Virus record (IMG/VR): IMGVR_UViG_2563366883_000015 | DNA: 19,651 bases | Direction: 5' to 3' (one strand) | Origin: a virus | Taxonomy: Duplodnaviria > Heunggongvirae > Uroviricota > Caudoviricetes | Shown: positions 1 to 19,651 of the stretch, piece after piece | Numbering within the stretch: position 1 is the first letter of the stretch | Layout: every line of letters begins with the position of its first letter | Made by a program: the position numbers and the translations under genes | The notes under the pieces: generated by a model | The model's database searches: none | What the model was told of the DNA's origin: nothing | The model's input: only the letters and a program-made list of their open reading frames with translations

Positions 1-7
1 CATCCAA

Positions 8-41
8 CCGCAGCACGTTCTTGCTTAAGACGTGCTGCGGC
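8..41 (-). terminator. Stem-loop 14 nt downstream of the tfa stop (possible terminator; U-tract runs off the window edge)
   Basis: 10-bp perfect inverted repeat CCGCAGCACG (8-17) / CGTGCTGCGG (31-40) with a 13-nt loop. Confidence 0.3.
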
Positions 42-54
42 ATAATCCCAATGA

Positions 55-639
55 TTACTCCCTGACAGGGTTCGTAGGCCACTCAATATCAGGTGCAGTT
101 GATGTATCAACACGGTTCAGCAACACCCGATACTTTTTCCAGGCTTCCAGCAATGAGGTTTCTTCCTCCGTTGCGATTTCCAGATCCACAGCATCCTGAA
201 GTGGCGCAATATGCTCACTGGCTACCTGCATCAGGCTGTTTTTTGTTTCTTCCGCCTCTCGGATCCGGAACAGTTTTTCTGCTTCTGCATCTTTCACCCA
301 GGCTGTGCCGTTCCACTTCTGAAACTCCCCTTCCGGCGATAACCAGGTAACATTTTCCGGTAACGGACCGAGTTCAGAAATAAATAACGCGTCCCCTGAA
401 GCTACGTCATAAACCGTTTTACCCCGATGGTCTTCAACGAGATGCCACGATGCCTCATCACTGTTGAAAACAGCCACGAAGCCTGCCGGAATATCTGGCG
501 GTGCAATATCGGTACTGTTTGCTGGCAGACCTGTATGAGGCGGAATATATGCATCACCTTCACCAATAAATTCATTAGTTCCGGCCAGCAGATTATAAAT
601 TTTTATGGTCCGTGGTTGTTCACTCATTCTGAATGCCAT
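55..639 (-). CDS. tfa: Tail fibre assembly protein Tfa (lambda Tfa-like chaperone)
   Basis: 194-aa ORF beginning [24 protein letters not shown]..., recalled as near-identical to lambda Tfa. Start ATG overlaps the stf stop (TAATG). Confidence 0.9.
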
Positions 640-1202
640 TATGCAAGCCTCACAATGTAGTTAAATGCGATGTTTTTGACGGTGTTTTCCGCGTTACCAG
701 CAGCGTTAACGGTGATGGTGTGTCCATGTGAGCCAATCGCAACCGAGTGCGTATGAGCACCAATACCGACAGTATGTGCGTGTGCACCTGCGCTTGCAGC
801 AGTGCCGGACAGTGAGTGGGTATGTGCGCCAGCAGATGATGTTGCATAGTTTTGATTATGCACAACAGACAATCTTGTTGATGCACTACCAGCACCGGAG
901 TTAGCACTAGCCGTGTTCACGTTGGCTAGTGAGTGTGTGTGTGCTCCAGCCGAGTTTGTAGAGCCGCTCACACTGTGTGTATGTGCCCCGGTGTTATTCG
1001 TGGATTTAGTGCCGTAATCAAACGACGATGTGGTTTTCGTCCCCAAATCCGTACTGGATGCGCTGGCGCTGTGGGTGTGCGATTTAATGCCGTCCTGTTC
1101 CTGAGATAATACGGCTCGACCACTGGCAGGTTTGCCCTTAATCGTCCAGCCACGCATACTCGCACCGAAAATGTCAGCCAGCTGCTTTTTGTTGACTTCC
1201 AT
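639..1202 (-). CDS. Side tail fibre protein, C-terminal receptor-binding tip only (N-terminally truncated Stf homologue)
   Basis: 187 aa ending ...[31 protein letters not shown] with repeated (G)AHTHS HxH motifs typical of the lambda Stf / T4 gp37 distal tip. Only about a quarter of full Stf length. Confidence 0.7.
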
Positions 1203-1215
1203 TGTTCATTCCACG

Positions 1216-1284
1216 GCCAAAAACAGAGAAAGGAAACGACAAAGGCCCAAAAGTTCGTTTTCAGCACCTGTCGTTTCCTTTCTT
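1216..1284 (-). terminator. Long hairpin with flanking T-tracts (candidate terminator) in the stf'/ylcI divergent intergenic region
   Basis: 14-bp perfect inverted repeat GAAAGGAAACGACA (1228-1241) / TGTCGTTTCCTTTC (1269-1282). Minus strand is followed by CTGTTTTTGG; plus strand by TTTTCAGG. Confidence 0.35.
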
Positions 1285-1427
1285 TTCAGGAGGTATTTTA
1301 AATAAAAACATTAAGTTACGACGAAGAAGAACAGAAACGCCTTAAACCGGAAAATTTTCATAAATAGCGAAAACCCGCGAGGTCGCCGCCCCGTAACCTG
1401 TCGGATCGCCGGAAAGGACCCACAAAA

Positions 1428-1442
1428 TGATAATAATTATCA
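1428..1442. promoter_or_regulatory. Fur-box-like 7-1-7 palindrome TGATAATAATTATCA
   Basis: Exact match to the 7-1-7 inverted-repeat form of the Fur box (TGATAATnATTATCA), ~150 bp upstream of ylcI. AT-rich context, so a chance match is possible. Confidence 0.3.
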
Positions 1443-1590
1443 TCTACATGTCACAACGTGCATCTACGCCATCAAACCACGTCAAATAATCAATTATGAC
1501 GCAGGTATCGTATTAATTGATCTGCATCAACTTAACGTAAAAACAACTTCAGACAATACAAATCAGCGACACTGAATACGGGGCAACCTC

Positions 1591-1785
1591 ATGTCAACTA
1601 AGAACAGAACCCGCAGAACAACAACCCGCAACATCCGCTTTCCTAACCAAATGATTGAACAAATTAACATCGCTCTTGAGCAAAAAGGGTCCGGGAATTT
1701 CTCAGCCTGGGTCATTGAAGCCTGCCGTCGGAGGCTAACGTCAGAAAAGAGAGCATATACATCAATTAAAAGTGATGAAGAATGA
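1591..1785 (+). CDS. ylcI: DLP12-type small prophage protein YlcI (DUF3950-like)
   Basis: 64-aa ORF MSTKNRTRRTTTRNIRFPNQMIEQINIALEQKGSGNF... in the position and orientation expected beside ybcW/ybcV/bor. Confidence 0.7.
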   Translation: MSTKNRTRRTTTRNIRFPNQMIEQINIALEQKGSGNFSAWVIEACRRRLTSEKRAYTSIKSDEE

Positions 1786-1949
1786 ACATCCCGCGTTCTT
1801 CCCTCCGAACAGGACGATATTGTAAATTCACTTAATTACGAGGGCATTGCAGTAATTGAGTTGCAGTTTTACCACTTTCCTGACAGTGACAGACTGCGTG
1901 TTGGCTCTGTCACAGGTTAAGTAGTTTGAATGATTAGCAGTTATGGTGA

Positions 1950-2156
1950 TCAGTCAACCACCAGGGAATAATCCTTCATATTATTATCGTGCTTCACCAA
2001 CGCTGCCTCAATTGCCCTGAATGCTTCCAGAGACACCTTATGTTCTATACATGCAATTACAACATCAGGGTAACTCATAGAAATGGTGCTATTAAGCATA
2101 TTTTTTACACGAATCAGATCCACGGAGGGATCATCAGCAGATTGTTCTTTATTCAT
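1950..2156 (-). CDS. ybcW: DLP12-type prophage protein YbcW
   Basis: 68-aa [36 protein letters not shown]... with ATG start, in the conserved ylcI-ybcW-ybcV-bor arrangement. Confidence 0.7.
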
Positions 2157-2441
2157 TTTGTCGCTCCATGCGCTTGCTCTTCATCTAGCGGTTAAAATAT
2201 TACTTCAAATCTTTCTGTATGAAGGTTTGAGCACGTTGGCCTTACATACATCTGTCGGTTGTATTTCCCTCCAGAATGCCAGCAGGACCGCACTTTGTTA
2301 CGCAACCAATACTATTAATTGAAAACATTCCTAATATTTGACATAAATCATCAACAAAACACAAAGAGGTCAGACCAGATTGAAGCGATAAAAACGATAA
2401 TGCAAACTACGCGCCCTCGTATCACATGGAAGGTTTTACCA

Positions 2442-2852
2442 ATGGCTCAGGTTGCCATTTTTAAAGAAATATTCGATCAAGTGCGAAAAGATTTAAACTG
2501 TGAATTGTTTTATTCTGAACTAAAACGTCACAATGTCTCACATTATATTTACTATCTAGCCACAGATAATATTCACATTGTGTTAGAAAACGATAACACC
2601 GTGTTAATAAAAGGGCTTAAAAAGGTTGTAAATGTTAAATTCTCAAGAAATACGCATCTTATAGAAACGTCCTATGATAGGTTGAAATCAAGAGAAATCA
2701 CATTTCAGCAATACAGGGAAAATCTTGCTAAAGCAGGAGTTTTCCGATGGATTACAAATATCCACGAACATAAAAGATATTACTATACCTTTGATAATTC
2801 ATTACTATTTACTGAGAGCATTCAGAACACTACACAAATCTTTCCACGCTAA
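2442..2852 (+). CDS. ybcV: DLP12-type prophage protein YbcV (DUF1398 family)
   Basis: Start chosen at ATG 2442 ([13 protein letters not shown]..., 136 aa) because GGAAGG lies 9 nt upstream. The same frame is open from 2319 and 2400, so the start is uncertain. Confidence 0.7.
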
Positions 2853-3142
2853 ATCATAACGTCCGGTTTCTTCCGTGTCAGCACCGGGGTGTTGGCATAA
2901 TACAATACATGTACGCGCTAAACCCTGTGTGCATCGTTTTTAATTATTCCCGGACACTCCCGCAGAGAAGTTCCCCGTCAGGGCTGTGGACATAGTTAAT
3001 CCGGGAATACAATGACGATTCATCGCACCTGGCATACATTAATAAATATTAACAATATGAAATTTCAACTCATTGTTTAGGGTTTGTTTAATTTTCTACA
3101 CATACGATTCTGCGAACTTCAAAAAGCATCGGGAATAACACC

Positions 3143-3436
3143 ATGAAAAAAATGCTACTCGCTACTGCGCTGGCCCTGCTTATTACAGGATGTGCTCAAC
3201 AGACATTTACTGTTCAAAACAAACAGACAGCAGTAGCACCAAAGGAAACCATCACCCATCATTTCTTCGTTTCTGGAATTGGGCAGAAGAAAACTGTCGA
3301 TGCAGCTAAAATTTGTGGCGGCGCAGAAAATGTTGTTAAAACAGAAACCCAGCAAACATTCGTAAATGGATTGCTCGGTTTTATTACTTTAGGCATTTAT
3401 ACTCCGCTGGAAGCGCGTGTGTATTGCTCAAAATAA
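3143..3436 (+). CDS. bor: Bor outer-membrane lipoprotein (serum-resistance lysogenic-conversion protein)
   Basis: 97 aa MKKMLLATALALLITGCAQQTF...YTPLEARVYCSK with lipobox LITGC; recalled as near-identical to lambda Bor. Opposite strand to the lysis genes, as in lambda. Confidence 0.95.
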   Translation: MKKMLLATALALLITGCAQQTFTVQNKQTAVAPKETITHHFFVSGIGQKKTVDAAKICGGAENVVKTETQQTFVNGLLGFITLGIYTPLEARVYCSK

Positions 3437-3467
3437 TTGCATGAGTTGCCCATCGATATGGTCAGCT

Positions 3468-3929
3468 CTATCTGCACTGCTCATTAATATACTTCTGGGT
3501 TCCTTCCAGTTGTTTTTGCATAGTGATCAGCCTCTCTCTGAGGGTGAAATAATCCCGTTCAGCGGTGTCTGCCAGTCGGGGGGAGGCTGCATTATCCACG
3601 CCGGAGGCCGTGGTGGCTTCACGCACTGACTGACAGACTGCTTTGATGTGCAACCGACGACGACCAGCGGCAACATCATCACGCAGAGCATCATTTTCAG
3701 CTTTCGCATCAGCTAACTCCTTCGTGTATTTTGCATCGAGCGCAGCAACATCACGCTGACGCATCTGCATGTCAGTAATTGCCGCGTTCGCTAGCTTCAG
3801 TTCTCTGGCATTTTTGTCGCGCTGGACTTTGTAGGCGATTGCGTTATCACGGTAATGATTGACCGCCCATGACAGGCTGACGATGATGCAGATAATCAGA
3901 GCGGATATAATCGCGGTTACTCTACTCAC
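3468..3929 (-). CDS. rzpD: Rz i-spanin (inner-membrane spanin subunit)
   Basis: Lambda Rz-like sequence ...[29 protein letters not shown]...YINEQCR. Probable GTG start at 3929 (MSRVT...), overlapping the endolysin stop. The ORF track extends to 3941. Confidence 0.9.
3527..3709 (-). CDS. rzoD: Rz1 o-spanin lipoprotein, embedded in the +1 frame of Rz
   Basis: 60 aa [24 protein letters not shown]...[29 protein letters not shown]: lipobox plus Pro-rich tract, fully inside Rz as in lambda. Confidence 0.8.
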
Positions 3930-4423
3930 TGTTGCCCCCACAAACAGACTTCACGCTCAATCTCACGACGAGTCATCAGGCCTTTCCATTGCTTACCGCC
4001 AGCGTATGTCCAGCGACGCAGCTGATCACATGCGCCTTTGATATCGCCCTGGTTTATTTTGCGAAGAAGCGTCGATGTTCTAAAATTGCCAGCACCCACG
4101 TTGTAAACGAATGAGTTAAGAGCGCCGCGCGTTGTTTCCGGTATATCGACTTTGATATACGGGTTAATTTGTCTGGCGACAGTGGCAAGGTCTTTATTCA
4201 AGAGTGCTTTGCATTCTGCTTTGGTATACGTTTTACCGAGCATGATGTCTTTTCCGGTGTGTCCGTGACATACAGTCCATACACCAACAATATCTTTGTA
4301 TGGTATGTAGCTGACACCTTCCAGACCATCGTTACCACTTGGGCCAGTGATTAACACTGATGCTATAGCAATTGCTCCGCCACCAATAGCAGCAGCAACG
4401 GCTTTTCGTAATGATGGAGGCAT
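3926..4423 (-). CDS. rrrD: SAR endolysin (phage lysozyme R, T4-lysozyme-like GH24 with N-terminal signal-anchor-release domain)
   Basis: 165 aa. N-terminal Gly/Ala-rich weakly hydrophobic segment [20 protein letters not shown] (SAR-like) followed by a lysozyme-like region (...[16 protein letters not shown]...). Start ATG overlaps the holin stop. Confidence 0.9.
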
Positions 4424-4638
4424 TATTCACCTCTCGCAGCCTTGCGCTTATCTTCTTTAATCTTGAAATAAAGGTTTGTCAGGTACGTCAGCAGGCCAAA
4501 TACCAGGCTACCCAGCACACCTATTGCTGCCCACTGTGAGGGAGTGACTTTATCGAGCAGCTGTAAAAACCAGTAACCGGCACTACCTGCTGAGGTGCCA
4601 TAGGCGACTCCAGTTGTTAACTTATCCATGAATTTCAT
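4423..4638 (-). CDS. essD: Class II holin (S21-type pinholin) with dual-start motif
   Basis: 71 aa from ATG 4638 ([26 protein letters not shown]...KAARGE), GAGGTGG RBS upstream. M-K-F-M is the antiholin/holin dual-start pattern. The ORF track extends to 4683. Confidence 0.85.
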
Positions 4639-5226
4639 AACCCCACCTCGCAGACAAAGCGGGTGTAAATTGAGGGAATACAACGTATCGCAAAAAAGCA
4701 GAAACGTAACTGACTCCGAGTCAGTGAATAACTCAGGTATTGAGTTATCAGCTAATATCGAGACTCAAAAAATGGAAAAACCAGCTCGACGGCGGGTTTA
4801 AGCTGTGTGACGAAGTAACCACTCTTAACAGCATAACCAATTTTTTACGTACGTAAACCACTGAATGATATTTATGAGAATGCTACCGAGTGTTCAAAAC
4901 ATCACCACAAATACATAAGAAAACTTCAACAAATAACCAATAAATAATTTCCAGTGTTATTTTTAGCTGGTTTAAATTAAACAGACGAATTATAGAACCA
5001 CCATAAATAACAGCCATTAATATAAATTAGCTAATAGATTTATTTTTGTTCAAATAAGAGCCATAAATAGGTTTCGATAGAAAAAGTTCAGATAAAAATA
5101 GAGATCTACTTCACAAATTAAATGAGAAACTAAAACTTACATCTTGAAATAATCACATTGATTAGATGAATATTTATCGCGCAGTGACATCATTTTTTAA
5201 TAATAGTTCAAAAAAAAGGGCTCACG

Positions 5227-6324
5227 ATGAAAAAATTAACAGTGGCAATTTCTGCTGTAGCTGCATCAGTACTGATGGCGATGTCTGCTCAGGCAGCTGA
5301 AATTTATAATAAAGACAGTAACAAGCTGGATCTGTACGGGAAAGTTAATGCCAAGCACTACTTTTCCTCTAACGATGCAGATGATGGTGATACTACTTAT
5401 GTTCGTCTGGGCTTCAAAGGCGAAACCCAAATCAACGATCAGCTGACTGGTTTCGGTCAGTGGGAATATGAATTCAAAGGCAACCGCGCTGAATCTCAAG
5501 GTTCCTCCAAAGACAAAACCCGTCTTGCATTTGCAGGCCTGAAATTCGGTGACTACGGCTCAATCGATTACGGCCGTAACTACGGTGTAGCATACGACAT
5601 CGGTGCGTGGACTGACGTTCTGCCAGAATTCGGTGGCGATACCTGGACCCAAACAGATGTGTTCATGACTGGTCGCACCACTGGTGTTGCAACCTATCGT
5701 AACAACGACTTCTTTGGTCTGGTTGATGGTCTGAACTTTGCTGCTCAGTACCAAGGCAAAAACGATCGTAGCGATTTCGATAACTACACCGAAGGTAACG
5801 GTGATGGCTTCGGTTTCTCTGCTACCTATGAATACGAAGGATTCGGTATCGGTGCAACTTATGCGAAATCTGATCGTACCGACACTCAAGTTAATGCAGG
5901 GAAAGTTCTTCCTGAAGTATTTGCTTCCGGTAAAAATGCAGAAGTTTGGGCCGCAGGTCTGAAATATGACGCTAACAACATTTACCTGGCCACTACCTAT
6001 TCTGAAACCCAGAATATGACTGTATTTGCTGATCACTTCGTTGCTAATAAAGCTCAAAACTTCGAAGCTGTTGCACAATATCAGTTCGATTTCGGTCTGC
6101 GTCCGTCCGTTGCTTACCTGCAATCTAAAGGTAAGGATCTTGGAGTATGGGGCGATCAGGACTTAGTCAAATATGTTGATGTAGGTGCAACCTATTACTT
6201 CAACAAAAATATGTCTACTTTCGTTGATTACAAAATCAACCTGCTTGACAAAAATGACTTCACTAAAGCACTCGGTGTAAGCACTGATGACATCGTTGCT
6301 GTAGGTCTGGTTTACCAGTTCTAA
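5227..6324 (+). CDS. nmpC: Prophage-encoded OmpC/OmpF-family general porin (NmpC/Lc-like)
   Basis: 365 aa with signal peptide [25 protein letters not shown] and porin C-terminus ...VAVGLVYQF. Antisense to the late operon between Q and S, as nmpC is in DLP12. Preceded by ~540 bp of AT-rich DNA. Confidence 0.9.
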
Positions 6325-6332
6325 TCTGATTA

Positions 6333-6374
6333 CGAAAAAGATATGTTGCGGGAGGCGTTGCCTCCCCAACATAT
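6333..6374 (-). terminator. Rho-independent terminator on the minus strand ~140 nt downstream of Q (tR'-like)
   Basis: Minus strand: ATATGTTGGGGAGG-CAACG-CCTCCCGCAACATAT followed by CTTTTTCG. Confidence 0.45.
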
Positions 6375-6451
6375 AAGTGGCTCCCTCAAGCCACTTCCTT
6401 TAGGAGCACAACCTTGCTTCTAACTATATAAACCTTCTGTTATATATTACC

Positions 6452-6487
6452 CTTTATTTTTGGGGGCGTTGCAACGCCCCATTTTTA
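6452..6487 (+). terminator. Rho-independent terminator between the convergent porin and Q genes
   Basis: 18-bp perfect palindrome GGGGCGTTGCAACGCCCC (6463-6480) followed by ATTTTTAAT on the plus strand, preceded by TTTATTTTT. Confidence 0.55.
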
Positions 6488-6513
6488 ATAACTTTCAGTA
6501 AACAATTGGCATA

Positions 6514-6897
6514 TTAATTAGAGTTATTAACAACGATATCCATCTCTAACCGGATATCTAATGCCATTAACATCCCTTCAATTATGCCCTCAGCCTTCTG
6601 TAACCTTTTCCCGATATAACCATCAGAGCAGCAATGCTTACCTGCCAGTGACATGAATGTCATACCGACTACATAATAATCTACTAATAAATCGTGCAAA
6701 TCGCTGTTGTTCTTTTTCAGACGGGCCATGCACCCGCAAATGATCATCGCGTCATCGTCACAACATTGCGGGCGAGATTTTACTTTTGAAGGAATTAATC
6801 CCTTAAAACCGGCGGCAATGGACGACCAGGTCACATCTTCATGATTATTAGCCGCCCACGCTCCCCAACGTTCAAGAACCATCTGAATATCACGCAT
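6514..6897 (-). CDS. quuD: Late-gene antiterminator Q (QuuD / phage 82-21 type)
   Basis: 127 aa from ATG 6897 ([24 protein letters not shown]...), GGAG 7 nt upstream. Cys-rich region [16 protein letters not shown]. Sits immediately upstream of the lysis cassette. Confidence 0.85.
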
Positions 6898-6914
6898 TAA
6901 CTTTCTCCACAAAA

Positions 6915-7910
6915 TTAGGCCAGCACACCAATCGCCAGTGCGCGATCGATAAAACGAAATATCAGCTCCAGCTGGGAGCCATACTTCTCTTCAAATGCCA
7001 CGGTATCCGCATGCAGTTCGTCGTGGTGTTTTCTGCACAAAGGCAGCACAAAAAGGTCATGCGCTTTTGTACCCATTCCACCCTGACCATGGCCTATCAG
7101 ATGATGCGGATCATCAGCTGGCTTTCCACAACATGCACACGGCTGCGTCTTAACCCAGCGCGTGTACTGTTCATTAACCCAGCGACGACGTTTGGGGCGT
7201 AACATAAAAGACTCCGGCGACTCCGGATCCACTTTCAGCGCCAGCACCTTTTTCGCTTTATCCTGGATAATGCTGGTGGCAGGAACCGAAGGCACAAGGT
7301 CACTTTCCCGGGTGACAGACGGCAAAACAGACTTCGGTAATCTCAGTGCCTTACGGGCTGCGCTTTCCGGTAAGGCATCCGCCAGGTCATTACGAACCAG
7401 CCACCAGCACAGTTCCGGCATTGTCACGGCATGGTTATCATTAAAATCGAGATCCCGACGGACTACAGACAACACCCAATGGGCACAGTTATCCGTTGCC
7501 ATTGATTCCAGCCGCTCCGTGAACTGATCACGTAACTGATTATCGCAGTGCCAGCACAGACGGATTGCGCCCGGCGCGTGTCGCATTGTGGTCATGTTCT
7601 CGCTGTGCCAGTCGGAATGAGGCCACTGGCAGCCTTTTTCACGAAGTAACCAGCTTTCAAGACATTCCACCCCACCAGCACGACGAATCACTGCCTCATT
7701 ACGGAACACGGCCCGAACGGCAGGATCATCCGCCAGCGGTTGTGATGCCGCGGGAACGGCACCACTGGCGAAAGATGAATAATGCTCCGGCTCAGGCTCC
7801 AGCAGTACACGCCCCTGCATAAACAGGGGCATCAGCTCTGAACCGGGCCTGAACAATACGATCCCCATACGCGGGGCAATTTCAGGGGTCAGTAGTGCTC
7901 TCACGGTCAC
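6915..7910 (-). CDS. DUF968-family nin-region protein with C-terminal Cys/His (HNH-like) motif
   Basis: 331 aa. C-terminus [43 protein letters not shown]. Apparent GTG start at 7910, 1 nt after the KilA-N stop. Confidence 0.75.
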
Positions 7911-7911
7911 C

Positions 7912-8709
7912 TCAATGAACGGTATCGAGCAGCTTTAACAGCTCAGGGAATCGGGATTCGAAGAAATGCGGCTGCGTCTCGCGCGGATTTGCGGGACTGG
8001 TGATGTTCTTGCCGAACATGCAGCCTTTCGCTGTCAGCGACCAGAATTTTTTGATGTTGTTAATCGCGGTACGGCTGTATCGTTCGCGCTGCTCGACGAT
8101 CCCCAGCTTCACCATCTGGTGATATGCCTGATTAGCTGTCAGGCGGATACCATACTGCTTCAGCAGTGCACTCAGTGACAGCGTGGGACGGCTTGAGCCA
8201 TCAGGCGCGTCAGCAGGAGCATCAATGGCATAGCGCGGTGCCAGATTCGGTAAGCCAACAGCCTCCTGGAGTTTCTGACAGGCACCAAGCACTGAAGAGT
8301 TAGACAGGTTTAACTCCCGGCGCATAAAGTCCAGCAGAATCACGCCAGCCTGCATCTTGTCAGCAGCCTGCCCGGATAATTTTTCCGATGCGCTGGTTAC
8401 CATATCGAAAGTACGGATCACCTTCAGATGGAATGACGGGCTGATCCACATTGCATAGGCATACACCAGTTCTTTGCAGACATACGTCCCCTGGTTATTT
8501 CCGCCACGAATAACGTTAACTGGCTCTATATTGACCGAGTTGCAAATCTGCAACTCGCTTATTAAACGTTCAGTTTGCTCATTGCGGAGCCAGAATGCAG
8601 GCTTATGCTTATCCAGAGAACCGGCAGCCCTGTGCAGATCGTTCAGGCTGTAACGCCCATAAGCATCACGACGAACTTCAATACCATCAATGACCATCAG
8701 ATTATTCAT
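7912..8709 (-). CDS. KilA-N domain protein (Bro/antirepressor-like)
   Basis: N-terminus MNNLMVIDGIEVRRDAYGRYSLNDLHRAAG...KPAFWLRN is KilA-N-like. Start placed at ATG 8709 with AGGAG 9 nt upstream. The ORF track extends to 8742. Confidence 0.75.
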   Translation of the reverse strand: MNNLMVIDGIEVRRDAYGRYSLNDLHRAAGSLDKHKPAFWLRNEQTERLISELQICNSVNIEPVNVIRGGNNQGTYVCKELVYAYAMWISPSFHLKVIRTFDMVTSASEKLSGQAADKMQAGVILLDFMRRELNLSNSSVLGACQKLQEAVGLPNLAPRYAIDAPADAPDGSSRPTLSLSALLKQYGIRLTANQAYHQMVKLGIVEQRERYSRTAINNIKKFWSLTAKGCMFGKNITSPANPRETQPHFFESRFPELLKLLDTVH

Positions 8710-8728
8710 ACTTCGTTTCTCCTCTTGA

Positions 8729-9118
8729 TCAGGCGGCTGCACCCGCCGTTTTCTCGTACTTACTGATAGTGATCTCGACCTTCCCTTCCGGGATAACCGG
8801 TCCCCACTCCACCAGCATTCTTTTCACCTGGCTGTCGTCTTCCCACACACCCGCGTGGGTCAGGGCGTCAAACAGCGCCTTGTTATAGTTGTCCAGATCG
8901 CGGATCCGGTTATCCGGAGGAAACAACACGATCTCCACTGAAGCAGGTGCCGACGTTGGTTTCGGCAGACGACGTAACTGCTCAACTATTGCTGTGCACG
9001 CCGCACTCTGGAATTTTCGCCCCGCCGCGCTTATCAGGCTCTTACCAGCAAATGCCCCTTTGTTGGGGTGTCGCCAGTAGGTGTTCACGCTGGGTGGAAA
9101 AGGCAGAATCAGCTTCAT
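8729..9118 (-). CDS. rusA: RusA-family Holliday junction resolvase
   Basis: 129 aa MKLILPFPPSVNTYWRH...IRDLDNYNKALFDALTHAGVWEDDSQV matches the RusA pattern. Start ATG overlaps the upstream stop (ATGA). Sequence differs from K-12 RusA. Confidence 0.85.
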   Translation of the reverse strand: MKLILPFPPSVNTYWRHPNKGAFAGKSLISAAGRKFQSAACTAIVEQLRRLPKPTSAPASVEIVLFPPDNRIRDLDNYNKALFDALTHAGVWEDDSQVKRMLVEWGPVIPEGKVEITISKYEKTAGAAA

Positions 9119-9441
9119 ACTTTCAGCCCCCTCTCATGTAACCAGTGGGCTGCACGCAGCCTGGCGTTTTCCTCACCAGCAAGCAGTGCGCGGATAATCC
9201 CGGCCACCTCGCTGTCGTCGTCCTTCACCGCGGTATGAAGCGTGATGCCCCGGGCCACGCCACGCTTTATCGTGATGACGCCTTTTTTCTCCAGTGCGCG
9301 AAGATGCTCCACCGCTGCATTCACTGAACGGTATCCCAGCATGGTAGCCACCTCCTGATTGGTTGGCGGGAAGCCACGTTCTTTCTGGTAAGAAATCAGC
9401 ATATCCAGCACCTGCTGCTGGCATTGAGTTAACGTCGTCAT
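9115..9441 (-). CDS. LexA N-terminal DNA-binding-domain protein lacking the S24 peptidase domain
   Basis: 108 aa from ATG 9441: MTTLTQCQQQVLDMLISYQKERGFPPTNQEVATMLGYRSVNAAVEHLRALEKKGVITIKRGVARGITL parallels the LexA winged-helix domain. No Ser/Lys protease region follows. Confidence 0.7.
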   Translation of the reverse strand: MTTLTQCQQQVLDMLISYQKERGFPPTNQEVATMLGYRSVNAAVEHLRALEKKGVITIKRGVARGITLHTAVKDDDSEVAGIIRALLAGEENARLRAAHWLHERGLKV

Positions 9442-9929
9442 TAAGCCCCCACGTAATTCCCTGACAGATACCACTCTTCACCCGATACAGCGCGCTTGCT
9501 GCTTTTCCGTAAACACCGCTCACGACGCGCAAGAAAATTGTTTCGCTCTTGCTGGGAGTGGCTTTCACGGAATGCCGCCATCCACACCGTTGCAGCACGA
9601 CGGTATAAGCCCCTGGACTCCAGTTCTTCCGCCTGGCGGGTCAGGCACAAAATCACCCGGGGATCGTTAGTGCCGACATAGAAATTGCGCACAGGTCTGG
9701 ATTCACGAACTGGTTGCGGTTCCGGCTCCTGCGGTATCTCAGTCAGCCGCGGGAAATGTCTGCGTGTATCCCCTTCACAACGGTGAGCCACACGCCCACT
9801 CTGACGTAACTTGCTTGCTGACTGCAGAACGCGCTGTCGTGAGTAACCTGCAAAAGCATCCGCAATGTCTCCGGAAGTACACCCCGGATGGGCTTCAATG
9901 AATTTCTGAACGTCATTCAAAAGACTCAT
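9441..9929 (-). CDS. Putative transcriptional regulator with C-terminal PerC/Pch-like motif
   Basis: C-terminal segment AEELESRGLYRRAATVWMAAF...NNFLARRERCLRK resembles the PerC-family core; ~90 aa of extra N-terminal sequence. ATG 9929 with AGGGGG upstream. Confidence 0.55.
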   Translation of the reverse strand: MSLLNDVQKFIEAHPGCTSGDIADAFAGYSRQRVLQSASKLRQSGRVAHRCEGDTRRHFPRLTEIPQEPEPQPVRESRPVRNFYVGTNDPRVILCLTRQAEELESRGLYRRAATVWMAAFRESHSQQERNNFLARRERCLRKSSKRAVSGEEWYLSGNYVGA

Positions 9930-9931
9930 GA

Positions 9932-10873
9932 TCACCCCCTGAATCCTGCCGGGATCTGGCTGTAGTCCACGTTGTCGTAACTGGCTTTGAAGTACGGGTC
10001 TTCGCGTTTTTCGGTGTACGTGCTGACGGACGGCGATAAGCGCAGGGAAAGCTCATCCCATTTTTCCCGCAGCTTCGACGGGCTGAGCACGTTACGGCAC
10101 CAGAACGGATCGCGACTGACGCGGCTGTACATCTCGCAGATTTGTTTATGAGTACGACCATCCTGCACACACATCAGGCGAATTTCGTTTGCCCAGGCTG
10201 TCCAGTTCGGTTCTTTGGGACGAACCACCTCGCCGTCACATTCGGCGGCATGCTCGTACAGGGCGATGATTTTTTTCCAGAGCCACTGTGCGCAGGTCAA
10301 ATCATCCTGCGTCCCCCACTGGCGCTTTTTAGGGCTGAATACAACCGCATCAGGATGGCGAGTTAAAAAATCCTGTTCAGCCGTCTGCGTGTCCGGTTGC
10401 GAAGCGTCCGGACGAGAAGTTTTTTTATCTGACGGATCATGTTTTGATTTTACTGACGGATCCCCACCAGATTCTGACGGGTGAAAACCCGCTTTTTTGC
10501 CAGATTTCGACGCATCAAATTTTGACGGGTCAGATTTTGATGCGTCAGATTTTGACGGGTCAGAATCTGACAGTTGAGAAAATGCCGCTGCCTGAAGCTT
10601 CGCAACGTTAAGCTGATAAACATTCGACGCATTGCGGTTACCCTGGCGACGCGCCCTACGCGTTAACCAGCCTTCTGCTTCCAGCCGTGCGATAGCCGTT
10701 CTGACGGTACTCATCCCCGCGCCAATCTGGCGGGCAATGGTTTCAATTGATGGCCAGCACACACCTTCGTCATTACTGAAATCAGCCAGGCGGGCCATAA
10801 TTGCCACGCTGGATAATTTCATGCCTGATGCAGCGCAACCATCCCATACATAGCCGGTTAATTTAGTGCTCAT
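9932..10873 (-). CDS. Phage replication initiator (N-terminal HTH domain, low-complexity linker, conserved phage replication C-terminus)
   Basis: 313 aa. N-terminal winged-HTH-like region ...SIETIARQIGAGMSTVRTAIARLEAEGWL, linker SDSDPSKSDASKSDPSKFDASKS encoded by DNA repeats, Trp/Cys-rich C-terminus. GAGG RBS. Confidence 0.8.
   Translation of the reverse strand: MSTKLTGYVWDGCAASGMKLSSVAIMARLADFSNDEGVCWPSIETIARQIGAGMSTVRTAIARLEAEGWLTRRARRQGNRNASNVYQLNVAKLQAAAFSQLSDSDPSKSDASKSDPSKFDASKSGKKAGFHPSESGGDPSVKSKHDPSDKKTSRPDASQPDTQTAEQDFLTRHPDAVVFSPKKRQWGTQDDLTCAQWLWKKIIALYEHAAECDGEVVRPKEPNWTAWANEIRLMCVQDGRTHKQICEMYSRVSRDPFWCRNVLSPSKLREKWDELSLRLSPSVSTYTEKREDPYFKASYDNVDYSQIPAGFRG
10445..10576. repeat. 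Iteron-like array of ~7 imperfect 15-16-bp direct repeats (consensus approx. CAGATTTTGACGGGT) inside the replication initiator gene; candidate ori
   Basis: Copies at approx. 10445, 10468, 10501, 10517, 10532, 10547 and 10562; the last four are contiguous. Same layout as lambda ori iterons within gene O. Confidence 0.5.
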
Positions 10874-10882
10874 GACCGACCT

Positions 10883-11221
10883 CTATTTCCCTGAATTTAC
10901 GACGAAACTGTTCGAGCGGGCTGAAGCACTCATGCTCATAGCCTTCGCGGAGGTAGATAACACGTTGTGTTTCCGGCTCCCAACGAATGACTCTGACGGG
11001 CACTCCGTAGTGATCTTTGAACCAGCGGTTAACTTGTCGCAAAGGACTGTCTCCTTCTGCCGGTTGAAATCACCCACAGCCCACTCTGCAAAGCTGTGGG
11101 TTACAATTTCCCTGTCACCTGGTACATTTACTGCATAGCAATACTCCACCTTCGCTTTTCCACCCGGTACAGGAAGCGCAATCAGTTGCGAGCGACGGTA
11201 GTGTGTTGTTAAACTGTTCAT
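10883..11221 (-). CDS. Hypothetical early-region protein
   Basis: 112-aa ORF whose start overlaps the upstream gene stop (ATGA coupling). C-terminal third is low-complexity, so it may be frameshifted or shorter. No family recognised. Confidence 0.35.
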
Positions 11222-11769
11222 GCGTTAGTTTCTCCACAGTCACGACACGCCACGGCGCCCGGAGCTGCACACTCGCGGGCGTCACTACTTTCTGAAACGC
11301 AAAAGATTTTGTAGACCAGTGCTGCATGCTCCTGCAGCTTCGAAATTGAGAGGTACAGCTCATCGTTAATTGCTGTCTTCTCATGCGGTTCCACTACACC
11401 GTCTTCAATTGCTGAACGAATCTGTTTTGAATAACTGCCGATCTGTTCAATGACTTCCAGCAGGCGTTGGTTGATATCGGCGTTGTCCACATCCTCGACA
11501 TCAGGAAGAGACACAAAGACGCCATTTGCAGACTGCGCCACAGCGTCAGCAATGAAGTGAGTTCCACCAGCACGTTGCAAAATCATTGCCCATCCCAGCG
11601 GGAAAATCTGATCGCCATCGGCACGAAGGCGGTTAAATAATGCGTTCTCTGTTACATCCAGCCAGTCAGCAGCTTCAGCGTCCCCCCCCGGCAACGCTGC
11701 GATAGTTTTTCTGACAGCTTTCACGTACCACTCAGGCTGTTTTTCTACTTTCCAGTGATGCTTACCCAC
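11218..11769 (-). CDS. Early regulatory protein, CII/YdaT-like (assignment tentative)
   Basis: 183-aa ORF at the position expected for the cII-equivalent upstream of replication genes; Cys cluster at the C-terminus. Family assignment is from memory and tentative. Confidence 0.5.
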
Positions 11770-11881
11770 GGTTCACCTCCTGTTCCTGTGGTTTAAACCC
11801 ATTCTGGTTTTGGCTAGATTGAAAACGTGCCGGATAAAGAATCTGCATTTCGCTGACTTCACCCTTAAAAAAATTGGCTAA

Positions 11882-12238
11882 ACGTTCTGCAAGCTCGATA
11901 GATGGAATCTGCTCCAGCCTCTCATGCCGCAAACCAAGAGCATTGCGGTCAAATGTACGAATGTTGCTGCGCAGGCTTATTTAACAATGCGTCTGGAAGC
12001 CAGTGCCGTTTCTGGTCAGGCGATGGTGTCGGACAATCAGGATTTAGGTTTTATTGTCGCCGATCAGAACGATACGCCGATCACGCCTAACGATCTCAAT
12101 AGCGTTATTCCTTTCCGTCTGGATGCAGCTGCGGCAGCCAATGTCACACTTCGCGCCTGGCCTATCAGTATTACCGGTCAAAAACCGACCGAAGCGCCGT
12201 TTAGCGCGCTGGGGTATTTACGCGTCGATTATCAATGA
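11882..12238 (+). pseudogene. sfmH: sfmH fimbrial adhesin gene, 3' fragment only (5' end replaced by phage DNA)
   Basis: Frame encodes a fimbrial-subunit C-terminal strand (...LGYLRVDYQ) directly upstream of sfmF. In-frame stop at 11879. The N-terminal two thirds of a ~325-aa adhesin are absent. Confidence 0.6.
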
Positions 12239-12248
12239 GGTACGGAGA

Positions 12249-12764
12249 ATGAGAAGAGTATTCTTTAGCTGTTTCTGCGGGTTACTGTGGAGTTCCAGTG
12301 GATGGGCAGCTGACCCTTTAGGAACGATTAATATCAATTTGCACGGTAACGTTGTTGATTTCTCCTGTACCGTAAACACAGCGGATATTGATAAGACGGT
12401 AGATTTAGGCAGATGGCCTACGACACAACTACTGAACGCTGGCGATACCACGGCACTCGTCCCTTTTAGCCTGCGGCTGGAGGGATGTCCTCCGGGTTCA
12501 GTTGCGATTTTATTTACGGGAACGCCGGCATCTGATGCCAACCTGCTGGCTCTGGATGATCCCGCAATGGCACAAACCGTCGCCATCGAATTACGTAATA
12601 GCGATCGCTCCCGGCTCGCACTGGGGGAGGCGAGCCCGACTGAGGAAGTTGATGCAAATGGCAATGTCACACTAAACTTTTTTGCCAATTATCGAGCGTT
12701 AGCCAGCGGTGTTCGGCCAGGTGTGGCGAAAGCGGATGCGATATTTATGATCAATTATAATTAA
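12249..12764 (+). CDS. sfmF: Type 1-like fimbrial minor subunit SfmF
   Basis: 171 aa from ATG 12249 with signal peptide MRRVFFSCFCGLLWSSSGWA/ADP and fimbrial C-terminus; GAGG 8 nt upstream. The ORF track starts further upstream at 12054. Confidence 0.85.
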   Translation: MRRVFFSCFCGLLWSSSGWAADPLGTININLHGNVVDFSCTVNTADIDKTVDLGRWPTTQLLNAGDTTALVPFSLRLEGCPPGSVAILFTGTPASDANLLALDDPAMAQTVAIELRNSDRSRLALGEASPTEEVDANGNVTLNFFANYRALASGVRPGVAKADAIFMINYN

Positions 12765-12766
12765 TA

Positions 12767-13399
12767 TTATATTAATTCATATAATTTGGCGTAGTCGATG
12801 AGCTCTACAATTGAATGCAAACCTAGCTTGCCATAAATATTAGATTTATGCGCGCTAACTGTTTTATTGCTAAGTAATAACTTATCGGCAATTTCTTTAT
12901 TAGATAATCCGCTGACCAGATAACGTAATATCGTCACTTCACGATTAGATAGCACAGTGATCGTTGAACTATTCGTACTACATTTATTGCTTTTTATATA
13001 GTTGAGCGTTTCGCTGGGAAAAAAAGTGTATCCGGAGAGGATCATCTGAACGGCATGAAAAATATCATTCTGATCATTGCATTTACTGACAAAACCGTTA
13101 GCACCAGCTTGTATCGCTCTGCCAGCATAAAAGCATTCTGATTTCGATGATAAAAATAATACTTTCACTGTGCTCTGGATTTGTTTGATCCTTTTCAGGA
13201 AGGTAAAACCGTCTGTTCCGGGCAAGTCTATATCCATAATGATTAAATCAACAGGACGGGTTCGGAGATAATCGATGGTTATGCGGTAATCATCCGTTTT
13301 CAGGACAATCTGCAATTCACTGTTTTTTTGCAACAGAACTTCAATAGACATTCTGATGATAGGATGAGTATCCATAATGATCACCGACGTTGGTTTCAT
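12767..13399 (-). CDS. fimZ: LuxR/NarL-family response regulator FimZ
   Basis: 210 aa from ATG 13399 (MKPTSVIIMDTHPIIRMSIEVLL...): receiver domain plus C-terminal LuxR HTH, in the expected position between sfmF and argU. Confidence 0.9.
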   Translation of the reverse strand: MKPTSVIIMDTHPIIRMSIEVLLQKNSELQIVLKTDDYRITIDYLRTRPVDLIIMDIDLPGTDGFTFLKRIKQIQSTVKVLFLSSKSECFYAGRAIQAGANGFVSKCNDQNDIFHAVQMILSGYTFFPSETLNYIKSNKCSTNSSTITVLSNREVTILRYLVSGLSNKEIADKLLLSNKTVSAHKSNIYGKLGLHSIVELIDYAKLYELI

Positions 13400-13582
13400 A
13401 GTTACCAGTCTCATAGGAGCGGACAATTTTCCGTTAGGGCGGTAAATTGTACTTTGATACATGAAAATACGGGTTTTCTTGATTCAGACGCGCAGCGGTG
13501 TGCGTTTGTTTGCCGCTATAGCGAAATAAATCAGAAAATCAGACGCGGTCGTTCACTTGTTCAGCAACCAGATCAAAAGCCA

Positions 13583-13610
13583 TTGACTCAGCAAGGGTTG
13601 ACCGTATAAT
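13583..13610 (+). promoter_or_regulatory. Sigma70 promoter for the tRNA-Arg gene
   Basis: TTGACT (13583-13588), 16-bp spacer, TATAAT (13605-13610), ~30 bp upstream of the tRNA 5' end. Confidence 0.6.
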
Positions 13611-13641
13611 TCACGCGATTACACCGCATTGCGGTATCAAC

Positions 13642-13718
13642 GCGCCCTTAGCTCAGTTGGATAGAGCAACGACCTTCTAAGTCGTGGGCCGCAGGTTCGA
13701 ATCCTGCAGGGCGCGCCA
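13642..13718 (+). tRNA. argU: tRNA-Arg (anticodon UCU), encoded CCA end; prophage attachment site
   Basis: 77 nt GCGCCCTTAGCTCAGTTGGATAGAGCAACGACCTTCTAAGTCGTGGGCCGCAGGTTCGAATCCTGCAGGGCGCGCCA with clear cloverleaf; anticodon loop CTTCTAA. Confidence 0.95.
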
Positions 13719-13733
13719 TTACAATTCAATCAG

Positions 13734-14897
13734 TTACGCCTTCTTTATATCCTCCATAATTCCAGAGTGGGACATATTTGGGACATTATCACCAAAAATG
13801 TCGTCTATTTTCCTCGCATGCTCTGTCAAATGATTAGGCGCAAGGTGAGCATACCTACGAACCATTTCTATGGACTCCCATCCGCCCATTTCCTGAAGCA
13901 CTGATAATGGGACGCCTGACTGAATCAGCCAGCTTGCCCAGGTGTGTCTGAGGTCATGGAAACGGAAATCTTCAATTCCTGCACGACGACAAGCTGATAG
14001 CCATGATGTCTTGCTGTCGATGCGCATCTTCCTGACCGCAGGCGTTGATGTTCCATCTGCTCGCTTAGCCGCCTTGGTATGTACAAACACCCATTTGTGA
14101 TGCTTGCCTATTTGATCACGCAACACTTTACAGGCGGTATCGTTCAGCGCCACACCAATGGCGCGGTTTGATTTGCTCTCTTCTGGATTCACCCAGGCAA
14201 CTCGTCGCTGCATGTCGATTTGTTGCCATTCCAGATTTATGATGTTCGACTTTCTCAGACCAGTTGCCAGCGCAAACTTGACGACAGATTTCAGTGGTTC
14301 GGGGCACTCATCAATAAGGCGTTTTGCTTCCTCCTTTTCCAGCCATCTGACTCGCTTGTTTCTGACCGCTGGTATCTTGATGACAGGCGCTTTTTCCAGC
14401 CACTTCCAGTCGCGTTCTGCAGCACGGAGAATGGCCTTTATCATGGCAAGATGCTTTGCCTTTGTCTGAGTTGATACTGGCTTTGGTTCATAAACAGGCG
14501 GTTCTTTACCTTTCCTGATGGCGGCCCGAACTTTCTGTTTCCATATTTCTTTCGTCTTTCTGTTATGCATTCTGCTTACAGCAGAGTAAATCTTTGCCTC
14601 CGAGATATCTTTAAGCCTTATACCCTCAAAATGTTCAAGCCAGAACTCAATCCGGCTTTTATCTGAATCGAGAGATTTTTTATCAGCCTTTTCCTCAAGC
14701 CATCTTAGGCAGGCCTCTTCAAAAGTGACATCAGGTAAATCCCCTAGCTTTTCTACTCGCCAGAGTTCTGCTTTTCGCTTGTCGTGCAACTCCTGAGCTT
14801 GCCGCTTGTCCTTTGTGCCAAGAGATTCCTTAATTCGTTTCCCGCCCGGGAGCGAATACGAGGCATACCATATTTCATTTCTGCGGAAGAGTGACAT
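13734..14897 (-). CDS. intD: Tyrosine site-specific integrase (DLP12 IntD-like)
   Basis: 387 aa [35 protein letters not shown]... with catalytic motifs ...HDLRHTWAS... and ...VRRYAHL...; GAGGA RBS. Confidence 0.95.
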
Positions 14898-15124
14898 TTT
14901 CTTTCCTCTGTTATGCCATCACCCGCGCTCACCTGGACAGTATGCAGCGGAGACTGAAGCGCCGCAATGCAGGCTTGCCGTGTTGTGAGGTAAGGAGATT
15001 TTGGCTTGGTTGGATCTTTACGTGTTGCCTGTAGGCGGCCTGTTCGTATCCAGTTGGTGGCGGTTGGTCTGGATATCTGAAGAAACTGACAGGCCTCATC
15101 GAGTGTGAGGCTGTATGGCTCCAT
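14753..15124 (-). CDS. xisD: Excisionase-like (Xis/AlpA-type HTH) protein; true stop may be earlier
   Basis: Start ATG 15124 ([35 protein letters not shown]...). The open frame overlaps the int start by ~145 nt. The ORF track extends upstream to 15208. Confidence 0.55.
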
Positions 15125-15429
15125 TATTTCACCTCTTGCTGTGTCATTGTTGAAAAATGGATAACAGCTCGTTGCTGCCAGACGATCCAACCGAGAGTCA
15201 TATCCCATGCCATGTATTCGTTATCGCCGTTTTTTGCTCTCCGACGATCTACTAAGTCACCGAAACGCTTTTCCATGAATAATTCATAGGCTTCGCGTTC
15301 ATCTGGCTCTACTTCCAGAGATACGAGTGCGATTTCATAAGCACGGCGCTCAATATCGTCTCGAACCTCTAGGCTGCTGATTCGTTCTTTGATTTCTTTA
15401 ATCAGTTCTTTATTGGTAAATGTGGTCAT
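15124..15429 (-). CDS. yfdT: Small early-left protein, YfdT-like
   Basis: 101-aa ORF MTTFTNKELIKEIKERISSLEVRDD..., translationally coupled to the upstream gene (TAATG). Length and position match my recollection of the yfdP-Q-R-S-T cluster. Confidence 0.5.
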   Translation of the reverse strand: MTTFTNKELIKEIKERISSLEVRDDIERRAYEIALVSLEVEPDEREAYELFMEKRFGDLVDRRRAKNGDNEYMAWDMTLGWIVWQQRAVIHFSTMTQQEVK

Positions 15430-15791
15430 TATGCTCCAGCCTCCGGTGCTTTTGGCATTACTGCCCAGTGAGTGATATTGACGTTTTCAAGGTCCCCGAC
15501 CTGAAATGTCCACTGCCATTCTCCGGTTTCTTTTTGTCCCCAGGTGTACCAGAGAGAACGCCAGCCAATCAGCCAGCCTTCTCCGTTAGCATCAAATAAC
15601 AGAACACTTTCATTTGCTGGTGGCAGTTCAGCTGACACTGGTATTATTTTGTTTTCCAGTGCCGCACATTTAGCTTCAAGCGCGTCGAATTTACGTAACA
15701 GGTACTCAGCATTTGTTTCATTCACTTTCAGATCTCGCGGTACACATTTCCCGCGAAGAAACCCTTCCATTTCGAAAACATTCATGCGCAT
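15429..15791 (-). CDS. yfdS: Early-left protein, YfdS-like (Trp-rich C-terminus, possibly DUF551-like)
   Basis: 120 aa MRMNVFEMEGFLRGK...WLIGWRSLWYTWGQKETGEWQWTF...ITHWAVMP; GGAG 9 nt upstream of ATG 15791. Confidence 0.55.
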   Translation of the reverse strand: MRMNVFEMEGFLRGKCVPRDLKVNETNAEYLLRKFDALEAKCAALENKIIPVSAELPPANESVLLFDANGEGWLIGWRSLWYTWGQKETGEWQWTFQVGDLENVNITHWAVMPKAPEAGA

Positions 15792-16318
15792 TTGCGTAAC
15801 TCCGATAAATCGTTAAAACGTTCCATAAACATCCCGTAGGCATGACCCGGTGCCAGTGGAATCACGTTGAACATCTCTGTTGCCGGGATGCCTTCCAGTA
15901 CAGGCCAGAAAGAGCCATCATCAAGCCCGAGATCGCGGCGTTCGGTTGCCAGCATGATGAGATCGGCATATTTCACGGGTGTACTCATAACTGGGGGTAA
16001 CCCGTATTTCTCACGGATTACGGCGTCTATTTTTTCTTCCATCCGTTTATAGTCAGGAAGAAGGCGTTTCAGTGGTGCGGGAATGTCCTGGCAATACGCT
16101 TCTGTTGCATCATGCATTAACGCTTCAAAAGCAAATTCCTGCGGCACCAGCTGGCTGCAAAGAACCGCATGTTGGGCGACGCTGTAGAAGTGCGAAAGAT
16201 GACCGGCAAAGCGACAGATATTTGAAAGGGAAACCGCGATATCGTTAATATCGATGTCGTCTTTATTTATCTTGTCATAATAAAAATGCTTCCCGGAAAA
16301 AGTTTTAATAAATGACAT
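15782..16318 (-). CDS. yfdR: HD-domain phosphohydrolase (YfdR-like)
   Basis: 178 aa from ATG 16318 (MSFIKTFSGKHFYYDKINKDD...). HD motifs ...VAQHAV... and ...LMHDATEAY...; GGAGAA RBS. The ORF track extends to 16345. Confidence 0.8.
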   Translation of the reverse strand: MSFIKTFSGKHFYYDKINKDDIDINDIAVSLSNICRFAGHLSHFYSVAQHAVLCSQLVPQEFAFEALMHDATEAYCQDIPAPLKRLLPDYKRMEEKIDAVIREKYGLPPVMSTPVKYADLIMLATERRDLGLDDGSFWPVLEGIPATEMFNVIPLAPGHAYGMFMERFNDLSELRKCA

Positions 16319-16411
16319 TTTGTTCTCCACGTATATGCACTGCACCGCGCTGAATTCTGGTAAAAGGAAGCCCTCACCATCCGGTGATTATTGAGTTAAT
16401 TACGTTTCCAT

Positions 16412-16433
16412 AAATGCCCCCGCAGGGGCATTT
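16412..16433 (-). terminator. GC-rich hairpin downstream of yfdQ (weak terminator candidate)
   Basis: AAATGCCCC-CGCA-GGGGCATTT perfect 9-bp stem 13 nt after the yfdQ stop; only a weak T-run follows. Confidence 0.3.
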
Positions 16434-16445
16434 GCAGTAATGAAA

Positions 16446-17270
16446 TCAGGCGGTGAAAGTACCAATAAAGGTTTCTACTTTGCTGTCTTTGAATTTCTCA
16501 ACAAGCAGATCACGAAATTCGTTAGCCATTTCTTCCTGCACCGCTTCCAGCTGAATAATGCGCAGAACCAGTACAGGACGATCGCCAGTGATAATGCTGA
16601 GGCGTAATTTAAACGGACGTTCTTTCAGACCTTCAAACGGAACGCATTTAAATTCAAATGCCACTGGCATAATGTCTTTGGTCTTCGCTTCGACAGACTC
16701 CATCAGGGAGCGTTTGCCGCTGAAGTCATTATCTTCAAAATCAGCGGTCTGGTTTGCTTCAATCGTGATTTTACGGACTGCCGCAGCCGCTTTTGTTGCT
16801 TGAATGGCGTCACCATTAGCATCAAAGCCCACAAGGTAGTCGGCCCAGTCTTCGATCCATTCTGCCAGTGACTTCTGGGAGTTACGCTCGCCGTTAACAG
16901 ACAACAGAGCAGAGAACGGTGCTGTCTTTTTCAGTTTGAGAGTGGCAGTGTTATCTGCGTGACCTGGTTCATCAATAGTACCCAGGTTAAGCACACTGAC
17001 GGCTCGCATATTATCGGCATCGATAAAGCAGCGGGTGCCTTCATCTGCAAGATCTTTAGAATAACGGGTAAAGTCATCGATGCTGGCAGTGGAAAGCGCA
17101 CCACGGAAACGGAAGCGATTTAAATTAAATTTTTCCAGATCATGAATGCGGAAATTCTCAGGCAATGCCACAGCATCGGCACCAATCTTACTGATAATTT
17201 CATTAACACCCTGAGCAGAAATAAGGGCATGGATTTGATTAATTGCGGTTGCGTCTAAGTTCTGAGACAT
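16446..17270 (-). CDS. yfdQ: YfdQ-like prophage protein (DUF2303-like)
   Basis: 274 aa [30 protein letters not shown]... with GTGAGGA RBS; ordered yfdP-yfdQ-yfdR as in the CPS-53 cluster. Confidence 0.75.
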
Positions 17271-17335
17271 AATAAGTCCTCACTATATAAAAATATTCAG
17301 TGATGAGAGAAATAATCAGTTTATTAAAAACGATA

Positions 17336-17698
17336 TTAATGACCTGCTGCGCGGAGTTTTCCGTCAGGTTCACCGGCAAGAGTCAGTAATTGTCCCTGGT
17401 CTTCCTGCAGAATAGTCAGGCGACCACCGCGATTGACATACATCGGCGTTTCGGTGGTGTCTTCTTCGGAAATTTTCCCGCGGTTAGTTGGGCGAACATA
17501 TGAGAGTTTGTGTTTGATTTTCACACGGTTCTCATCAAACGGTTCGATTTCCAGATTGAGTGAGACCTTCCCTTTGGTTTTCGTGTTCATCACACCGGAA
17601 GCGACCTCACTGAGAACTGCGCCGATTTTGGTTTCAAATACGCCGCCGTCCAGCTCCCCGATAAATGCCTGCACATCAGTACTGCGTTCGCTAGCCAT
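17336..17698 (-). CDS. yfdP: YfdP-like prophage protein
   Basis: 120 aa from ATG 17698 (MASERSTDVQAFIGELDGGVFETKIG...) with GAGGAG 7 nt upstream. The ORF track extends upstream to 17863 into GC-rich non-coding sequence. Confidence 0.6.
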   Translation of the reverse strand: MASERSTDVQAFIGELDGGVFETKIGAVLSEVASGVMNTKTKGKVSLNLEIEPFDENRVKIKHKLSYVRPTNRGKISEEDTTETPMYVNRGGRLTILQEDQGQLLTLAGEPDGKLRAAGH

Positions 17699-17739
17699 TT
17701 TGCTGCTCCTCATCATATCGACCCTGCAAGGTCGGTTGG

Positions 17740-18100
17740 TTTCTCCACAAAACAGAGAAGAACACCTGCGGTGGCAGCCGCCCGGATGGATTGGGTTATG
17801 AGCCCGTCGTCCGGTGATGCTCTTCTCTGTTTTGCAAAAAAGGACGGTACCAGCCGGAAGCAAGGGTACAAACTGGTACCGCCAGGACTACACACAGCAT
17901 AAAGTTGTGGTGCCGGGTGCCTCCCGGTGCCTGGCGAAGGTTGCACACCAGGCGGGTGGGTATCCACAGAAGGTCGACTGTCAGCCTCAACCTTAACCCG
18001 CGTGCGCTGAGCCGCATTCACCACAACGCTAAGGATTCTCTCTGGTTGAAAATACTTAGCTGTTATGTGCCTGCTTTTAGCCACATCAGGCGAGGTGGAC
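17740..18100. other. GC-rich, hairpin-dense non-coding block (candidate structured RNA or regulatory leader)
   Basis: No ORF with an RBS or sensible composition. 14-bp perfect stem CAAAACAGAGAAGA (17748-17761) / TCTTCTCTGTTTTG (17821-17834); 9-bp stem CGGTACCAG (17845-17853) / CTGGTACCG (17873-17881); further short stems. Confidence 0.35.
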
Positions 18101-18168
18101 CTGGTTATTCCCCAACAACAAGGATTCGGTTAATCTGGATATCCCCAACAACAATAAGAGTATTCAAT
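18101..18168 (+). repeat. Two tandem 34-bp imperfect direct repeats (core CTGGWTAT(T)CCCCAACAACAA) ending at the start of the downstream ORF
   Basis: R1 18101-18134 CTGGTTATTCCCCAACAACAAGGATTCGGTTAAT; R2 18135-18168 CTGGATATCCCCAACAACAATAAGAGTATTCAAT. An AGGATTC...CTGG motif also occurs at 18032-18047. Confidence 0.6.
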
Positions 18169-18684
18169 GTGATCGCTGAATTAACGGCAGCAATGACGGC
18201 TATTCGTGAAACAGCCCAGATTGCAAAACTAATGAACGAGGCAAAAACTCAAGCTGAAGTAAATGCGGCTATTGGTGAGCTGAACTCAAAGCTTGCGTCT
18301 ATTCAGCGCGAATGCGTGTCTCTCGTTGAACTGGTGGGCTCTTATCAAGAAATAAATGCTTCTCTCAAAGCTAAAATTGCAGAATTCGAAAACTTTGAGG
18401 CTCAGACGGAAGGCTATATCCTTAACCAACTTGAGTCGGGTACTTTTGTATACTCGAAGGAGGTAATCGTGAACGGTGGCAGCATAACCATGCATCTTTG
18501 CCCAAAATGTTTTGGACAAAAGATAGTATCGATACTTCAACCATTCCCGGTTAGCGAAGATGAGCTTTTTCATAAAAGCAGGTGCCTCCACTGTGAAAAT
18601 AAGTTTCTGATGAATAAAAATCCGGATTACGTATCGCCTCCATCCATTGAGGAGTTGTCCAGAAAACTTAACGGCAATCTGTAG
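18169..18684 (+). CDS. Hypothetical protein with N-terminal coiled-coil-like region and C-terminal CxxC...CxHC zinc-ribbon-like motif
   Basis: Frame open from GTG 18169 (AAGAG upstream) or ATG 18193 (MTAIRETAQIAKLMNEAKTQAEV...); stop TAG 18682-18684. Motif HLCPKCFGQK...(21 aa)...CLHCENKF. Convergent with cI. No family recognised. Confidence 0.5.
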   Translation: MIAELTAAMTAIRETAQIAKLMNEAKTQAEVNAAIGELNSKLASIQRECVSLVELVGSYQEINASLKAKIAEFENFEAQTEGYILNQLESGTFVYSKEVIVNGGSITMHLCPKCFGQKIVSILQPFPVSEDELFHKSRCLHCENKFLMNKNPDYVSPPSIEELSRKLNGNL

Positions 18685-18698
18685 ATTACTACTGTTGT

Positions 18699-18711
18699 GG
18701 ATATCCAGATT
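18699..18711. repeat. Right-hand inverted copy (GGATATCCAGATT) of a 13-nt sequence found in repeat R2 (AATCTGGATATCC, 18132-18144)
   Basis: Perfect 13/13 reverse-complement match, with similar ACAACA flank. The two sites bracket the ORF from ~25 nt before its start to 15 nt after its stop. Confidence 0.6.
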
Positions 18712-18722
18712 GCTAAAGAGCT

Positions 18723-18748
18723 AAGCGTCCTGTAGGGCGCTTTTTTGT
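18723..18748 (+). terminator. Rho-independent terminator for the zinc-ribbon ORF
   Basis: AAGCGTCC-TGTA-GGGCGCTT stem (one G-U pair) followed by TTTTTTG on the plus strand. Confidence 0.55.
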
Positions 18749-18912
18749 TGCTAACGAATCATCCTGGACTTCATATGCCCCAGGCGGCTACTTCGTGGGC
18801 GTCCTGCCTGTTCGTTTTTGACATTTACTGACTGCTTACGACACATGCACCGTGTTGCAACCAGATTTTGTTGTAATCCTGTAGTTGGTCTGGAACAAAA
18901 GATAAAATTAAA

Positions 18913-18949
18913 TTGCGAGATATGCAAGTGATATTTGCGAGGTATGCAA
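18913..18949. promoter_or_regulatory. Pair of 15-bp direct repeats TTGCGAGATATGCAA / TTGCGAGGTATGCAA, 22-bp period (operator-like)
   Basis: 14/15 identical copies at 18913-18927 and 18935-18949, each with inverted TTGC/GCAA ends, in the gap between the two convergent terminators downstream of cI. Confidence 0.35.
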
Positions 18950-18960
18950 ATTTATAGGTA

Positions 18961-18983
18961 GTAAAAAGCCACCTTTCGGTGGC
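18961..18983 (-). terminator. Rho-independent terminator downstream of the cI-type repressor gene
   Basis: GCCACC-TTTC-GGTGGC hairpin (18968-18983), followed on the minus strand by a T-tract (plus-strand AAAAA 18963-18967), 20 nt after the repressor stop. Confidence 0.5.
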
Positions 18984-19003
18984 CGATGGATGGGATATTG
19001 AGG

Positions 19004-19651
19004 TTAATTATGTCTCTTAAGGGTTTGCGACTGACTGATTAAGACCTTTCCAAAGACCATGAATCGGTGTTCGTTTTCGCTAGTAATTCCCCATTCACGG
19101 TAAATCTGGTTATCAGAAATCACCAGCAGTTTGTCAGGAATCATTTGAAGTCTTTTAACGTATATTTTGTCATCAAAACCAAAGACATATATACCATCAC
19201 CATCAAACTGATTGATGCTGACATCAACGAAGATGAGATCTCCTGGCTCAATGGTTGGACACATACTGTCCCCACGAACGTTGATAACTTTGATGTGATT
19301 GGCTGGTCGTCCGCCGAACATTGATACAGCATTATCAGTTCTGTATTCGATGGCATGAATCACATCAATGACATCACCGCCCTGGATAAGGCCATTTCCC
19401 GCACTGGCACTGATATCCAGCATTTCAATACGGAACACATCCTTCACCTGCGCAACATCCTCATTATTACTGTTTTTATATACAGTATTACTTTTGTGGG
19501 CAGAGGTAAAGAGATCAGCAATATCAACACCTAAGCTCTTGGCAATATTACTCAGTGTTTGTTCGGTAAATTGTTTTTGCTTACCCGTTTCTAAGCGCGA
19601 GATGTTCGCCGCATCTACTCCTATTGCTTCAGCGAGATCGGCGATTTTCAT
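19004..19651 (-). CDS. CI-type prophage repressor (HTH plus LexA-like S24 autopeptidase domain); N-terminus probably beyond the window edge
   Basis: HTH segment IADLAEAIGVDAANISRLETGK; Ala-Gly cleavage site in SASAGNG; S24 motifs VRGDSMCPTIEPGDLIFVD and YVKRL. The frame reaches the window end, and the HTH appears to lack its first helix. Confidence 0.85.
   Translation of the reverse strand: MKIADLAEAIGVDAANISRLETGKQKQFTEQTLSNIAKSLGVDIADLFTSAHKSNTVYKNSNNEDVAQVKDVFRIEMLDISASAGNGLIQGGDVIDVIHAIEYRTDNAVSMFGGRPANHIKVINVRGDSMCPTIEPGDLIFVDVSINQFDGDGIYVFGFDDKIYVKRLQMIPDKLLVISDNQIYREWGITSENEHRFMVFGKVLISQSQTLKRHN

What the first reader, a model, noticed from the sequence alone, without database searches (positions are those of the whole stretch)
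1428..1442. Perfect Fur-box-like palindrome in a prophage intergenic region, beside a tail-fibre tip carrying HxH repeats
TGATAATAATTATCA matches the 7-1-7 Fur-box consensus exactly and lies in the divergent region between the truncated stf tip gene and ylcI. Iron-dependent regulation of prophage accessory genes would be unusual. The neighbouring Stf tip fragment carries multiple HxH motifs of the kind that coordinate metal ions in T4-like fibre tips. The link is speculative and the site could be chance in AT-rich DNA.
Basis: partly seen in the sequence, partly recalled or inferred. Interest (0 to 1): 0.4.

Follow-up and report, generated by a model that had tools for sequence, protein, structure and literature searches.

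The report
Known Fur site beside lambda cosQ
The palindrome is a real, previously reported binding site for the iron sensor Fur; it is not a regulator of the neighbouring genes but a conserved piece of the lambda-type DNA-packaging site (cos), lying a few bases from cosQ, and its role there is unknown.

Summary
TGATAATAATTATCA is at 1428-1442 as described. The "intergenic region" is a lambda-type cos site on the minus strand: cosQ 1415-1421, cohesive-end sequence 1380-1391, cosB, and the nu1 start at 1202. The "stf tip gene" is a deletion fusion of Nu1 codons 1-15 to a T4 gp37-like HxH fibre tip, so the Fur box and the iron-binding tip are neighbours only because of a deletion. The identical K-12 DLP12 sequence is the published "nohB" Fur site (FURTA 1994; 25.3 bits, third strongest cluster in K-12). 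The Qin/lambda variant ("nohA") shifts with Fur in vitro. My own Fur matrix, built from 14 chromosomal operators, gives 22.5 bits (operators 17.9-27.2). In a cosQ-anchored survey, 15 of 19 upstream contexts from the viral scan, plus phi80, N15 and a Kosakonia prophage, keep a 17-29-bit Fur operator whose 15-bp core ends 4-7 bp before cosQ. Five phage contexts and both cos sites of the satellite EcCICFT073 lack it. ChIP-exo shows Fur on the homologous site in CFT073 but not in K-12. RNA-seq shows no derepression of ylcI, nohD or nohA in fur mutants. Verdict: the Fur site is real and already known, regulation of flanking genes is unsupported, and the cos association appears unreported.

The parts
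1428..1442 (.). Perfect 7-1-7 palindrome TGATAATAATTATCA (core of the Fur operator)
   Evidence: Identical to K-12 DLP12, where its centre coincides with the published nohB Fur site.
1426..1444 (.). Full 19-bp Fur operator (AATGATAATAATTATCATC)
   Evidence: De novo Fur PWM from 14 K-12 operators scores it 22.5 bits; training operators score 17.9-27.2; next best in the window is 15.5.
1415..1421 (-). cosQ heptamer GGGTCCT (packaging-termination subsite), 6 bp from the palindrome
   Evidence: cosQ is annotated at the homologous position in phage 434 and phi80.
1380..1391 (-). 12-nt cohesive-end sequence GGGCGGCGACCT (core of cosN); lambda bp 1 = window 1391
   Evidence: Alignment with lambda and K-12 DLP12.
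1343..1374 (-). I2 segment between cosN and cosB (lambda bp about 18-49)
   Evidence: Collinear alignment with lambda; I2 is defined in PMC4856287.
1225..1342 (-). cosB (R3 about 1327-1342, I1, R2, R1), the terminase small-subunit and IHF binding region
   Evidence: Collinear alignment with lambda; R3 is given as lambda bp 50-65 in PMC9026076.
1155..1202 (-). Remnant of nu1 (start codon plus about 15 codons, [15 protein letters not shown])
   Evidence: matches Nu1 structures 1J9I and 7LW0; nu1 homology ends near 1155.
639..1154 (-). T4 gp37-like side-tail-fibre tip with seven HxH motifs, fused in frame to the nu1 remnant
   Evidence: PDB 2XGF, E = 2.8e-56, query residues 15-187; Pfam Phage_fiber.
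55..639 (-). Tail fibre assembly gene (tfa)
   Evidence: Pfam Caudo_TAP, E = 3e-45.
1591..1785 (+). ylcI (DUF3950, YlcI/YnfO family), divergent from nu1
   Evidence: Pfam DUF3950, E = 2e-20; annotated as ylcI in related genomes.
1427..1454 (-). Sigma-70-like promoter match (-35 GTGACA, 16 nt spacer, -10 TATCAT) pointing towards cosQ and nu1; probably incidental
   Evidence: 10 of 12 matches. The scan found 4 such sites against 2.8 expected, and the -35 is not conserved in other contexts.

Best explanation
The palindrome is the core of a genuine high-affinity operator for the iron-loaded repressor Fur. It is not a control element of the flanking genes. It is a conserved component of the lambda-type cos module, and the 15-bp core ends 4-7 bp upstream of cosQ (6 bp here). 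The window is a DLP12-type defective prophage that has kept cosQ, cosN and cosB but lost terminase and all head and tail genes through a deletion. That deletion fused nu1 codon 15 to the tip of stf, which is the only reason the Fur box sits beside an iron-binding fibre tip. Shown: the site's identity as a Fur site, its membership of the cos module, its recurrence in independent contexts with Fur-like base preferences across all 19 bp, in vivo occupancy of a homologous site in CFT073, and the absence of derepression of neighbouring genes in fur mutants. Inferred: in intact phages Fur binding here is under selection. The role I think most likely, at roughly 30%, is a non-essential host-factor site acting in cis on cos, in the way IHF acts at I1. 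In this role Fur bound against cosQ would help the incoming terminase recognise or pause at the termination site. In this defective prophage the site is most likely a relic that can bind or titrate Fur without any transcriptional output.
For: Sequence and context. Published Fur data: nohB at 25.3 bits (third strongest K-12 cluster, FURTA reference); nohA at 22.3 bits, 233 bp upstream of the start codon, gel shift with 150 nM Fur, and in vivo selected fragment. Both coordinates map exactly onto the palindrome centres. An independent de novo PWM gives 22.5 bits against 17.9-27.2 for 14 validated operators. Survey: 15 of 19 upstream contexts have an 11-14 of 14 match whose core ends 4-7 bp before cosQ. 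The background rate is 3e-4 per position, giving a binomial P of 1e-40, or 4e-22 against an AT-rich background; matches of 13 or more occur 91 times beside cosQ and 4 times elsewhere in 1.19 Mb. All 18 element-bearing contexts, including phi80, N15 and Kosakonia, score 17.3-28.8 bits, and contexts without the element score below 0. Conservation collapses just distal to the operator, and the conserved T-tract corresponds to the outer AAT of the 19-bp Fur motif. A CFT073 ChIP-exo peak under iron-replete conditions lies on the homologous element 5 bp from cosQ. The element is absent from the non-homologous cos sites of HK97 and P2. Deletion fusion.
Against: No Fur ChIP-exo peak is called at the DLP12 or Qin sites in MG1655 or W3110, so occupancy of this exact sequence on the chromosome is unproven. 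Against a packaging role: the isolated phages 4A7 and IdasGreatGrand, three other contexts, and both cos sites of the PICI EcCICFT073 (which lambda and phi80 package) have cosQ and cosN without the operator. fur is not reported among lambda host-dependency genes in the Keio screen. The centre-to-cosQ distance varies from 12 to 15 bp, so there is no fixed helical phase. Conservation could partly reflect tight linkage to an essential site rather than selection. The contexts were sampled with an exact cosQ-proximal pattern, which biases the sample towards E. coli relatives.
Confidence: 0.8

Rival explanations
1. The Fur box is the operator of a Fur-repressed promoter, so ylcI and/or the nu1'-stf fusion are switched on when iron is scarce.
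For: The sequence is a strong Fur box. A sigma-70-like promoter overlapping it points towards nu1. Chen et al. chose nohA as a predicted Fur-controlled promoter. Vassinova and Kozyrev listed nohA among 'Fur-regulated loci'.
Against: None of nohD, ybcW, ybcV, nohA (nohQ) or ydfO is derepressed in the MG1655 fur deletion (log2 fold changes -0.05 to -0.3; ybcV not significant at near-zero counts); ylcI is not listed for MG1655. In W3110 ylcI, ynfO and their neighbours go down, not up, at counts of about 2-11. There is no ChIP-exo peak in K-12. No promoter match was found on the ylcI strand, and the box lies 149 bp upstream of the ylcI ATG. Only 3 of 17 contexts have a ylcI homologue, and the -35 is not conserved. 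Fur boxes resemble -10 hexamers by composition.
Confidence: 0.08
2. The operator is a Fur decoy. During lytic replication, hundreds of phage genomes each carry a high-affinity operator and titrate Fur. This derepresses host iron uptake late in infection, as a natural Fur titration assay, and might supply iron for iron-dependent virion parts such as HxH fibre tips. Its position beside cosQ only reflects safe linkage to an essential site.
For: The DLP12 fragment was originally isolated because it titrates Fur from a multicopy plasmid (FURTA reference). Operator strength is maintained across contexts. A decoy needs no adjacent regulated gene, which matches. The fibre tip of this phage lineage is of the iron-binding gp37 type.
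Against: It does not explain why the operator core always ends 4-7 bp from cosQ. One operator per genome binds few Fur molecules relative to the cellular pool (my own knowledge). No data on the Fur regulon during lambda infection were found. Whether the operator co-occurs with HxH fibres was not tested.
Confidence: 0.15
3. The operator is a transcriptional insulator. Bound Fur blocks or dampens transcription that runs from upstream lysis or moron genes into cos and the terminase genes in uninduced lysogens.
For: In PICI EcCICFT073 cos1 a canonical intrinsic terminator occupies the same position, 2 bp from cosQ. In most contexts the nearest upstream gene is co-directional with nu1.
Against: The support is a single analogy. 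Fur is not known to act as an efficient roadblock, and its action would depend on iron. Five phage contexts have neither a terminator nor an operator. The palindrome itself is not a terminator: the RNA hairpin has z = -1.5, is AU-rich, and has no free U-run.
Confidence: 0.1
4. The palindrome is bound by a phage protein rather than by Fur. Candidates are the neighbouring YlcI acting as an autoregulator, or terminase recognising an extended cosQ.
For: It is a palindrome beside a small gene of unknown function. The phi80 GenBank record labels the whole 55-bp stretch 'cosQ; aka R4 region'. TerL and cosQ are conserved across the phages that carry it.
Against: YlcI homologues are present in only 3 of 17 contexts. 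DUF3950 genes also occur in Stx2 phages, which match only the ylcI coding part of the query and not the cos part. The conserved positions reproduce the chromosomal Fur matrix over all 19 bp, and Fur binding has been shown experimentally. The YlcI model is of low confidence and no solved homologue was found. As I recall it, saturation mutagenesis limited cosQ to 7 bp (Wieczorek and Feiss 2001; paper not held).
Confidence: 0.04
5. The site is a chance match in AT-rich DNA with no binding and no function.
For: The local DNA is AT-rich, and no K-12 ChIP-exo peak is called.
Against: Shuffles give a mean of 0.07 matches with 2 or fewer mismatches. The site scores 22.5 bits. The element recurs in 18 contexts with P far below 1e-20. 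Fur binding has been published for it and for its paralogue.
Confidence: 0.01

Closest known systems
The 'nohB' (nohD, DLP12) and 'nohA' (Qin) Fur binding sites of E. coli K-12 (Stojiljkovic et al. 1994 FURTA; Vassinova and Kozyrev 2000; Chen et al. 2007, PMC2189734)
   Same: It is the same element. The window is identical to K-12 DLP12 over the roughly 130 bp around the site, and the published coordinates fall on the palindrome centres. Published values are 25.3 and 22.3 bits, with a gel shift for nohA.
   Different: Those papers treat it as a promoter-proximal site of a Nu1-homologue gene. None of the text I could search places it in cos or next to cosQ. In this window nohD is reduced to 15 codons fused to stf.
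IHF site I1 in lambda cosB (a host DNA-bending protein site inside cos)
   Same: Both are binding sites for an abundant host site-specific DNA-binding protein, embedded in the lambda-type cos and conserved among lambda-like phages.
   Different: I1 lies between R3 and R2 and has a demonstrated role in packaging initiation. The Fur operator lies on the other side of cosN, against cosQ, and has no demonstrated role. It is missing from several functional cos sites.
cosQ / 'R4 region' of lambda-like phages (Cue and Feiss 1993; Wieczorek and Feiss 2001)
   Same: The operator is immediately adjacent and co-inherited. The phi80 record's 'cosQ; aka R4 region' feature spans it. Standard lambda cos clones starting at bp 48442-48446 include it.
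   Different: cosQ proper is the 7-bp GGGTCCT that is essential for termination. The operator is separate, separated from cosQ by a spacer of variable sequence and length, and dispensable in some phages and in PICIs.
Fur box at the stx1 promoter of Stx1-converting lambdoid phages (Calderwood and Mekalanos 1987; from my own knowledge)
   Same: Both are Fur operators carried by lambdoid prophages, so iron-linked elements in prophages are not unprecedented.
   Different: The stx1 box overlaps a promoter and represses a toxin gene. The cos-proximal operator has no gene shown to respond to it.

Membership tests
E. coli Fur operator (Fur box) | Match to the 7-1-7 / 19-bp consensus | tested here: met
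   14 of 14 specified positions of TGATAATnATTATCA match. The 19-mer AATGATAATAATTATCATC compares with the de novo consensus AATGATAATGATTATCAAT.
E. coli Fur operator (Fur box) | Matrix score within the range of experimentally validated operators | tested here: met
   22.5 bits against 17.9-27.2 for 14 operators. Published score is 25.3 bits, third strongest cluster in K-12.
E. coli Fur operator (Fur box) | Direct binding of purified Fur | not testable with these tools
   Literature only. A gel shift with 150 nM Fur was reported for the Qin (nohA) variant, which differs at the central base and a few flanking bases. The DLP12 version was FURTA-positive according to reference 1 of Chen et al..
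E. coli Fur operator (Fur box) | Occupancy in vivo on the chromosome | tested here: inconclusive
   No ChIP-exo peak in MG1655 or W3110. An iron-replete peak lies on the homologous pre-cosQ element in CFT073.
E. coli Fur operator (Fur box) | Fur- or iron-dependent transcription of an adjacent gene | tested here: not met
   Published fur-deletion versus wild-type RNA-seq shows no derepression of nohD, ybcW, ybcV, nohA or ydfO. W3110 shows decreases at very low counts, including ylcI.
Lambda-type cos site | cosQ heptamer GGGTCCT, with lambda's 22 bp separating it from the 12-nt cohesive-end sequence GGGCGGCGACCT | tested here: met
   window 1415-1421 and 1380-1391, with the same spacing as lambda.
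Lambda-type cos site | cosB with R3-I1-R2-R1 followed by nu1 | tested here: met
   96% mean column identity with lambda and K-12 DLP12 and no indels up to nu1 codon 15.
Lambda-type cos site | Cognate terminase encoded downstream (a functional packaging unit) | tested here: not met
   nu1 is truncated after about 15 codons and fused to stf, and there is no gpA. The cos site is a relic, although it could still be a substrate for a helper phage.
T4 gp37-type iron-binding fibre tip | Homology to the gp37 tip domain, with its series of HxH motifs | tested here: met
   2XGF, E = 2.8e-56, over residues 15-187. Seven HxH motifs are visible in the sequence.
T4 gp37-type iron-binding fibre tip | Bound iron ions | not testable with these tools
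   Inferred from the T4 structure (my own knowledge of Bartual et al. 2010).
Intrinsic terminator | GC-rich stem followed by a free U-run | tested here: not met
   Not called by the scan. The hairpin is AU-rich with z about -1.5, and the U's are paired within the stem.

The most novel reading that the evidence does not exclude
Lambda-type phages have recruited the host iron sensor to their chromosome end. A full Fur operator is kept under selection as an accessory subsite of cos, abutting cosQ. In that position bound Fur either assists termination of DNA packaging, as an architectural factor or brake, or makes replicating phage DNA a Fur decoy that reprograms host iron uptake. The Fur literature knows the site only as 'nohA/nohB', and the packaging literature I could search does not mention it.
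Probability: 0.35. Interest if true: 0.7.

Novelty: already known. Interest (0 to 1): 0.35.

Why it matters
The finding as stated, a Fur box in a DLP12-type prophage, adds nothing new. It is the nohB site known since 1994, and the suggested regulation of ylcI and the stf fragment is not borne out. The context is what may matter. One of the strongest Fur operators in the E. coli genome is part of the lambda cos module. It is retained in lambda, 434, phi80, N15, Stx1 phages and many uncultured relatives in at least 18 unrelated upstream contexts, and it is occupied by Fur in vivo in CFT073. If Fur binding there has a function, it would add a second host factor, after IHF, to the best-studied viral packaging site, or it would reveal a phage strategy for manipulating host iron homeostasis. 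Both ideas can be tested directly with existing lambda genetics. The result is also a caution for regulon annotation: strong, genuine transcription-factor sites in prophages may serve phage DNA transactions rather than gene regulation.

Tried and rejected
1. Chance match in AT-rich DNA: rejected.
2. RNA hairpin or intrinsic terminator formed by the palindrome plus T-run: rejected; z about -1.5, AU-rich stem, no free U-tract.
3. Operator for the neighbouring YlcI: unlikely; a homologue is present in only 3 of 17 contexts. No solved homologue was found, and the single-sequence AlphaFold model had pLDDT 60, so I did not run a fold search.
4. Conserved sigma-70 promoter into nu1: the match exists in this window, but the -35 is not conserved in other contexts, and Fur boxes resemble -10 elements anyway.
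5. IHF site: by eye there is no WATCAANNNNTTR match.
6. General property of cos phages: rejected; HK97 and P2 right ends have nothing comparable.
7. Requirement for cosQ-dependent termination: rejected; PICI EcCICFT073 cos1 and cos2 and phages 4A7 and IdasGreatGrand lack the operator.
8. The primary cosQ papers (PMC1461673, PMC47553) could not be read because they are not held.
9. Supplements of Chen 2007 and Beauchene 2015 are not held.
10. The genome-contig scan with the 17-base cosQ pattern returned mostly chance matches in GC-rich genomes and lambda spike-in contamination. Only 21 hits were real cos sites.
11. L048 looked like a possible satellite but turned out to be another deletion-bearing prophage.
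12. Whether the operator co-occurs with HxH-type fibres was not tested.

Full report
**Observation.** TGATAATAATTATCA is at window 1428-1442. It is a perfect 7-1-7 inverted repeat and the only match in the window with 2 or fewer mismatches; shuffles give a mean of 0.07. It lies between an ORF at 639-1202 on the minus strand and ylcI at 1591-1785 on the plus strand. The minus-strand ORF carries seven HxH motifs and aligns with the T4 gp37 receptor-binding tip (PDB 2XGF, E = 2.8e-56).

**What the region is.** The ORF at 639-1202 begins [15 protein letters not shown], the N-terminus of lambda terminase small subunit Nu1. PDB Nu1 chains match residues 1-26, and Pfam Phage_Nu1 matches below its threshold.

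- BLAST of 1150-1650 finds lambda, 434, HK629 and many lambdoid phages, with 'terminase subunit Nu1' and 'cosQ' annotated under the match.
- A three-way alignment with lambda and K-12 DLP12 shows 96% identity and no indels.
- On the minus strand the order is: palindrome (1442-1428), a 6-bp spacer, cosQ GGGTCCT (1421-1415), the 12-nt cohesive-end sequence GGGCGGCGACCT (1391-1380), I2, cosB (about 1342-1225), and the nu1 ATG (1202).
- nu1 homology stops near 1155, where gp37-like sequence begins.

The 'intergenic region' is therefore a lambda-type cos site. The 'truncated stf tip gene' is a deletion fusion that removed terminase and all head and tail genes. Related genomes show larger remnants and annotate ylcI, ybcW, ybcV, bor, rzpD, rrrD, essD, a porin and quuD, which is a DLP12-type defective prophage. 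In an intact phage of this type the whole set of head and tail genes lies between cos and the stf tip, so their adjacency here is an accident of deletion.

**It is a known Fur site.** Chen et al. 2007 (PMC2189734) scanned K-12 with an information-theory Fur model.

- They list 'nohB' (now nohD, DLP12) at 25.3 bits, the third strongest cluster in the genome, and cite the 1994 Fur titration assay.
- They list 'nohA' (Qin) at 22.3 bits, 233 bp upstream of the start codon. This site shifted with 150 nM Fur, and its fragment had been selected in vivo by Vassinova and Kozyrev.
- I fetched both K-12 loci. The palindrome centres are at 580601 and 1636600 in NC_000913.3. These equal the published 579824 and 1634624 plus the 777-bp and 1976-bp offsets between genome versions.
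- K-12 DLP12 is identical to the window around the site. Qin carries lambda's variant, TGATAATCATTATCA.

**Independent matrix test.** I took 14 promoter regions of classical Fur-repressed genes from K-12: fhuA, fepA-fes, fepD-entS, fepB-entC, gpmA, fiu, sufA, ydiE, cirA, mntH, exbB, yqjH, feoA and ryhB. I learned a 19-bp motif by expectation-maximisation without supplying a consensus. The result was AATGATAATGATTATCAAT, the classical Fur box. The best site in each training region scores 17.9-27.2 bits. Window 1426-1444 scores 22.5 bits, and the next best position in the 19.65 kb scores 15.5.

**Comparative survey.** I anchored on the cosQ-proximal sequence GGGTCCTTTCCGNNGATCC and collected 125 cos sites from IMG/VR and phage records. 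I then grouped them by the unrelated sequence 33-150 bp upstream of cosQ.

- Fifteen of 19 contexts carry an 11-14 of 14 match to the 7-1-7 consensus whose core ends 4-7 bp before cosQ.
- The per-position background for such a match is 3e-4, or 5e-3 in AT-rich 15-mers. This gives binomial P values of 1e-40 and 4e-22.
- Matches of 13 or more of 14 occur 91 times beside cosQ and 4 times elsewhere in 1.19 Mb.
- With the chromosomal Fur matrix, all 18 element-bearing contexts score 17.3-28.8 bits. These include phi80 (a perfect palindrome 5 bp from cosQ), N15 (CGATAACTATTATCG), a Kosakonia prophage and the CFT073 prophage. Contexts without the element score below zero.
- Conservation collapses just distal to the operator. 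The conserved T-run between the palindrome and cosQ corresponds to the outer AAT of the 19-bp Fur motif, so the conserved block is one complete Fur operator.
- The few strong hits elsewhere in these loci are one recurrent unrelated locus.
- HK97 and P2, whose cos sites are not homologous, have nothing comparable.

**In vivo data.** In the Fur pan-regulon study (Gao et al. 2023, PMC10164565) neither MG1655 nor W3110 has a ChIP-exo peak at the DLP12 or Qin cos. CFT073 peak P53 (1424699-1424711, iron-replete) lies on TGATAATTATTCTCG, 5 bp from the cosQ of another lambdoid prophage.

Fur-deletion versus wild-type RNA-seq from the same study gives:

| Strain | Genes | log2 fold change (fur deletion / wild type) |
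|---|---|---|
| MG1655 | nohD, ybcW, nohQ (nohA), ydfO | -0.05 to -0.3, not significant |
| MG1655 | ybcV | not significant, near-zero counts |
| W3110 | ylcI | -3.9 (p = 0.115) |
| W3110 | ybcW | -5.3 |
| W3110 | ybcV | -3.7 |
| W3110 | nohD | -2.8 |
| W3110 | ynfO | -5.1 |

The W3110 values are decreases and rest on counts of about 2-11. Nothing is derepressed, so classical Fur repression of the neighbouring genes is not supported.

**Rivals tested.**

- *ylcI control or a YlcI operator.* Only 3 of 17 contexts have a YlcI homologue upstream. In most contexts the nearest gene is co-directional with nu1.
- *Promoter.* A sigma-70-like match (-35 GTGACA, -10 TATCAT) overlaps the box and points towards nu1. 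Its -35 is not conserved, and Fur boxes resemble -10 hexamers.
- *Terminator or hairpin.* The hairpin is AU-rich with z about -1.5.
- *Requirement for packaging termination.* The phages 4A7 and IdasGreatGrand and three further contexts lack the operator. So do both cos sites of the satellite EcCICFT073 (-8.5 and -6.3 bits), which lambda and phi80 package. In cos1 an intrinsic terminator abuts cosQ at the same position.
- *Host-factor screen.* The Keio lambda host-dependency screen reports ihfA and ihfB but not fur.
- *Untested in standard constructs.* Standard lambda cos clones begin at bp 48442-48446 and so always include the operator. Its contribution has therefore not been separated out in those constructs.
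- *Literature.* No searchable paper mentions both Fur and cosQ.

**Mechanism.** The following are shown: the site is a strong Fur operator; it belongs to the cos module; it recurs with Fur-like base preferences in many contexts; and Fur occupies a homologue in vivo. The following are inferred: Fur binding there is selected in phages (I estimate 60-65%). Because the one constant partner is cosQ, with the operator core ending 4-7 bp away, my preferred role is a dispensable host-factor site acting on cos, analogous to IHF at I1. It might slow or position the incoming terminase (about 30%). Alternatives are a Fur decoy on replicating phage DNA (about 15%), transcriptional insulation (about 10%), and hitchhiking with an essential site without function (about 25%). 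In this defective prophage, which has no terminase, the site is most likely a relic with no transcriptional output.

**Comparison and novelty.** The element is the nohB/nohA Fur site, so the finding is already known. Iron-regulated elements in lambdoid prophages also have a precedent in the stx1 promoter (my own knowledge). What I did not find in the literature available to me is the recognition that this operator is part of cos and conserved next to cosQ.

**Limits.**

- The survey pattern biases the sample towards E. coli relatives.
- The contexts are not phylogenetically independent in a strict sense.
- The primary cosQ papers could not be read.
- Binding to this exact sequence on the chromosome is unproven.

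Noticed in passing
window 639-1202 (minus strand): The ORF is an in-frame deletion fusion of Nu1 codons 1-15 to a T4 gp37-like fibre tip. The whole head and tail region between nu1 and the 3' end of stf is missing. Related genomes keep larger remnants.
   Followed up: yes
window about 11920-19651: The block sfmH'-sfmF-fimZ-tRNA-Arg-intD-early genes-XRE repressor is inverted relative to the late-gene block, compared with strain NCTC9088 and K-12 DLP12. No complete genome covers 80% or more of 6000-19651 in one place. This could be a real inversion or an assembly join.
   Followed up: partly
window 3038-3056 and 12753-12771: These are weaker Fur-matrix hits: 14.8 bits about 90 bp upstream of bor, and 15.5 bits between sfmF and fimZ. 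In published RNA-seq borD is 2.3-fold lower in the MG1655 fur mutant (p = 5e-21), which is the opposite of derepression.
   Followed up: no
L052 4261-4285, L100 10885-10909, L109 4509-4533, L111 4757-4781: A recurrent strong Fur box (up to 24.7 bits, two overlapping registers) covers a 15-codon ORF (MKKYAQPIDNNYHFH), 2.8-3.9 kb from cos, in four lambdoid loci.
   Followed up: no
L258 11480-11530 and about 12339 (E. coli CFT073, PICI EcCICFT073): PICI cos1 has a canonical intrinsic terminator (GCCGGA-gaaa-TCCGGC-T7) 2 bp before cosQ, at the position where phages carry the Fur operator. cos2 has neither. The PICI also encodes a YlcI/YnfO-family protein.
   Followed up: partly
L135, L139, L149, L177, L181, L191, L203, L208, L219 (genome contigs): Lambda right-end sequence identical to wild-type lambda appears in assemblies of unrelated organisms (Oceanobacillus, Shewanella, Neobacillus, Leeuwenhoekiella, Raphidiopsis, Aeromicrobium, Alicyclobacillus and several MAGs). 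Several occurrences are at contig ends or on roughly 48.5-kb contigs. This is most likely spike-in or control DNA contamination.
   Followed up: no
window 1591-1785 (ylcI): YlcI (DUF3950) has a basic N-terminus followed by two predicted helices. From the sequence I guessed a ribbon-helix-helix DNA binder. The single-sequence AlphaFold model has pLDDT 60, and no solved homologue was found by sequence.
   Followed up: partly
Gao et al. 2023 supplementary data (W3110, DLP12 region): In the W3110 fur mutant appY drops from about 1140 to about 59 counts (log2 -4.1), and several DLP12 and Qin genes fall to zero. MG1655 shows no such effect. This is a strain-specific effect on the prophage region that I did not explain.
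   Followed up: no

What the first reader, a model, noticed from the sequence alone, without database searches (positions are those of the whole stretch)
6325..6513. Compact antisense control region between Q and the porin gene: tR'-like terminator, bidirectional palindrome and possible IpeX-like sRNA
Within ~190 bp between the Q stop and the porin stop there are three hairpins: a minus-strand terminator (6333-6374), a second stem (6376-6397), and an 18-bp perfect palindrome with T-tracts (6463-6487). Late transcription from a promoter beside Q would have to cross the first terminator and then run antisense through the whole porin gene to reach S-R-Rz. The porin 3' region with the plus-strand terminator corresponds to where the IpeX sRNA is described in DLP12. 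Late transcripts and a porin-derived sRNA therefore overlap in antisense.
Basis: partly seen in the sequence, partly recalled or inferred. Interest (0 to 1): 0.45.

Follow-up and report, generated by a model that had tools for sequence, protein, structure and literature searches.

The report
Known IpeX porin 3' UTR, not tR'
The 189-bp gap between the prophage Q gene and the porin gene is the already described IpeX region (the structured tail of the porin transcript), and the Q-dependent late promoter most likely lies on the far side of the porin gene, so late transcripts probably do not cross this gap.

Summary
The three hairpins are real: 6341-6374, 6375-6396 and the palindrome 6463-6480. The 189-bp spacer is 98% identical to the quuD-nmpC spacer of K-12 prophage DLP12 and 97% identical to the sequence after lc in phage PA-2, which is the published ipeX locus. 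It occurs in about 46% of complete E. coli genomes.

Published Term-seq data for K-12 place strong RNA 3' ends on the porin strand at positions matching window 6486/6487 and 6377. None is listed on the Q strand.

The palindrome has T-runs on both sides of the plus strand. It is therefore a porin-strand terminator only, not a bidirectional one.

The proposed "late promoter beside Q with tR'" is not supported. The segment homologous to the mapped pR' of phage 933W, whose Q is 79% identical, lies at 4858-4776 on the minus strand, next to the holin gene. Its motif GTTTACNNNCGTAAAAA occurs once per locus, always beyond the porin.

Porin plus ipeX is therefore a reverse-oriented insert between Q and pR'. 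Q-modified late transcripts do not run antisense to it. The minus-strand hairpin with U5 most plausibly stops transcripts leaving Q. This is a known element and of low interest.

The parts
5227..6324 (+). Porin gene of the Lc/NmpC type, 365 aa, intact.
   Evidence: ORF list. Pfam Porin_1, E 1.8e-156, full length. Annotated as porin/OmpD in identical genomes and phages.
6325..6487 (+). Porin 3' UTR, which is the IpeX RNA region (about 162-167 nt). It holds four well-supported stem-loops and one AU-only stem.
   Evidence: 98% identical to the K-12 DLP12 spacer and 97.4% to PA-2. Fold z = -8.0. K-12 Term-seq 3' ends at 574367/574366 map to window 6486/6487. IpeX is described as 167 nt and part of the porin transcript.
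6341..6374 (.). Hairpin 1: a 15-bp stem with one bulge. On the plus strand it is a stable structure with an RNA 3' end 3 nt downstream. On the minus strand it is followed by a U5 run and is the candidate terminator for transcripts leaving Q.
   Evidence: -23.3 kcal/mol on plus, -21.3 on minus. K-12 Term-seq 3' end at 574476 maps to window 6377 on the porin strand. In 87 loci only the bulge and loop vary at appreciable frequency; one stem position (6353, A to G) differs in 2 of 87.
6335..6339 (-). U5 run after hairpin 1 on the minus strand. It ends 11 nt before the porin stop codon. About 40% of related loci have U4 instead.
   Evidence: Sequence. Variants CTTTTTCG and CTTTTAG.
6375..6396 (+). 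Hairpin 2: an 8-bp stem with a 6-nt loop.
   Evidence: Essentially invariant in 87 loci: no variant seen in two or more of them, only two single-locus differences.
6400..6423 (+). Hairpin 3: a 9-bp stem. The 6404 G/A polymorphism gives G-U or A-U on the plus strand, but A-C or A-U on the minus strand.
   Evidence: G in 28 loci, A in 59.
6463..6486 (+). Rho-independent terminator of the porin/IpeX transcript: the palindrome 6463-6480 plus U5 at 6482-6486. It works on one strand only.
   Evidence: Terminator scan, fold, K-12 Term-seq 3' end at the last U. The loop bases vary among loci and the stem is nearly invariant (6469 differs in 3 of 87).
6514..6897 (-). Q antiterminator of the QuuD type, 127 aa. 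Homology to 933W and Lambda_2E9 Q genes breaks after the codons LEMD, at 6538-6533.
   Evidence: Pfam PF06530, E 8.5e-54. Match to Q21 structures 6P18/6JNX, E 7.6e-8. 79-82% identical to the Q proteins of Stx phages. Breakpoints.
4776..4858 (-). pR' module, the Q-dependent late promoter. -35 TTTACG at 4857-4852, 16-nt spacer, -10 TATGCT at 4835-4830, inferred start about 4825-4823, conserved AAGAGTGGTTAC, then a promoter-proximal hairpin with a T-run.
   Evidence: 76% identity over 83 nt to the 933W pR' region, E 8e-11, collinear with the Q homology. 933W record annotation. The 933W-type pR' start was mapped by dRNA-seq (PMC7547250). The motif is unique in the window and occurs once per locus in 84 of 90 loci.
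4690..4748 (-). Two hairpins (4748-4728 and 4725-4709) and a T-rich tail (4702-4690) about 100 nt upstream of the holin start. This is the candidate tR' region.
   Evidence: Variation among loci.
4423..4638 (-). Holin S (EssD type, 71 aa), the first late gene. It is followed by the lysozyme gene (4423-3926) and Rz (3941-3468).
   Evidence: Pfam Phage_holin_2_1, Phage_lysozyme and Phage_lysis.

Best explanation
The spacer 6325-6513 is the 3' untranslated tail of the prophage porin gene, which is the ipeX locus of DLP12 and PA-2.

On the plus strand, transcription from the porin promoter reads through hairpins 1-3 and stops at the palindrome-plus-U5 terminator (3' end about 6486). This gives a highly structured tail of about 162-167 nt. 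The literature describes that tail as a processed RNA that lowers OmpC and OmpF.

On the minus strand, the only canonical terminator is hairpin 1 plus U5, placed 11 nt before the porin reading frame. It most plausibly stops transcripts that leave Q and keeps them out of the convergent porin gene. This step is inferred.

The whole block from about 6532 to 4859 is a reverse-oriented insert (a moron) between Q and its late promoter. It holds a new Q C-terminus, the spacer, the porin gene and the porin upstream region. The late promoter pR' sits at 4858-4776, directly upstream of the holin gene. Q acts there, so Q-modified late transcription does not cross the porin gene or the spacer.
For: Identity with the ipeX locus:
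- 98% identical to K-12 and 97.4% to PA-2.
- Present in 2510 of 5426 complete E. coli genomes.
- Literature description of IpeX.

Plus-strand RNA:
- Fold z = -8.0, against -5.2 for the minus strand.
- K-12 Term-seq 3' ends on the porin strand map to window 6486/6487 (scores 46656 and 66408) and 6377 (score 23469). None is listed on the Q strand at 5743xx-5745xx.
- Variable positions fall mainly in loops, the bulge and linkers: 3 of 78 stem positions against 13 of 111 others.

Location of pR':
- Two collinear homology blocks to 933W: Q at 6897-6565, and the pR' region at 4858-4776 matching AF125520 20665-20746. The 933W record annotates pR' there.
- The start site of this promoter type was mapped 258 nt upstream of the tR' 3' end.
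- GTTTACNNNCGTAAAAA occurs once per locus on the Q strand. It sits at the Q stop in 933W and about 1645 nt downstream of the Q stop in K-12 and the IMG/VR loci that reach far enough. In PA-2, whose record holds no Q gene, it sits on the far side of lc. In Lambda_2E9 it lies about 1900 nt downstream, behind other inserted genes.
- A review states that the DLP12 lysis operon is under the control of the phage Q-type antiterminator.
Against: - No transcript mapping exists for this exact prophage. The pR' assignment rests on homology to 933W. The candidate pause element is weaker here (TACTTC against TACATT in 933W).
- K-12 Term-seq lists no 3' end for a short pR'-tR' RNA upstream of essD either, so activity of that promoter in K-12 is not shown by these data.
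- Weak promoter-like hexamers, 8 of 12 matches, the same score as the pR' homologue, exist on the minus strand of the spacer: TTGCAA-19-TAATAT and GTAATA-16-TATAGT.
- Use of hairpin 1 as a minus-strand terminator is untested, and about 40% of loci have only U4.
- Sequence diversity is too low for real covariation support.
Confidence: 0.75

Rival explanations
1. pR' lies immediately downstream of Q inside the spacer, hairpin 1 (6341-6374) is tR', and Q-modified late transcripts run antisense through ipeX and the whole porin gene to reach S-R-Rz.
For: - Lambda and 933W have pR' directly after Q.
- Hairpin 1 plus U5 looks like a terminator on the Q strand.
- Weak promoter-like hexamers lie upstream of it.
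Against: - The spacer has no homology to the pR' of the 79%-identical 933W Q. That homology lies at 4858-4776 instead.
- The pR' motif occurs once per locus, always beyond the porin.
- No Q-strand 3' end appears at hairpin 1 in K-12 Term-seq.
- A 10-bp deletion between the terminator and the Q stop occurs in strain STEC346.
Confidence: 0.07
2. The hairpins serve only the plus-strand RNA, for porin mRNA stability and IpeX structure. The minus-strand U5 is then incidental: it is merely the complement of an A-run that pairs with the U-run upstream of the terminator to close the IpeX fold. Transcripts leaving Q would be stopped by Rho or by collision instead.
For: - In the plus-strand minimum-energy fold, 6333-6338 pairs with 6457-6462.
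- The plus strand folds better than the minus strand.
- The G-U/A-U polymorphism in hairpin 3 fits the plus strand only.
- The U-run is U4 in about 40% of loci.
Against: - The 6334/6335 variants also disturb that long-range helix.
- Lambda_2E9 has an unrelated Q-strand intrinsic terminator at the same relative place, just before its own convergent inserted gene. This suggests such a terminator is needed there.
Confidence: 0.25
3. An independent minus-strand promoter inside the spacer (for example TTGCAA-19-TAATAT) makes a roughly 100-nt RNA that ends at hairpin 1 and acts as an anti-IpeX antisense RNA.
For: Hexamers matching 8 of 12 positions (9 of 12 in K-12, which has TTGAGA) followed by a terminator-like hairpin.
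Against: - The 19-nt spacer is unfavourable.
- The -35 candidate lies in the variable loop of the palindrome.
- No Q-strand 3' end appears in K-12 Term-seq under three growth conditions.
Confidence: 0.05

Closest known systems
IpeX, the 3' UTR-derived RNA of nmpC (DLP12) and lc (phage PA-2) (Castillo-Keller et al. 2006, J Bacteriol; cited from memory and through PMC12197685, PMC5069750, PMC3333887)
   Same: Same position (directly after the porin stop), same strand, 97-98% sequence identity, same terminator, same neighbouring genes (QuuD-type Q and an Lc/NmpC-type porin).
   Different: There are five substitutions relative to K-12. Two lie in the terminator loop and make the palindrome perfect. 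The porin gene is intact here, whereas IS5 interrupts it in K-12.
The lambdoid Q / pR' / pause element / tR' late cassette, as mapped in 933W-type Stx phages (StxS; PMC7547250) and as solved structurally for Q21 (bioRxiv 10.1101/651190)
   Same: The Q protein belongs to PF06530, the Q21 family, and is 79% identical to 933W Q. A homologous pR' segment exists in the window.
   Different: That segment is 1.65 kb away from Q, at 4858-4776, not in the spacer. The 74-nt StxS part of the 933W transcript has no counterpart in the window.
Reverse-oriented lysogenic-conversion inserts (morons) in the late region of lambdoid phages, such as bor in lambda and blc in Lambda_2E9
   Same: A self-contained gene with its own promoter and terminator, inserted in the opposite orientation to the flanking phage genes. 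The junction with Q is at the same codon as in Lambda_2E9.
   Different: Here the insert separates Q from its own target promoter, and its 3' UTR has acquired a regulatory RNA function.

Membership tests
IpeX (porin 3' UTR RNA of DLP12/PA-2) | Lies directly 3' of the stop codon of an nmpC/lc-type prophage porin, on the same strand. | tested here: met
   Porin stop at 6324, spacer 6325-6513.
IpeX (porin 3' UTR RNA of DLP12/PA-2) | Sequence identity with the K-12 DLP12 nmpC-quuD spacer and with the sequence after lc in PA-2. | tested here: met
   266 of 271 positions identical to K-12. 97.4% over 189 nt to J02580 (PA-2).
IpeX (porin 3' UTR RNA of DLP12/PA-2) | Ends at a Rho-independent terminator, with a length of about 167 nt. 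| tested here: met
   Terminator 6463-6486. K-12 Term-seq 3' end maps to 6486/6487, 162-163 nt after the stop. The 167-nt length comes from PMC12197685.
IpeX (porin 3' UTR RNA of DLP12/PA-2) | Lowers OmpC and OmpF expression. | not testable with these tools
   Known only from the literature.
Q-dependent late cassette (pR' - pause element - tR') located in the spacer | A promoter with a Q-binding element directly downstream of Q, homologous to the pR' of related Q proteins. | tested here: not met
   The spacer has no homology to 933W pR'. The strict promoter scan finds nothing there. The homologous segment is at 4858-4776.
Q-dependent late cassette (pR' - pause element - tR') located in the spacer | A short constitutive transcript that ends at tR'. 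| tested here: not met
   No Q-strand 3' end is listed at positions equivalent to 6335 in K-12 Term-seq. This holds for K-12 only, under three growth conditions.
Bidirectional intrinsic terminator | An A-run upstream and a T-run downstream of the hairpin, so that each strand has a U-tract after the stem. | tested here: not met
   The plus strand reads T5-hairpin-T5 and the minus strand reads A5-hairpin-A5. The scan calls only the plus strand.
StxS-type sRNA derived from pR' | Sequence similarity to the 258-nt or 74-nt StxS RNA. | tested here: not met
   The only match in the window's Q-to-lysis region is a 13-nt stretch at 4827-4815, inside the pR' homologue. The only other match is a second 13-nt hit at the same chance-level score (E 0.069) at 12631-12619, outside that region. 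Nothing matches in the spacer.

The most novel reading that the evidence does not exclude
The two convergent terminators are crossed. The porin/IpeX RNA ends at 6486 and Q transcripts would end at about 6335, so the 3' ends of the Q mRNA and of the porin/IpeX RNA would be perfectly complementary over about 150 nt. This could work like the OOP/cII antisense pair of lambda. In a lysogen, abundant IpeX would destabilise stray Q mRNA and so protect lysogeny. On induction, the Q transcript would titrate IpeX. Such a link between a conversion gene and the lysis switch has not been described as far as I know.
Probability: 0.1. Interest if true: 0.5.

Novelty: already known. Interest (0 to 1): 0.15.

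Why it matters
There is little new here. The element is the published ipeX locus, it is very common in E. coli, and RefSeq simply does not annotate it (one search lists "none" under the match in all but one listed row, and that row is a partial match). The useful correction is architectural. In DLP12/PA-2-type prophages the porin-ipeX block separates Q from its late promoter, so models in which late transcription collides with the porin gene are unfounded. Any antisense interplay would involve the 3' end of the Q mRNA instead.

Tried and rejected
- Rfam, at gathering and permissive thresholds, has no family for the spacer.
- The original IpeX paper and the DLP12 Q papers (Castillo-Keller 2006, Toba 2011) are not held in the library. 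Rueggeberg 2013 has no PMC id in the reference list I consulted and did not turn up in the library searches. They are cited from memory or through reviews.
- Transcription-start data sets gave nothing for this locus. Thomason 2015 is not held. The Cappable-seq and SMRT-Cappable-seq supplements had no matching coordinates. No supplements are held for Conway 2014 or Sy 2020.
- A scan of one genome per species for the junction of hairpins 1 and 2 found only E. coli and one likely contaminant contig. No diverged homologues were available, so a covariation test was not meaningful.
- The apparent module boundary at position 167 in strain STEC346 turned out to be a 10-bp deletion.
- A direct alignment of the spacer with the region downstream of Q in 933W showed no homology.
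- I considered TTTACT near the Q stop as the -35 of a 933W-like promoter. I rejected it because no -10 element lies at a workable distance.

Full report
**Context.** The window carries a lambdoid late-control region on the minus strand.
- Q (QuuD type, 127 aa) lies at 6897-6514. It matches Pfam PF06530 and is distantly related to the structurally solved Q21.
- A porin gene of the Lc/NmpC type lies at 5227-6324 on the plus strand.
- The holin, lysozyme and Rz genes lie at 4638-3468 on the minus strand.
- The finding concerns the 189 bp between the convergent stop codons of the porin gene and Q.

**Observation.** All three hairpins exist.
- Hairpin 1 is 6341-6374: 15 bp with one bulged C, -23.3 kcal/mol on the plus strand and -21.3 on the minus strand.
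- Hairpin 2 is 6375-6396.
- The third is the perfect 18-nt palindrome 6463-6480.
- A further 9-bp stem (6400-6423) and an AU-only stem appear in the fold.
- The 167-nt plus-strand RNA folds far better than shuffled sequence (z = -8.0). The minus strand gives z = -5.2.
- On the minus strand hairpin 1 is followed by C-U5.
- The palindrome is flanked by T5 on both sides of the plus strand. The minus strand therefore has A-runs, and only the plus strand carries a canonical terminator. "Bidirectional" is incorrect.

**Identity.**
- The spacer differs from the K-12 DLP12 quuD-nmpC spacer at 5 of 271 aligned positions. Two of those lie in the palindrome loop.
- It is 97.4% identical to the sequence after lc in phage PA-2. 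It also occurs in a 434 derivative that picked up the DLP12 segment.
- It is present in 2510 of 5426 complete E. coli genomes, almost always unannotated, and in 36 phage records. A scan of one genome per species found it only in E. coli, apart from one likely contaminant contig.
- This is the ipeX locus. IpeX is described as a 167-nt RNA of DLP12 that is made from the porin promoter as part of the porin transcript, is processed, and lowers OmpC and OmpF (PMC12197685; PMC5069750; PMC3333887).
- Rfam has no model for it.

**Experimental support from the literature.** The curated Term-seq table of Adams et al. 2021 for MG1655 lists 3' ends on the nmpC strand.
- Ends at 574367/574366 have scores 46656 and 66408. 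They map to window 6486/6487, the last U of the terminator.
- An end at 574476 has score 23469. It maps to window 6377, 3 nt after hairpin 1. There is no U-run there, so it is probably a processed or trimmed end.
- No end on the Q strand is listed in 5743xx-5745xx.
- The Rho table of the same paper lists a read-through region ending inside the 3' end of Q (574331).

**Variation.** Across 87 related loci, 16 of 189 positions vary. Only 3 of these fall among the 78 nucleotides of stems 1, 2, 3 and the terminator, and 13 fall among the other 111.
- One of the three stem variants is G-U versus A-U in hairpin 3. That change fits the plus strand only.
- Overall diversity is too low for a formal covariation test.

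**Where the late promoter is.** The Q protein is 79-82% identical to the Q proteins of 933W-type Stx phages.
- In those phages pR' overlaps the Q stop (933W annotation). Its start site was mapped by dRNA-seq 258 nt upstream of the tR' 3' end (PMC7547250).
- The spacer in the window has no similarity to that region.
- BLAST instead finds two collinear blocks: the body of Q (6897-6565), and an 83-nt block at 4858-4776 on the minus strand that is 76% identical to the 933W pR' region, E 8e-11.
- The aligned promoter elements are -35 TTTACG, a 16-nt spacer, -10 TATGCT (TATCAT in 933W), AAGAGTGGTTAC around the start, and a promoter-proximal hairpin with a T-run.
- The motif GTTTACNNNCGTAAAAA is unique in the window. 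It occurs exactly once, on the Q strand, in 84 of the 90 loci held.
  - In 933W it sits at the Q stop.
  - In K-12 and the IMG/VR loci that reach far enough it sits about 1645 nt after the Q stop.
  - In PA-2, whose record holds no Q gene, it sits on the far side of lc.
  - In Lambda_2E9 it sits about 1900 nt after the Q stop, behind other inserted genes (blc and a ybgA-like gene).
- Q homology among the three lineages breaks at the same codon, after LEMD (window 6538-6533).
- Homology resumes exactly at GTTTAC.

The 1.67-kb block 6532-4859 is therefore a reverse-oriented insert between Q and pR'. A review states that the DLP12 lysis operon is under the control of the Q-type antiterminator. 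From memory, Rueggeberg et al. 2013 also reported that the DLP12 Q acts on, and binds, the promoter fragment upstream of essD.

**Consequence for the finding.** Q-modified late transcription starts downstream of the porin gene and never crosses it or the spacer.
- The minus-strand hairpin 1 plus U5 cannot be tR' of that promoter.
- Its most plausible role is to stop transcripts leaving Q just before they would enter the porin frame in antisense. This is inferred.
- Lambda_2E9 has an unrelated Q-strand terminator at the equivalent place, before its own convergent inserted gene, which supports that role.
- The U-run could also be incidental. It is the complement of an A-run that pairs with the U-run upstream of the terminator in the IpeX fold.
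- Weak promoter-like hexamers do exist in the spacer, so an internal minus-strand promoter cannot be fully excluded. Nothing supports one, however.

**Verdict.** The tR', late-transcript and bidirectional-terminator parts are not supported. The element is ordinary and published, so interest is low. The one untested idea worth recording is that the crossed convergent terminators make the Q mRNA 3' end and IpeX complementary over about 150 nt, which could couple porin/IpeX expression to Q expression.

Noticed in passing
window 4776-4858 (minus strand): This is the late promoter module homologous to 933W pR'. Its -35 region lies in a 14-bp perfect palindrome, TTTACGTACGTAAA. 933W has TTTACGATCGTAAA, which is also perfect, and Lambda_2E9 has TTTACAATCGTAAA. 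Homology among the three lineages starts exactly at GTTTAC, so this block is a candidate Q-binding element.
   Followed up: partly
window 4686-4803 (minus strand); loci L001-L082: There are two haplotypes of the region between pR' and the holin gene. The window and PA-2 carry a weakened promoter-proximal hairpin (GCTGG, -5.8 kcal/mol) together with a perfect second palindrome, ACTGACTCGGAGTCAGT. K-12 and about half of the loci carry an intact first hairpin (GCGGG, -10.7 kcal/mol) together with an imperfect second one. K-12 also lacks 16 nt of the T-rich tail.
   Followed up: partly
window 6163-6372 (minus strand): This 69-aa ORF is annotated as ORF1 in the PA-2 record and as a hypothetical protein in 434B. 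It overlaps hairpin 1 and the porin 3' end in antisense. A 1-nt indel at 6334 in 35 of 87 loci would shift its frame, so it is probably not a gene.
   Followed up: partly
window 6489-6498; L091 (strain STEC346): One E. coli strain has a 10-bp deletion between the IpeX terminator and the Q stop, which shows that this stretch is dispensable.
   Followed up: yes
L089/L090 (phage Lambda_2E9): A Q protein 88% identical to this one is followed by different inserted genes (blc in reverse orientation, then a ybgA-like gene) before the pR'-like motif. An intrinsic terminator on the Q strand lies about 150 nt after Q, and its stem resembles the 933W tR'/StxS terminator.
   Followed up: partly
window 12054-14897: This stretch holds a fimbrial-protein ORF, a FimZ-like response regulator, tRNA-Arg(TCT) at 13642-13718 and an integrase at 13737-14897 (minus strand), as at the K-12 argU/DLP12 attachment site. 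The Q-porin-lysis block, however, lies to the left of these genes and reads away from them. This is not collinear with K-12, so the window holds either two elements or a rearrangement.
   Followed up: no
window 98-296 (minus strand): Full-length Rfam match to IS009 (RF02111), 225.8 bits.
   Followed up: no

Follow-up and report, generated by a model that had tools for sequence, protein, structure and literature searches.

The principle that a replication origin lies inside its own initiator gene is textbook knowledge for the lambdoid phages (PMC7466680; PMC8022706). Lambda, P22, and L each carry their own repeats inside the initiator gene, and the initiator and the repeats that it binds differ together between lambdoid phages (PMC8022706). 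In vitro, lambda needs no iterons other than the two closest to the AT-rich tract (PMC7466680). The Stx phages, whose O genes likewise contain repeats of their own, have six iterons instead of four, so the copy number is flexible (PMC7466680).

The locus described here contains short direct repeats within a gene for an O-like replication initiator. It lies in a stretch of viral DNA of 19,651 bp, the whole of which is referred to below as the window. The original prediction was that these repeats form a lambda-like origin within the initiator gene, and this was supported by comparison of the repeats, the A/T-rich flank, the homologues, and the O-type domains. We consider it likely, on the basis of these comparisons, that the repeats are part of a lambda-style origin of a lambdoid (SfII/SfIV/CPS-53-type) prophage, located where the prophage's own O-like initiator gene encodes the linker. 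A search of the literature on this type of initiator and repeat (SfII/SfIV/SfV, yfdO, CPS-53/KplE1, iterons), which did not take in the SfV genome paper, found no description of it. The SfIV genome paper mentions a "replication module" only, and neither the SfV record nor the summaries of the SfII and SfIV matches include an origin feature. The features of the locus, with the evidence used to define them in brackets, are as follows.

9932 to 10873, minus strand: O-like replication initiator gene, 313 aa (open reading frame; full-length PHROG 391 match; phage and E. coli matches)
10583 to 10873, minus strand: N-terminal winged helix-turn-helix, about residues 1–97, presumed iteron-binding domain (Pfam HTH_36)
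10501 to 10575, minus strand: five head-to-tail 15-bp iterons, of which the promoter-proximal one (10561–10575) is degenerate (Tandem Repeats Finder, motif search, unit consensus, codon restriction)
10483 to 10500, minus strand: spacer, coding strand GGCAAAAAAGCGGGTTTT (an A6 run and a T4 run), variable among relatives
10468 to 10482, minus strand: isolated iteron, coding strand ACCCGTCAGAATCTG, 33 bp from the array (motif search; consensus in 71 loci)
10429 to 10463, minus strand: two proximal iteron-like GATC boxes, coding strand GGATCCGTCAG and TGATCCGTCAG, 24 bp apart
10411 to 10458, minus strand: A/T-rich stretch with an A-rich coding strand, candidate DNA-unwinding element (nearest-neighbour stability minimum)
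10040 to 10375, minus strand: C-terminal domain, residues 167–278, homologous to the C-termini of lambda O and phi80 gp15 (BLASTP)

Tandem Repeats Finder reported a repeat with a period of 15 and 4.3 copies at 10501–10564, with the consensus CAGATTTTGACGGGT, and also gave a period-30 reading. A motif search allowing up to three mismatches found seven matches in the window, where 0.58 was expected by chance, and none of 200 shuffles reached seven. Six of the seven fall within 10468–10569. Five of these are on the plus strand (starting at 10468, 10501, 10516, 10531, and 10546), and the single minus-strand match in this interval is a reflection of the dyad within the repeat unit. The seventh match, at 12173, is weak and is the only one in the window beyond the initiator repeats. 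A degenerate fifth abutting unit, CAGAATCTGACAGTT, is present at 10561–10575. Two half-copies, CTGACGGATC, were found at 10429–10438 and 10453–10462 (0.06 expected), both with GATC. All the repeats lie inside the minus-strand open reading frame at 9932–10873, at about residues 99–148 of 313.

The original prediction described about seven copies, four of them contiguous, which is a fair account of the four to five contiguous units, one separate unit, and two half-copies that we counted. The interval that it assigned to them, 10445–10576, does contain repeats, but the half-copy at 10429–10438 falls just beyond its start. Translation of the open reading frame gave the linker peptide ...LSDSDPSKSDASKSDPSKFDASKSGKK..., made up of S-D-x-S-K pentapeptides, and this is the low-complexity peptide that had been quoted as the product of the repeats.

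A profile of 309 units from 71 loci gave the coding-strand consensus TCTGAC-SCR-TCAAAA. The best-conserved bases are those of the dyad TGA-N4-TCA, followed by the A-rich bases. Perfect TGA-N4-TCA sites start at 10430, 10523, 10538, and 10553, which is four of the 11 in the whole window, and near-perfect sites start at 10454, 10475, and 10508. Together, these make seven dyad sites, four at 15-bp spacing and then three at distances of 33, 22, and 24 bp. Conservation is highest at the three proximal sites, and the tandem array is the variable part. The isolated iteron, with the consensus TTTTgACCCGtCAGAATCTGG across the 71 loci, is far better conserved across genera than is the number of tandem units. 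The abutting 15-bp spacing is tighter than that of lambda (about 20–24 bp) or phi80 (21 bp), an observation that counts against a lambda-style reading.

An adjacent AT-rich element, for which the original prediction had proposed a search, is present directly promoter-distal to the repeats. It is the least stable 45-bp stretch of the gene, at 10411–10458. This stretch overlaps both GATC boxes and ends in an A7 run, and the 40-bp window of the gene with the lowest GC content (32.5%) is at 10420–10459. The two GATC sites are at 10435 and 10459. The promoter-proximal GATC box, which was the one scored, encodes Asp as GAT, and hence contains GATC, in 71 of 71 loci; its Ser is TCA in 100% and its Val is GTA in 96% of these loci. 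Across the whole window, the A/T-rich stretch is modest, ranking only within the least-stable 8%, and this too counts against a lambda-style reading. Neither a DnaA box nor an IHF site was noticed when the sequence was read by eye, and no promoter-like site was found inside the repeats.

The array as a whole is a long imperfect palindrome, and the repeat region folds much better than shuffled sequence (z = -4.9 as RNA and z = -3.6 as DNA). We read both as by-products of the dyad in each unit. Taken alone, such folding, together with the A7 run at the end of the element, could indicate that the constraint is on the mRNA and not on double-stranded DNA, with the region acting as a structured element or, at the A-runs, as a signal for translational pausing or frameshifting. 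We regard this explanation as highly improbable. Tandem dyads fold automatically, whatever their copy number, and it is the dyad half-sites and the A-tracts that are conserved, while the pairing partners change as units are gained and lost. The repeat region had no match among the Rfam families, and a conserved product in an alternative frame was not evident. Two open reading frames in other frames do run over the repeats (10444–10611 on the plus strand and 10450–10632 on the minus strand) and were rejected as candidates, being open only since the unit lacks stops in those frames. A weak terminator-like hairpin on the antisense (plus) strand at 10478–10491, to which the spacer contributes, was likewise set aside, as it is explained by the iteron and a T-tract and its stem is not conserved.

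Another explanation is that the repeats encode a disordered linker that is prone to slippage and selected as a flexible peptide, with the DNA having no function of its own. The Ser/Asp/Lys-rich peptide is typical of such linkers, and the copy number varies freely in steps of five residues. In an alignment of 32 proteins, the number of S-D-x-S-K pentapeptides per protein ranged from 0 to about 10, and three homologues (P0017, P0032, and P0069) had no tandem array, while the motif following the pentapeptides, GGDPSV..DPS, was nearly invariant. Among 78 near-identical viral contigs (>96% identity), the protein has 313 aa in 63, and the lengths in the others include 303, 308, 318, and 323 aa. Two E. 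coli alleles, one shorter by 30 bp and one longer by 45 bp, differ exactly within the array, and the number of units in species-level loci is one to seven. The proposed comparison of repeat number in related prophages gave a favourable result: homologous initiator genes from across the Enterobacterales contain the repeats, with the copy number shifting in 15-bp (5-aa) steps.

To compare constraint on the DNA with constraint on the peptide, codon use in the repeats was set against codon use elsewhere in the same genes at 71 non-identical loci from many species of Enterobacterales. TCT encodes the first Ser of the unit in 83% of cases, versus 9% elsewhere in the same genes, and TCA encodes the second in 86% versus 16%. 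Lys is AAA in 216 of 217 cases (61% elsewhere), Asn is always AAT (34/34), and Glu at the last position is GAA in 59 of 60 (55% elsewhere). Ala at the middle position is never GCT (0/123), a codon that makes up 24% of Ala codons elsewhere. Where the amino acid changes, the replacements preserve bases of the unit: Phe in place of Ser is encoded by TTT, Pro in place of Ser by CCT, Thr in place of Ser mostly by ACT, and Asn in place of Lys by AAT. The units within an array (through concerted evolution) and the related loci are not independent, so these counts make the independent observations look more numerous than they are; comparison with the flanking domain of the same sequences serves as the control for shared ancestry.

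The same pattern extends into the conserved linker core next to the repeats. The main codons of its conserved residues are TTT for Phe, GAT for Asp, and TCA for Ser (fraction 1.00 each), GTA for Val (0.96), and CCG for Pro (0.94). The mean fraction of the commonest codon was 0.89 over nine columns of the linker core compared to 0.52 in the N-terminal domain (60 conserved columns; Mann–Whitney p = 1.6e-5). Synonymous sites are strongly constrained in the repeats and the adjacent core and are saturated in the flanking DNA-binding domain. A 60-nt consensus, TTTTgACCCGtCAGAATCTGGcGGgGATCCGTCAGTAAatTCAAaacaaGAtCCAtcAg, is recognisable from Escherichia to Yersinia, Providencia, and Edwardsiella. Since the codons of the repeats are near-fixed, the replacements keep the DNA motif, and synonymous sites in the flanking domain are saturated, these data indicate that selection acts on the nucleic acid and that the region is a cis-acting element, beyond a mere low-complexity linker. 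By the same comparisons, the repeats are genuine, and it is as DNA rather than as protein that they are conserved. A peptide-level explanation is very unlikely for these reasons: it fails the synonymous-site test, the amino acid changes keep the bases, and the dyad of the unit is meaningless for a peptide.

The initiator itself matched the profile phrog_391, "replication initiation O-like," over residues 1–313 (E = 5.5e-135). Its N-terminus, a winged helix-turn-helix at about residues 23–97, matched Pfam HTH_36 (E = 4.2e-11; 42.9 bits against a cut-off of 25), with weaker Pfam matches to GntR, MarR, DnaD_N, and RP-C, the last of these at 17.6 bits, under its cut-off of 24.4. Comparison of the winged helix with solved structures gave weak MarR-type matches only, and none of the NCBIfam profiles scored over its cut-off. 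BLASTP aligned residues 70–277 to lambda O (31% identity, E = 3e-26) and residues 167–278 to phi80 gp15 (35% identity, E = 4e-25). The N-terminus had no significant BLASTP alignment to either protein and no Pfam match to Phage_rep_O (PF04492) at E ≤ 0.01. By these matches, the N-terminal domain lies outside the lambda O family, an observation that also counts against a lambda-style reading. An initiator of the iteron-plasmid type (Rep_3, RepA/pi/TrfA) was considered and rejected: there is no Rep_3 match, and the repeats are inside the gene rather than outside rep.

The initiator family is large, with 2,355 proteins at E < 1e-5. The gene is 98–99% identical to genes annotated as "replication protein O" or "primosomal protein" in the Shigella phages SfII and SfIV, and several induced E. 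coli phages carry it at 98–99% identity as well. It is present in about 1,580 of 5,426 complete E. coli genomes. Its K-12 counterpart is the truncated yfdO of CPS-53.

Across loci taken from one genome per species, residues 1–168, which comprise the DNA-binding domain and the repeats, occur in combination with three or more different C-terminal domains. These loci came from Escherichia, Klebsiella, Citrobacter, Enterobacter, Pantoea, Erwinia, Yersinia, Rahnella, Providencia, Proteus, Edwardsiella, Morganella, and others. The shared N-terminal module gives way to the alternative C-terminal domains just past the conserved core, at about residues 160–170. This arrangement indicates, at the level of sequence, that the DNA-binding domain and the repeats travel as one module, which parallels the joint divergence of initiator and repeats among the lambdoid phages (PMC8022706). 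Where the DNA-binding domain is at least about 50% identical, relatives retain a unit of the TGA-N4-TCA type but with a different centre, as seen in locus L104 (TGAACGTTCA), phiP27 (TGAACCGTCA), and the Edwardsiella/Erwinia group (TGACCCC(T/C)CAA and TGAGGGGTTAA). Relatives with 45% identity or less also have repeats immediately behind the winged helix, at the corresponding position of the gene, but of unrelated sequence. The period of these repeats is 24 in Min27, 21–24 in Salmonella phage S107, 24 in Vibrio phage D67, and 15 in the Serratia locus L140, which has a GGCTCAC core; SfV orf39 has repeats of its own. The type of initiator is paired with the type of repeat, as expected of an origin and its initiator (PMC8022706).

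Selection at the level of DNA does not by itself specify an origin. The repeats could instead be cis-acting sites with another role, such as operators (autoregulatory or roadblock) bound by the initiator or another repressor, a Dam/SeqA switch, or a recombination patch at the module boundary. The boundary between the N-terminal and C-terminal modules does lie just past the conserved core, the GATC sites have been kept, and a methylase gene often lies alongside. Against this, the repeats share one orientation, sit between the domains of an O-type initiator, have an A-rich flank, and are replaced by different ones in divergent relatives, a combination that is the signature of a lambdoid origin (PMC8022706; PMC7466680). 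There is also no further copy of the motif near the promoter side of the gene, the match at 12173 being weak, and a pure recombination patch would have no need of a repeated dyad. We consider such other roles unlikely, and prefer the reading of the repeats as a lambda-style origin.

Such an origin could work as follows. Dimers of the N-terminal winged helix would bind the TGA-N4-TCA dyad of each unit, occupying the four or five abutting 15-bp units and the three better-conserved proximal ones (33, 22, and 24 bp apart). The resulting nucleoprotein complex would then destabilise the adjacent A-rich stretch of about 45 bp, which bears the two GATC sites, and the lambda-O-like C-terminal domain would recruit the host helicase machinery. 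We infer binding by the initiator, unwinding, the role of GATC, and DnaB recruitment by analogy and from the pattern of constraint. The A-rich stretch is probably sensitive to Dam methylation or SeqA because it carries two GATC sites, of which the promoter-proximal one is kept in 71 of 71 loci. The tandem array may be dispensable or modulatory since some homologues lack it. Recruitment of the helicase would be the weakest step of this mechanism, and is left unexplained by it because no helicase-loader gene follows the initiator.

The surrounding genes are those of the replication module of a lambdoid prophage, as judged from their sequences. Upstream of the initiator are a DUF4222 gene and a CII-like gene (ymfL), and the open reading frame at 11218–11769 matches the Pfam family Phage_CP76 (CII). 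The collinear prophage in FDAARGOS_1059 has the order cI, cro, ymfL, DUF4222, and initiator, which places the initiator in the early-right operon, downstream of the cII-like gene. Downstream are a PerC/YfdN-like gene (9441–9935), a gene whose product has a LexA DNA-binding domain, and RusA. Nothing recognisable as a P, DnaC, or DnaB gene follows the initiator here, and the SfII/SfIV-type phages have no loader there either. In the relatives L093 and L140, the initiator gene does have a P-like open reading frame after it. An adjacent gene for a phage adenine methylase is frequent among relatives and is absent from this window.

This copy of the prophage is rearranged. Positions 9438–11794 match the FDAARGOS_1059 prophage collinearly, while 12482–18816 are inverted relative to it. 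At the junction, at about 11922–11924, a truncated cro-like gene is joined to the 3' part of sfmH, and no complete E. coli genome spans this junction. The initiator gene and its repeats are intact, with 100% identity to the copy in FDAARGOS_1059. In this prophage, the origin is probably silent because the inversion cuts the replication operon from the immunity region and the early promoter.

If confirmed, these findings would locate the origin for the replication module of thousands of prophages of E. coli, Shigella, Klebsiella, and other enterobacteria, including the serotype-converting phages SfII and SfIV and the K-12 cryptic prophage CPS-53. The module is now annotated merely as a "helix-turn-helix domain-containing protein." The locus is a clean natural case of overlapping constraints on protein and DNA, and the 15-bp copy number is a simple typing marker for related prophages. 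It also raises the question of how an O-type initiator loads helicase without P. The established view of lambdoid replication is unchanged. More speculatively, the locus could represent a widespread and uncharacterised class of enterobacterial phage origin, a proposal that we hold only tentatively. Such origins would have a drifting number of abutting 15-bp dyads and an essential core of three conserved proximal sites. They would be gated by Dam/SeqA through GATC in the unwinding region, often with a methylase next door. A lambda-O-type C-terminus lacking a P-type loader would recruit host DnaB/DnaC directly or through an unrecognised partner, for example the YfdN-like protein.

The GATC sites invite comparison with origins outside the lambdoid phages. 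In oriC and P1 oriR, conserved GATC sites are found in the A/T-rich region beside the initiator sites. The present locus differs from these in having only two GATC sites.

Among phages, the HTH_36-type initiators (phiP27 L17, Min27 O, SfV orf39, S107, and D67) are alike in the fold family of the N-terminal domain and in having tandem repeats at about nucleotides 260–400 of the gene. In phiP27, the N-terminal domain is 62% identical and the unit, TGAACCGTCAAAATC, is related. The distant members, at 45% identity or less, have unrelated repeats of 21–24 bp. They also differ from the present initiator in their C-terminal domains and in their downstream partners, which are a DnaC-like loader or a primase/helicase. 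SfV was considered as a reference phage and rejected, as orf39 has a different N-terminal variant and its own repeats.

Gene 18 of P22 and L differs in its repeats, which are about 20 bp in P22 and 11 bp in L. P22, L, and the Stx phages encode a helicase (gp12) or P, unlike this locus. Gene 15 of phi80 has the same arrangement, with a homologous C-terminus (E = 4e-25) and four annotated gp15-binding repeats of period 21 inside the gene (GenBank). Its N-terminus and its repeats, of the CCGAAAACGGGAAAA type, are unrelated, and a P-like gene, gene 14, lies downstream in phi80. Membership in the phi80 gene 15 family, which was considered because the homologue P0076 is named "Replication protein 15," was rejected since only the C-terminal domain is homologous.

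Lambda differs in having Phage_rep_O at the N-terminus of its initiator, where HTH_36 is found here, and its units are 18–19 bp at a spacing of about 20–24 bp rather than 15 bp and abutting. Features of the present locus that set it apart from lambda are the polymorphic copy number, the two GATC boxes in the A-rich region, and the lack of P downstream. The likenesses to lambda concern the overall plan. In both, the origin (a putative one here) is in the middle of the initiator gene, between the N-terminal DNA-binding and the C-terminal domains, and the repeats encode the linker; the lambda record has four annotated iterons at the equivalent place in gene O. The repeats of both are in the same orientation, with internal dyad symmetry and an A-rich centre or flank (PMC7466680). 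In each case the coding strand is the A-rich one, on the side away from the promoter, the gene comes after a cII-like gene, and the C-terminal domains are homologous (E = 3e-26). Finally, the three proximal sites are the best conserved here, resembling the need in lambda for the two iterons nearest the tract.

Further features of the window are as follows:

98-296, minus strand: IS009, an Rfam match.
7912-8742: KilA-N gene, an intact ORF of 276 aa.
9441-9935, minus strand: gene for a PerC/YfdN-like protein of 164 aa, the next gene after the initiator.
10478-10491, plus strand: terminator-like hairpin, CGGGTGAAAACCCG and then T6, located in an inter-iteron spacer and antisense to the initiator gene.
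13642-13715, plus strand: tRNA gene.

No gene for lambda P, DnaC or DnaB comes after the O-type initiator of the window; among the downstream genes of comparison loci L001-L005, L093 and L140, a P-like ORF is present in the relatives L093 (Erwinia) and L140 (Serratia). The C-terminal domain of the window initiator is homologous to that of lambda O, yet the window initiator has no P gene downstream. The N-terminal 100 aa of the PerC/YfdN-like protein encoded next correspond to phrog_23071, a family with no known function. In the close relatives SfII, SfV, FDAARGOS_1059, L001 and L002, a 650-bp phage N6-adenine methylase (dam) gene is situated between the PerC/YfdN-like gene and a gene with a LexA DNA-binding domain. 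This dam gene is missing from the window at the corresponding site, 9438-9441 (compared against L169 9860-10507), and SfIV likewise has no dam gene (PMC3851460). Its absence may matter since GATC sites are conserved in the putative origin.

Within the putative origin, the stem of the antisense hairpin is not kept in relatives and, therefore, the hairpin is probably incidental. In K-12, the match to yfdO of the cryptic prophage CPS-53 is limited to the 709 bases at the stop-codon end (E. coli hits H45-H47). The K-12 gene retains the repeats and the C-terminal domain, but its DNA-binding domain is short of about 78 residues at the N-terminus. Thus, K-12 carries an orphan iteron set beside a truncated initiator.

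The early-right operon of the prophage terminates in a truncated cro-like gene joined to the 3' portion of sfmH, which is annotated as fimH and is followed by sfmF, fimZ and tRNA-Arg. The junction lies at about 11922-11924, inside the segment 11794-12482. Compared to the collinear prophage of E. coli FDAARGOS_1059, the 6 kb at 12482-18816 (int ... yfdT-yfdP) is inverted, and a comparison with 5,426 complete E. coli genomes found none that spans the junction. The arrangement reflects either an inversion whose two ends fall in the cro-like gene and in sfmH, or a misassembly. In FDAARGOS_1059, a tRNA-Arg gene adjoins fimZ and the integrase gene, and the KilA-N gene has an internal stop, in contrast to the intact window copy.

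The replication protein of SfV, orf39 (L174 4306-5124), differs from the window protein in its N-terminal winged-helix variant and carries its own repeats of the GGTAGTGCAGGAGATTCAC type. The same 24-residue tail, REDPYFKASYDNVDYSQIPAGFRG, ends both proteins (window 9935-10010 compared). This makes the initiator gene a fine-scale mosaic. Loci L097 and L100-L106, from Providencia and Proteus, have TCTTCGTCGCAGAATTCTGACGAA just past the conserved core. Close in sequence to it are ttcgtcagagaattctggcgaatcctctgac of lambda (L168 1160-1190) and tcttcgtccgagaattctgacgaatcctctgac of phi80 (L167 8775-8810), both located on the right-hand side of the AT-rich tract. This likeness suggests a right-arm origin element that is common to, or exchanged among, otherwise different initiator families.

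Follow-up and report, generated by a model that had tools for sequence, protein, structure and literature searches.

The window analysed here, that is, the whole 19,651-nt stretch of the virus record IMGVR_UViG_2563366883_000015, holds an island of host genes (the 3′ part of sfmH, sfmF, fimZ and argU) set between two blocks of lambdoid phage genes (Table 1). The left block is oriented opposite to the integrase-bearing block at argU, as the original prediction, made from the letters of the window, had correctly noted. Besides the cII-like gene, it encodes a 112-aa ORF product, an O-like replication protein, PerC, LexA_DNA_bind, RusA, KilA-N, DUF968/HNH and Q, as well as a porin, a holin, a lysozyme, Rz and Bor, with the porin and Bor genes on the plus strand. 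Near the left end of the window, an ORF in which Nu1 is fused to tail-fibre sequence lies in the context tfa-ybcY-tfaX-ompT. The right block begins at argU with the integrase gene and an excisionase-like gene, continues with early-left accessory genes (101-aa and 120-aa ORFs, an HD-hydrolase-like ORF, DUF2303/YfdQ, YfdP and a plus-strand 171-aa ORF) and is cut by the window end within a cI-type repressor gene, whose full 230-aa form extends 45 nt further.

Table 1. Features of the 19,651-nt window, from left to right
Feature	Position	Strand	Basis
Nu1′-′tail-fibre fusion ORF, 187 aa	639..1202	-	Pfam Nu1 at residues 1-38 plus tail-fibre repeat
Remaining early-right and late-regulatory arm	3143..11221	- (porin and Bor, +)
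cII-like gene (Phage_CP76/YmfL), first intact gene of the early-right operon	11218..11769	-
cro′ remnant, SfII-type, 3′ 163 nt (codons 34-86 and stop)	11762..11924	-	Base-level alignment
J1 crossover, TCA	11922..11924	n/a	cro homology (reverse complement) stops at 11924, sfmH homology begins at 11922
sfmH′ remnant, nt 692-1008 (residues 231-335, last 105 codons)	11922..12238	+	99.9% identical to E. coli sfmH
sfmF, intact, severed from the sfmA-C-D-H′ part of the operon	12249..12764	+	Sequence comparison
fimZ, response regulator, intact, within the inverted segment	12767..13399	-	Sequence comparison
argU, tRNA-Arg(UCU), prophage integration target	13642..13718	+
attL core (GGTTCGAATCCTGCAGGGCGCGCCATT), argU 3′ end, at least 27 nt	13694..13720	+	Repeated at both ends of phage PhiR29_1
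Integrase, 387 aa, directly after argU	13734..14897	-	PF00589; 99% identical to the PhiR29_1 integrase region
Excisionase-like HTH_17 protein	14753..15124	-	Domain match
Early-left (PL-side) accessory genes	15124..18684	mixed	Related contigs, PhiR29_1
cI-type repressor (HTH and S24 peptidase), 3′ 648 nt	19004..19651	-

Three further observations concern the phage blocks themselves. The cargo gene for an NmpC/OmpD-type porin (5227-6324, plus strand) lies between Q and the holin gene and is preceded by an AT-rich stretch at 4800-5200 (GC content of about 0.28); the look-up of the exact 365-aa porin was uninformative, the protein being too common, with 17,393 assembly-collection blocks, far above every other prophage gene looked up. 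In the right block, the stretch at 17700-18170 (GC content of about 0.56), between the YfdP-like gene and the plus-strand 171-aa ORF, contained no called gene in any related contig, showed only overlapping, spurious-looking ORFs and gave no Rfam match. Finally, a full-length match to Rfam IS009 (225.8 bits) was observed at 98-296 on the minus strand, inside the tail-fibre assembly gene at 55-639.

The abrupt meeting of an inverted phage early region with a 5′-truncated sfmH, the central claim of the original prediction, proved to be real when aligned at the base level, with minus-strand lambdoid early-right genes directly abutting the sfmH remnant. In a megablast search against 5,426 complete E. 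coli genomes, the region 11200-12800 matched solely from 11922 rightwards, over the 3′ part of sfmH, sfmF and fimZ, with identities of up to 99.9%. Conversely, matches of the region 9000-11950 to phage records stopped at 11924; these were to Shigella phage SfII and its relatives (about 97% identity) and covered the O-like replication gene, the YmfL/cII-like gene and cro, and according to the SfII annotation they terminate within cro and not past cII. The junction, hereafter J1, is located at 11922-11924, where a trinucleotide TCA is common to cro (as reverse complement) and sfmH. Alignment against reference loci and lambdoid phages, the check that had been proposed, hence gave the exact breakpoint, some 50-140 nt to the right of the 11.78-11.88 kb initially envisaged. 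It also corrected the view that the phage block ends with the cII-like gene and lacks cro, since a cro remnant corresponding to SfII cro nt 99-261 with two mismatches sits between cII and sfmH′; the estimate of about 110 remaining sfmH codons was close, although the remnant comprises the last 105. At the junction, a specific SfmH′ ORF of 104 aa arises, with its ATG at 11924. Both breaks fall within protein domains, at residue 231 of SfmH, within the C-terminal pilin domain (PF00419, Fimbrial, residues 187-335 of the intact protein), and at codon 33/34 of Cro, within its HTH domain (HTH_3, residues 5-56 of the intact protein).

Extended contigs carrying J1, L003 and L004 among them, were retrieved by exact look-up of the 104-aa SfmH′ ORF. 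Four independent assemblies from different samples, with 0-32 mismatches to the window, contained a second junction, J2, together with J1: L003 (NCBI GCA_026280245.1; 4 mismatches in 17.7 kb), L004 (a SPAdes-style ENA contig; 32 mismatches), L011 (a 5.15-Mb scaffold, GCA_000351025.1; 100% match over 18,434 nt, which makes it the probable source or a clone-mate) and L037 (a 3.6-Mb ENA metagenome contig, in which J1, J2 and the left-end features lie on one piece). Beyond the right end of the window, these near-identical contigs continue with the rest of cI, the operator region and cro nt 1-101, and then change over to sfmH nt 694-1 on the minus strand, followed by the usher gene sfmD. J2 lies at the window-equivalent position 19892-19894, 241 nt past the right end of the window, and shares a TGA that is complementary to the TCA of J1. 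When the halves of J1 and J2 were rejoined in silico, a 1008-nt sfmH, differing from a reference at a single nucleotide, and a 261-nt cro encoding a protein identical to SfII Cro were obtained, with zero bases lost or gained and without any indel.

Look-up of the cII-like and O-like proteins brought up both configurations of the locus. Besides the inverted L011 and L037, seven un-inverted loci were found (L005, L006, L007, L009, L010, L013 and L040), in which the order is sfmD-sfmH(335 aa)-sfmF-fimZ-argU-int...cI(230 aa)-cro(86 aa)-cII-O...Q-porin-lysis-Bor. Three of them, L005, L013 and L040, showed 99.7-99.9% identity with the window to the left and right of J1, and with respect to all seven the collinearity of the window switched strand exactly at 11922-11924. 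Every retrieved locus was also searched with 41-mers representing J1, J2 and the two intact sites: each of the four J1 loci contained J2 and neither intact site, and none of the retrieved loci combined a junction with an intact site.

The locus shows two novel junctions on the same molecule that join the halves of two genes in inverted order, both split genes are restored by re-inversion in silico, and close relatives keep the un-inverted arrangement. On these grounds, we consider it highly probable (about 0.93) that J1 marks one of the two ends of an inversion of approximately 7.97 kb, a single event that was both conservative and reciprocal. As read from the contigs, the inverted segment would comprise sfmH′(3′)-sfmF-fimZ-argU-attL-int-xis-like-early-left-cI-cro′(5′). 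The inverted state is probably the derived one, as parsimony suggests from the intact genes and the widespread un-inverted order, along with the absence of J1 from all 5,426 complete genomes.

Within the window alone, J1 resembles a deletion scar, with a truncated cro-side arm set against a truncated sfmH, and it could be taken for what is left after the cro-cI-int-att arm of a prophage upstream of sfm, sfmA/C/D and most of sfmH had disappeared, with two separate lambdoid elements remaining at either side of the island. However, the parts that would have been deleted (the cro 5′ end, cI, int, attL, the sfmH 5′ part and sfmD) all sit about 8 kb rightward, in inverted order, on the same contigs; J2 was found, and the early-left and early-right arms are contiguous in relatives 99.7-99.9% identical. 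Since the halves at J1 and J2 rebuild sfmH and cro exactly, a deletion is ruled out, and we give it practically no weight. Most of what had been reported as missing was hence located: the repressor, integrase and att all lie inside the window, in the same prophage but on the other side of the host island (Table 1), and the 5′ part of sfmH and sfmD follow just past its right end on the same contigs.

An assembly artefact, in the form of a chimeric contig join at a repeat, was likewise rejected. Misjoins are a familiar problem with lambdoid prophages, and the junction occurs in no complete RefSeq E. coli genome, but the two sides have just 3 nt in common, which leaves no repeat that could be collapsed; both junctions recur in four independently made assemblies, including the 3.6-Mb metagenome contig and the 5.15-Mb scaffold, and the junction-specific 104-aa ORF was recorded on 82 contigs. 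We regard a misassembly as extremely improbable. Among the three origins initially put forward for the junction (a deletion, an inversion or an assembly join), it is the inversion that stands, on the basis of J2 and the exact rebuilding of both genes.

With regard to the prophage, the two lambdoid segments of the original prediction turned out to be halves of one argU prophage. Both blocks are best read as the arms of a single DLP12-family prophage in argU and not as two phages, because they are contiguous in the un-inverted relatives that are 99.7-99.9% identical; the possibility of two separate prophages was rejected on the same grounds. The integrase gene adjoins argU, the att core duplicates the 3′ end of this tRNA gene, and the same core is present at attR in L016 and at both PhiR29_1 ends; likewise, the right arm has the DLP12-family order Q-porin-lysis-Bor-YbcV-YbcW-Nu1 ... 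ompT. In the related contigs L016, L017 and L020, the attR core is found about 4.3 kb left of the window and on the strand opposite to attL, and the two sites thus now form inverted repeats.

The DLP12 prophage of E. coli K-12 and PhiR29_1 (PV340556.1), a 46-kb, active DLP12 relative, are similarly integrated at the 3′ end of argU by fimZ, where the integrase gene adjoins that of the tRNA. They also share with the prophage described here a right arm with Q, an NmpC/OmpD-type porin, holin-lysozyme-Rz, Bor, YbcV, YbcW and Nu1, and a far end that carries ybcY, ompT and tail-fibre remnants. The arm from int to the early-left genes is 99% identical to that of PhiR29_1, whereas the immunity region (cI and cro) is of the SfII type. 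In contrast to both elements, the segment inverted here comprises the attL-to-cro′ arm and the host genes sfmH′-sfmF-fimZ-argU. DLP12 of K-12 is collinear and is disrupted instead by IS elements.

The same prophage bears a second lesion. The Nu1′-′tail-fibre fusion marks a large deletion of head and tail genes, and every placeable contig with this fusion belongs to the inversion lineage; L040, the sole near un-inverted relative that reaches that far, has an intact Nu1 and gpA. As regards the features of a functional prophage, cro is split, the att sites are mutually inverted and the head and tail genes are deleted. In L018, from the likely source strain (15320-17914 of scaffold KB732454.1, some 4 kb to the left of the window), IS1 and ADH/esterase genes, which look frmA/frmB-like, directly follow ompT, and the attR core, envY, ybcH and nfrA, all kept in the lineage contigs L016, L017 and L020, are absent; this looks like a further, IS1-associated rearrangement.

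As to how the inversion may have arisen, the ancestor would have carried sfmA-C-D-H-F, fimZ and argU in the order common in E. coli, with a DLP12-family lambdoid prophage (attL-int-xis-early-left-cI-cro-cII-O...Q-porin-lysis-Bor...) after argU. The DNA would have been broken at two points, between nt 691 and 695 of sfmH and between nt 98 and 102 of cro, and the segment between them would have been re-ligated in reverse, the exchange taking place at the trinucleotide TCA/TGA that sfmH and cro have in common in inverted orientation.

In E. coli genomes, inversions most often result from RecA-dependent homologous recombination between inverted repeats, either IS copies or duplicated phage modules, and prophage- and IS-mediated inversions, for example those involving lambdoid prophages in E. 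coli O157, arise in this way. In these cases, too, a prophage-bounded chromosomal segment is flipped and a prophage rearranged. Here, however, the segment measures only 8 kb, and the breakpoints lie in a host gene and a unique phage gene that have 3 nt in common and no repeat. At the corresponding positions of the un-inverted L005 (1876 and 9846), neither an IS element nor a bracketing pair of inverted repeats was found. For the 121-nt breakpoint flanks, the alignment score was reached in 436 of 1000 shuffles and hence did not stand out from shuffled sequence, and the best local alignment between them was an 11-nt stretch, out of register. A repeat-mediated inversion, for which inverted repeats of tens to thousands of nucleotides would be expected at the breakpoints, was rejected, and we attach a negligible probability to it.

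A catalysed inversion at cryptic sites, brought about by the tyrosine integrase of the prophage or by DNA gyrase subunit exchange, would agree well with the fact that neither junction loses or gains a base, and an int gene and a xis-like gene do lie inside the inverted segment. Nevertheless, no dyad or inverted-repeat structure was seen at the breakpoints, their flanks showed no apparent likeness to the 27-47-nt att core (scores of 6-10, in a comparison made without a shuffle control), and one orientation only was observed in the lineage; we therefore hold this route to be unlikely. Nor was a site-specific invertible switch supported: no conserved inverted sites bracket the segment, and the att-core comparison just mentioned, with its lack of a shuffle control, gave no such site either. 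Programmed switches such as fimS, with FimB/FimE, or the Hin/Gin/Pin systems share with the present case the inversion of a short segment that borders a fimbrial operon and contains a tyrosine recombinase gene. They differ in their flanking inverted repeats and promoter-switch logic, which the locus lacks; here, both flanking genes are destroyed, and the inverted form was the sole orientation seen among the contigs of the inversion lineage.

Since neither a longer homology nor an IS element or a recombinase site was found at the breakpoints, the inversion most probably arose by illegitimate recombination, independent of RecA and of specific sites, which may have been homology-independent or microhomology-assisted. 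The use of the 3-nt microhomology is only suggestive, because about 5% of random joins would show a 3-nt junction ambiguity by chance. Illegitimate recombination based on short or no homology has been described in E. coli, as in aberrant lambda excision and gyrase-associated events. The present inversion resembles these events in its 3-nt microhomology, in the absence of a recombinase site and in having one partner in a lambdoid prophage. In contrast, their classical products are deletions or specialised transducing phages, and here a conservative reciprocal inversion has become fixed in a natural lineage. A perfectly conservative reciprocal exchange is also somewhat unusual for break-and-rejoin repair.

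Concerning its distribution, the truncated SfmH′ protein bears the name SfmH in E. coli KTE112 and KTE193. J1 was present in none of the 5,426 complete RefSeq E. coli genomes, in no GTDB species representative and in no JGI metagenome contig, and for this reason the inversion appears to mark a minor lineage. A literature search returned no report of this inversion. Within the lineage, the otherwise near-identical contig L016 shows about 70 mismatches in the DUF968/HNH gene (window 7009-7993), and 25 of the mismatches of L004 are clustered in the early-left genes (window 14826-16530). Both SNP clusters look like gene-conversion patches acquired from other lambdoid prophages after the inversion.

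Other contigs with the same argU prophage were damaged independently. In L014 (2459-3700), the entire sfm operon and fimZ are absent and folD adjoins the argU/int region, and in L038 (690-4128), an IS66 element truncates the integrase gene. Given this independent damage, the boundary between sfm, argU and the prophage seems prone to structural change.

The inversion splits SfmH and Cro and severs sfmF from the sfm operon. The cI gene, the operator region and a 33-codon cro stub now face antisense into sfmH′-sfmD, and the cII-O-Q-lysis genes are cut off from the cI-proximal control region. Judging from gene order, the presumed rightward early promoter PR would be separated from the replication and late genes. 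A consensus promoter scan did not detect PR, and the promoter and terminator scans lent no support for or against PR or read-through from fimZ. In terms of phenotype, the prophage is probably no longer able to excise or to start lytic growth, and it would keep cI immunity and its cargo genes (porin, Bor and OmpT), and the Sfm fimbriae are predicted to lose their adhesin. More speculatively, the putative PR may read antisense into sfmH′-sfmD, and transcription from fimZ may read into cII-O, no terminator being predicted between them.

An adaptive rewiring of the locus, as opposed to neutral decay, seems to us distinctly improbable, and the same holds for the related idea that the prophage integrase, acting on two cryptic sites, produced the base-perfect reciprocity. 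If the rewiring were adaptive, a cargo prophage (NmpC-type porin, Bor and OmpT) would be permanently anchored with its cI immunity kept, an SOS-derepressible PR would be aimed antisense into sfmH′-sfmD-sfmC-sfmA, and cII-O-Q-porin-lysis would stand downstream of fimZ, coupling phage expression to fimbrial regulation. If the integrase had acted on cryptic sites, this would represent an unrecognised route to prophage grounding.

Under the favoured reading, a single reciprocal inversion, the rearrangement is an ordinary, strain-specific one, a new instance of illegitimate inversion and prophage grounding and no new kind of system. What appeared to be a deletion or a pair of prophages is resolved into one event, both junctions of which are defined to the base, and it provides a clear natural case of a non-homologous, base-perfect reciprocal inversion. 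For genome annotation it carries a warning, as prophage-finding programs would present this locus as two partial prophages with a truncated fimbrial operon. For the biology of KTE112/KTE193-like E. coli, in which the inversion is a useful lineage marker, one single event would have both inactivated the chaperone-usher adhesin gene sfmH and disabled a lambdoid prophage.

Follow-up and report, generated by a model that had tools for sequence, protein, structure and literature searches.

The window analysed here, a viral DNA stretch of 19,651 nucleotides (IMG/VR record IMGVR_UViG_2563366883_000015), holds a lambdoid prophage inserted at tRNA-Arg beside fimZ and is 100% identical to the sequence in E. 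coli O22:H8 RM10809-3. A cI-type repressor gene (19004-19651, plus strand) with its own terminator (18984-18967) marks the immunity region. Operator-like repeats, TTGCGAG(A/G)TATGCAA, can be read at 18913-18955 and probably represent the oL/pL through which leftward transcription would enter; the equivalent e14 region carries TTGACA-16-CATAAT past the repressor terminator. Given that a sigma-70 promoter scan of 17200-19100 predicted none, we can only infer a promoter for the sequence described below. A plus-strand gene of unassigned function, again with its own terminator, occupies 18169-18684, and the early-left genes begin with yfdP (17336-17698, minus strand; RBS GAGGAG at 17711-17706, ATG at 17698), past which follow yfdQ, yfdR, a yfdS-like gene, yfdT, a truncated HTH (excisionase-like) fragment and intD. 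Neither YfdP nor the product of the plus-strand gene has a match in Pfam, NCBIfam or PADLOC, and PHROGs, searched also with the ORF that overlaps the block described below, gave function-unknown families only (phrog_33599 for that ORF, as well as phrog_204 and phrog_1244).

The subject of this analysis is the block at 17740-18100, which the initial annotation had described as a GC-rich, hairpin-dense non-coding stretch upstream of a yfdP-like gene. Because the annotated yfdP is the minus-strand gene at 17336-17698, the block is indeed the upstream leader of yfdP. It was also stated that no N-like antiterminator gene is visible between the repressor and the early-left genes, and neither the list of open reading frames nor searches of Pfam and NCBIfam yielded one there. 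The inducible phage PhiR49_1 carries a 100% identical element and has an annotated Q antiterminator, with N not annotated.

The GC content of the block is 0.554, above the values of both the prophage part (0.461) and the entire window (0.468), and ranks at the 97th percentile among 361-nt windows of the prophage part; within the block, the core at 17904-18028 reaches 0.64. The exact stems of 14, 9 and 7 bp listed in the initial annotation were all found. The 14-bp run lies within a 24-nt inverted repeat, I1 (17748-17771/17811-17834), the 9-bp stems are at 17904-17912/18019-18027 and, in repeat I3, at 17845-17853/17873-17881, and the 7-bp pairs are at 17937-17943/17988-17994 and 17880-17886/17930-17936. 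The GGTGCC triplet is likewise present, with copies at 17909, 17916 and 17926, because a hairpin (P5, below) and the 3' strand of the closing helix are read there on the opposite strand. The palindrome centred on GTCGAC was located at 17973-17978; it is a weak one and lies inside a lineage-specific hairpin.

The functional strand of the block is the minus strand. The minus-strand RNA from 18060 to 17830 folds with a minimum free energy of -93.4 kcal/mol (z = -3.42 relative to dinucleotide shuffles, 3 of 200 of which were as good), compared with z = -1.47 for the plus-strand fold of the block, and many pair cells in the covariation alignment described below are G-U pairs, which become A-C mismatches if the opposite strand is read.

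The block is overlapped by a 123-aa open reading frame (17713-18084, minus strand), which PGAP annotates as a 'frameshifted hypothetical protein' in the identical genome, and its K-12 homolog is annotated as the 103-aa protein YmfH; a degraded gene remnant had been offered as an alternative reading. Apart from these annotations, a protein-coding gene or its frameshifted remnant could be argued from the match of phrog_33599 to the C-terminal 36 residues of the ORF, but similar ORF calls are the probable source of this family. In a set of 74 distinct close variants, the frame that stays open longest is not always the same one, insertions or deletions of one nucleotide are seen (at 17996 and 17922, for example), and no codon periodicity or third-position excess was detected, the numbers of variable sites at the three codon positions being 5/9/10 in the core, 17/14/14 in the tail and terminator, and 12/14/12 in the second hairpin. 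The middle part of the sequence is read in different frames in the window ORF and in YmfH, neither of which matches a Pfam or NCBIfam family or yields anything in PADLOC, and no ORF is annotated over the core in ST64B, phiES15 or P1. The substitutions are instead compensatory for RNA helices. We therefore reject the remnant, consider a protein-coding origin of the block extremely improbable and agree with the initial annotation that the overlapping ORFs, which do exist, are artefacts; they show no coding signal.

The block is a genuine non-coding RNA gene on the minus strand, with a pseudoknotted fold and its own terminator. In an Rfam search of the window at the gathering threshold, only IS009 and tRNA were found, with no hit in the block. 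Below the threshold, the covariance model of STnc100 (RF02076) matches the minus strand at 17834-18057 over its full length (model positions 1-206; 40.3 bits and, for the 1.5 kb searched, E 6.4e-7, compared with a gathering score of 47 bits), and the match includes the exact motif CACCGGGAGGCACCCGGCACCA. Relatives from the same subfamily score 29-48 bits against this model, and the copies in SfV-type phages, ST64B, phiES15, P1 and e14 score 29-41 bits over model positions 31-147, that is, the core.

The conserved core (17904-18027, minus strand) is a closed multi-helix RNA of about 125 nt with a pseudoknot. Read 5' to 3' on the minus strand, it consists of the closing helix P1 (18027-18019/17912-17904), an AAU linker J1/2 (18018-18016), P2 (18015-18000), P3 (17999-17996/17957-17954), P4 (17953-17946/17936-17929) and the hairpin P5 (CCGGG-AGGCA-CCCGG, 17927-17913), which abuts P1; the pseudoknot pairs AAGGUUG, at 17994-17988 after P3, with CAACCUU in the P4 loop (17943-17937). 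A structure drawn from six diverse copies was turned into a covariance model, R1, which scores the window core at 133.8 bits, the e14 copy at 119.9 and the copy in Qin at 71.1, also matches P1, ST64B and phiES15, and altogether detects 148 copies (E<0.01) at 100 loci in many genera of Enterobacterales.

The comparison of homologs that had been suggested as a check on the stems reveals strong covariation. In the 148-copy alignment, which was fitted to R1 so that the following figures are inflated, albeit with a large margin, standard pairs fill 94.5% of the pair cells, compared with 73.0% in shuffles, double-sided changes are seen at 27 of the 31 pairs, and the covariation score is 0.516, as against 0.14 for shuffled alignments (0 of 500 reach the observed value) and 0.03-0.09 for slid partners. 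The pseudoknot of the core is itself well supported by covariation: its best helix averages 6.0, compared with 4.2 for shuffled loops, with about 100 different sequence pairs, and in a structure-blind MAFFT alignment, the five central pairs form in all six sequences, three of them changing on both sides. The pseudoknot pairing reads AAGGCUG/CAGCCUU in phiES15, for example, and UGGUUAU/AUAACCA in phage P1. Where both search anchors are absent (35 copies), helix P1 covaries freely, and GAAU and ACCGGGAGGCACCCGGC are conserved; across the copies, these 35 included, the single-stranded GAAU and the P5 hairpin are near-invariant.

With respect to STnc100, the window element shares the closing helix, GAAU, P2 with a U-N-N-G-C loop, a pseudoknot-forming P4, the invariant ACCGGGAGGCACCCGG of P5 abutting the closing helix, a spacer and a 3' Rho-independent terminator (stem at 17883-17843 and U6), as well as residence in prophages and phages of Enterobacterales (here, a lambdoid prophage and PhiR49_1). 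The single model R1, representing the window subfamily, recovers both this subfamily and the copies that pass the Rfam threshold, the canonical STnc100 copies being found at 40-70 bits. Unlike in these, P2 of the window element is GCGGC/GC-CGC rather than CCCCC/GG-GGG, a difference of three compensatory pair swaps, and the core has an extra P3 and a different pseudoknot sequence. Judging from these sequence and model comparisons, the assignment of the core to a divergent subfamily of STnc100 (EcOnc27/sRNA103/PasD) is well supported.

Several elements flank the core on the minus strand. On the 5' side, inverted repeat I2 and the minimum free energy fold indicate a hairpin, GCUAAGNAUUUUC...GAAUCCUUAGC (18028-18060), that is lineage-specific, lies outside the conserved core and is missing from the ST64B, phiES15 and P1 copies. 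On the 3' side, a tail, UUUAUGCUGUGUGUAGUCCU (17884-17903), is unpaired in both the minimum free energy and centroid folds and is a candidate seed; its UUGCUGUGUGUAGUC is kept in ST64B and phiES15 despite different terminator sequences. Within the window, complementarity to the tail is at chance level, and no target was found there. The tail leads into an intrinsic terminator (17836-17883; stem 17883-17869/17857-17843, U6 at 17841-17836), which is apparent from repeat I3 and folding and from homology to a Term-seq end, and was missed by the terminator scan because its loop exceeds 8 nt. Its stem shows compensatory changes among the 74 variants. Farther downstream, repeat I1 forms a second long hairpin (17748-17834) with 24-nt arms and A-tract/U-tract flanks, in which the pairs 17825/17757, 17810/17786 and 17820/17762 change in a compensatory manner and which is conserved also where the core subtype differs. 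Finally, a small hairpin (17717-17736) is located just upstream of the yfdP RBS, and its pair 17732/17721 is AU, CG, GU or GC depending on the variant.

If the core were an aptamer whose folding decides whether the terminator forms, one would expect a compact pseudoknotted domain ahead of a terminator, as is seen, and P4 offers in its 3' strand (CGCCAGG, 17936-17930) a perfect complement to CCUGGCG (17886-17880) at the base of the terminator 5' arm. ST64B and phiES15 do not retain this pairing, and we dropped it as a candidate antiterminator. Many cores, moreover, are followed not by a terminator but by an ORF, a tRNA or another core, and no Rfam riboswitch model matches the block, so that a riboswitch-like sensor appears very unlikely.

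By BLAST, the block is present in 2836 of 5426 complete E. coli genomes (about half) and in 98 phage records. The copies in SfV, SfII and SfIV are about 98% identical. Salmonella phage ST64B has the order repressor, core, yfdP homologue; in Cronobacter phage phiES15, the core immediately precedes kil; and in P1 and RCS47, it belongs to the ban operon, which C1 controls, and the gene directly after it is tciA or one for a lipoprotein. The e14 copy of K-12 (89.5% identity), annotated as ymfH, lies upstream of xisE-intE, and in Qin, R1 detects a copy between dicF and dicB, past the DicF terminator. Three subtypes can be distinguished: a canonical one with a CCCCC P2, which passes the Rfam threshold; the window subtype with a GCGGC P2, at or below this threshold; and a third one, represented by mEp460 and by second copies in P1-like phages. 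For mEp460, cdtI and Stx2c phages, BLAST similarity to the window is confined to 17884-17700. In mEp460, R1 places a third-subtype core just upstream of this shared stretch (26.8 bits), and therefore the order core, terminator, hairpin and yfdP is kept, with the core sequence replaced. In SfV-type phages, ST64B, phiES15 and mEp460 alike, a core and a terminator head the early-left genes.

Elsewhere, the surroundings of the core vary. According to a crude classifier applied to the 148 copies, an intrinsic terminator lies no more than about 110 nt from 64 of them, an RBS and ORF directly follow 10, and the neighbour at 40 nt or less is another core for 9 and a tRNA for 3. Tandem arrays with spacers of 5-15 nt were found at four loci (L218, L171, L202 and L212), with up to five or six copies in L218 and L171, and at two others (L227 and L217), a tRNA-Met gene begins 3-6 nt past P1.

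Evidence on transcripts comes from the K-12 paralogues. Supplementary files 1 and 3 of a Term-seq study of uninduced MG1655 (Adams et al. 2021, PMC7815308) list three minus-strand 3' ends in e14, the coordinates of which we checked against the e14 sequence: 1201423 at GGCAC|AUAAC and roughly 38 nt ahead of P1; 1201257 at ...CACCACAACUUUA, that is, 4 nt past P1; and 1201195, at the final U of the terminator. The first two are listed as not Rho-dependent, and the passage on the third shows no Rho call (PMC7815308). For Qin, the same files give an end at 1649584, 1 nt past P1 (PMC7815308). In K-12, the RNA is thus produced, its terminator is active, and two independent copies give a core-only species with a defined end. 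The homologous ends in the window are predicted at 18067, 17900 and 17836, the first corresponding to a putative upstream processing or 3'-end site GGCAC|AUAAC (18066-18067, minus strand), about 38 nt before the core.

Because STnc100 is a known and curated family, the element is not a new kind of RNA. What is new is the recognition of a sub-threshold subfamily, its sites at the head of the early-left region, in the ban operon of P1 and beside DicF, the covariation-backed pseudoknot, the link to in-vivo ends and the identification of ymfH as an RNA. Published descriptions of STnc100 (= EcOnc27, sRNA103), for which a link to PasD has recently been made, place it downstream of Q/stx2B in Stx prophages and other lambdoid ones, a late-region 'moron' site unlike the position of the window element at the head of an early-left operon, next to the immunity region. 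The family thus widens from a late-region 'moron' sRNA to an RNA module with multiple subtypes and gains a covariation-supported pseudoknot and in-vivo ends. As far as the sequence tells, ymfH of K-12 is an RNA gene rather than a protein gene, a statement that we found in none of the papers searched, and the sequence annotated as ymfH or 'hypothetical protein' in about half of the complete E. coli genomes would need to be reannotated as RNA.

The initial annotation had hypothesized that the block is a nut- or put-like antitermination element or, alternatively, a structured RNA acting in trans. That it is non-coding, is densely structured and heads the early-left genes all hold; the nut/put-like reading does not gain support. 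A cis-acting RNA for processive antitermination, either put-like or nut-like with an unidentified protein, would suit the location, with the immunity region on one side, the early-left genes on the other and one or two terminators downstream, in phages without a visible N, and P5, a 5-bp stem with a pentaloop, is of boxB size. HK022 putL and putR are likewise cis-encoded structured RNAs past early promoters of an N-less lambdoid phage and before terminators. However, put consists of two stem-loops in a V shape, about 70 nt in all, and binds the zinc-binding domain of the RNA polymerase beta' subunit (PMC9378689), whereas the window element is a closed five-helix pseudoknot of about 125 nt, and R1 has no match in HK022 23500-29500, the segment with Nun, pL/putL and cI. 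The leader of lambda pL (nutL, N, tL1) also lies between the repressor and the recombination and excision genes and has a terminator that gates leftward transcription, but the window has no N-like ORF, no boxA was seen, and the P5 loop, AGGCA, is not GNRA-like as in boxB. YmfJ and gp10 of phiES15, which are sited at this position in relatives of the prophage, have a common N-terminal domain and are not Arg-rich. Unlike in lambda, what precedes the terminator is an RNA with a conserved fold that stands alone and is also encountered at other places in phage genomes. These contexts are incompatible with a dedicated antiterminator: the Qin core comes after the DicF terminator, tandem arrays and tRNA adjacency would make no sense, and the terminator immediately downstream of the core is where e14 transcripts stop, by the Term-seq listing (PMC7815308). 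Thus, owing to its architecture, the lack of an HK022 match, the Qin position and the e14 termination, a put- or nut-like antiterminator is unlikely.

The other option in the initial annotation, a trans-acting structured RNA, is the best fit, the element being a divergent member of STnc100/EcOnc27/PasD with K-12 paralogues that have discrete 3' ends, although action in trans is presumed. We consider it probable that the block serves as a leader with a terminator of its own, from which a stable RNA of the STnc100 type, ending in a DicF-like 3' module, is released. Under this model, a leftward minus-strand RNA unit would open the early-left operon of prophages of the SfV/e14/ST64B type and would comprise three parts: the core of about 125 nt; the tail of about 20 nt with the terminator, which looks like the module of a DicF-type Hfq sRNA; and the two hairpins before the yfdP RBS. 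Transcripts arriving from the immunity/pL side would mostly stop at the terminator, with a 3' end at 17836, an event that may both shield yfdP...xis-int from read-through and free the stable RNA, and cleavage or trimming would then yield a core-only species ending about 4 nt past P1 (17900). The freed RNA would most likely act in trans through its exposed tail with Hfq, as is thought for its Hfq-bound relatives. STnc100 relatives, all of them from late regions, have been detected as Hfq-bound by Hfq-CRAC and on Northern blots (PMC4104026, PMC7873438). With such a gate closing off yfdP...xis-int from the immunity region, the question arises of how lambdoid phages that lack N read through the terminator, and the gate as such does not explain how yfdP-int is expressed on induction.

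The likeness to DicF (RF00039, Qin) consists in a short tail with a terminator in an immediate-early prophage operon. The 5' arm of the window terminator, UGGCGGUAcCAGUUU, is identical to DicF at 14 of 15 positions, a resemblance of tail and terminator in which the window element departs from STnc100. The DicF model nevertheless scores the element at only 15.7 bits (E 2.8), compared with a gathering score of 48; the similarity is confined to the terminator arm, and the seed region of the window differs from that of DicF. In Qin, DicF and the STnc100-like core are neighbours, 17 nt apart, in the order DicF then core, as opposed to core then tail in the window.

A base-pairing sRNA does not explain the conservation of the core over about 125 nt, in particular, of GAAU and P5, nor does it account for the tandem arrays, the tRNA adjacency and the terminator-less cores before ORFs. 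Arrays, tRNA adjacency and the invariant P5/GAAU face are better explained if the core, rather than the tail, is the functional unit, with the terminator being one of several ways to end the RNA. The core would then be an autonomous, pseudoknotted class of RNA in enterobacterial phages that is excised from operons in a tRNA-like manner and has P5/GAAU engaging a conserved host or defence factor. It could serve as a tRNA-like substrate of RNase P or RNase E, a protein decoy or an anti-defence RNA, or else represent a processing or self-cleaving element of a new type. We regard this as a tentative possibility, clearly less probable than the terminator-bearing leader. Consistent with it are the closed pseudoknotted fold, with GAAU and P5 near-invariant even in the 35 anchor-free copies, the cores separated from one another by 5-15 nt or ending 3-6 nt before tRNA-Met, and the K-12 3' ends listed 1-4 nt past P1 in two paralogues. 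As read from the sequence, P1 and P5 stack without a spacer, resembling an acceptor/T-arm minihelix. However, no Rfam ribozyme or tRNA-like model matches the block, and 3' ends beside a stable helix may reflect the stalling of an exonuclease. Over-expressed 'ymfH' triggers the retron-Sen2 toxin (bioRxiv 10.1101/2020.06.22.160242), an effect that would fit this view but was obtained with an ORF clone. Were the core such an autonomous RNA, ymfH and the dicF-dicB spacer would be the copies of that RNA in K-12.

In K-12, the RNA element coincides with ymfH, an annotated protein gene of the e14 prophage (L002 3576-3887), which scores 119.9 bits with R1, the covariance model built from six diverse copies. 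The retron-Sen2 toxin RcaT is reportedly triggered by over-expressed 'ymfH', as RNA or protein (bioRxiv 10.1101/2020.06.22.160242). A second K-12 copy, an STnc100-like core in the Qin prophage (L248 3952-4085, that is, MG1655 1649451-1649584; R1, 71.1 bits; Rfam, 34.4 bits), is located between dicF and dicB, starting 17 nt past the former and ending 25 nt short of the latter. The P5 helix of this core is compensatory (CCUGG/CCAGG), and an RNA 3' end mapped by Term-seq lies 1 nt past the closing helix (Adams et al. 2021, PMC7815308).

The core of phage P1 (L003 2499-2628, P1 70075-70204) is encoded on the ban-operon strand, directly 5' of tciA. The P1 record predicts upl promoters on the other strand (70223-70282); the 5' UTR of upl would then lie antisense to this core. 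In the ban operon of P1 and RCS47, cores are intermingled with tRNAs, and in two other loci, L227 (4789-4975) and L217 (4617-4824), an STnc100 core is followed, 3-6 nt downstream, by a tRNA-Met(CAT) gene and then by tRNA-Thr. In Pantoea-like genomes and one Pantoea plasmid, STnc100 cores occur in tandem, four to six per array and in some cases spaced by as little as 5-15 nt (L218 4134-4758 and 5818-5930; L171 946-1992; L202 6397-7021; L212 3233-3604).

A third core subtype, with P2 of the form GCGCAGGCUGAUGCGC and P5 of the form CCGG-AGAUCAGCA-CCGG, is represented in mEp460 (L249 2852-2992) and three further loci (L004 1809-1949; L039 6677-6811; L116 9818-9953). In mEp460, it occupies the position of the window's core, 5' of a terminator and hairpin common to both. 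Elsewhere in mEp460 (L249 323-511), matches to C4 antisense RNA and isrK adjoin an antirepressor-type gene, and ST64B has an isrK match in the equivalent place (L005 21-97).

Between the RNA element and the immunity region of the window, there is a plus-strand gene (18169-18684; phrog_1244) for a 171-aa protein with a coiled-coil N-terminus and two CxxC pairs, for which PADLOC returned no match. This gene has its own terminator (18723-18742), and TCCCCAACAACAA occurs twice, without mismatch, in the sequence ahead of it (18109-18121 and 18142-18154, 33 nt apart). Two operator-like repeats, TTGCGAGATATGCAA and TTGCGAGGTATGCAA (18913-18955), to the left of the repressor terminator, probably represent oL. 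The motif GTGGGCGTCCTGCCTGT (18795-18811) is shared with the pL region of e14 (L002 2785-2801).

The U-tract of the window's terminator (17841) is one U longer than in 72 of 74 close variants. At the other end of the window, IS009 (RF02111) is matched strongly and over its full length on the minus strand (98-296; Rfam, 225.8 bits).

What the first reader, a model, noticed from the sequence alone, without database searches (positions are those of the whole stretch)
18101..18750. Single-gene cassette bracketed by a perfect 13-nt inverted repeat, preceded by tandem 34-bp repeats, between the repressor and the early-left operon
The ~170-aa zinc-ribbon ORF (18169-18684) is convergent with cI and has its own terminator. 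It is immediately preceded by two tandem 34-bp repeats. A 13-nt sequence from repeat 2 (AATCTGGATATCC, 18132-18144) recurs as a perfect reverse complement 15 nt after the stop codon (18699-18711), so the ORF is bracketed by inverted repeats ~555 bp apart. The position (between the immunity repressor and the early-left genes) is where lambda carries rexAB and other phages carry exclusion or defence genes. I could not assign the protein to any family. The repeats could be recombination sites of an invertible or mobile cassette, or binding sites for the ORF product.
Basis: partly seen in the sequence, partly recalled or inferred. Interest (0 to 1): 0.75.

Follow-up and report, generated by a model that had tools for sequence, protein, structure and literature searches.

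The report
Rip1-like phage-defence gene in swappable cassette
The unassigned 171-residue gene is a distant relative of Rip1, a recently described prophage protein that kills infected cells by forming a pore, and its flanking repeats belong to a conserved slot that holds different small genes in different prophages.

Summary
There is a 171-aa ORF at 18169-18684 with its own terminator. A 13-nt perfect inverted repeat extends to 26 nt at 85%. A 13-nt exact direct repeat lies upstream, but the "34-bp tandem units" are only 69% alike.

The protein is no longer unassigned. A family profile hits PDB 9oox (phage HK446 Rip1 bound to T6 small terminase) at E = 4e-20. The AF2 model (pLDDT 91.6) matches that structure in Foldseek with probability 1.0. 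The ORF is about 28-29% identical to HK620 HkaP and to P. aeruginosa JBD30 gp30.

The repeats do not belong to this ORF. In protein-retrieved loci from other Enterobacterales genera, the 100-nt leader and the trailer are more conserved (74-92% and mostly 77-86%) than the gene (61-69% nt). The same bracket, AATCTGGATATCC...GGATATCCAGATT, encloses at least six unrelated cargo types in one fixed orientation. This rules out inversion sites and binding sites for the ORF product.

I read the locus as a Rip1-family abortive-infection gene in a conserved moron slot between the immunity region and the early-left genes. Cargo is exchanged at or next to the repeats. The role of the inverted repeat itself is unresolved. 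Overall: a new member of a known protein family inside a cassette architecture I could not find described.

The parts
18069..18098 (.). Conserved upstream element GCCTG..CCAC.TCAGGC..GGTGG. It is the left edge of the module and is shared even by prophages that carry other slot contents.
   Evidence: The blocks are invariant in 16 protein-retrieved loci. The element is present in 91 of 103 loci. Homology with e14, L004 and L006 ends at 18098. Variants break the possible pairs rather than compensating for them.
18102..18135 (+). Direct-repeat unit 1 (core TCCCCAACAACAA, 18109-18121). It is part of the conserved leader outside the cargo.
   Evidence: It is present upstream of most cargo types, in 93 of 103 loci.
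18132..18157 (+). Left arm of the inverted repeat (perfect core 18132-18144). It overlaps direct-repeat unit 2 (core 18142-18154).
   Evidence: The core is invariant or nearly so across genera and cargo types. Cargo-specific sequence starts 0-10 nt after it.
18156..18171 (+). Shine-Dalgarno-like AAGAG (18156-18160) and the GTG start codon (18169-18171).
   Evidence: The GAG block and the GTGATCGCTGAA start are conserved in 14 of 16 loci. The RefSeq CDS start agrees.
18169..18684 (+). Rip1-family gene (171 aa): an N-terminal helical hairpin (residues 2-79) followed by a C-terminal Cys4 beta/zinc-ribbon domain (84-150).
   Evidence: phrog_1244 at E = 9e-60. PDB 9oox Rip1: phmmer 2.7e-7 and profile 4e-20. 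AF2 pLDDT 91.6. Foldseek probability 1.0 to 9oox_L and 9oox_M. BLASTP to JBD30 gp30 at 9e-20 and to HK620 HkaP at 1e-21.
18686..18711 (+). Right arm of the inverted repeat (perfect core 18699-18711), starting 2 nt after the stop codon.
   Evidence: It is conserved in protein-retrieved loci of other genera. In many cargo types the stop codon TAG abuts GGATATCC.
18710..18721 (-). boxA-like 12-mer on the strand read by the leftward early promoter. It reads GCTCTTTAGCAA here and GCTCTTTAACAA in most relatives.
   Evidence: An exact 12-mer lies on the minus strand directly after the cassette in 13 of 23 loci then held, and a 1-mismatch version in 5 more. It is the only copy in the complete 45-kb phage PhiR49_1. 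In this window alone it is not significant: 21 of 200 shuffles match. Its identity with the rrn boxA core is from memory.
18723..18748 (+). Intrinsic terminator of the cassette: an 8-bp stem, a 4-nt loop and a T run.
   Evidence: The stem GCGTCC/GGGCGC has a U.G pair on the plus strand but an A.C mismatch on the minus strand, so the plus-strand terminator is the selected reading.

Best explanation
The ORF is a prophage-encoded member of the Rip1 ('ring interacting pore') family of single-protein abortive-infection defences.

By homology, the C-terminal Cys4 beta domain would dock onto a ring-shaped oligomer made late by a superinfecting phage, either the small terminase or the portal. The N-terminal helices of a roughly 12-mer ring would then form an inner-membrane pore that kills the cell before progeny mature. 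The homology and the fold are shown here. The trigger, the oligomer and the pore are inferred.

The gene is the cargo of a conserved moron cassette at 18100-18750. The cassette lies between the pL/operator region of the immunity module and the early-left genes, and it is antisense to leftward early transcription. It supplies three things:
1. A roughly 100-nt leader that ends in ...TAATCTGGATATCCCCAAC, just upstream of whichever cargo Shine-Dalgarno sequence and start codon follows.
2. A trailer, GGATATCCAGATTGTTAAAGAGC, plus an intrinsic terminator.
3. A 13-20-nt inverted repeat formed by the inner ends of leader and trailer.

Cargo genes are exchanged between prophages at or next to these repeats. 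The repeats are therefore properties of the slot, not of Rip1. What the inverted repeat does is not settled. My leading guesses are that the two arms pair in a transcript that spans both, closing the cargo into a loop, or that both arms are recognised by one sequence-specific factor. They are not DNA inversion sites.
For: Protein:
- phmmer against PDB gives 9oox_L Rip1 at E = 2.7e-7, with both CxxC pairs aligned.
- A 47-sequence family profile gives E = 4e-20, 75 bits, positions 5-152 against 15-160 of 164.
- The AF2 model has pLDDT 91.6.
- Foldseek top hits are 9oox_L and 9oox_M, 'phage HK446 Rip1 + T6 small terminase', probability 1.0, TM 0.53-0.70 on the target, 28% identity. The next hit has E = 0.18.
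- Full-length collinear BLASTP alignments to JBD30 gp30 (29%, 9e-20) and HK620 HkaP (28%, 1e-21).
- JBD30 gp30 lies antisense between a DNA-binding protein and TerL. This matches the published location of P. aeruginosa Rip1 (PMC13434031, section 5).
- HK620 hkaP is annotated as a putative superinfection exclusion gene and is antisense within the pL operon.
- The superfamily has 2749 50%-identity cluster representatives at E <= 1e-3. The 150 best listed are mostly 145-180 aa.

Cassette:
- In the 12 more distant protein-retrieved loci, the leader is 74-92% identical and the trailer mostly 77-86% (two at 61% and 67%). The ORF is 61-69% identical at nucleotide level and 44-62% at protein level.
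- The bracket encloses at least six cargo types. These are Rip1-like (37-99% identical), ECs1072 family, a 98-aa protein, a three-gene set with a 2-TM protein, a 160-aa multi-TM protein and an 87-aa protein.
- Breakpoints against E. coli relatives fall at 18152/18705 and at 18098/18750-18753.
- The arm motif occurs only at the cassette in a complete 45-kb phage.
- ViennaRNA places the arm-arm stem in the MFE, with 11.3-12.9 of 13 expected pairs, on both strands, for 14 cassettes.
Against: - Nothing here shows expression. The sigma-70 scan found no promoter in 17600-19651 on either strand, and I could not identify a convincing -35/-10 pair in the leader by eye.
- Identity to characterised Rip1 proteins is only 28-29%, so the trigger specificity and even the pore mechanism may differ.
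- N-terminal amphipathicity is modest (muH 0.27-0.44).
- PADLOC 2.0 (2023) and Pfam give no hit, which is expected for a family described in 2026.
- For the stem idea: the 13-bp core shows no compensatory change in 46 distinct arm pairs, and variants give mismatches. The conservation therefore looks sequence-specific rather than pairing-specific.
- No empty site was found.
- Most cargo-diversity loci were retrieved with the exact right-arm motif, so right-arm invariance in that set comes from the search itself. Only loci L008-L023 are unbiased.
Confidence: 0.72

Rival explanations
1. The inverted repeat and the boxA-like 12-mer work on the antisense (pL) transcript. The sequence hairpin, GCUCUUUAACAA, 5' arm, about 530 nt of untranslated antisense cargo, 3' arm would resemble an rrn leader. 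There, Nus-factor antitermination protects a long untranslated RNA from Rho, and a long-range stem encloses it, possibly as an RNase III site. In this reading the cassette carries its own device to let early-left transcription cross it.
For: - The 12-mer abuts the right arm on the minus strand in nearly all cassettes, including the L002 type, whose downstream hairpin is different.
- It occurs once in the 45-kb phage, roughly 170-180 nt downstream of the candidate pL.
- Slot variants that lack the module (e14 ymfJ; the 91-aa ORF of L004 and L006) carry ORFs co-directional with pL, so they leave no long untranslated stretch.
- No N-like gene is annotated in PhiR49_1.
- In this window, three of the four mismatches in the 26-nt arms become G.U pairs on the minus strand.
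- The minus-strand duplex is more stable in 38 of 53 unique arm pairs.
- The stem is predicted on the minus strand for all 14 cassettes tested.
Against: - The minus-strand advantage is confounded, because the complement of CCCCAACAAC is G/U-rich, and the pairs are not phylogenetically independent.
- The hairpin upstream of the 12-mer is better formed on the plus strand.
- The boxA identity rests on my memory of the rrn consensus.
- The window copy has one mismatch and is not significant alone.
- There is no covariation in the core.
- pL itself is inferred from operator-like repeats and was not called by the scan.
Confidence: 0.2
2. The arms are target sites of a site-specific recombination system that inserts, excises or swaps cassettes, in the manner of an integron or of insertion into a palindromic target with an 8-bp duplication.
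For: - Cargo boundaries coincide with the inner edges of the arms across unrelated cargo. In the L063 type this holds even though the sequence left of the arm is also unrelated.
- GGATATCC is a palindrome present at both ends, and AATCT/AGATT flank it, as if an 18-bp palindrome had been split.
- The inner extensions CCCYAAC/GTTRGGG resemble integron RYYYAAC/GTTRRRY at 6 of 7 positions (from memory).
Against: - No recombinase other than the prophage integrase, about 4 kb away, lies nearby.
- No empty or near-empty site is found in 2.9 million viral contigs.
- The left junction is not at one fixed nucleotide: it falls after GGATATCC in two cargo types and after CCCCAAC(AAC) in the others.
- All instances found (retrieved via the trailer motif or the protein) keep the same trailer, and 93 of 103 loci with enough flanking sequence keep the same leader.
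- Orientation never varies.
Confidence: 0.12
3. The repeats are operator sites for the ORF product (autoregulation), or the locus is a type III toxin-antitoxin system with repeats upstream of a roughly 170-aa toxin.
For: Repeats lie immediately upstream of the ORF. ToxN-like toxins are of similar size (from memory).
Against: - The same repeats flank unrelated cargo.
- There are only two imperfect copies (69%), and TRF reports nothing.
- No terminator lies between the repeats and the ORF.
- There is no ToxN/Abi hit in Pfam or PADLOC.
- The protein is confidently Rip1-like.
Confidence: 0.02
4. The repeats have no function of their own. They are conserved only as part of shared expression signals and as homology arms for Red/Erf-type recombination, and the inverted symmetry is a historical accident.
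For: - Mosaic breakpoints fall at several nested positions: 18061, 18098, 18152 on the left and 18705, 18721, 18750 on the right.
- There is no covariation.
- Lambdoid 'boundary sequences' are a known idea (from memory: the HK620 genome paper).
Against: - The 13-nt arms are the most invariant blocks of both flanks.
- They persist when everything outside them differs on the left, as in the L063 type.
- A perfect inverted repeat of 13 nt or more is rare by chance, 2 of 500 shuffles, and the same symmetry is kept across genera.
Confidence: 0.2

Closest known systems
Rip1 (ring interacting pore 1): P. aeruginosa JBD-type prophages and Escherichia phage HK446; PDB 9oox; Patel et al. 2026, Nature 651:1060, as summarised in PMC13434031
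   Same: Similar size (164 against 171 aa). N-terminal helices followed by a C-terminal beta domain with two CxxC pairs. Full-length collinear homology (profile E = 4e-20). Fold match with Foldseek probability 1.0. A single prophage gene, antisense to its neighbours.
   Different: Only 28-29% identity. It belongs to a separate subfamily (phrog_1244). It sits next to the immunity region rather than between the terminase genes (JBD30) or between N and cIII (HK620). Neither the trigger nor any activity has been tested.
HK620 hkaP / HK629-HK630 HkaP (annotated as a putative superinfection exclusion protein)
   Same: A Rip1-type protein encoded antisense inside the leftward early operon of a lambdoid phage, with terminators annotated around it.
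   Different: Only internal, imperfect inverted repeats, not a bracket around the ORF; boxA was not scanned for at hkaP. That phage has N and nutL, which this one does not appear to have.
Lambdoid morons and exclusion genes beside the immunity region (lambda rexAB, sieB), and defence hotspots with conserved flanks in P2/P4 (from memory)
   Same: A fixed genomic position with variable accessory or defence cargo, presumably expressed from the prophage, with its own terminator.
   Different: Here the flanks are a conserved roughly 100-nt leader and a roughly 50-nt trailer that form a 13-20-nt inverted repeat. The cargo is swapped almost exactly from start codon to stop codon.
rrn and CRISPR-array boxA antitermination elements (from memory)
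   Same: A 12-mer identical to GCUCUUUAACAA, preceded by a hairpin and followed by a long untranslated RNA. In rrn operons a long-range stem encloses that RNA.
   Different: Function here is untested. The element lies on the strand antisense to the cargo, and no boxC was identified.
Integron gene cassettes and invertible segments (Gin/Cin/Hin)
   Same: Short inverted repeats mark the ends of an exchangeable gene-sized segment.
   Different: There is no IntI or invertase. The two repeats are about 550 bp apart rather than within one attC site. Orientation is fixed, and no circular or empty forms were seen.

Membership tests
Rip1 family | Sequence homology to an experimentally characterised Rip1 | tested here: met
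   phmmer 2.7e-7 and profile 4e-20 against 9oox_L. BLASTP 9e-20 to JBD30 gp30 and 1e-21 to HK620 HkaP.
Rip1 family | Same fold as the solved Rip1 chain | tested here: met
   The AF2 model (pLDDT 91.6) matches 9oox_L and 9oox_M in Foldseek at E = 5e-7 to 8e-7, probability 1.0, TM on target 0.53-0.70. No other hit is below E = 0.1.
Rip1 family | C-terminal domain with two CxxC pairs | tested here: met
   C111, C114, C139 and C142 are invariant in 47 homologues and align with the cysteines of 9oox, JBD30 gp30 and HkaP.
Rip1 family | N-terminal amphipathic helix that forms the pore | tested here: inconclusive
   Helices 2-24 and 28-79 are predicted. The hydrophobic moment is only 0.27-0.44 in the first 50 residues.
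Rip1 family | Activation by ring-shaped phage oligomers (small terminase or portal), 12-mer assembly, membrane permeabilisation | not testable with these tools
   Known only from the literature summary (PMC13434031, section 5; PMC13601566).
Rip1 family | Single gene in a prophage context | tested here: met
   The locus is a lambdoid prophage at argU. The ORF is 99.4% identical to that of phages PhiR49_1 and PhiR29 (host ECOR13).
Invertible DNA segment | Segment found in both orientations, with an invertase nearby | tested here: not met
   Cargo is co-oriented with the leader in all of roughly 110 cassettes. No invertase is annotated.
IS/MITE-type mobile element | Empty target sites, copies at unrelated loci, or a transposase | tested here: not met
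   No empty or near-empty site is found in IMG/VR. The motif occurs only at this slot in a whole phage. There is no transposase.
Type III toxin-antitoxin (ToxIN-like) | An array of near-identical tandem repeats, then a terminator, then a ToxN-family toxin | tested here: not met
   Two units at 69% identity, and TRF reports nothing. There is no ToxN hit. The repeats are also present with other cargo.
Integron cassette | IntI integrase and a compact attC site | tested here: not met
   There is no IntI in the prophage. The repeats lie about 550 bp apart, one on each side of the gene.

The most novel reading that the evidence does not exclude
The 13-20-nt inverted repeat and the adjacent boxA-like 12-mer form a portable insulation module. 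It would let a prophage keep a defence gene antisense inside its early-left transcription unit. On the pL transcript, boxA would recruit Nus factors to prevent Rho termination across about 1.2 kb of untranslated RNA, and the arms would close the antisense cargo into a loop, possibly an RNase III site. The same conserved arms would act as a universal docking site at which unrelated cargo genes are exchanged. If so, the other five or more uncharacterised cargo families in this slot are candidate new defence or exclusion genes.
Probability: 0.15. Interest if true: 0.8.

Novelty: new variant of a known kind. Interest (0 to 1): 0.5.

Why it matters
- It gives a functional hypothesis to a gene annotated as 'hypothetical'. 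At least 80% of the 1.3-kb query spanning it is present in 372 of 5426 complete E. coli genomes. It also extends the Rip1 family into a distinct enterobacterial subfamily.
- It defines a conserved, easily searchable bracket that marks a cargo slot in prophages of many Enterobacterales genera. The other cargo families found in that slot have no Pfam or PADLOC assignment, so they are cheap candidates for new defence or exclusion functions.
- If the inverted repeat and the boxA-like motif prove functional, they would show how a prophage reconciles an antisense defence gene with its own early transcription.

Tried and rejected
- **Uninformative family searches.** Pfam, PADLOC and NCBIfam gave only weak coiled-coil noise for the ORF.
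- **Rfam.** At gathering thresholds there was no RNA family in 18000-18800. The permissive scan gave only a sub-threshold STnc100 hit to the left of the cassette.
- **HK022 put-like antiterminator RNA.** I considered this for 17834-18057. blastn against phages does not hit HK022, and the put paper gave no matching sequence. Dropped.
- **AgvB/GcvB-type anti-sRNA.** The C/A-rich repeats prompted this idea. AgvB lies at the PR' moron site, not here, and there is no Rfam AgvB hit. It remains only a speculation that CAACAACAA could be a GcvB/Hfq-type target.
- **RNA pseudoknot in GCCTG..CCAC..CAGGC..GTGG.** Variants break the pairs instead of compensating for them. Not supported.
- **Empty-site searches.** Both were negative.
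- **Promoter search.** It found no sigma-70-like site, and inspecting the leader by eye gave nothing convincing.
- **Original Rip1 paper.** It is not in the library. Searching for 'HK446' gave nothing relevant.
- **DnaA-box resemblance.** ATATCCACA in the right arm exists only in the E. coli variant. Dismissed.
Full report
**Context.** The window carries tRNA-Arg(UCU) at 13642-13715. A lambdoid prophage follows it, and identical copies in RefSeq are annotated in this order: intD, yfdT, a phage protein, yfdR, yfdQ, yfdP (all on the minus strand), a 'frameshifted hypothetical', the ORF in question (WP_000559922.1, hypothetical), then an XRE/S24 repressor, a Cro-like gene and ymfL. Part of the 1.3-kb interval 17700-19000 is found in 3045 of 5426 complete E. 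coli genomes, and at least 80% of it in 372. A 99.4% identical ORF is present in the complete phages PhiR49_1 and PhiR29 (host ECOR13).

**Observation.** The ORF, its convergence with the repressor and its terminator are all real. The inverted repeat is longer than reported: 26 nt at 85% complementarity around the 13-nt perfect core. A perfect inverted repeat of 13 nt or more occurred in 2 of 500 shuffles of 17700-18900. A 13-nt direct repeat within 60 nt occurred in none. The 'tandem 34-bp repeats' are weaker than described. They share a 13-nt exact core 33 nt apart, the full units are 69% identical with two gaps, and TRF does not call them.

**The protein.**
- Pfam, PADLOC (2023) and NCBIfam give nothing meaningful, and PHROGs places the protein in phrog_1244, function unknown.
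- A sequence search of PDB chains returns 9oox_L, 'ring interacting pore 1 (Rip1)', at E = 2.7e-7 over residues 14-150, with both CxxC pairs aligned.
- A profile built from 47 homologues (41-93% identical to the window ORF) raises this to E = 4e-20 over essentially the full length.
- The AlphaFold2 model (pLDDT 91.6) has a helical hairpin at residues 2-79 and a beta-rich domain at 84-150.
- Its only significant Foldseek matches in the PDB are the two Rip1 chains of 9oox, 'Escherichia phage HK446 Rip1 in complex with T6 small terminase'. Probability is 1.0, and the next hit has E = 0.18.
- tblastn and BLASTP link the ORF, at 28-29% identity and full length, to HK620/HK629/HK630 HkaP and to gp30 of P. 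aeruginosa phage JBD30 and its relatives.
- JBD30 gp30 lies antisense between a DNA-binding protein and the large terminase. This matches the published location of Rip1.
- According to a review of Patel et al. 2026 (PMC13434031, section 5; also PMC13601566, PMC12908700), Rip1 is non-toxic alone. It is triggered by phage portal or small-terminase rings, assembles as a 12-mer around an 11-mer terminase ring, uses an N-terminal amphipathic helix to form a pore, and causes premature death of the infected cell.
- The profile finds 2749 cluster representatives at E <= 1e-3 in 1.84 billion proteins. The 150 best listed are mostly 145-180 aa.

The ORF is therefore a new, divergent member of a known family. 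Its activity is inferred, not shown.

**The repeats belong to the slot, not to the gene.** Loci retrieved by protein similarity alone come from Citrobacter, Kosakonia, Scandinavium, Symbiopectobacterium, Izhakiella, Trabulsiella, Edwardsiella, Enterobacter and others. In the 12 more distant ones compared, the proteins are 44-62% identical and the ORFs 61-69% identical at nucleotide level. The 100 nt upstream are nevertheless 74-92% identical, and the roughly 50-nt trailer mostly 77-86% (two loci at 61% and 67%). Column conservation shows the most invariant blocks to be CCAC.TCAGGC, GTGG, ATTCCCCAAC, TAATCTGGAT.TCCCCAAC, and CAGATTGTTAAAGAGC.

A scan of IMG/VR with the trailer motif returned 120 loci. 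In these and in E. coli genomes, the same bracket encloses at least six unrelated cargo types:
- Rip1-like genes, 37-99% identical to the window ORF.
- The ECs1072 family.
- A 98-aa distant ECs1072-like protein.
- A three-gene set: a Pro-rich peptide, a 152-172-aa 2-TM protein and a second peptide.
- A 160-aa multi-TM protein whose sequence left of the arm is also unrelated.
- An 87-aa protein.

None of these has a Pfam or PADLOC assignment. Conserved sequence runs up to ...GGATATCC(CCAAC), and the cargo Shine-Dalgarno sequence and start codon follow within 10-25 nt. On the right, the cargo stop codon (often TAG) abuts GGATATCC.

Against E. coli relatives, breakpoints fall at 18152 and 18705, inside the repeats, for ECs1072 cargo. 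For e14 (ymfI/ymfJ) and a 91-aa minus-strand ORF they fall at 18098 and 18750-18753, the outer limits of the module. An O157:H7 prophage at potC carries 18061-18721 at 93.5% identity in a different backbone. The arm motif, the CCCCAACAACAA repeat and the 12-mer occur nowhere else in the 45-kb phage PhiR49_1.

**What the repeats are not.**
- Not binding sites for the ORF product, because they are independent of the cargo.
- Not inversion sites, because cargo orientation is constant in roughly 110 cassettes and there is no invertase.
- Not a type III TA array.
- Not a typical IS or MITE: there are no empty sites, no other locations and no transposase.

**What they might be.** ViennaRNA predicts that any transcript spanning both arms, on either strand, closes them into a stem. 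The stem is in the MFE, with 11.3-12.9 of 13 expected pairs, for 14 cassettes covering at least six cargo types. However, the 13-bp core shows no compensatory substitution in 46 distinct arm pairs. The few variants create mismatches. Changes on both sides occur only in the inner extension, and mostly in one clade. This points to sequence-specific conservation, or to very recent spread of the flanks, rather than a pure pairing constraint.

On the strand read from the candidate pL, the trailer reads hairpin, then GCUCUUUAACAA, then the arm. The pL assignment rests on operator-like repeats TTGCGAGrTATGCAA at 18913-18927 and 18935-18949. The 12-mer equals the rrn boxA core as I recall it. It is exact in 13 of 23 loci then held, with a 1-mismatch version in 5 more, and it is kept even where the adjacent hairpin differs. 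A leftward transcript would cross about 1.2 kb without an obvious translated gene before reaching yfdP, so an anti-Rho element there is plausible. Slot variants that lack the module carry ORFs co-directional with pL. This is inference. In this window the 12-mer has one mismatch and is not significant on its own.

The minus-strand duplex is more stable in 38 of 53 unique arm pairs. G/U-rich composition and shared ancestry confound that result. The terminator stem carries a U.G pair on the plus strand, so its plus-strand role is the one under selection.

**Verdict.** The claim that the protein has no family is overturned. The repeats are real, non-random and conserved, but they define a shared cassette slot. 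No promoter was identified and no expression data were available.

Noticed in passing
17834-18057 (-): A sub-threshold but full-length match to the Rfam sRNA family STnc100 (40.3 bits against a gathering score of 47, E = 6e-7). It overlaps the ymfH-like pseudo-ORF that PGAP marks as frameshifted. It ends in a hairpin plus U run just upstream of yfdP. The same element is present in phages SfII, SfIV, ST64B and phiES15. A 2026 preprint relates STnc100 to the PasD prophage sRNAs.
   Followed up: partly
18763-18784: A hairpin in the presumed pL leader whose 5-bp stem changes in a compensatory way between genera: CCTGG/CCAGG here, CCCCA/TGGGG in L009, CCGGT/ACCGG in L019, and CCCGG/CCGGG in L022. 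It is a candidate structured RNA element and is conserved in e14 as well.
   Followed up: no
18913-18927 and 18935-18949: Two near-identical 15-bp palindrome-like sites, TTGCGAGrTATGCAA, just left of the repressor terminator (18967-18984, minus strand). They are probably oL operators overlapping a leftward promoter, which the strict consensus scan did not call.
   Followed up: no
18710-18721 (-): A 12-mer matching the rrn boxA core with one mismatch here and exactly in most related cassettes. It occurs only once in the complete phage PhiR49_1.
   Followed up: partly
18286-18591 (-): A 101-aa antisense ORF inside the Rip1-like gene, in phase with the sense codons. ORFs of similar length (93-124 aa) appear in diverged homologues. 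This is probably the usual artefact caused by rare TTA, CTA and TCA sense codons.
   Followed up: no
18674-18681 with 18706-18713: A local 8-bp pairing, GCAATCTG/CAGATTGC, spans the stop codon and competes with the long-range arm pairing. It is specific to the E. coli variant of the gene.
   Followed up: no
L035, L086, L099, L103 (cassette cargo): An alternative cargo is a three-gene set: a roughly 30-aa peptide (..DYEERHMPPFKRPEPP..), a 152-172-aa protein with two TM helices, and a second Pro-rich peptide. None has a Pfam, PADLOC or NCBIfam hit. It is a candidate membrane-acting exclusion system.
   Followed up: partly
98-296 (-) and 13642-13715 (+): An IS009 RNA family hit (225.8 bits), and the tRNA-Arg(UCU) gene that serves as the prophage attachment site.
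   Followed up: no

Follow-up and report, generated by a model that had tools for sequence, protein, structure and literature searches.

Adjacent 15-bp repeats downstream of cI in an argU-integrated lambdoid prophage: probable left operators of the CI-type repressor overlapping a predicted leftward promoter

Introduction

Two nearly identical 15-bp repeats stand side by side just downstream of the repressor gene of an Escherichia coli prophage. Which protein would bind them, and do they belong to a promoter? The sequence is IMG/VR record IMGVR_UViG_2563366883_000015, and the window means here the whole stretch of DNA that was analysed, 19,651 nt in length. It is a lambdoid prophage integrated at the argU tRNA, with identical copies in many complete genomes; positions in one annotated identical copy, L001, are converted to window coordinates by adding 9299. 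A first-pass annotation had proposed that the repeats resemble adjacent operators for a dimeric regulator, of the left-operator (OL) kind, or else an orphan promoter.

Phages with this immunity type include the serotype-converting Shigella phage SfII, Stx2-converting phages and ST64B of Salmonella Typhimurium. Among 5426 complete E. coli genomes, 2281 have matches to parts of 18300-19651. Knowledge of the operators and left promoter of this type would give a concrete map of how induction, and with it the release of toxins or effectors, is controlled.

Results

Two dyad-symmetric repeats lie between convergent terminators

The left repeat, TTGCGAGATATGCAA, occupies 18913-18927 and the right repeat, TTGCGAGGTATGCAA, occupies 18935-18949. 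The copies differ by one mismatch. Their spacing is 22 bp from start to start, as the first-pass annotation had reported, or about two helical turns. Its description of the surroundings was also borne out: the pair lies between two convergent terminators, at 18723-18742 (plus strand) and at 18984-18967 (minus strand), in a gap that holds no credible open reading frame, and a TTGACA hexamer is present at 18818-18823. The minus-strand terminator is the intrinsic terminator of the repressor gene (18967-18984), directly upstream of the right repeat in the direction of transcription, and the same terminator is annotated in phage SfII. Both repeats are dyad-symmetric, each an imperfect palindrome of the form TTGC-N7-GCAA.

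We searched the whole window for near-tandem pairs, defined as a 15-mer recurring with at most one mismatch at an offset of 15-30 bp. Only two were found, namely this pair and an unrelated 30-bp repeat at 10515, while none of 60 windows simulated with a first-order Markov model contained one. With up to three mismatches allowed, the motif occurs twice anywhere in the window against 1.3 expected, which alone is not significant. The non-randomness of the pair lies in the copies being adjacent and nearly identical, and not in the motif count. As a separate observation, the second near-tandem repeat (10515-10566, period 30 bp, TCAAATTTTGACGGGTCAGA...) falls in the host fimbrial usher (sfmD) region and is unrelated to the prophage.

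The same motif recurs between cI and the cro-like gene

The gene next to the repeats (19004-19651, minus strand) encodes a CI-type repressor with helix-turn-helix (HTH) and peptidase S24 domains (Peptidase_S24, 6e-19; HTH_3, 1e-11; HTH_26). By these domain matches it is an HTH repressor whose C-terminal part is of the self-cleaving, LexA-like type; in addition, its sequence shows an Ala-Gly site, a GDSM serine and a VKR lysine. In L001 the gene is 693 bp long; the window thus stops 45 nt before its start, and the methionine codon at 19649-19651 is an internal one (Met16).

A cro-like gene diverges from cI across a 97-bp gap in L001. The first-pass annotation had suggested looking for the same 15-mer in this intergenic region, and the motif is indeed there, where about 0.03 TTGC-N7-GCAA sites would be expected. 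Site 1 (TTGCGTGATAAGCAA, L001 10418-10432) has none of the eight fixed positions mismatched and covers the predicted pRM -35. Site 3 (ATGCATAACGCGCAA, or TTGCGCGTTATGCAT on the other strand; L001 10466-10480) has one mismatch and covers the predicted pR -10/+1, and between the two a weaker middle site, beginning TTGCGCAA, supplies the predicted pR -35. Identified by eye, pRM (L001 10398-10432) would consist of TTGCTT, a 17-bp spacer and TGTAAT 6 nt before the cI ATG, and pR of TTGCGC, 17 bp and TAACAT. Sites placed over these predicted promoters are the layout of a CI/Cro switch. In the 19-kb locus as a whole, perfect TTGC-N7-GCAA occurs three times, always at OL or at the right operator region (OR), against about 0.3 expected.

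Two further features of this region were noted. The short distance from the pRM -10 to the cI ATG suggests that the cI mRNA is leaderless or nearly leaderless, as in lambda. A fourth operator-like site, GTGCGTAAGGCGCAT (L001 10517-10531), lies about 23 nt inside the cro-like gene and is perfect, TTGCGAAAATCGCAA, in phages phiNP and Flotzy (L005 and L006, 3496-3510); it may be a genuine operator downstream or just a consequence of what the gene encodes.

The repeats follow the repressor across immunity types

Compared with the window, the cI region is 99.4% identical in DNA sequence in SfII, 89% in mEp460 and several Stx2 phages, and 77% in Salmonella phage ST64B. We assembled a group of eight phages (the window, SfII, mEp460, ST64B, phiNP, Flotzy, Klebsiella P7641 and Klebsiella phage 1 LV-2017) with hosts in Escherichia, Shigella, Salmonella, Citrobacter and Klebsiella and with cI DNA identity down to about 69%. 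All eight carry two TTGC-N7-GCAA sites, 22-24 bp apart, directly past the cI terminator, and all eight have the same set of sites at OR, the half-sites being kept while the centres differ. The recognition helix D(A/G)AN(I/V)SR(L/V)ETGKQ is conserved in all repressors of this TTGC type. The view that the repeats are adjacent, OL-like operators for a dimeric regulator is supported by this recurrence at OR and by an arrangement kept in eight phages with the same recognition helix.

We also looked at relatives of other immunity. ZF40 and AH07 have a recognition helix of their own, common to the two phages, and likewise their own common GGTAAC..GGTAC repeats, which indicates that the repeats in the OL slot follow the repressor.

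A leftward promoter is predicted over the left repeat

Read on the minus strand, the left repeat is TTGCATATCTCGCAA, and its first six bases, TTGCAT (18922-18927), form a predicted -35 hexamer. After a 17-bp spacer follows a predicted -10, TATCTT (18899-18904), which would place the start of this putative promoter, pL, at about 18890-18892. The first-pass annotation had found no convincing -10 element; that holds for the plus strand, but not for the minus strand with its conserved TTGCAT, 17 bp and TATCTT. TTGCNN stands 17 bp from the -10 in all eight phages of the TTGC group, and the -10 is TATCTT, at exactly this distance, in seven (the window, SfII, mEp460, phiNP, Flotzy, P7641 and Klebsiella phage 1 LV-2017), ST64B having TAATTT instead. 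The repeats thus overlap sigma-70-type hexamers directed away from cI, the left repeat being the promoter-proximal, OL1-like site and the right repeat the distal, OL2-like one. A consensus promoter scan of 17600-19651 reported no promoter; it missed pL because only 7 of the 12 consensus positions match.

The heteroimmune relatives provide the strongest argument for pL. Between the repressor terminator and a leader element, each has a near-consensus leftward promoter with its own repeat pair: TTGACA-17-TACATT in ZF40 and AH07, TTGACA-18-TACATT in YeP1, TTGACA-16-CATAAT in SfV, TTGACA-17-TAATAC in SPN3UB and TTGACT-17-TTTACT in mEp237. Their -10 sits 5-6 nt before a common leader sequence, CATCAACAGCGAACAGG, which is the position of TATCTT in phiNP and Flotzy.

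Expression data for ST64B in S. Typhimurium D23580 fit a leftward promoter under repressor control. The non-coding RNA STnc1310 and the homologues of yfdP and yfdQ, which lie downstream of cI on its strand, are expressed most highly in peroxide and nitric-oxide shock, the only conditions with expression of ST64B lytic genes (PMC7067206). Part of this rise could be read-through from cI.

An alternative in which no transcript starts here is that CI binds these sites only to loop with OR, about 0.8 kb away, as auxiliary operators that would sharpen pR repression and pRM autoregulation. Flanking sites play such a part in certain other temperate phages. In favour of this view, OR has the motif too, the neighbouring gene is convergent, and the hexamers are the weak ones that the consensus scan passed over. 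We nevertheless regard it as unlikely. It would leave unexplained a TATCTT held exactly 17 bp from the -35 in seven of eight phages and nearly invariant in 79 loci, the strong promoters at the homologous position in heteroimmune relatives and the induction-linked transcription downstream of cI in ST64B; moreover, the early-left (recombination and integration) genes must be transcribed from some promoter, and between cI and yfdP no other is evident. Looping between OL and OR may well occur in addition to the promoter, not instead of it.

With pL as the preferred reading, the other first-pass suggestion, an orphan promoter, loses its support, as the predicted promoter heads the early-left operon. 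The minus-strand order is cI, terminator, operator-like sites, leader, (cargo), yfdP, yfdQ, yfdR, ..., int. A point against this reading is that in the window the first downstream gene is convergent, so that about 0.5 kb would be transcribed in antisense before the sense genes are reached.

Probable operators and predicted promoter are inherited with cI as one module

We took the best 80 matches, viral contigs (L011-L090) whose repressor is identical to that of the window. Homology to the window ends variously at about 18852, 18763 and 18709 in these 80 loci. Every one of these end points falls left of both the -10 and the repeats, from which it follows that OL/pL is inherited with cI as one module. 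Half-sites, -35, spacer and -10 are nearly invariant among the loci with identical cI, and the -10 shows a single variant among 55 unique rows.

The slot beyond OL/pL is filled, among loci with the same cI, by one of at least three alternative cargos. In the window it holds only a convergent gene of 171 amino acids (18169-18684, plus strand) with no Pfam family above cut-off, followed by the terminator at 18723-18742; the other two cargos include a sense-strand open reading frame right after the leader. Read on the minus strand the cargo terminator should be poor, because its G-U pairs become C-A and no U-run follows.

The 171-aa gene is exactly bracketed by 26-nt inverted repeats (18132-18157 and 18686-18711, 85% complementary), whose arms are also present in one other cargo of the slot. 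We considered an invertible cassette and rejected it, the segment being inverted in none of the 80 loci. Farther along the minus strand, 17834-18057 gives a sub-threshold match to the STnc100 sRNA (40.3 bits against a gathering threshold of 47; E 6e-7). This stretch, which is also conserved in ST64B, carries a RefSeq annotation as a frameshifted hypothetical CDS and may be a non-coding part of the early-left transcript.

The mosaic junctions also bear on which protein uses the sites. A regulator other than CI, whether the Cro-type protein alone, a YmfL/cII-like protein or a host factor, seems to us improbable, even though the Cro-type recognition helix is similar to that of CI (PATLSRIER and AANISRLET). 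From one immunity type to another the motif changes together with the recognition helix of cI, it moves with cI through several independent mosaic junctions, and at OR it lies over both of the predicted divergent promoters, as is characteristic of CI/Cro operators. Cro in lambdoid phages normally shares operators with CI. We expect the Cro-type protein, probably also a user of the predicted OL1 and OL2, to bind besides CI and not in its place.

A structured leader follows the predicted promoter

Just past pL, at 18753-18816 on the minus strand, lies a leader element with an invariant 22-nt core, GGCAGGACGCCCACGAAGUAGC, at 18787-18808. Further copies were located at L004 2995-3060 and in L091-L100 around position 1200-1580, and altogether 51 phage records contain the element. 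Many of these are heteroimmune temperate phages, and a T5-like Providencia phage and an Aeromonas phage are among them. Each phage has a single copy, which lies on the strand of the repressor gene, downstream of it and just past an early promoter in every case. The element is confined to the left side; in L001, no copy of the core was found in the 9 kb to the right of cI.

The outer stem occurs in four sequence versions, with 6/6 pairs formed in 11 of 14 sequences, and the inner 5-bp hairpin shows double compensatory changes at every pair. The structure is supported by this covariation and not by fold stability, the single-sequence fold being not unusually stable (z = 0.18). Rfam gave no match in 18700-19000 at gathering or E-value thresholds (E up to 5), and a literature search did not find the core sequence.

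We rejected three identities for the element. A nut/put-type antitermination site does not suit a single left copy, as against one per early operon, and there is no similarity to the HK022 pL-nun region. A small arginine-rich minus-strand ORF (31 aa, from 18859) is contradicted by stem-preserving double substitutions and the absence of a conserved reading frame. A hammerhead-like fold was suggested by GAUGA and CGAA motifs, but their order and the core bases misfit, and Rfam found no ribozyme. The element is common to many phages without a recognisable N protein. Our guess is that it acts in cis on read-through, processing or stability of the early-left transcript; it could, for instance, be a protein-independent antiterminator or a stabiliser of early-left transcripts.

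The leader also bears on the perfect TTGACA at 18818-18823, which the first-pass annotation had mentioned along with the repeats. It lies within a leader insert of about 85 nt and is absent from ST64B, phiNP and Flotzy, which lack that insert; it therefore falls outside the module. A plus-strand or orphan promoter using this hexamer, or the -35-like TTGCGA contained in each repeat, would yield a transcript complementary to the repressor mRNA at its 3' end. We consider such a promoter very improbable: neither the scan nor inspection found an acceptable -10 16-18 bp past TTGACA or TTGCGA, and the transcript would at once run into the cI terminator hairpin.

A hypervariable patch covers the probable distal operator

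We computed nucleotide diversity (pi) over 79 loci with identical repressor. It was 0.0045 at cI third codon positions and 0.006-0.009 across the -10 and leader, and rose to 0.033 in OL1, which is nearly invariant and varies only in its centre. Much higher values were obtained in the gap before OL2 (0.075), in OL2 (0.108), where the central 3-5 bases are hypervariable and the half-sites conserved, and in the 7-bp spacer between the operators (0.160). The hypervariable patch thus spans about 35 bp (18928-18966), comprising the OL2 centre, the 7-bp spacer and about 15 bp before it, with pi of 0.08-0.16. Among 32 loci with identical flanks of 345 nt and 150 nt, we counted 21 haplotypes of the roughly 60 nt that these flanks enclose.

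We cannot account for this 20- to 35-fold excess over synonymous diversity by relaxed constraint alone; choosing the best 80 matches lowers cI diversity somewhat, but the equally invariant non-coding leader is unaffected by that choice. If a targeted process is at work, one candidate would be a mutational hotspot in repressor-bound, untranscribed quasi-palindromic DNA, and another would be selection retuning pL repression or OL-OR looping in each host lineage. In addition, one of the 27 SfII-type loci among L011-L090 has a clean 22-bp deletion that leaves a single fused operator, which shows that the two repeats do undergo recombination or slippage in natural populations.

That polymorphism, the loss of one repeat and the pseudogenes in the L001 prophage might suggest a chance or decaying, functionless duplication in a defective prophage, but this is hardly credible given the 0 of 60 simulations, the half-sites conserved across eight phages and 79 loci, and the 99.4% identity of the region to the sequenced Shigella phage SfII.

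Discussion

We conclude that the two repeats are most likely OL1 and OL2 of the prophage's CI-type repressor, overlapping a predicted leftward promoter, pL, on the minus strand. Directly visible in the sequences compared are the motif itself, which recurs at OR, is conserved and changes together with the repressor, and the promoter hexamers, which are conserved as well. The whole is most likely a standard part of a lambda-like genetic switch, with the architecture expected of one.

What we infer beyond this is that the repressor binds, perhaps cooperatively and with looping between OL and OR over about 0.8 kb, that pL is active, and how far its transcript extends. Each 15-bp TTGC-N7-GCAA site would take one repressor dimer through its two outer half-sites, and the 22-bp spacing would put two dimers on the same face of the helix and so allow cooperative binding. 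In the lysogen, bound repressor would shut pL; upon RecA-stimulated self-cleavage of the repressor, pL would fire. The transcript would then comprise the structured leader RNA, run antisense across the convergent cargo gene and continue into the early-left genes yfdP-yfdQ-yfdR...xis-int. The searchable literature yielded no description or printed sequence of these TTGC-N7-GCAA operators, and our literature search found no binding, footprint, start-site or reporter data for this immunity type.

Two features deserve a specialist's look, the hypervariable patch over the auxiliary operator and the conserved leader RNA without a described family. We put forward tentatively, as a possibility we would not favour, that 18928-18966 is a genuine hypervariable spot, which if targeted would amount to a previously undescribed diversification of the switch, and, separately, that the leader RNA is a new cis-acting element. 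If the patch is targeted, prophage switches would diversify without any change of repressor.

Among known systems, the closest in plan is lambda OL/pL. As there, the sites lie downstream of cI and ahead of the early-left operon, OL and OR both contain dyad-symmetric sites, neighbouring sites are about two helical turns from each other, the -35 is overlapped by an operator, and the repressor is a LexA-like HTH-S24 protein; the general lambda scheme is summarised in PMC3317979 and PMC10448788. The mEp460 mentioned in the latter is a different, DicA-type phage. Unlike lambda, the present locus has 15-bp TTGC-N7-GCAA sites instead of 17-bp operators, no rexAB between cI and OL but a terminator directly before OL2, a different structured leader at the place of nutL and a weak match to the promoter consensus.

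It also has only two sites, in all eight phages, where lambda, P22 and 434 have three. Three sites are the paradigm set by those phages, a typical but not an essential feature. A precedent for a two-site OL is Stx phage 933W (PMC5977221), whose operator sequence and repressor are unrelated to those here and whose repressor is reported not to bind adjacent sites cooperatively.

The operators of phage 434 are 14 bp long, with short conserved outer half-sites, ACAA..TTGT, around a variable centre. The sites described here resemble them in having conserved outer half-sites (TTGC..GCAA) and a variable, presumably non-contacted centre that could tune affinity, and differ from them in length, 15 bp, and in the half-site itself.

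The nearest classical relative of the repressor is HK022 CI (42% identity over residues 19-228). HK022 does not serve as a model: it has no perfect TTGC-N7-GCAA, no pair with one mismatch in operator arrangement and no similarity to the leader. HK022 also lacks N, but has a putL/putR pair, as against the single leader element per phage seen here. No N gene was reported for SfII, SfV and SfIV, which are related phages (PMC3851460). Set in an experimentally unstudied immunity type, this locus is most likely a lambdoid OL/pL, a known kind of system and not a new kind.
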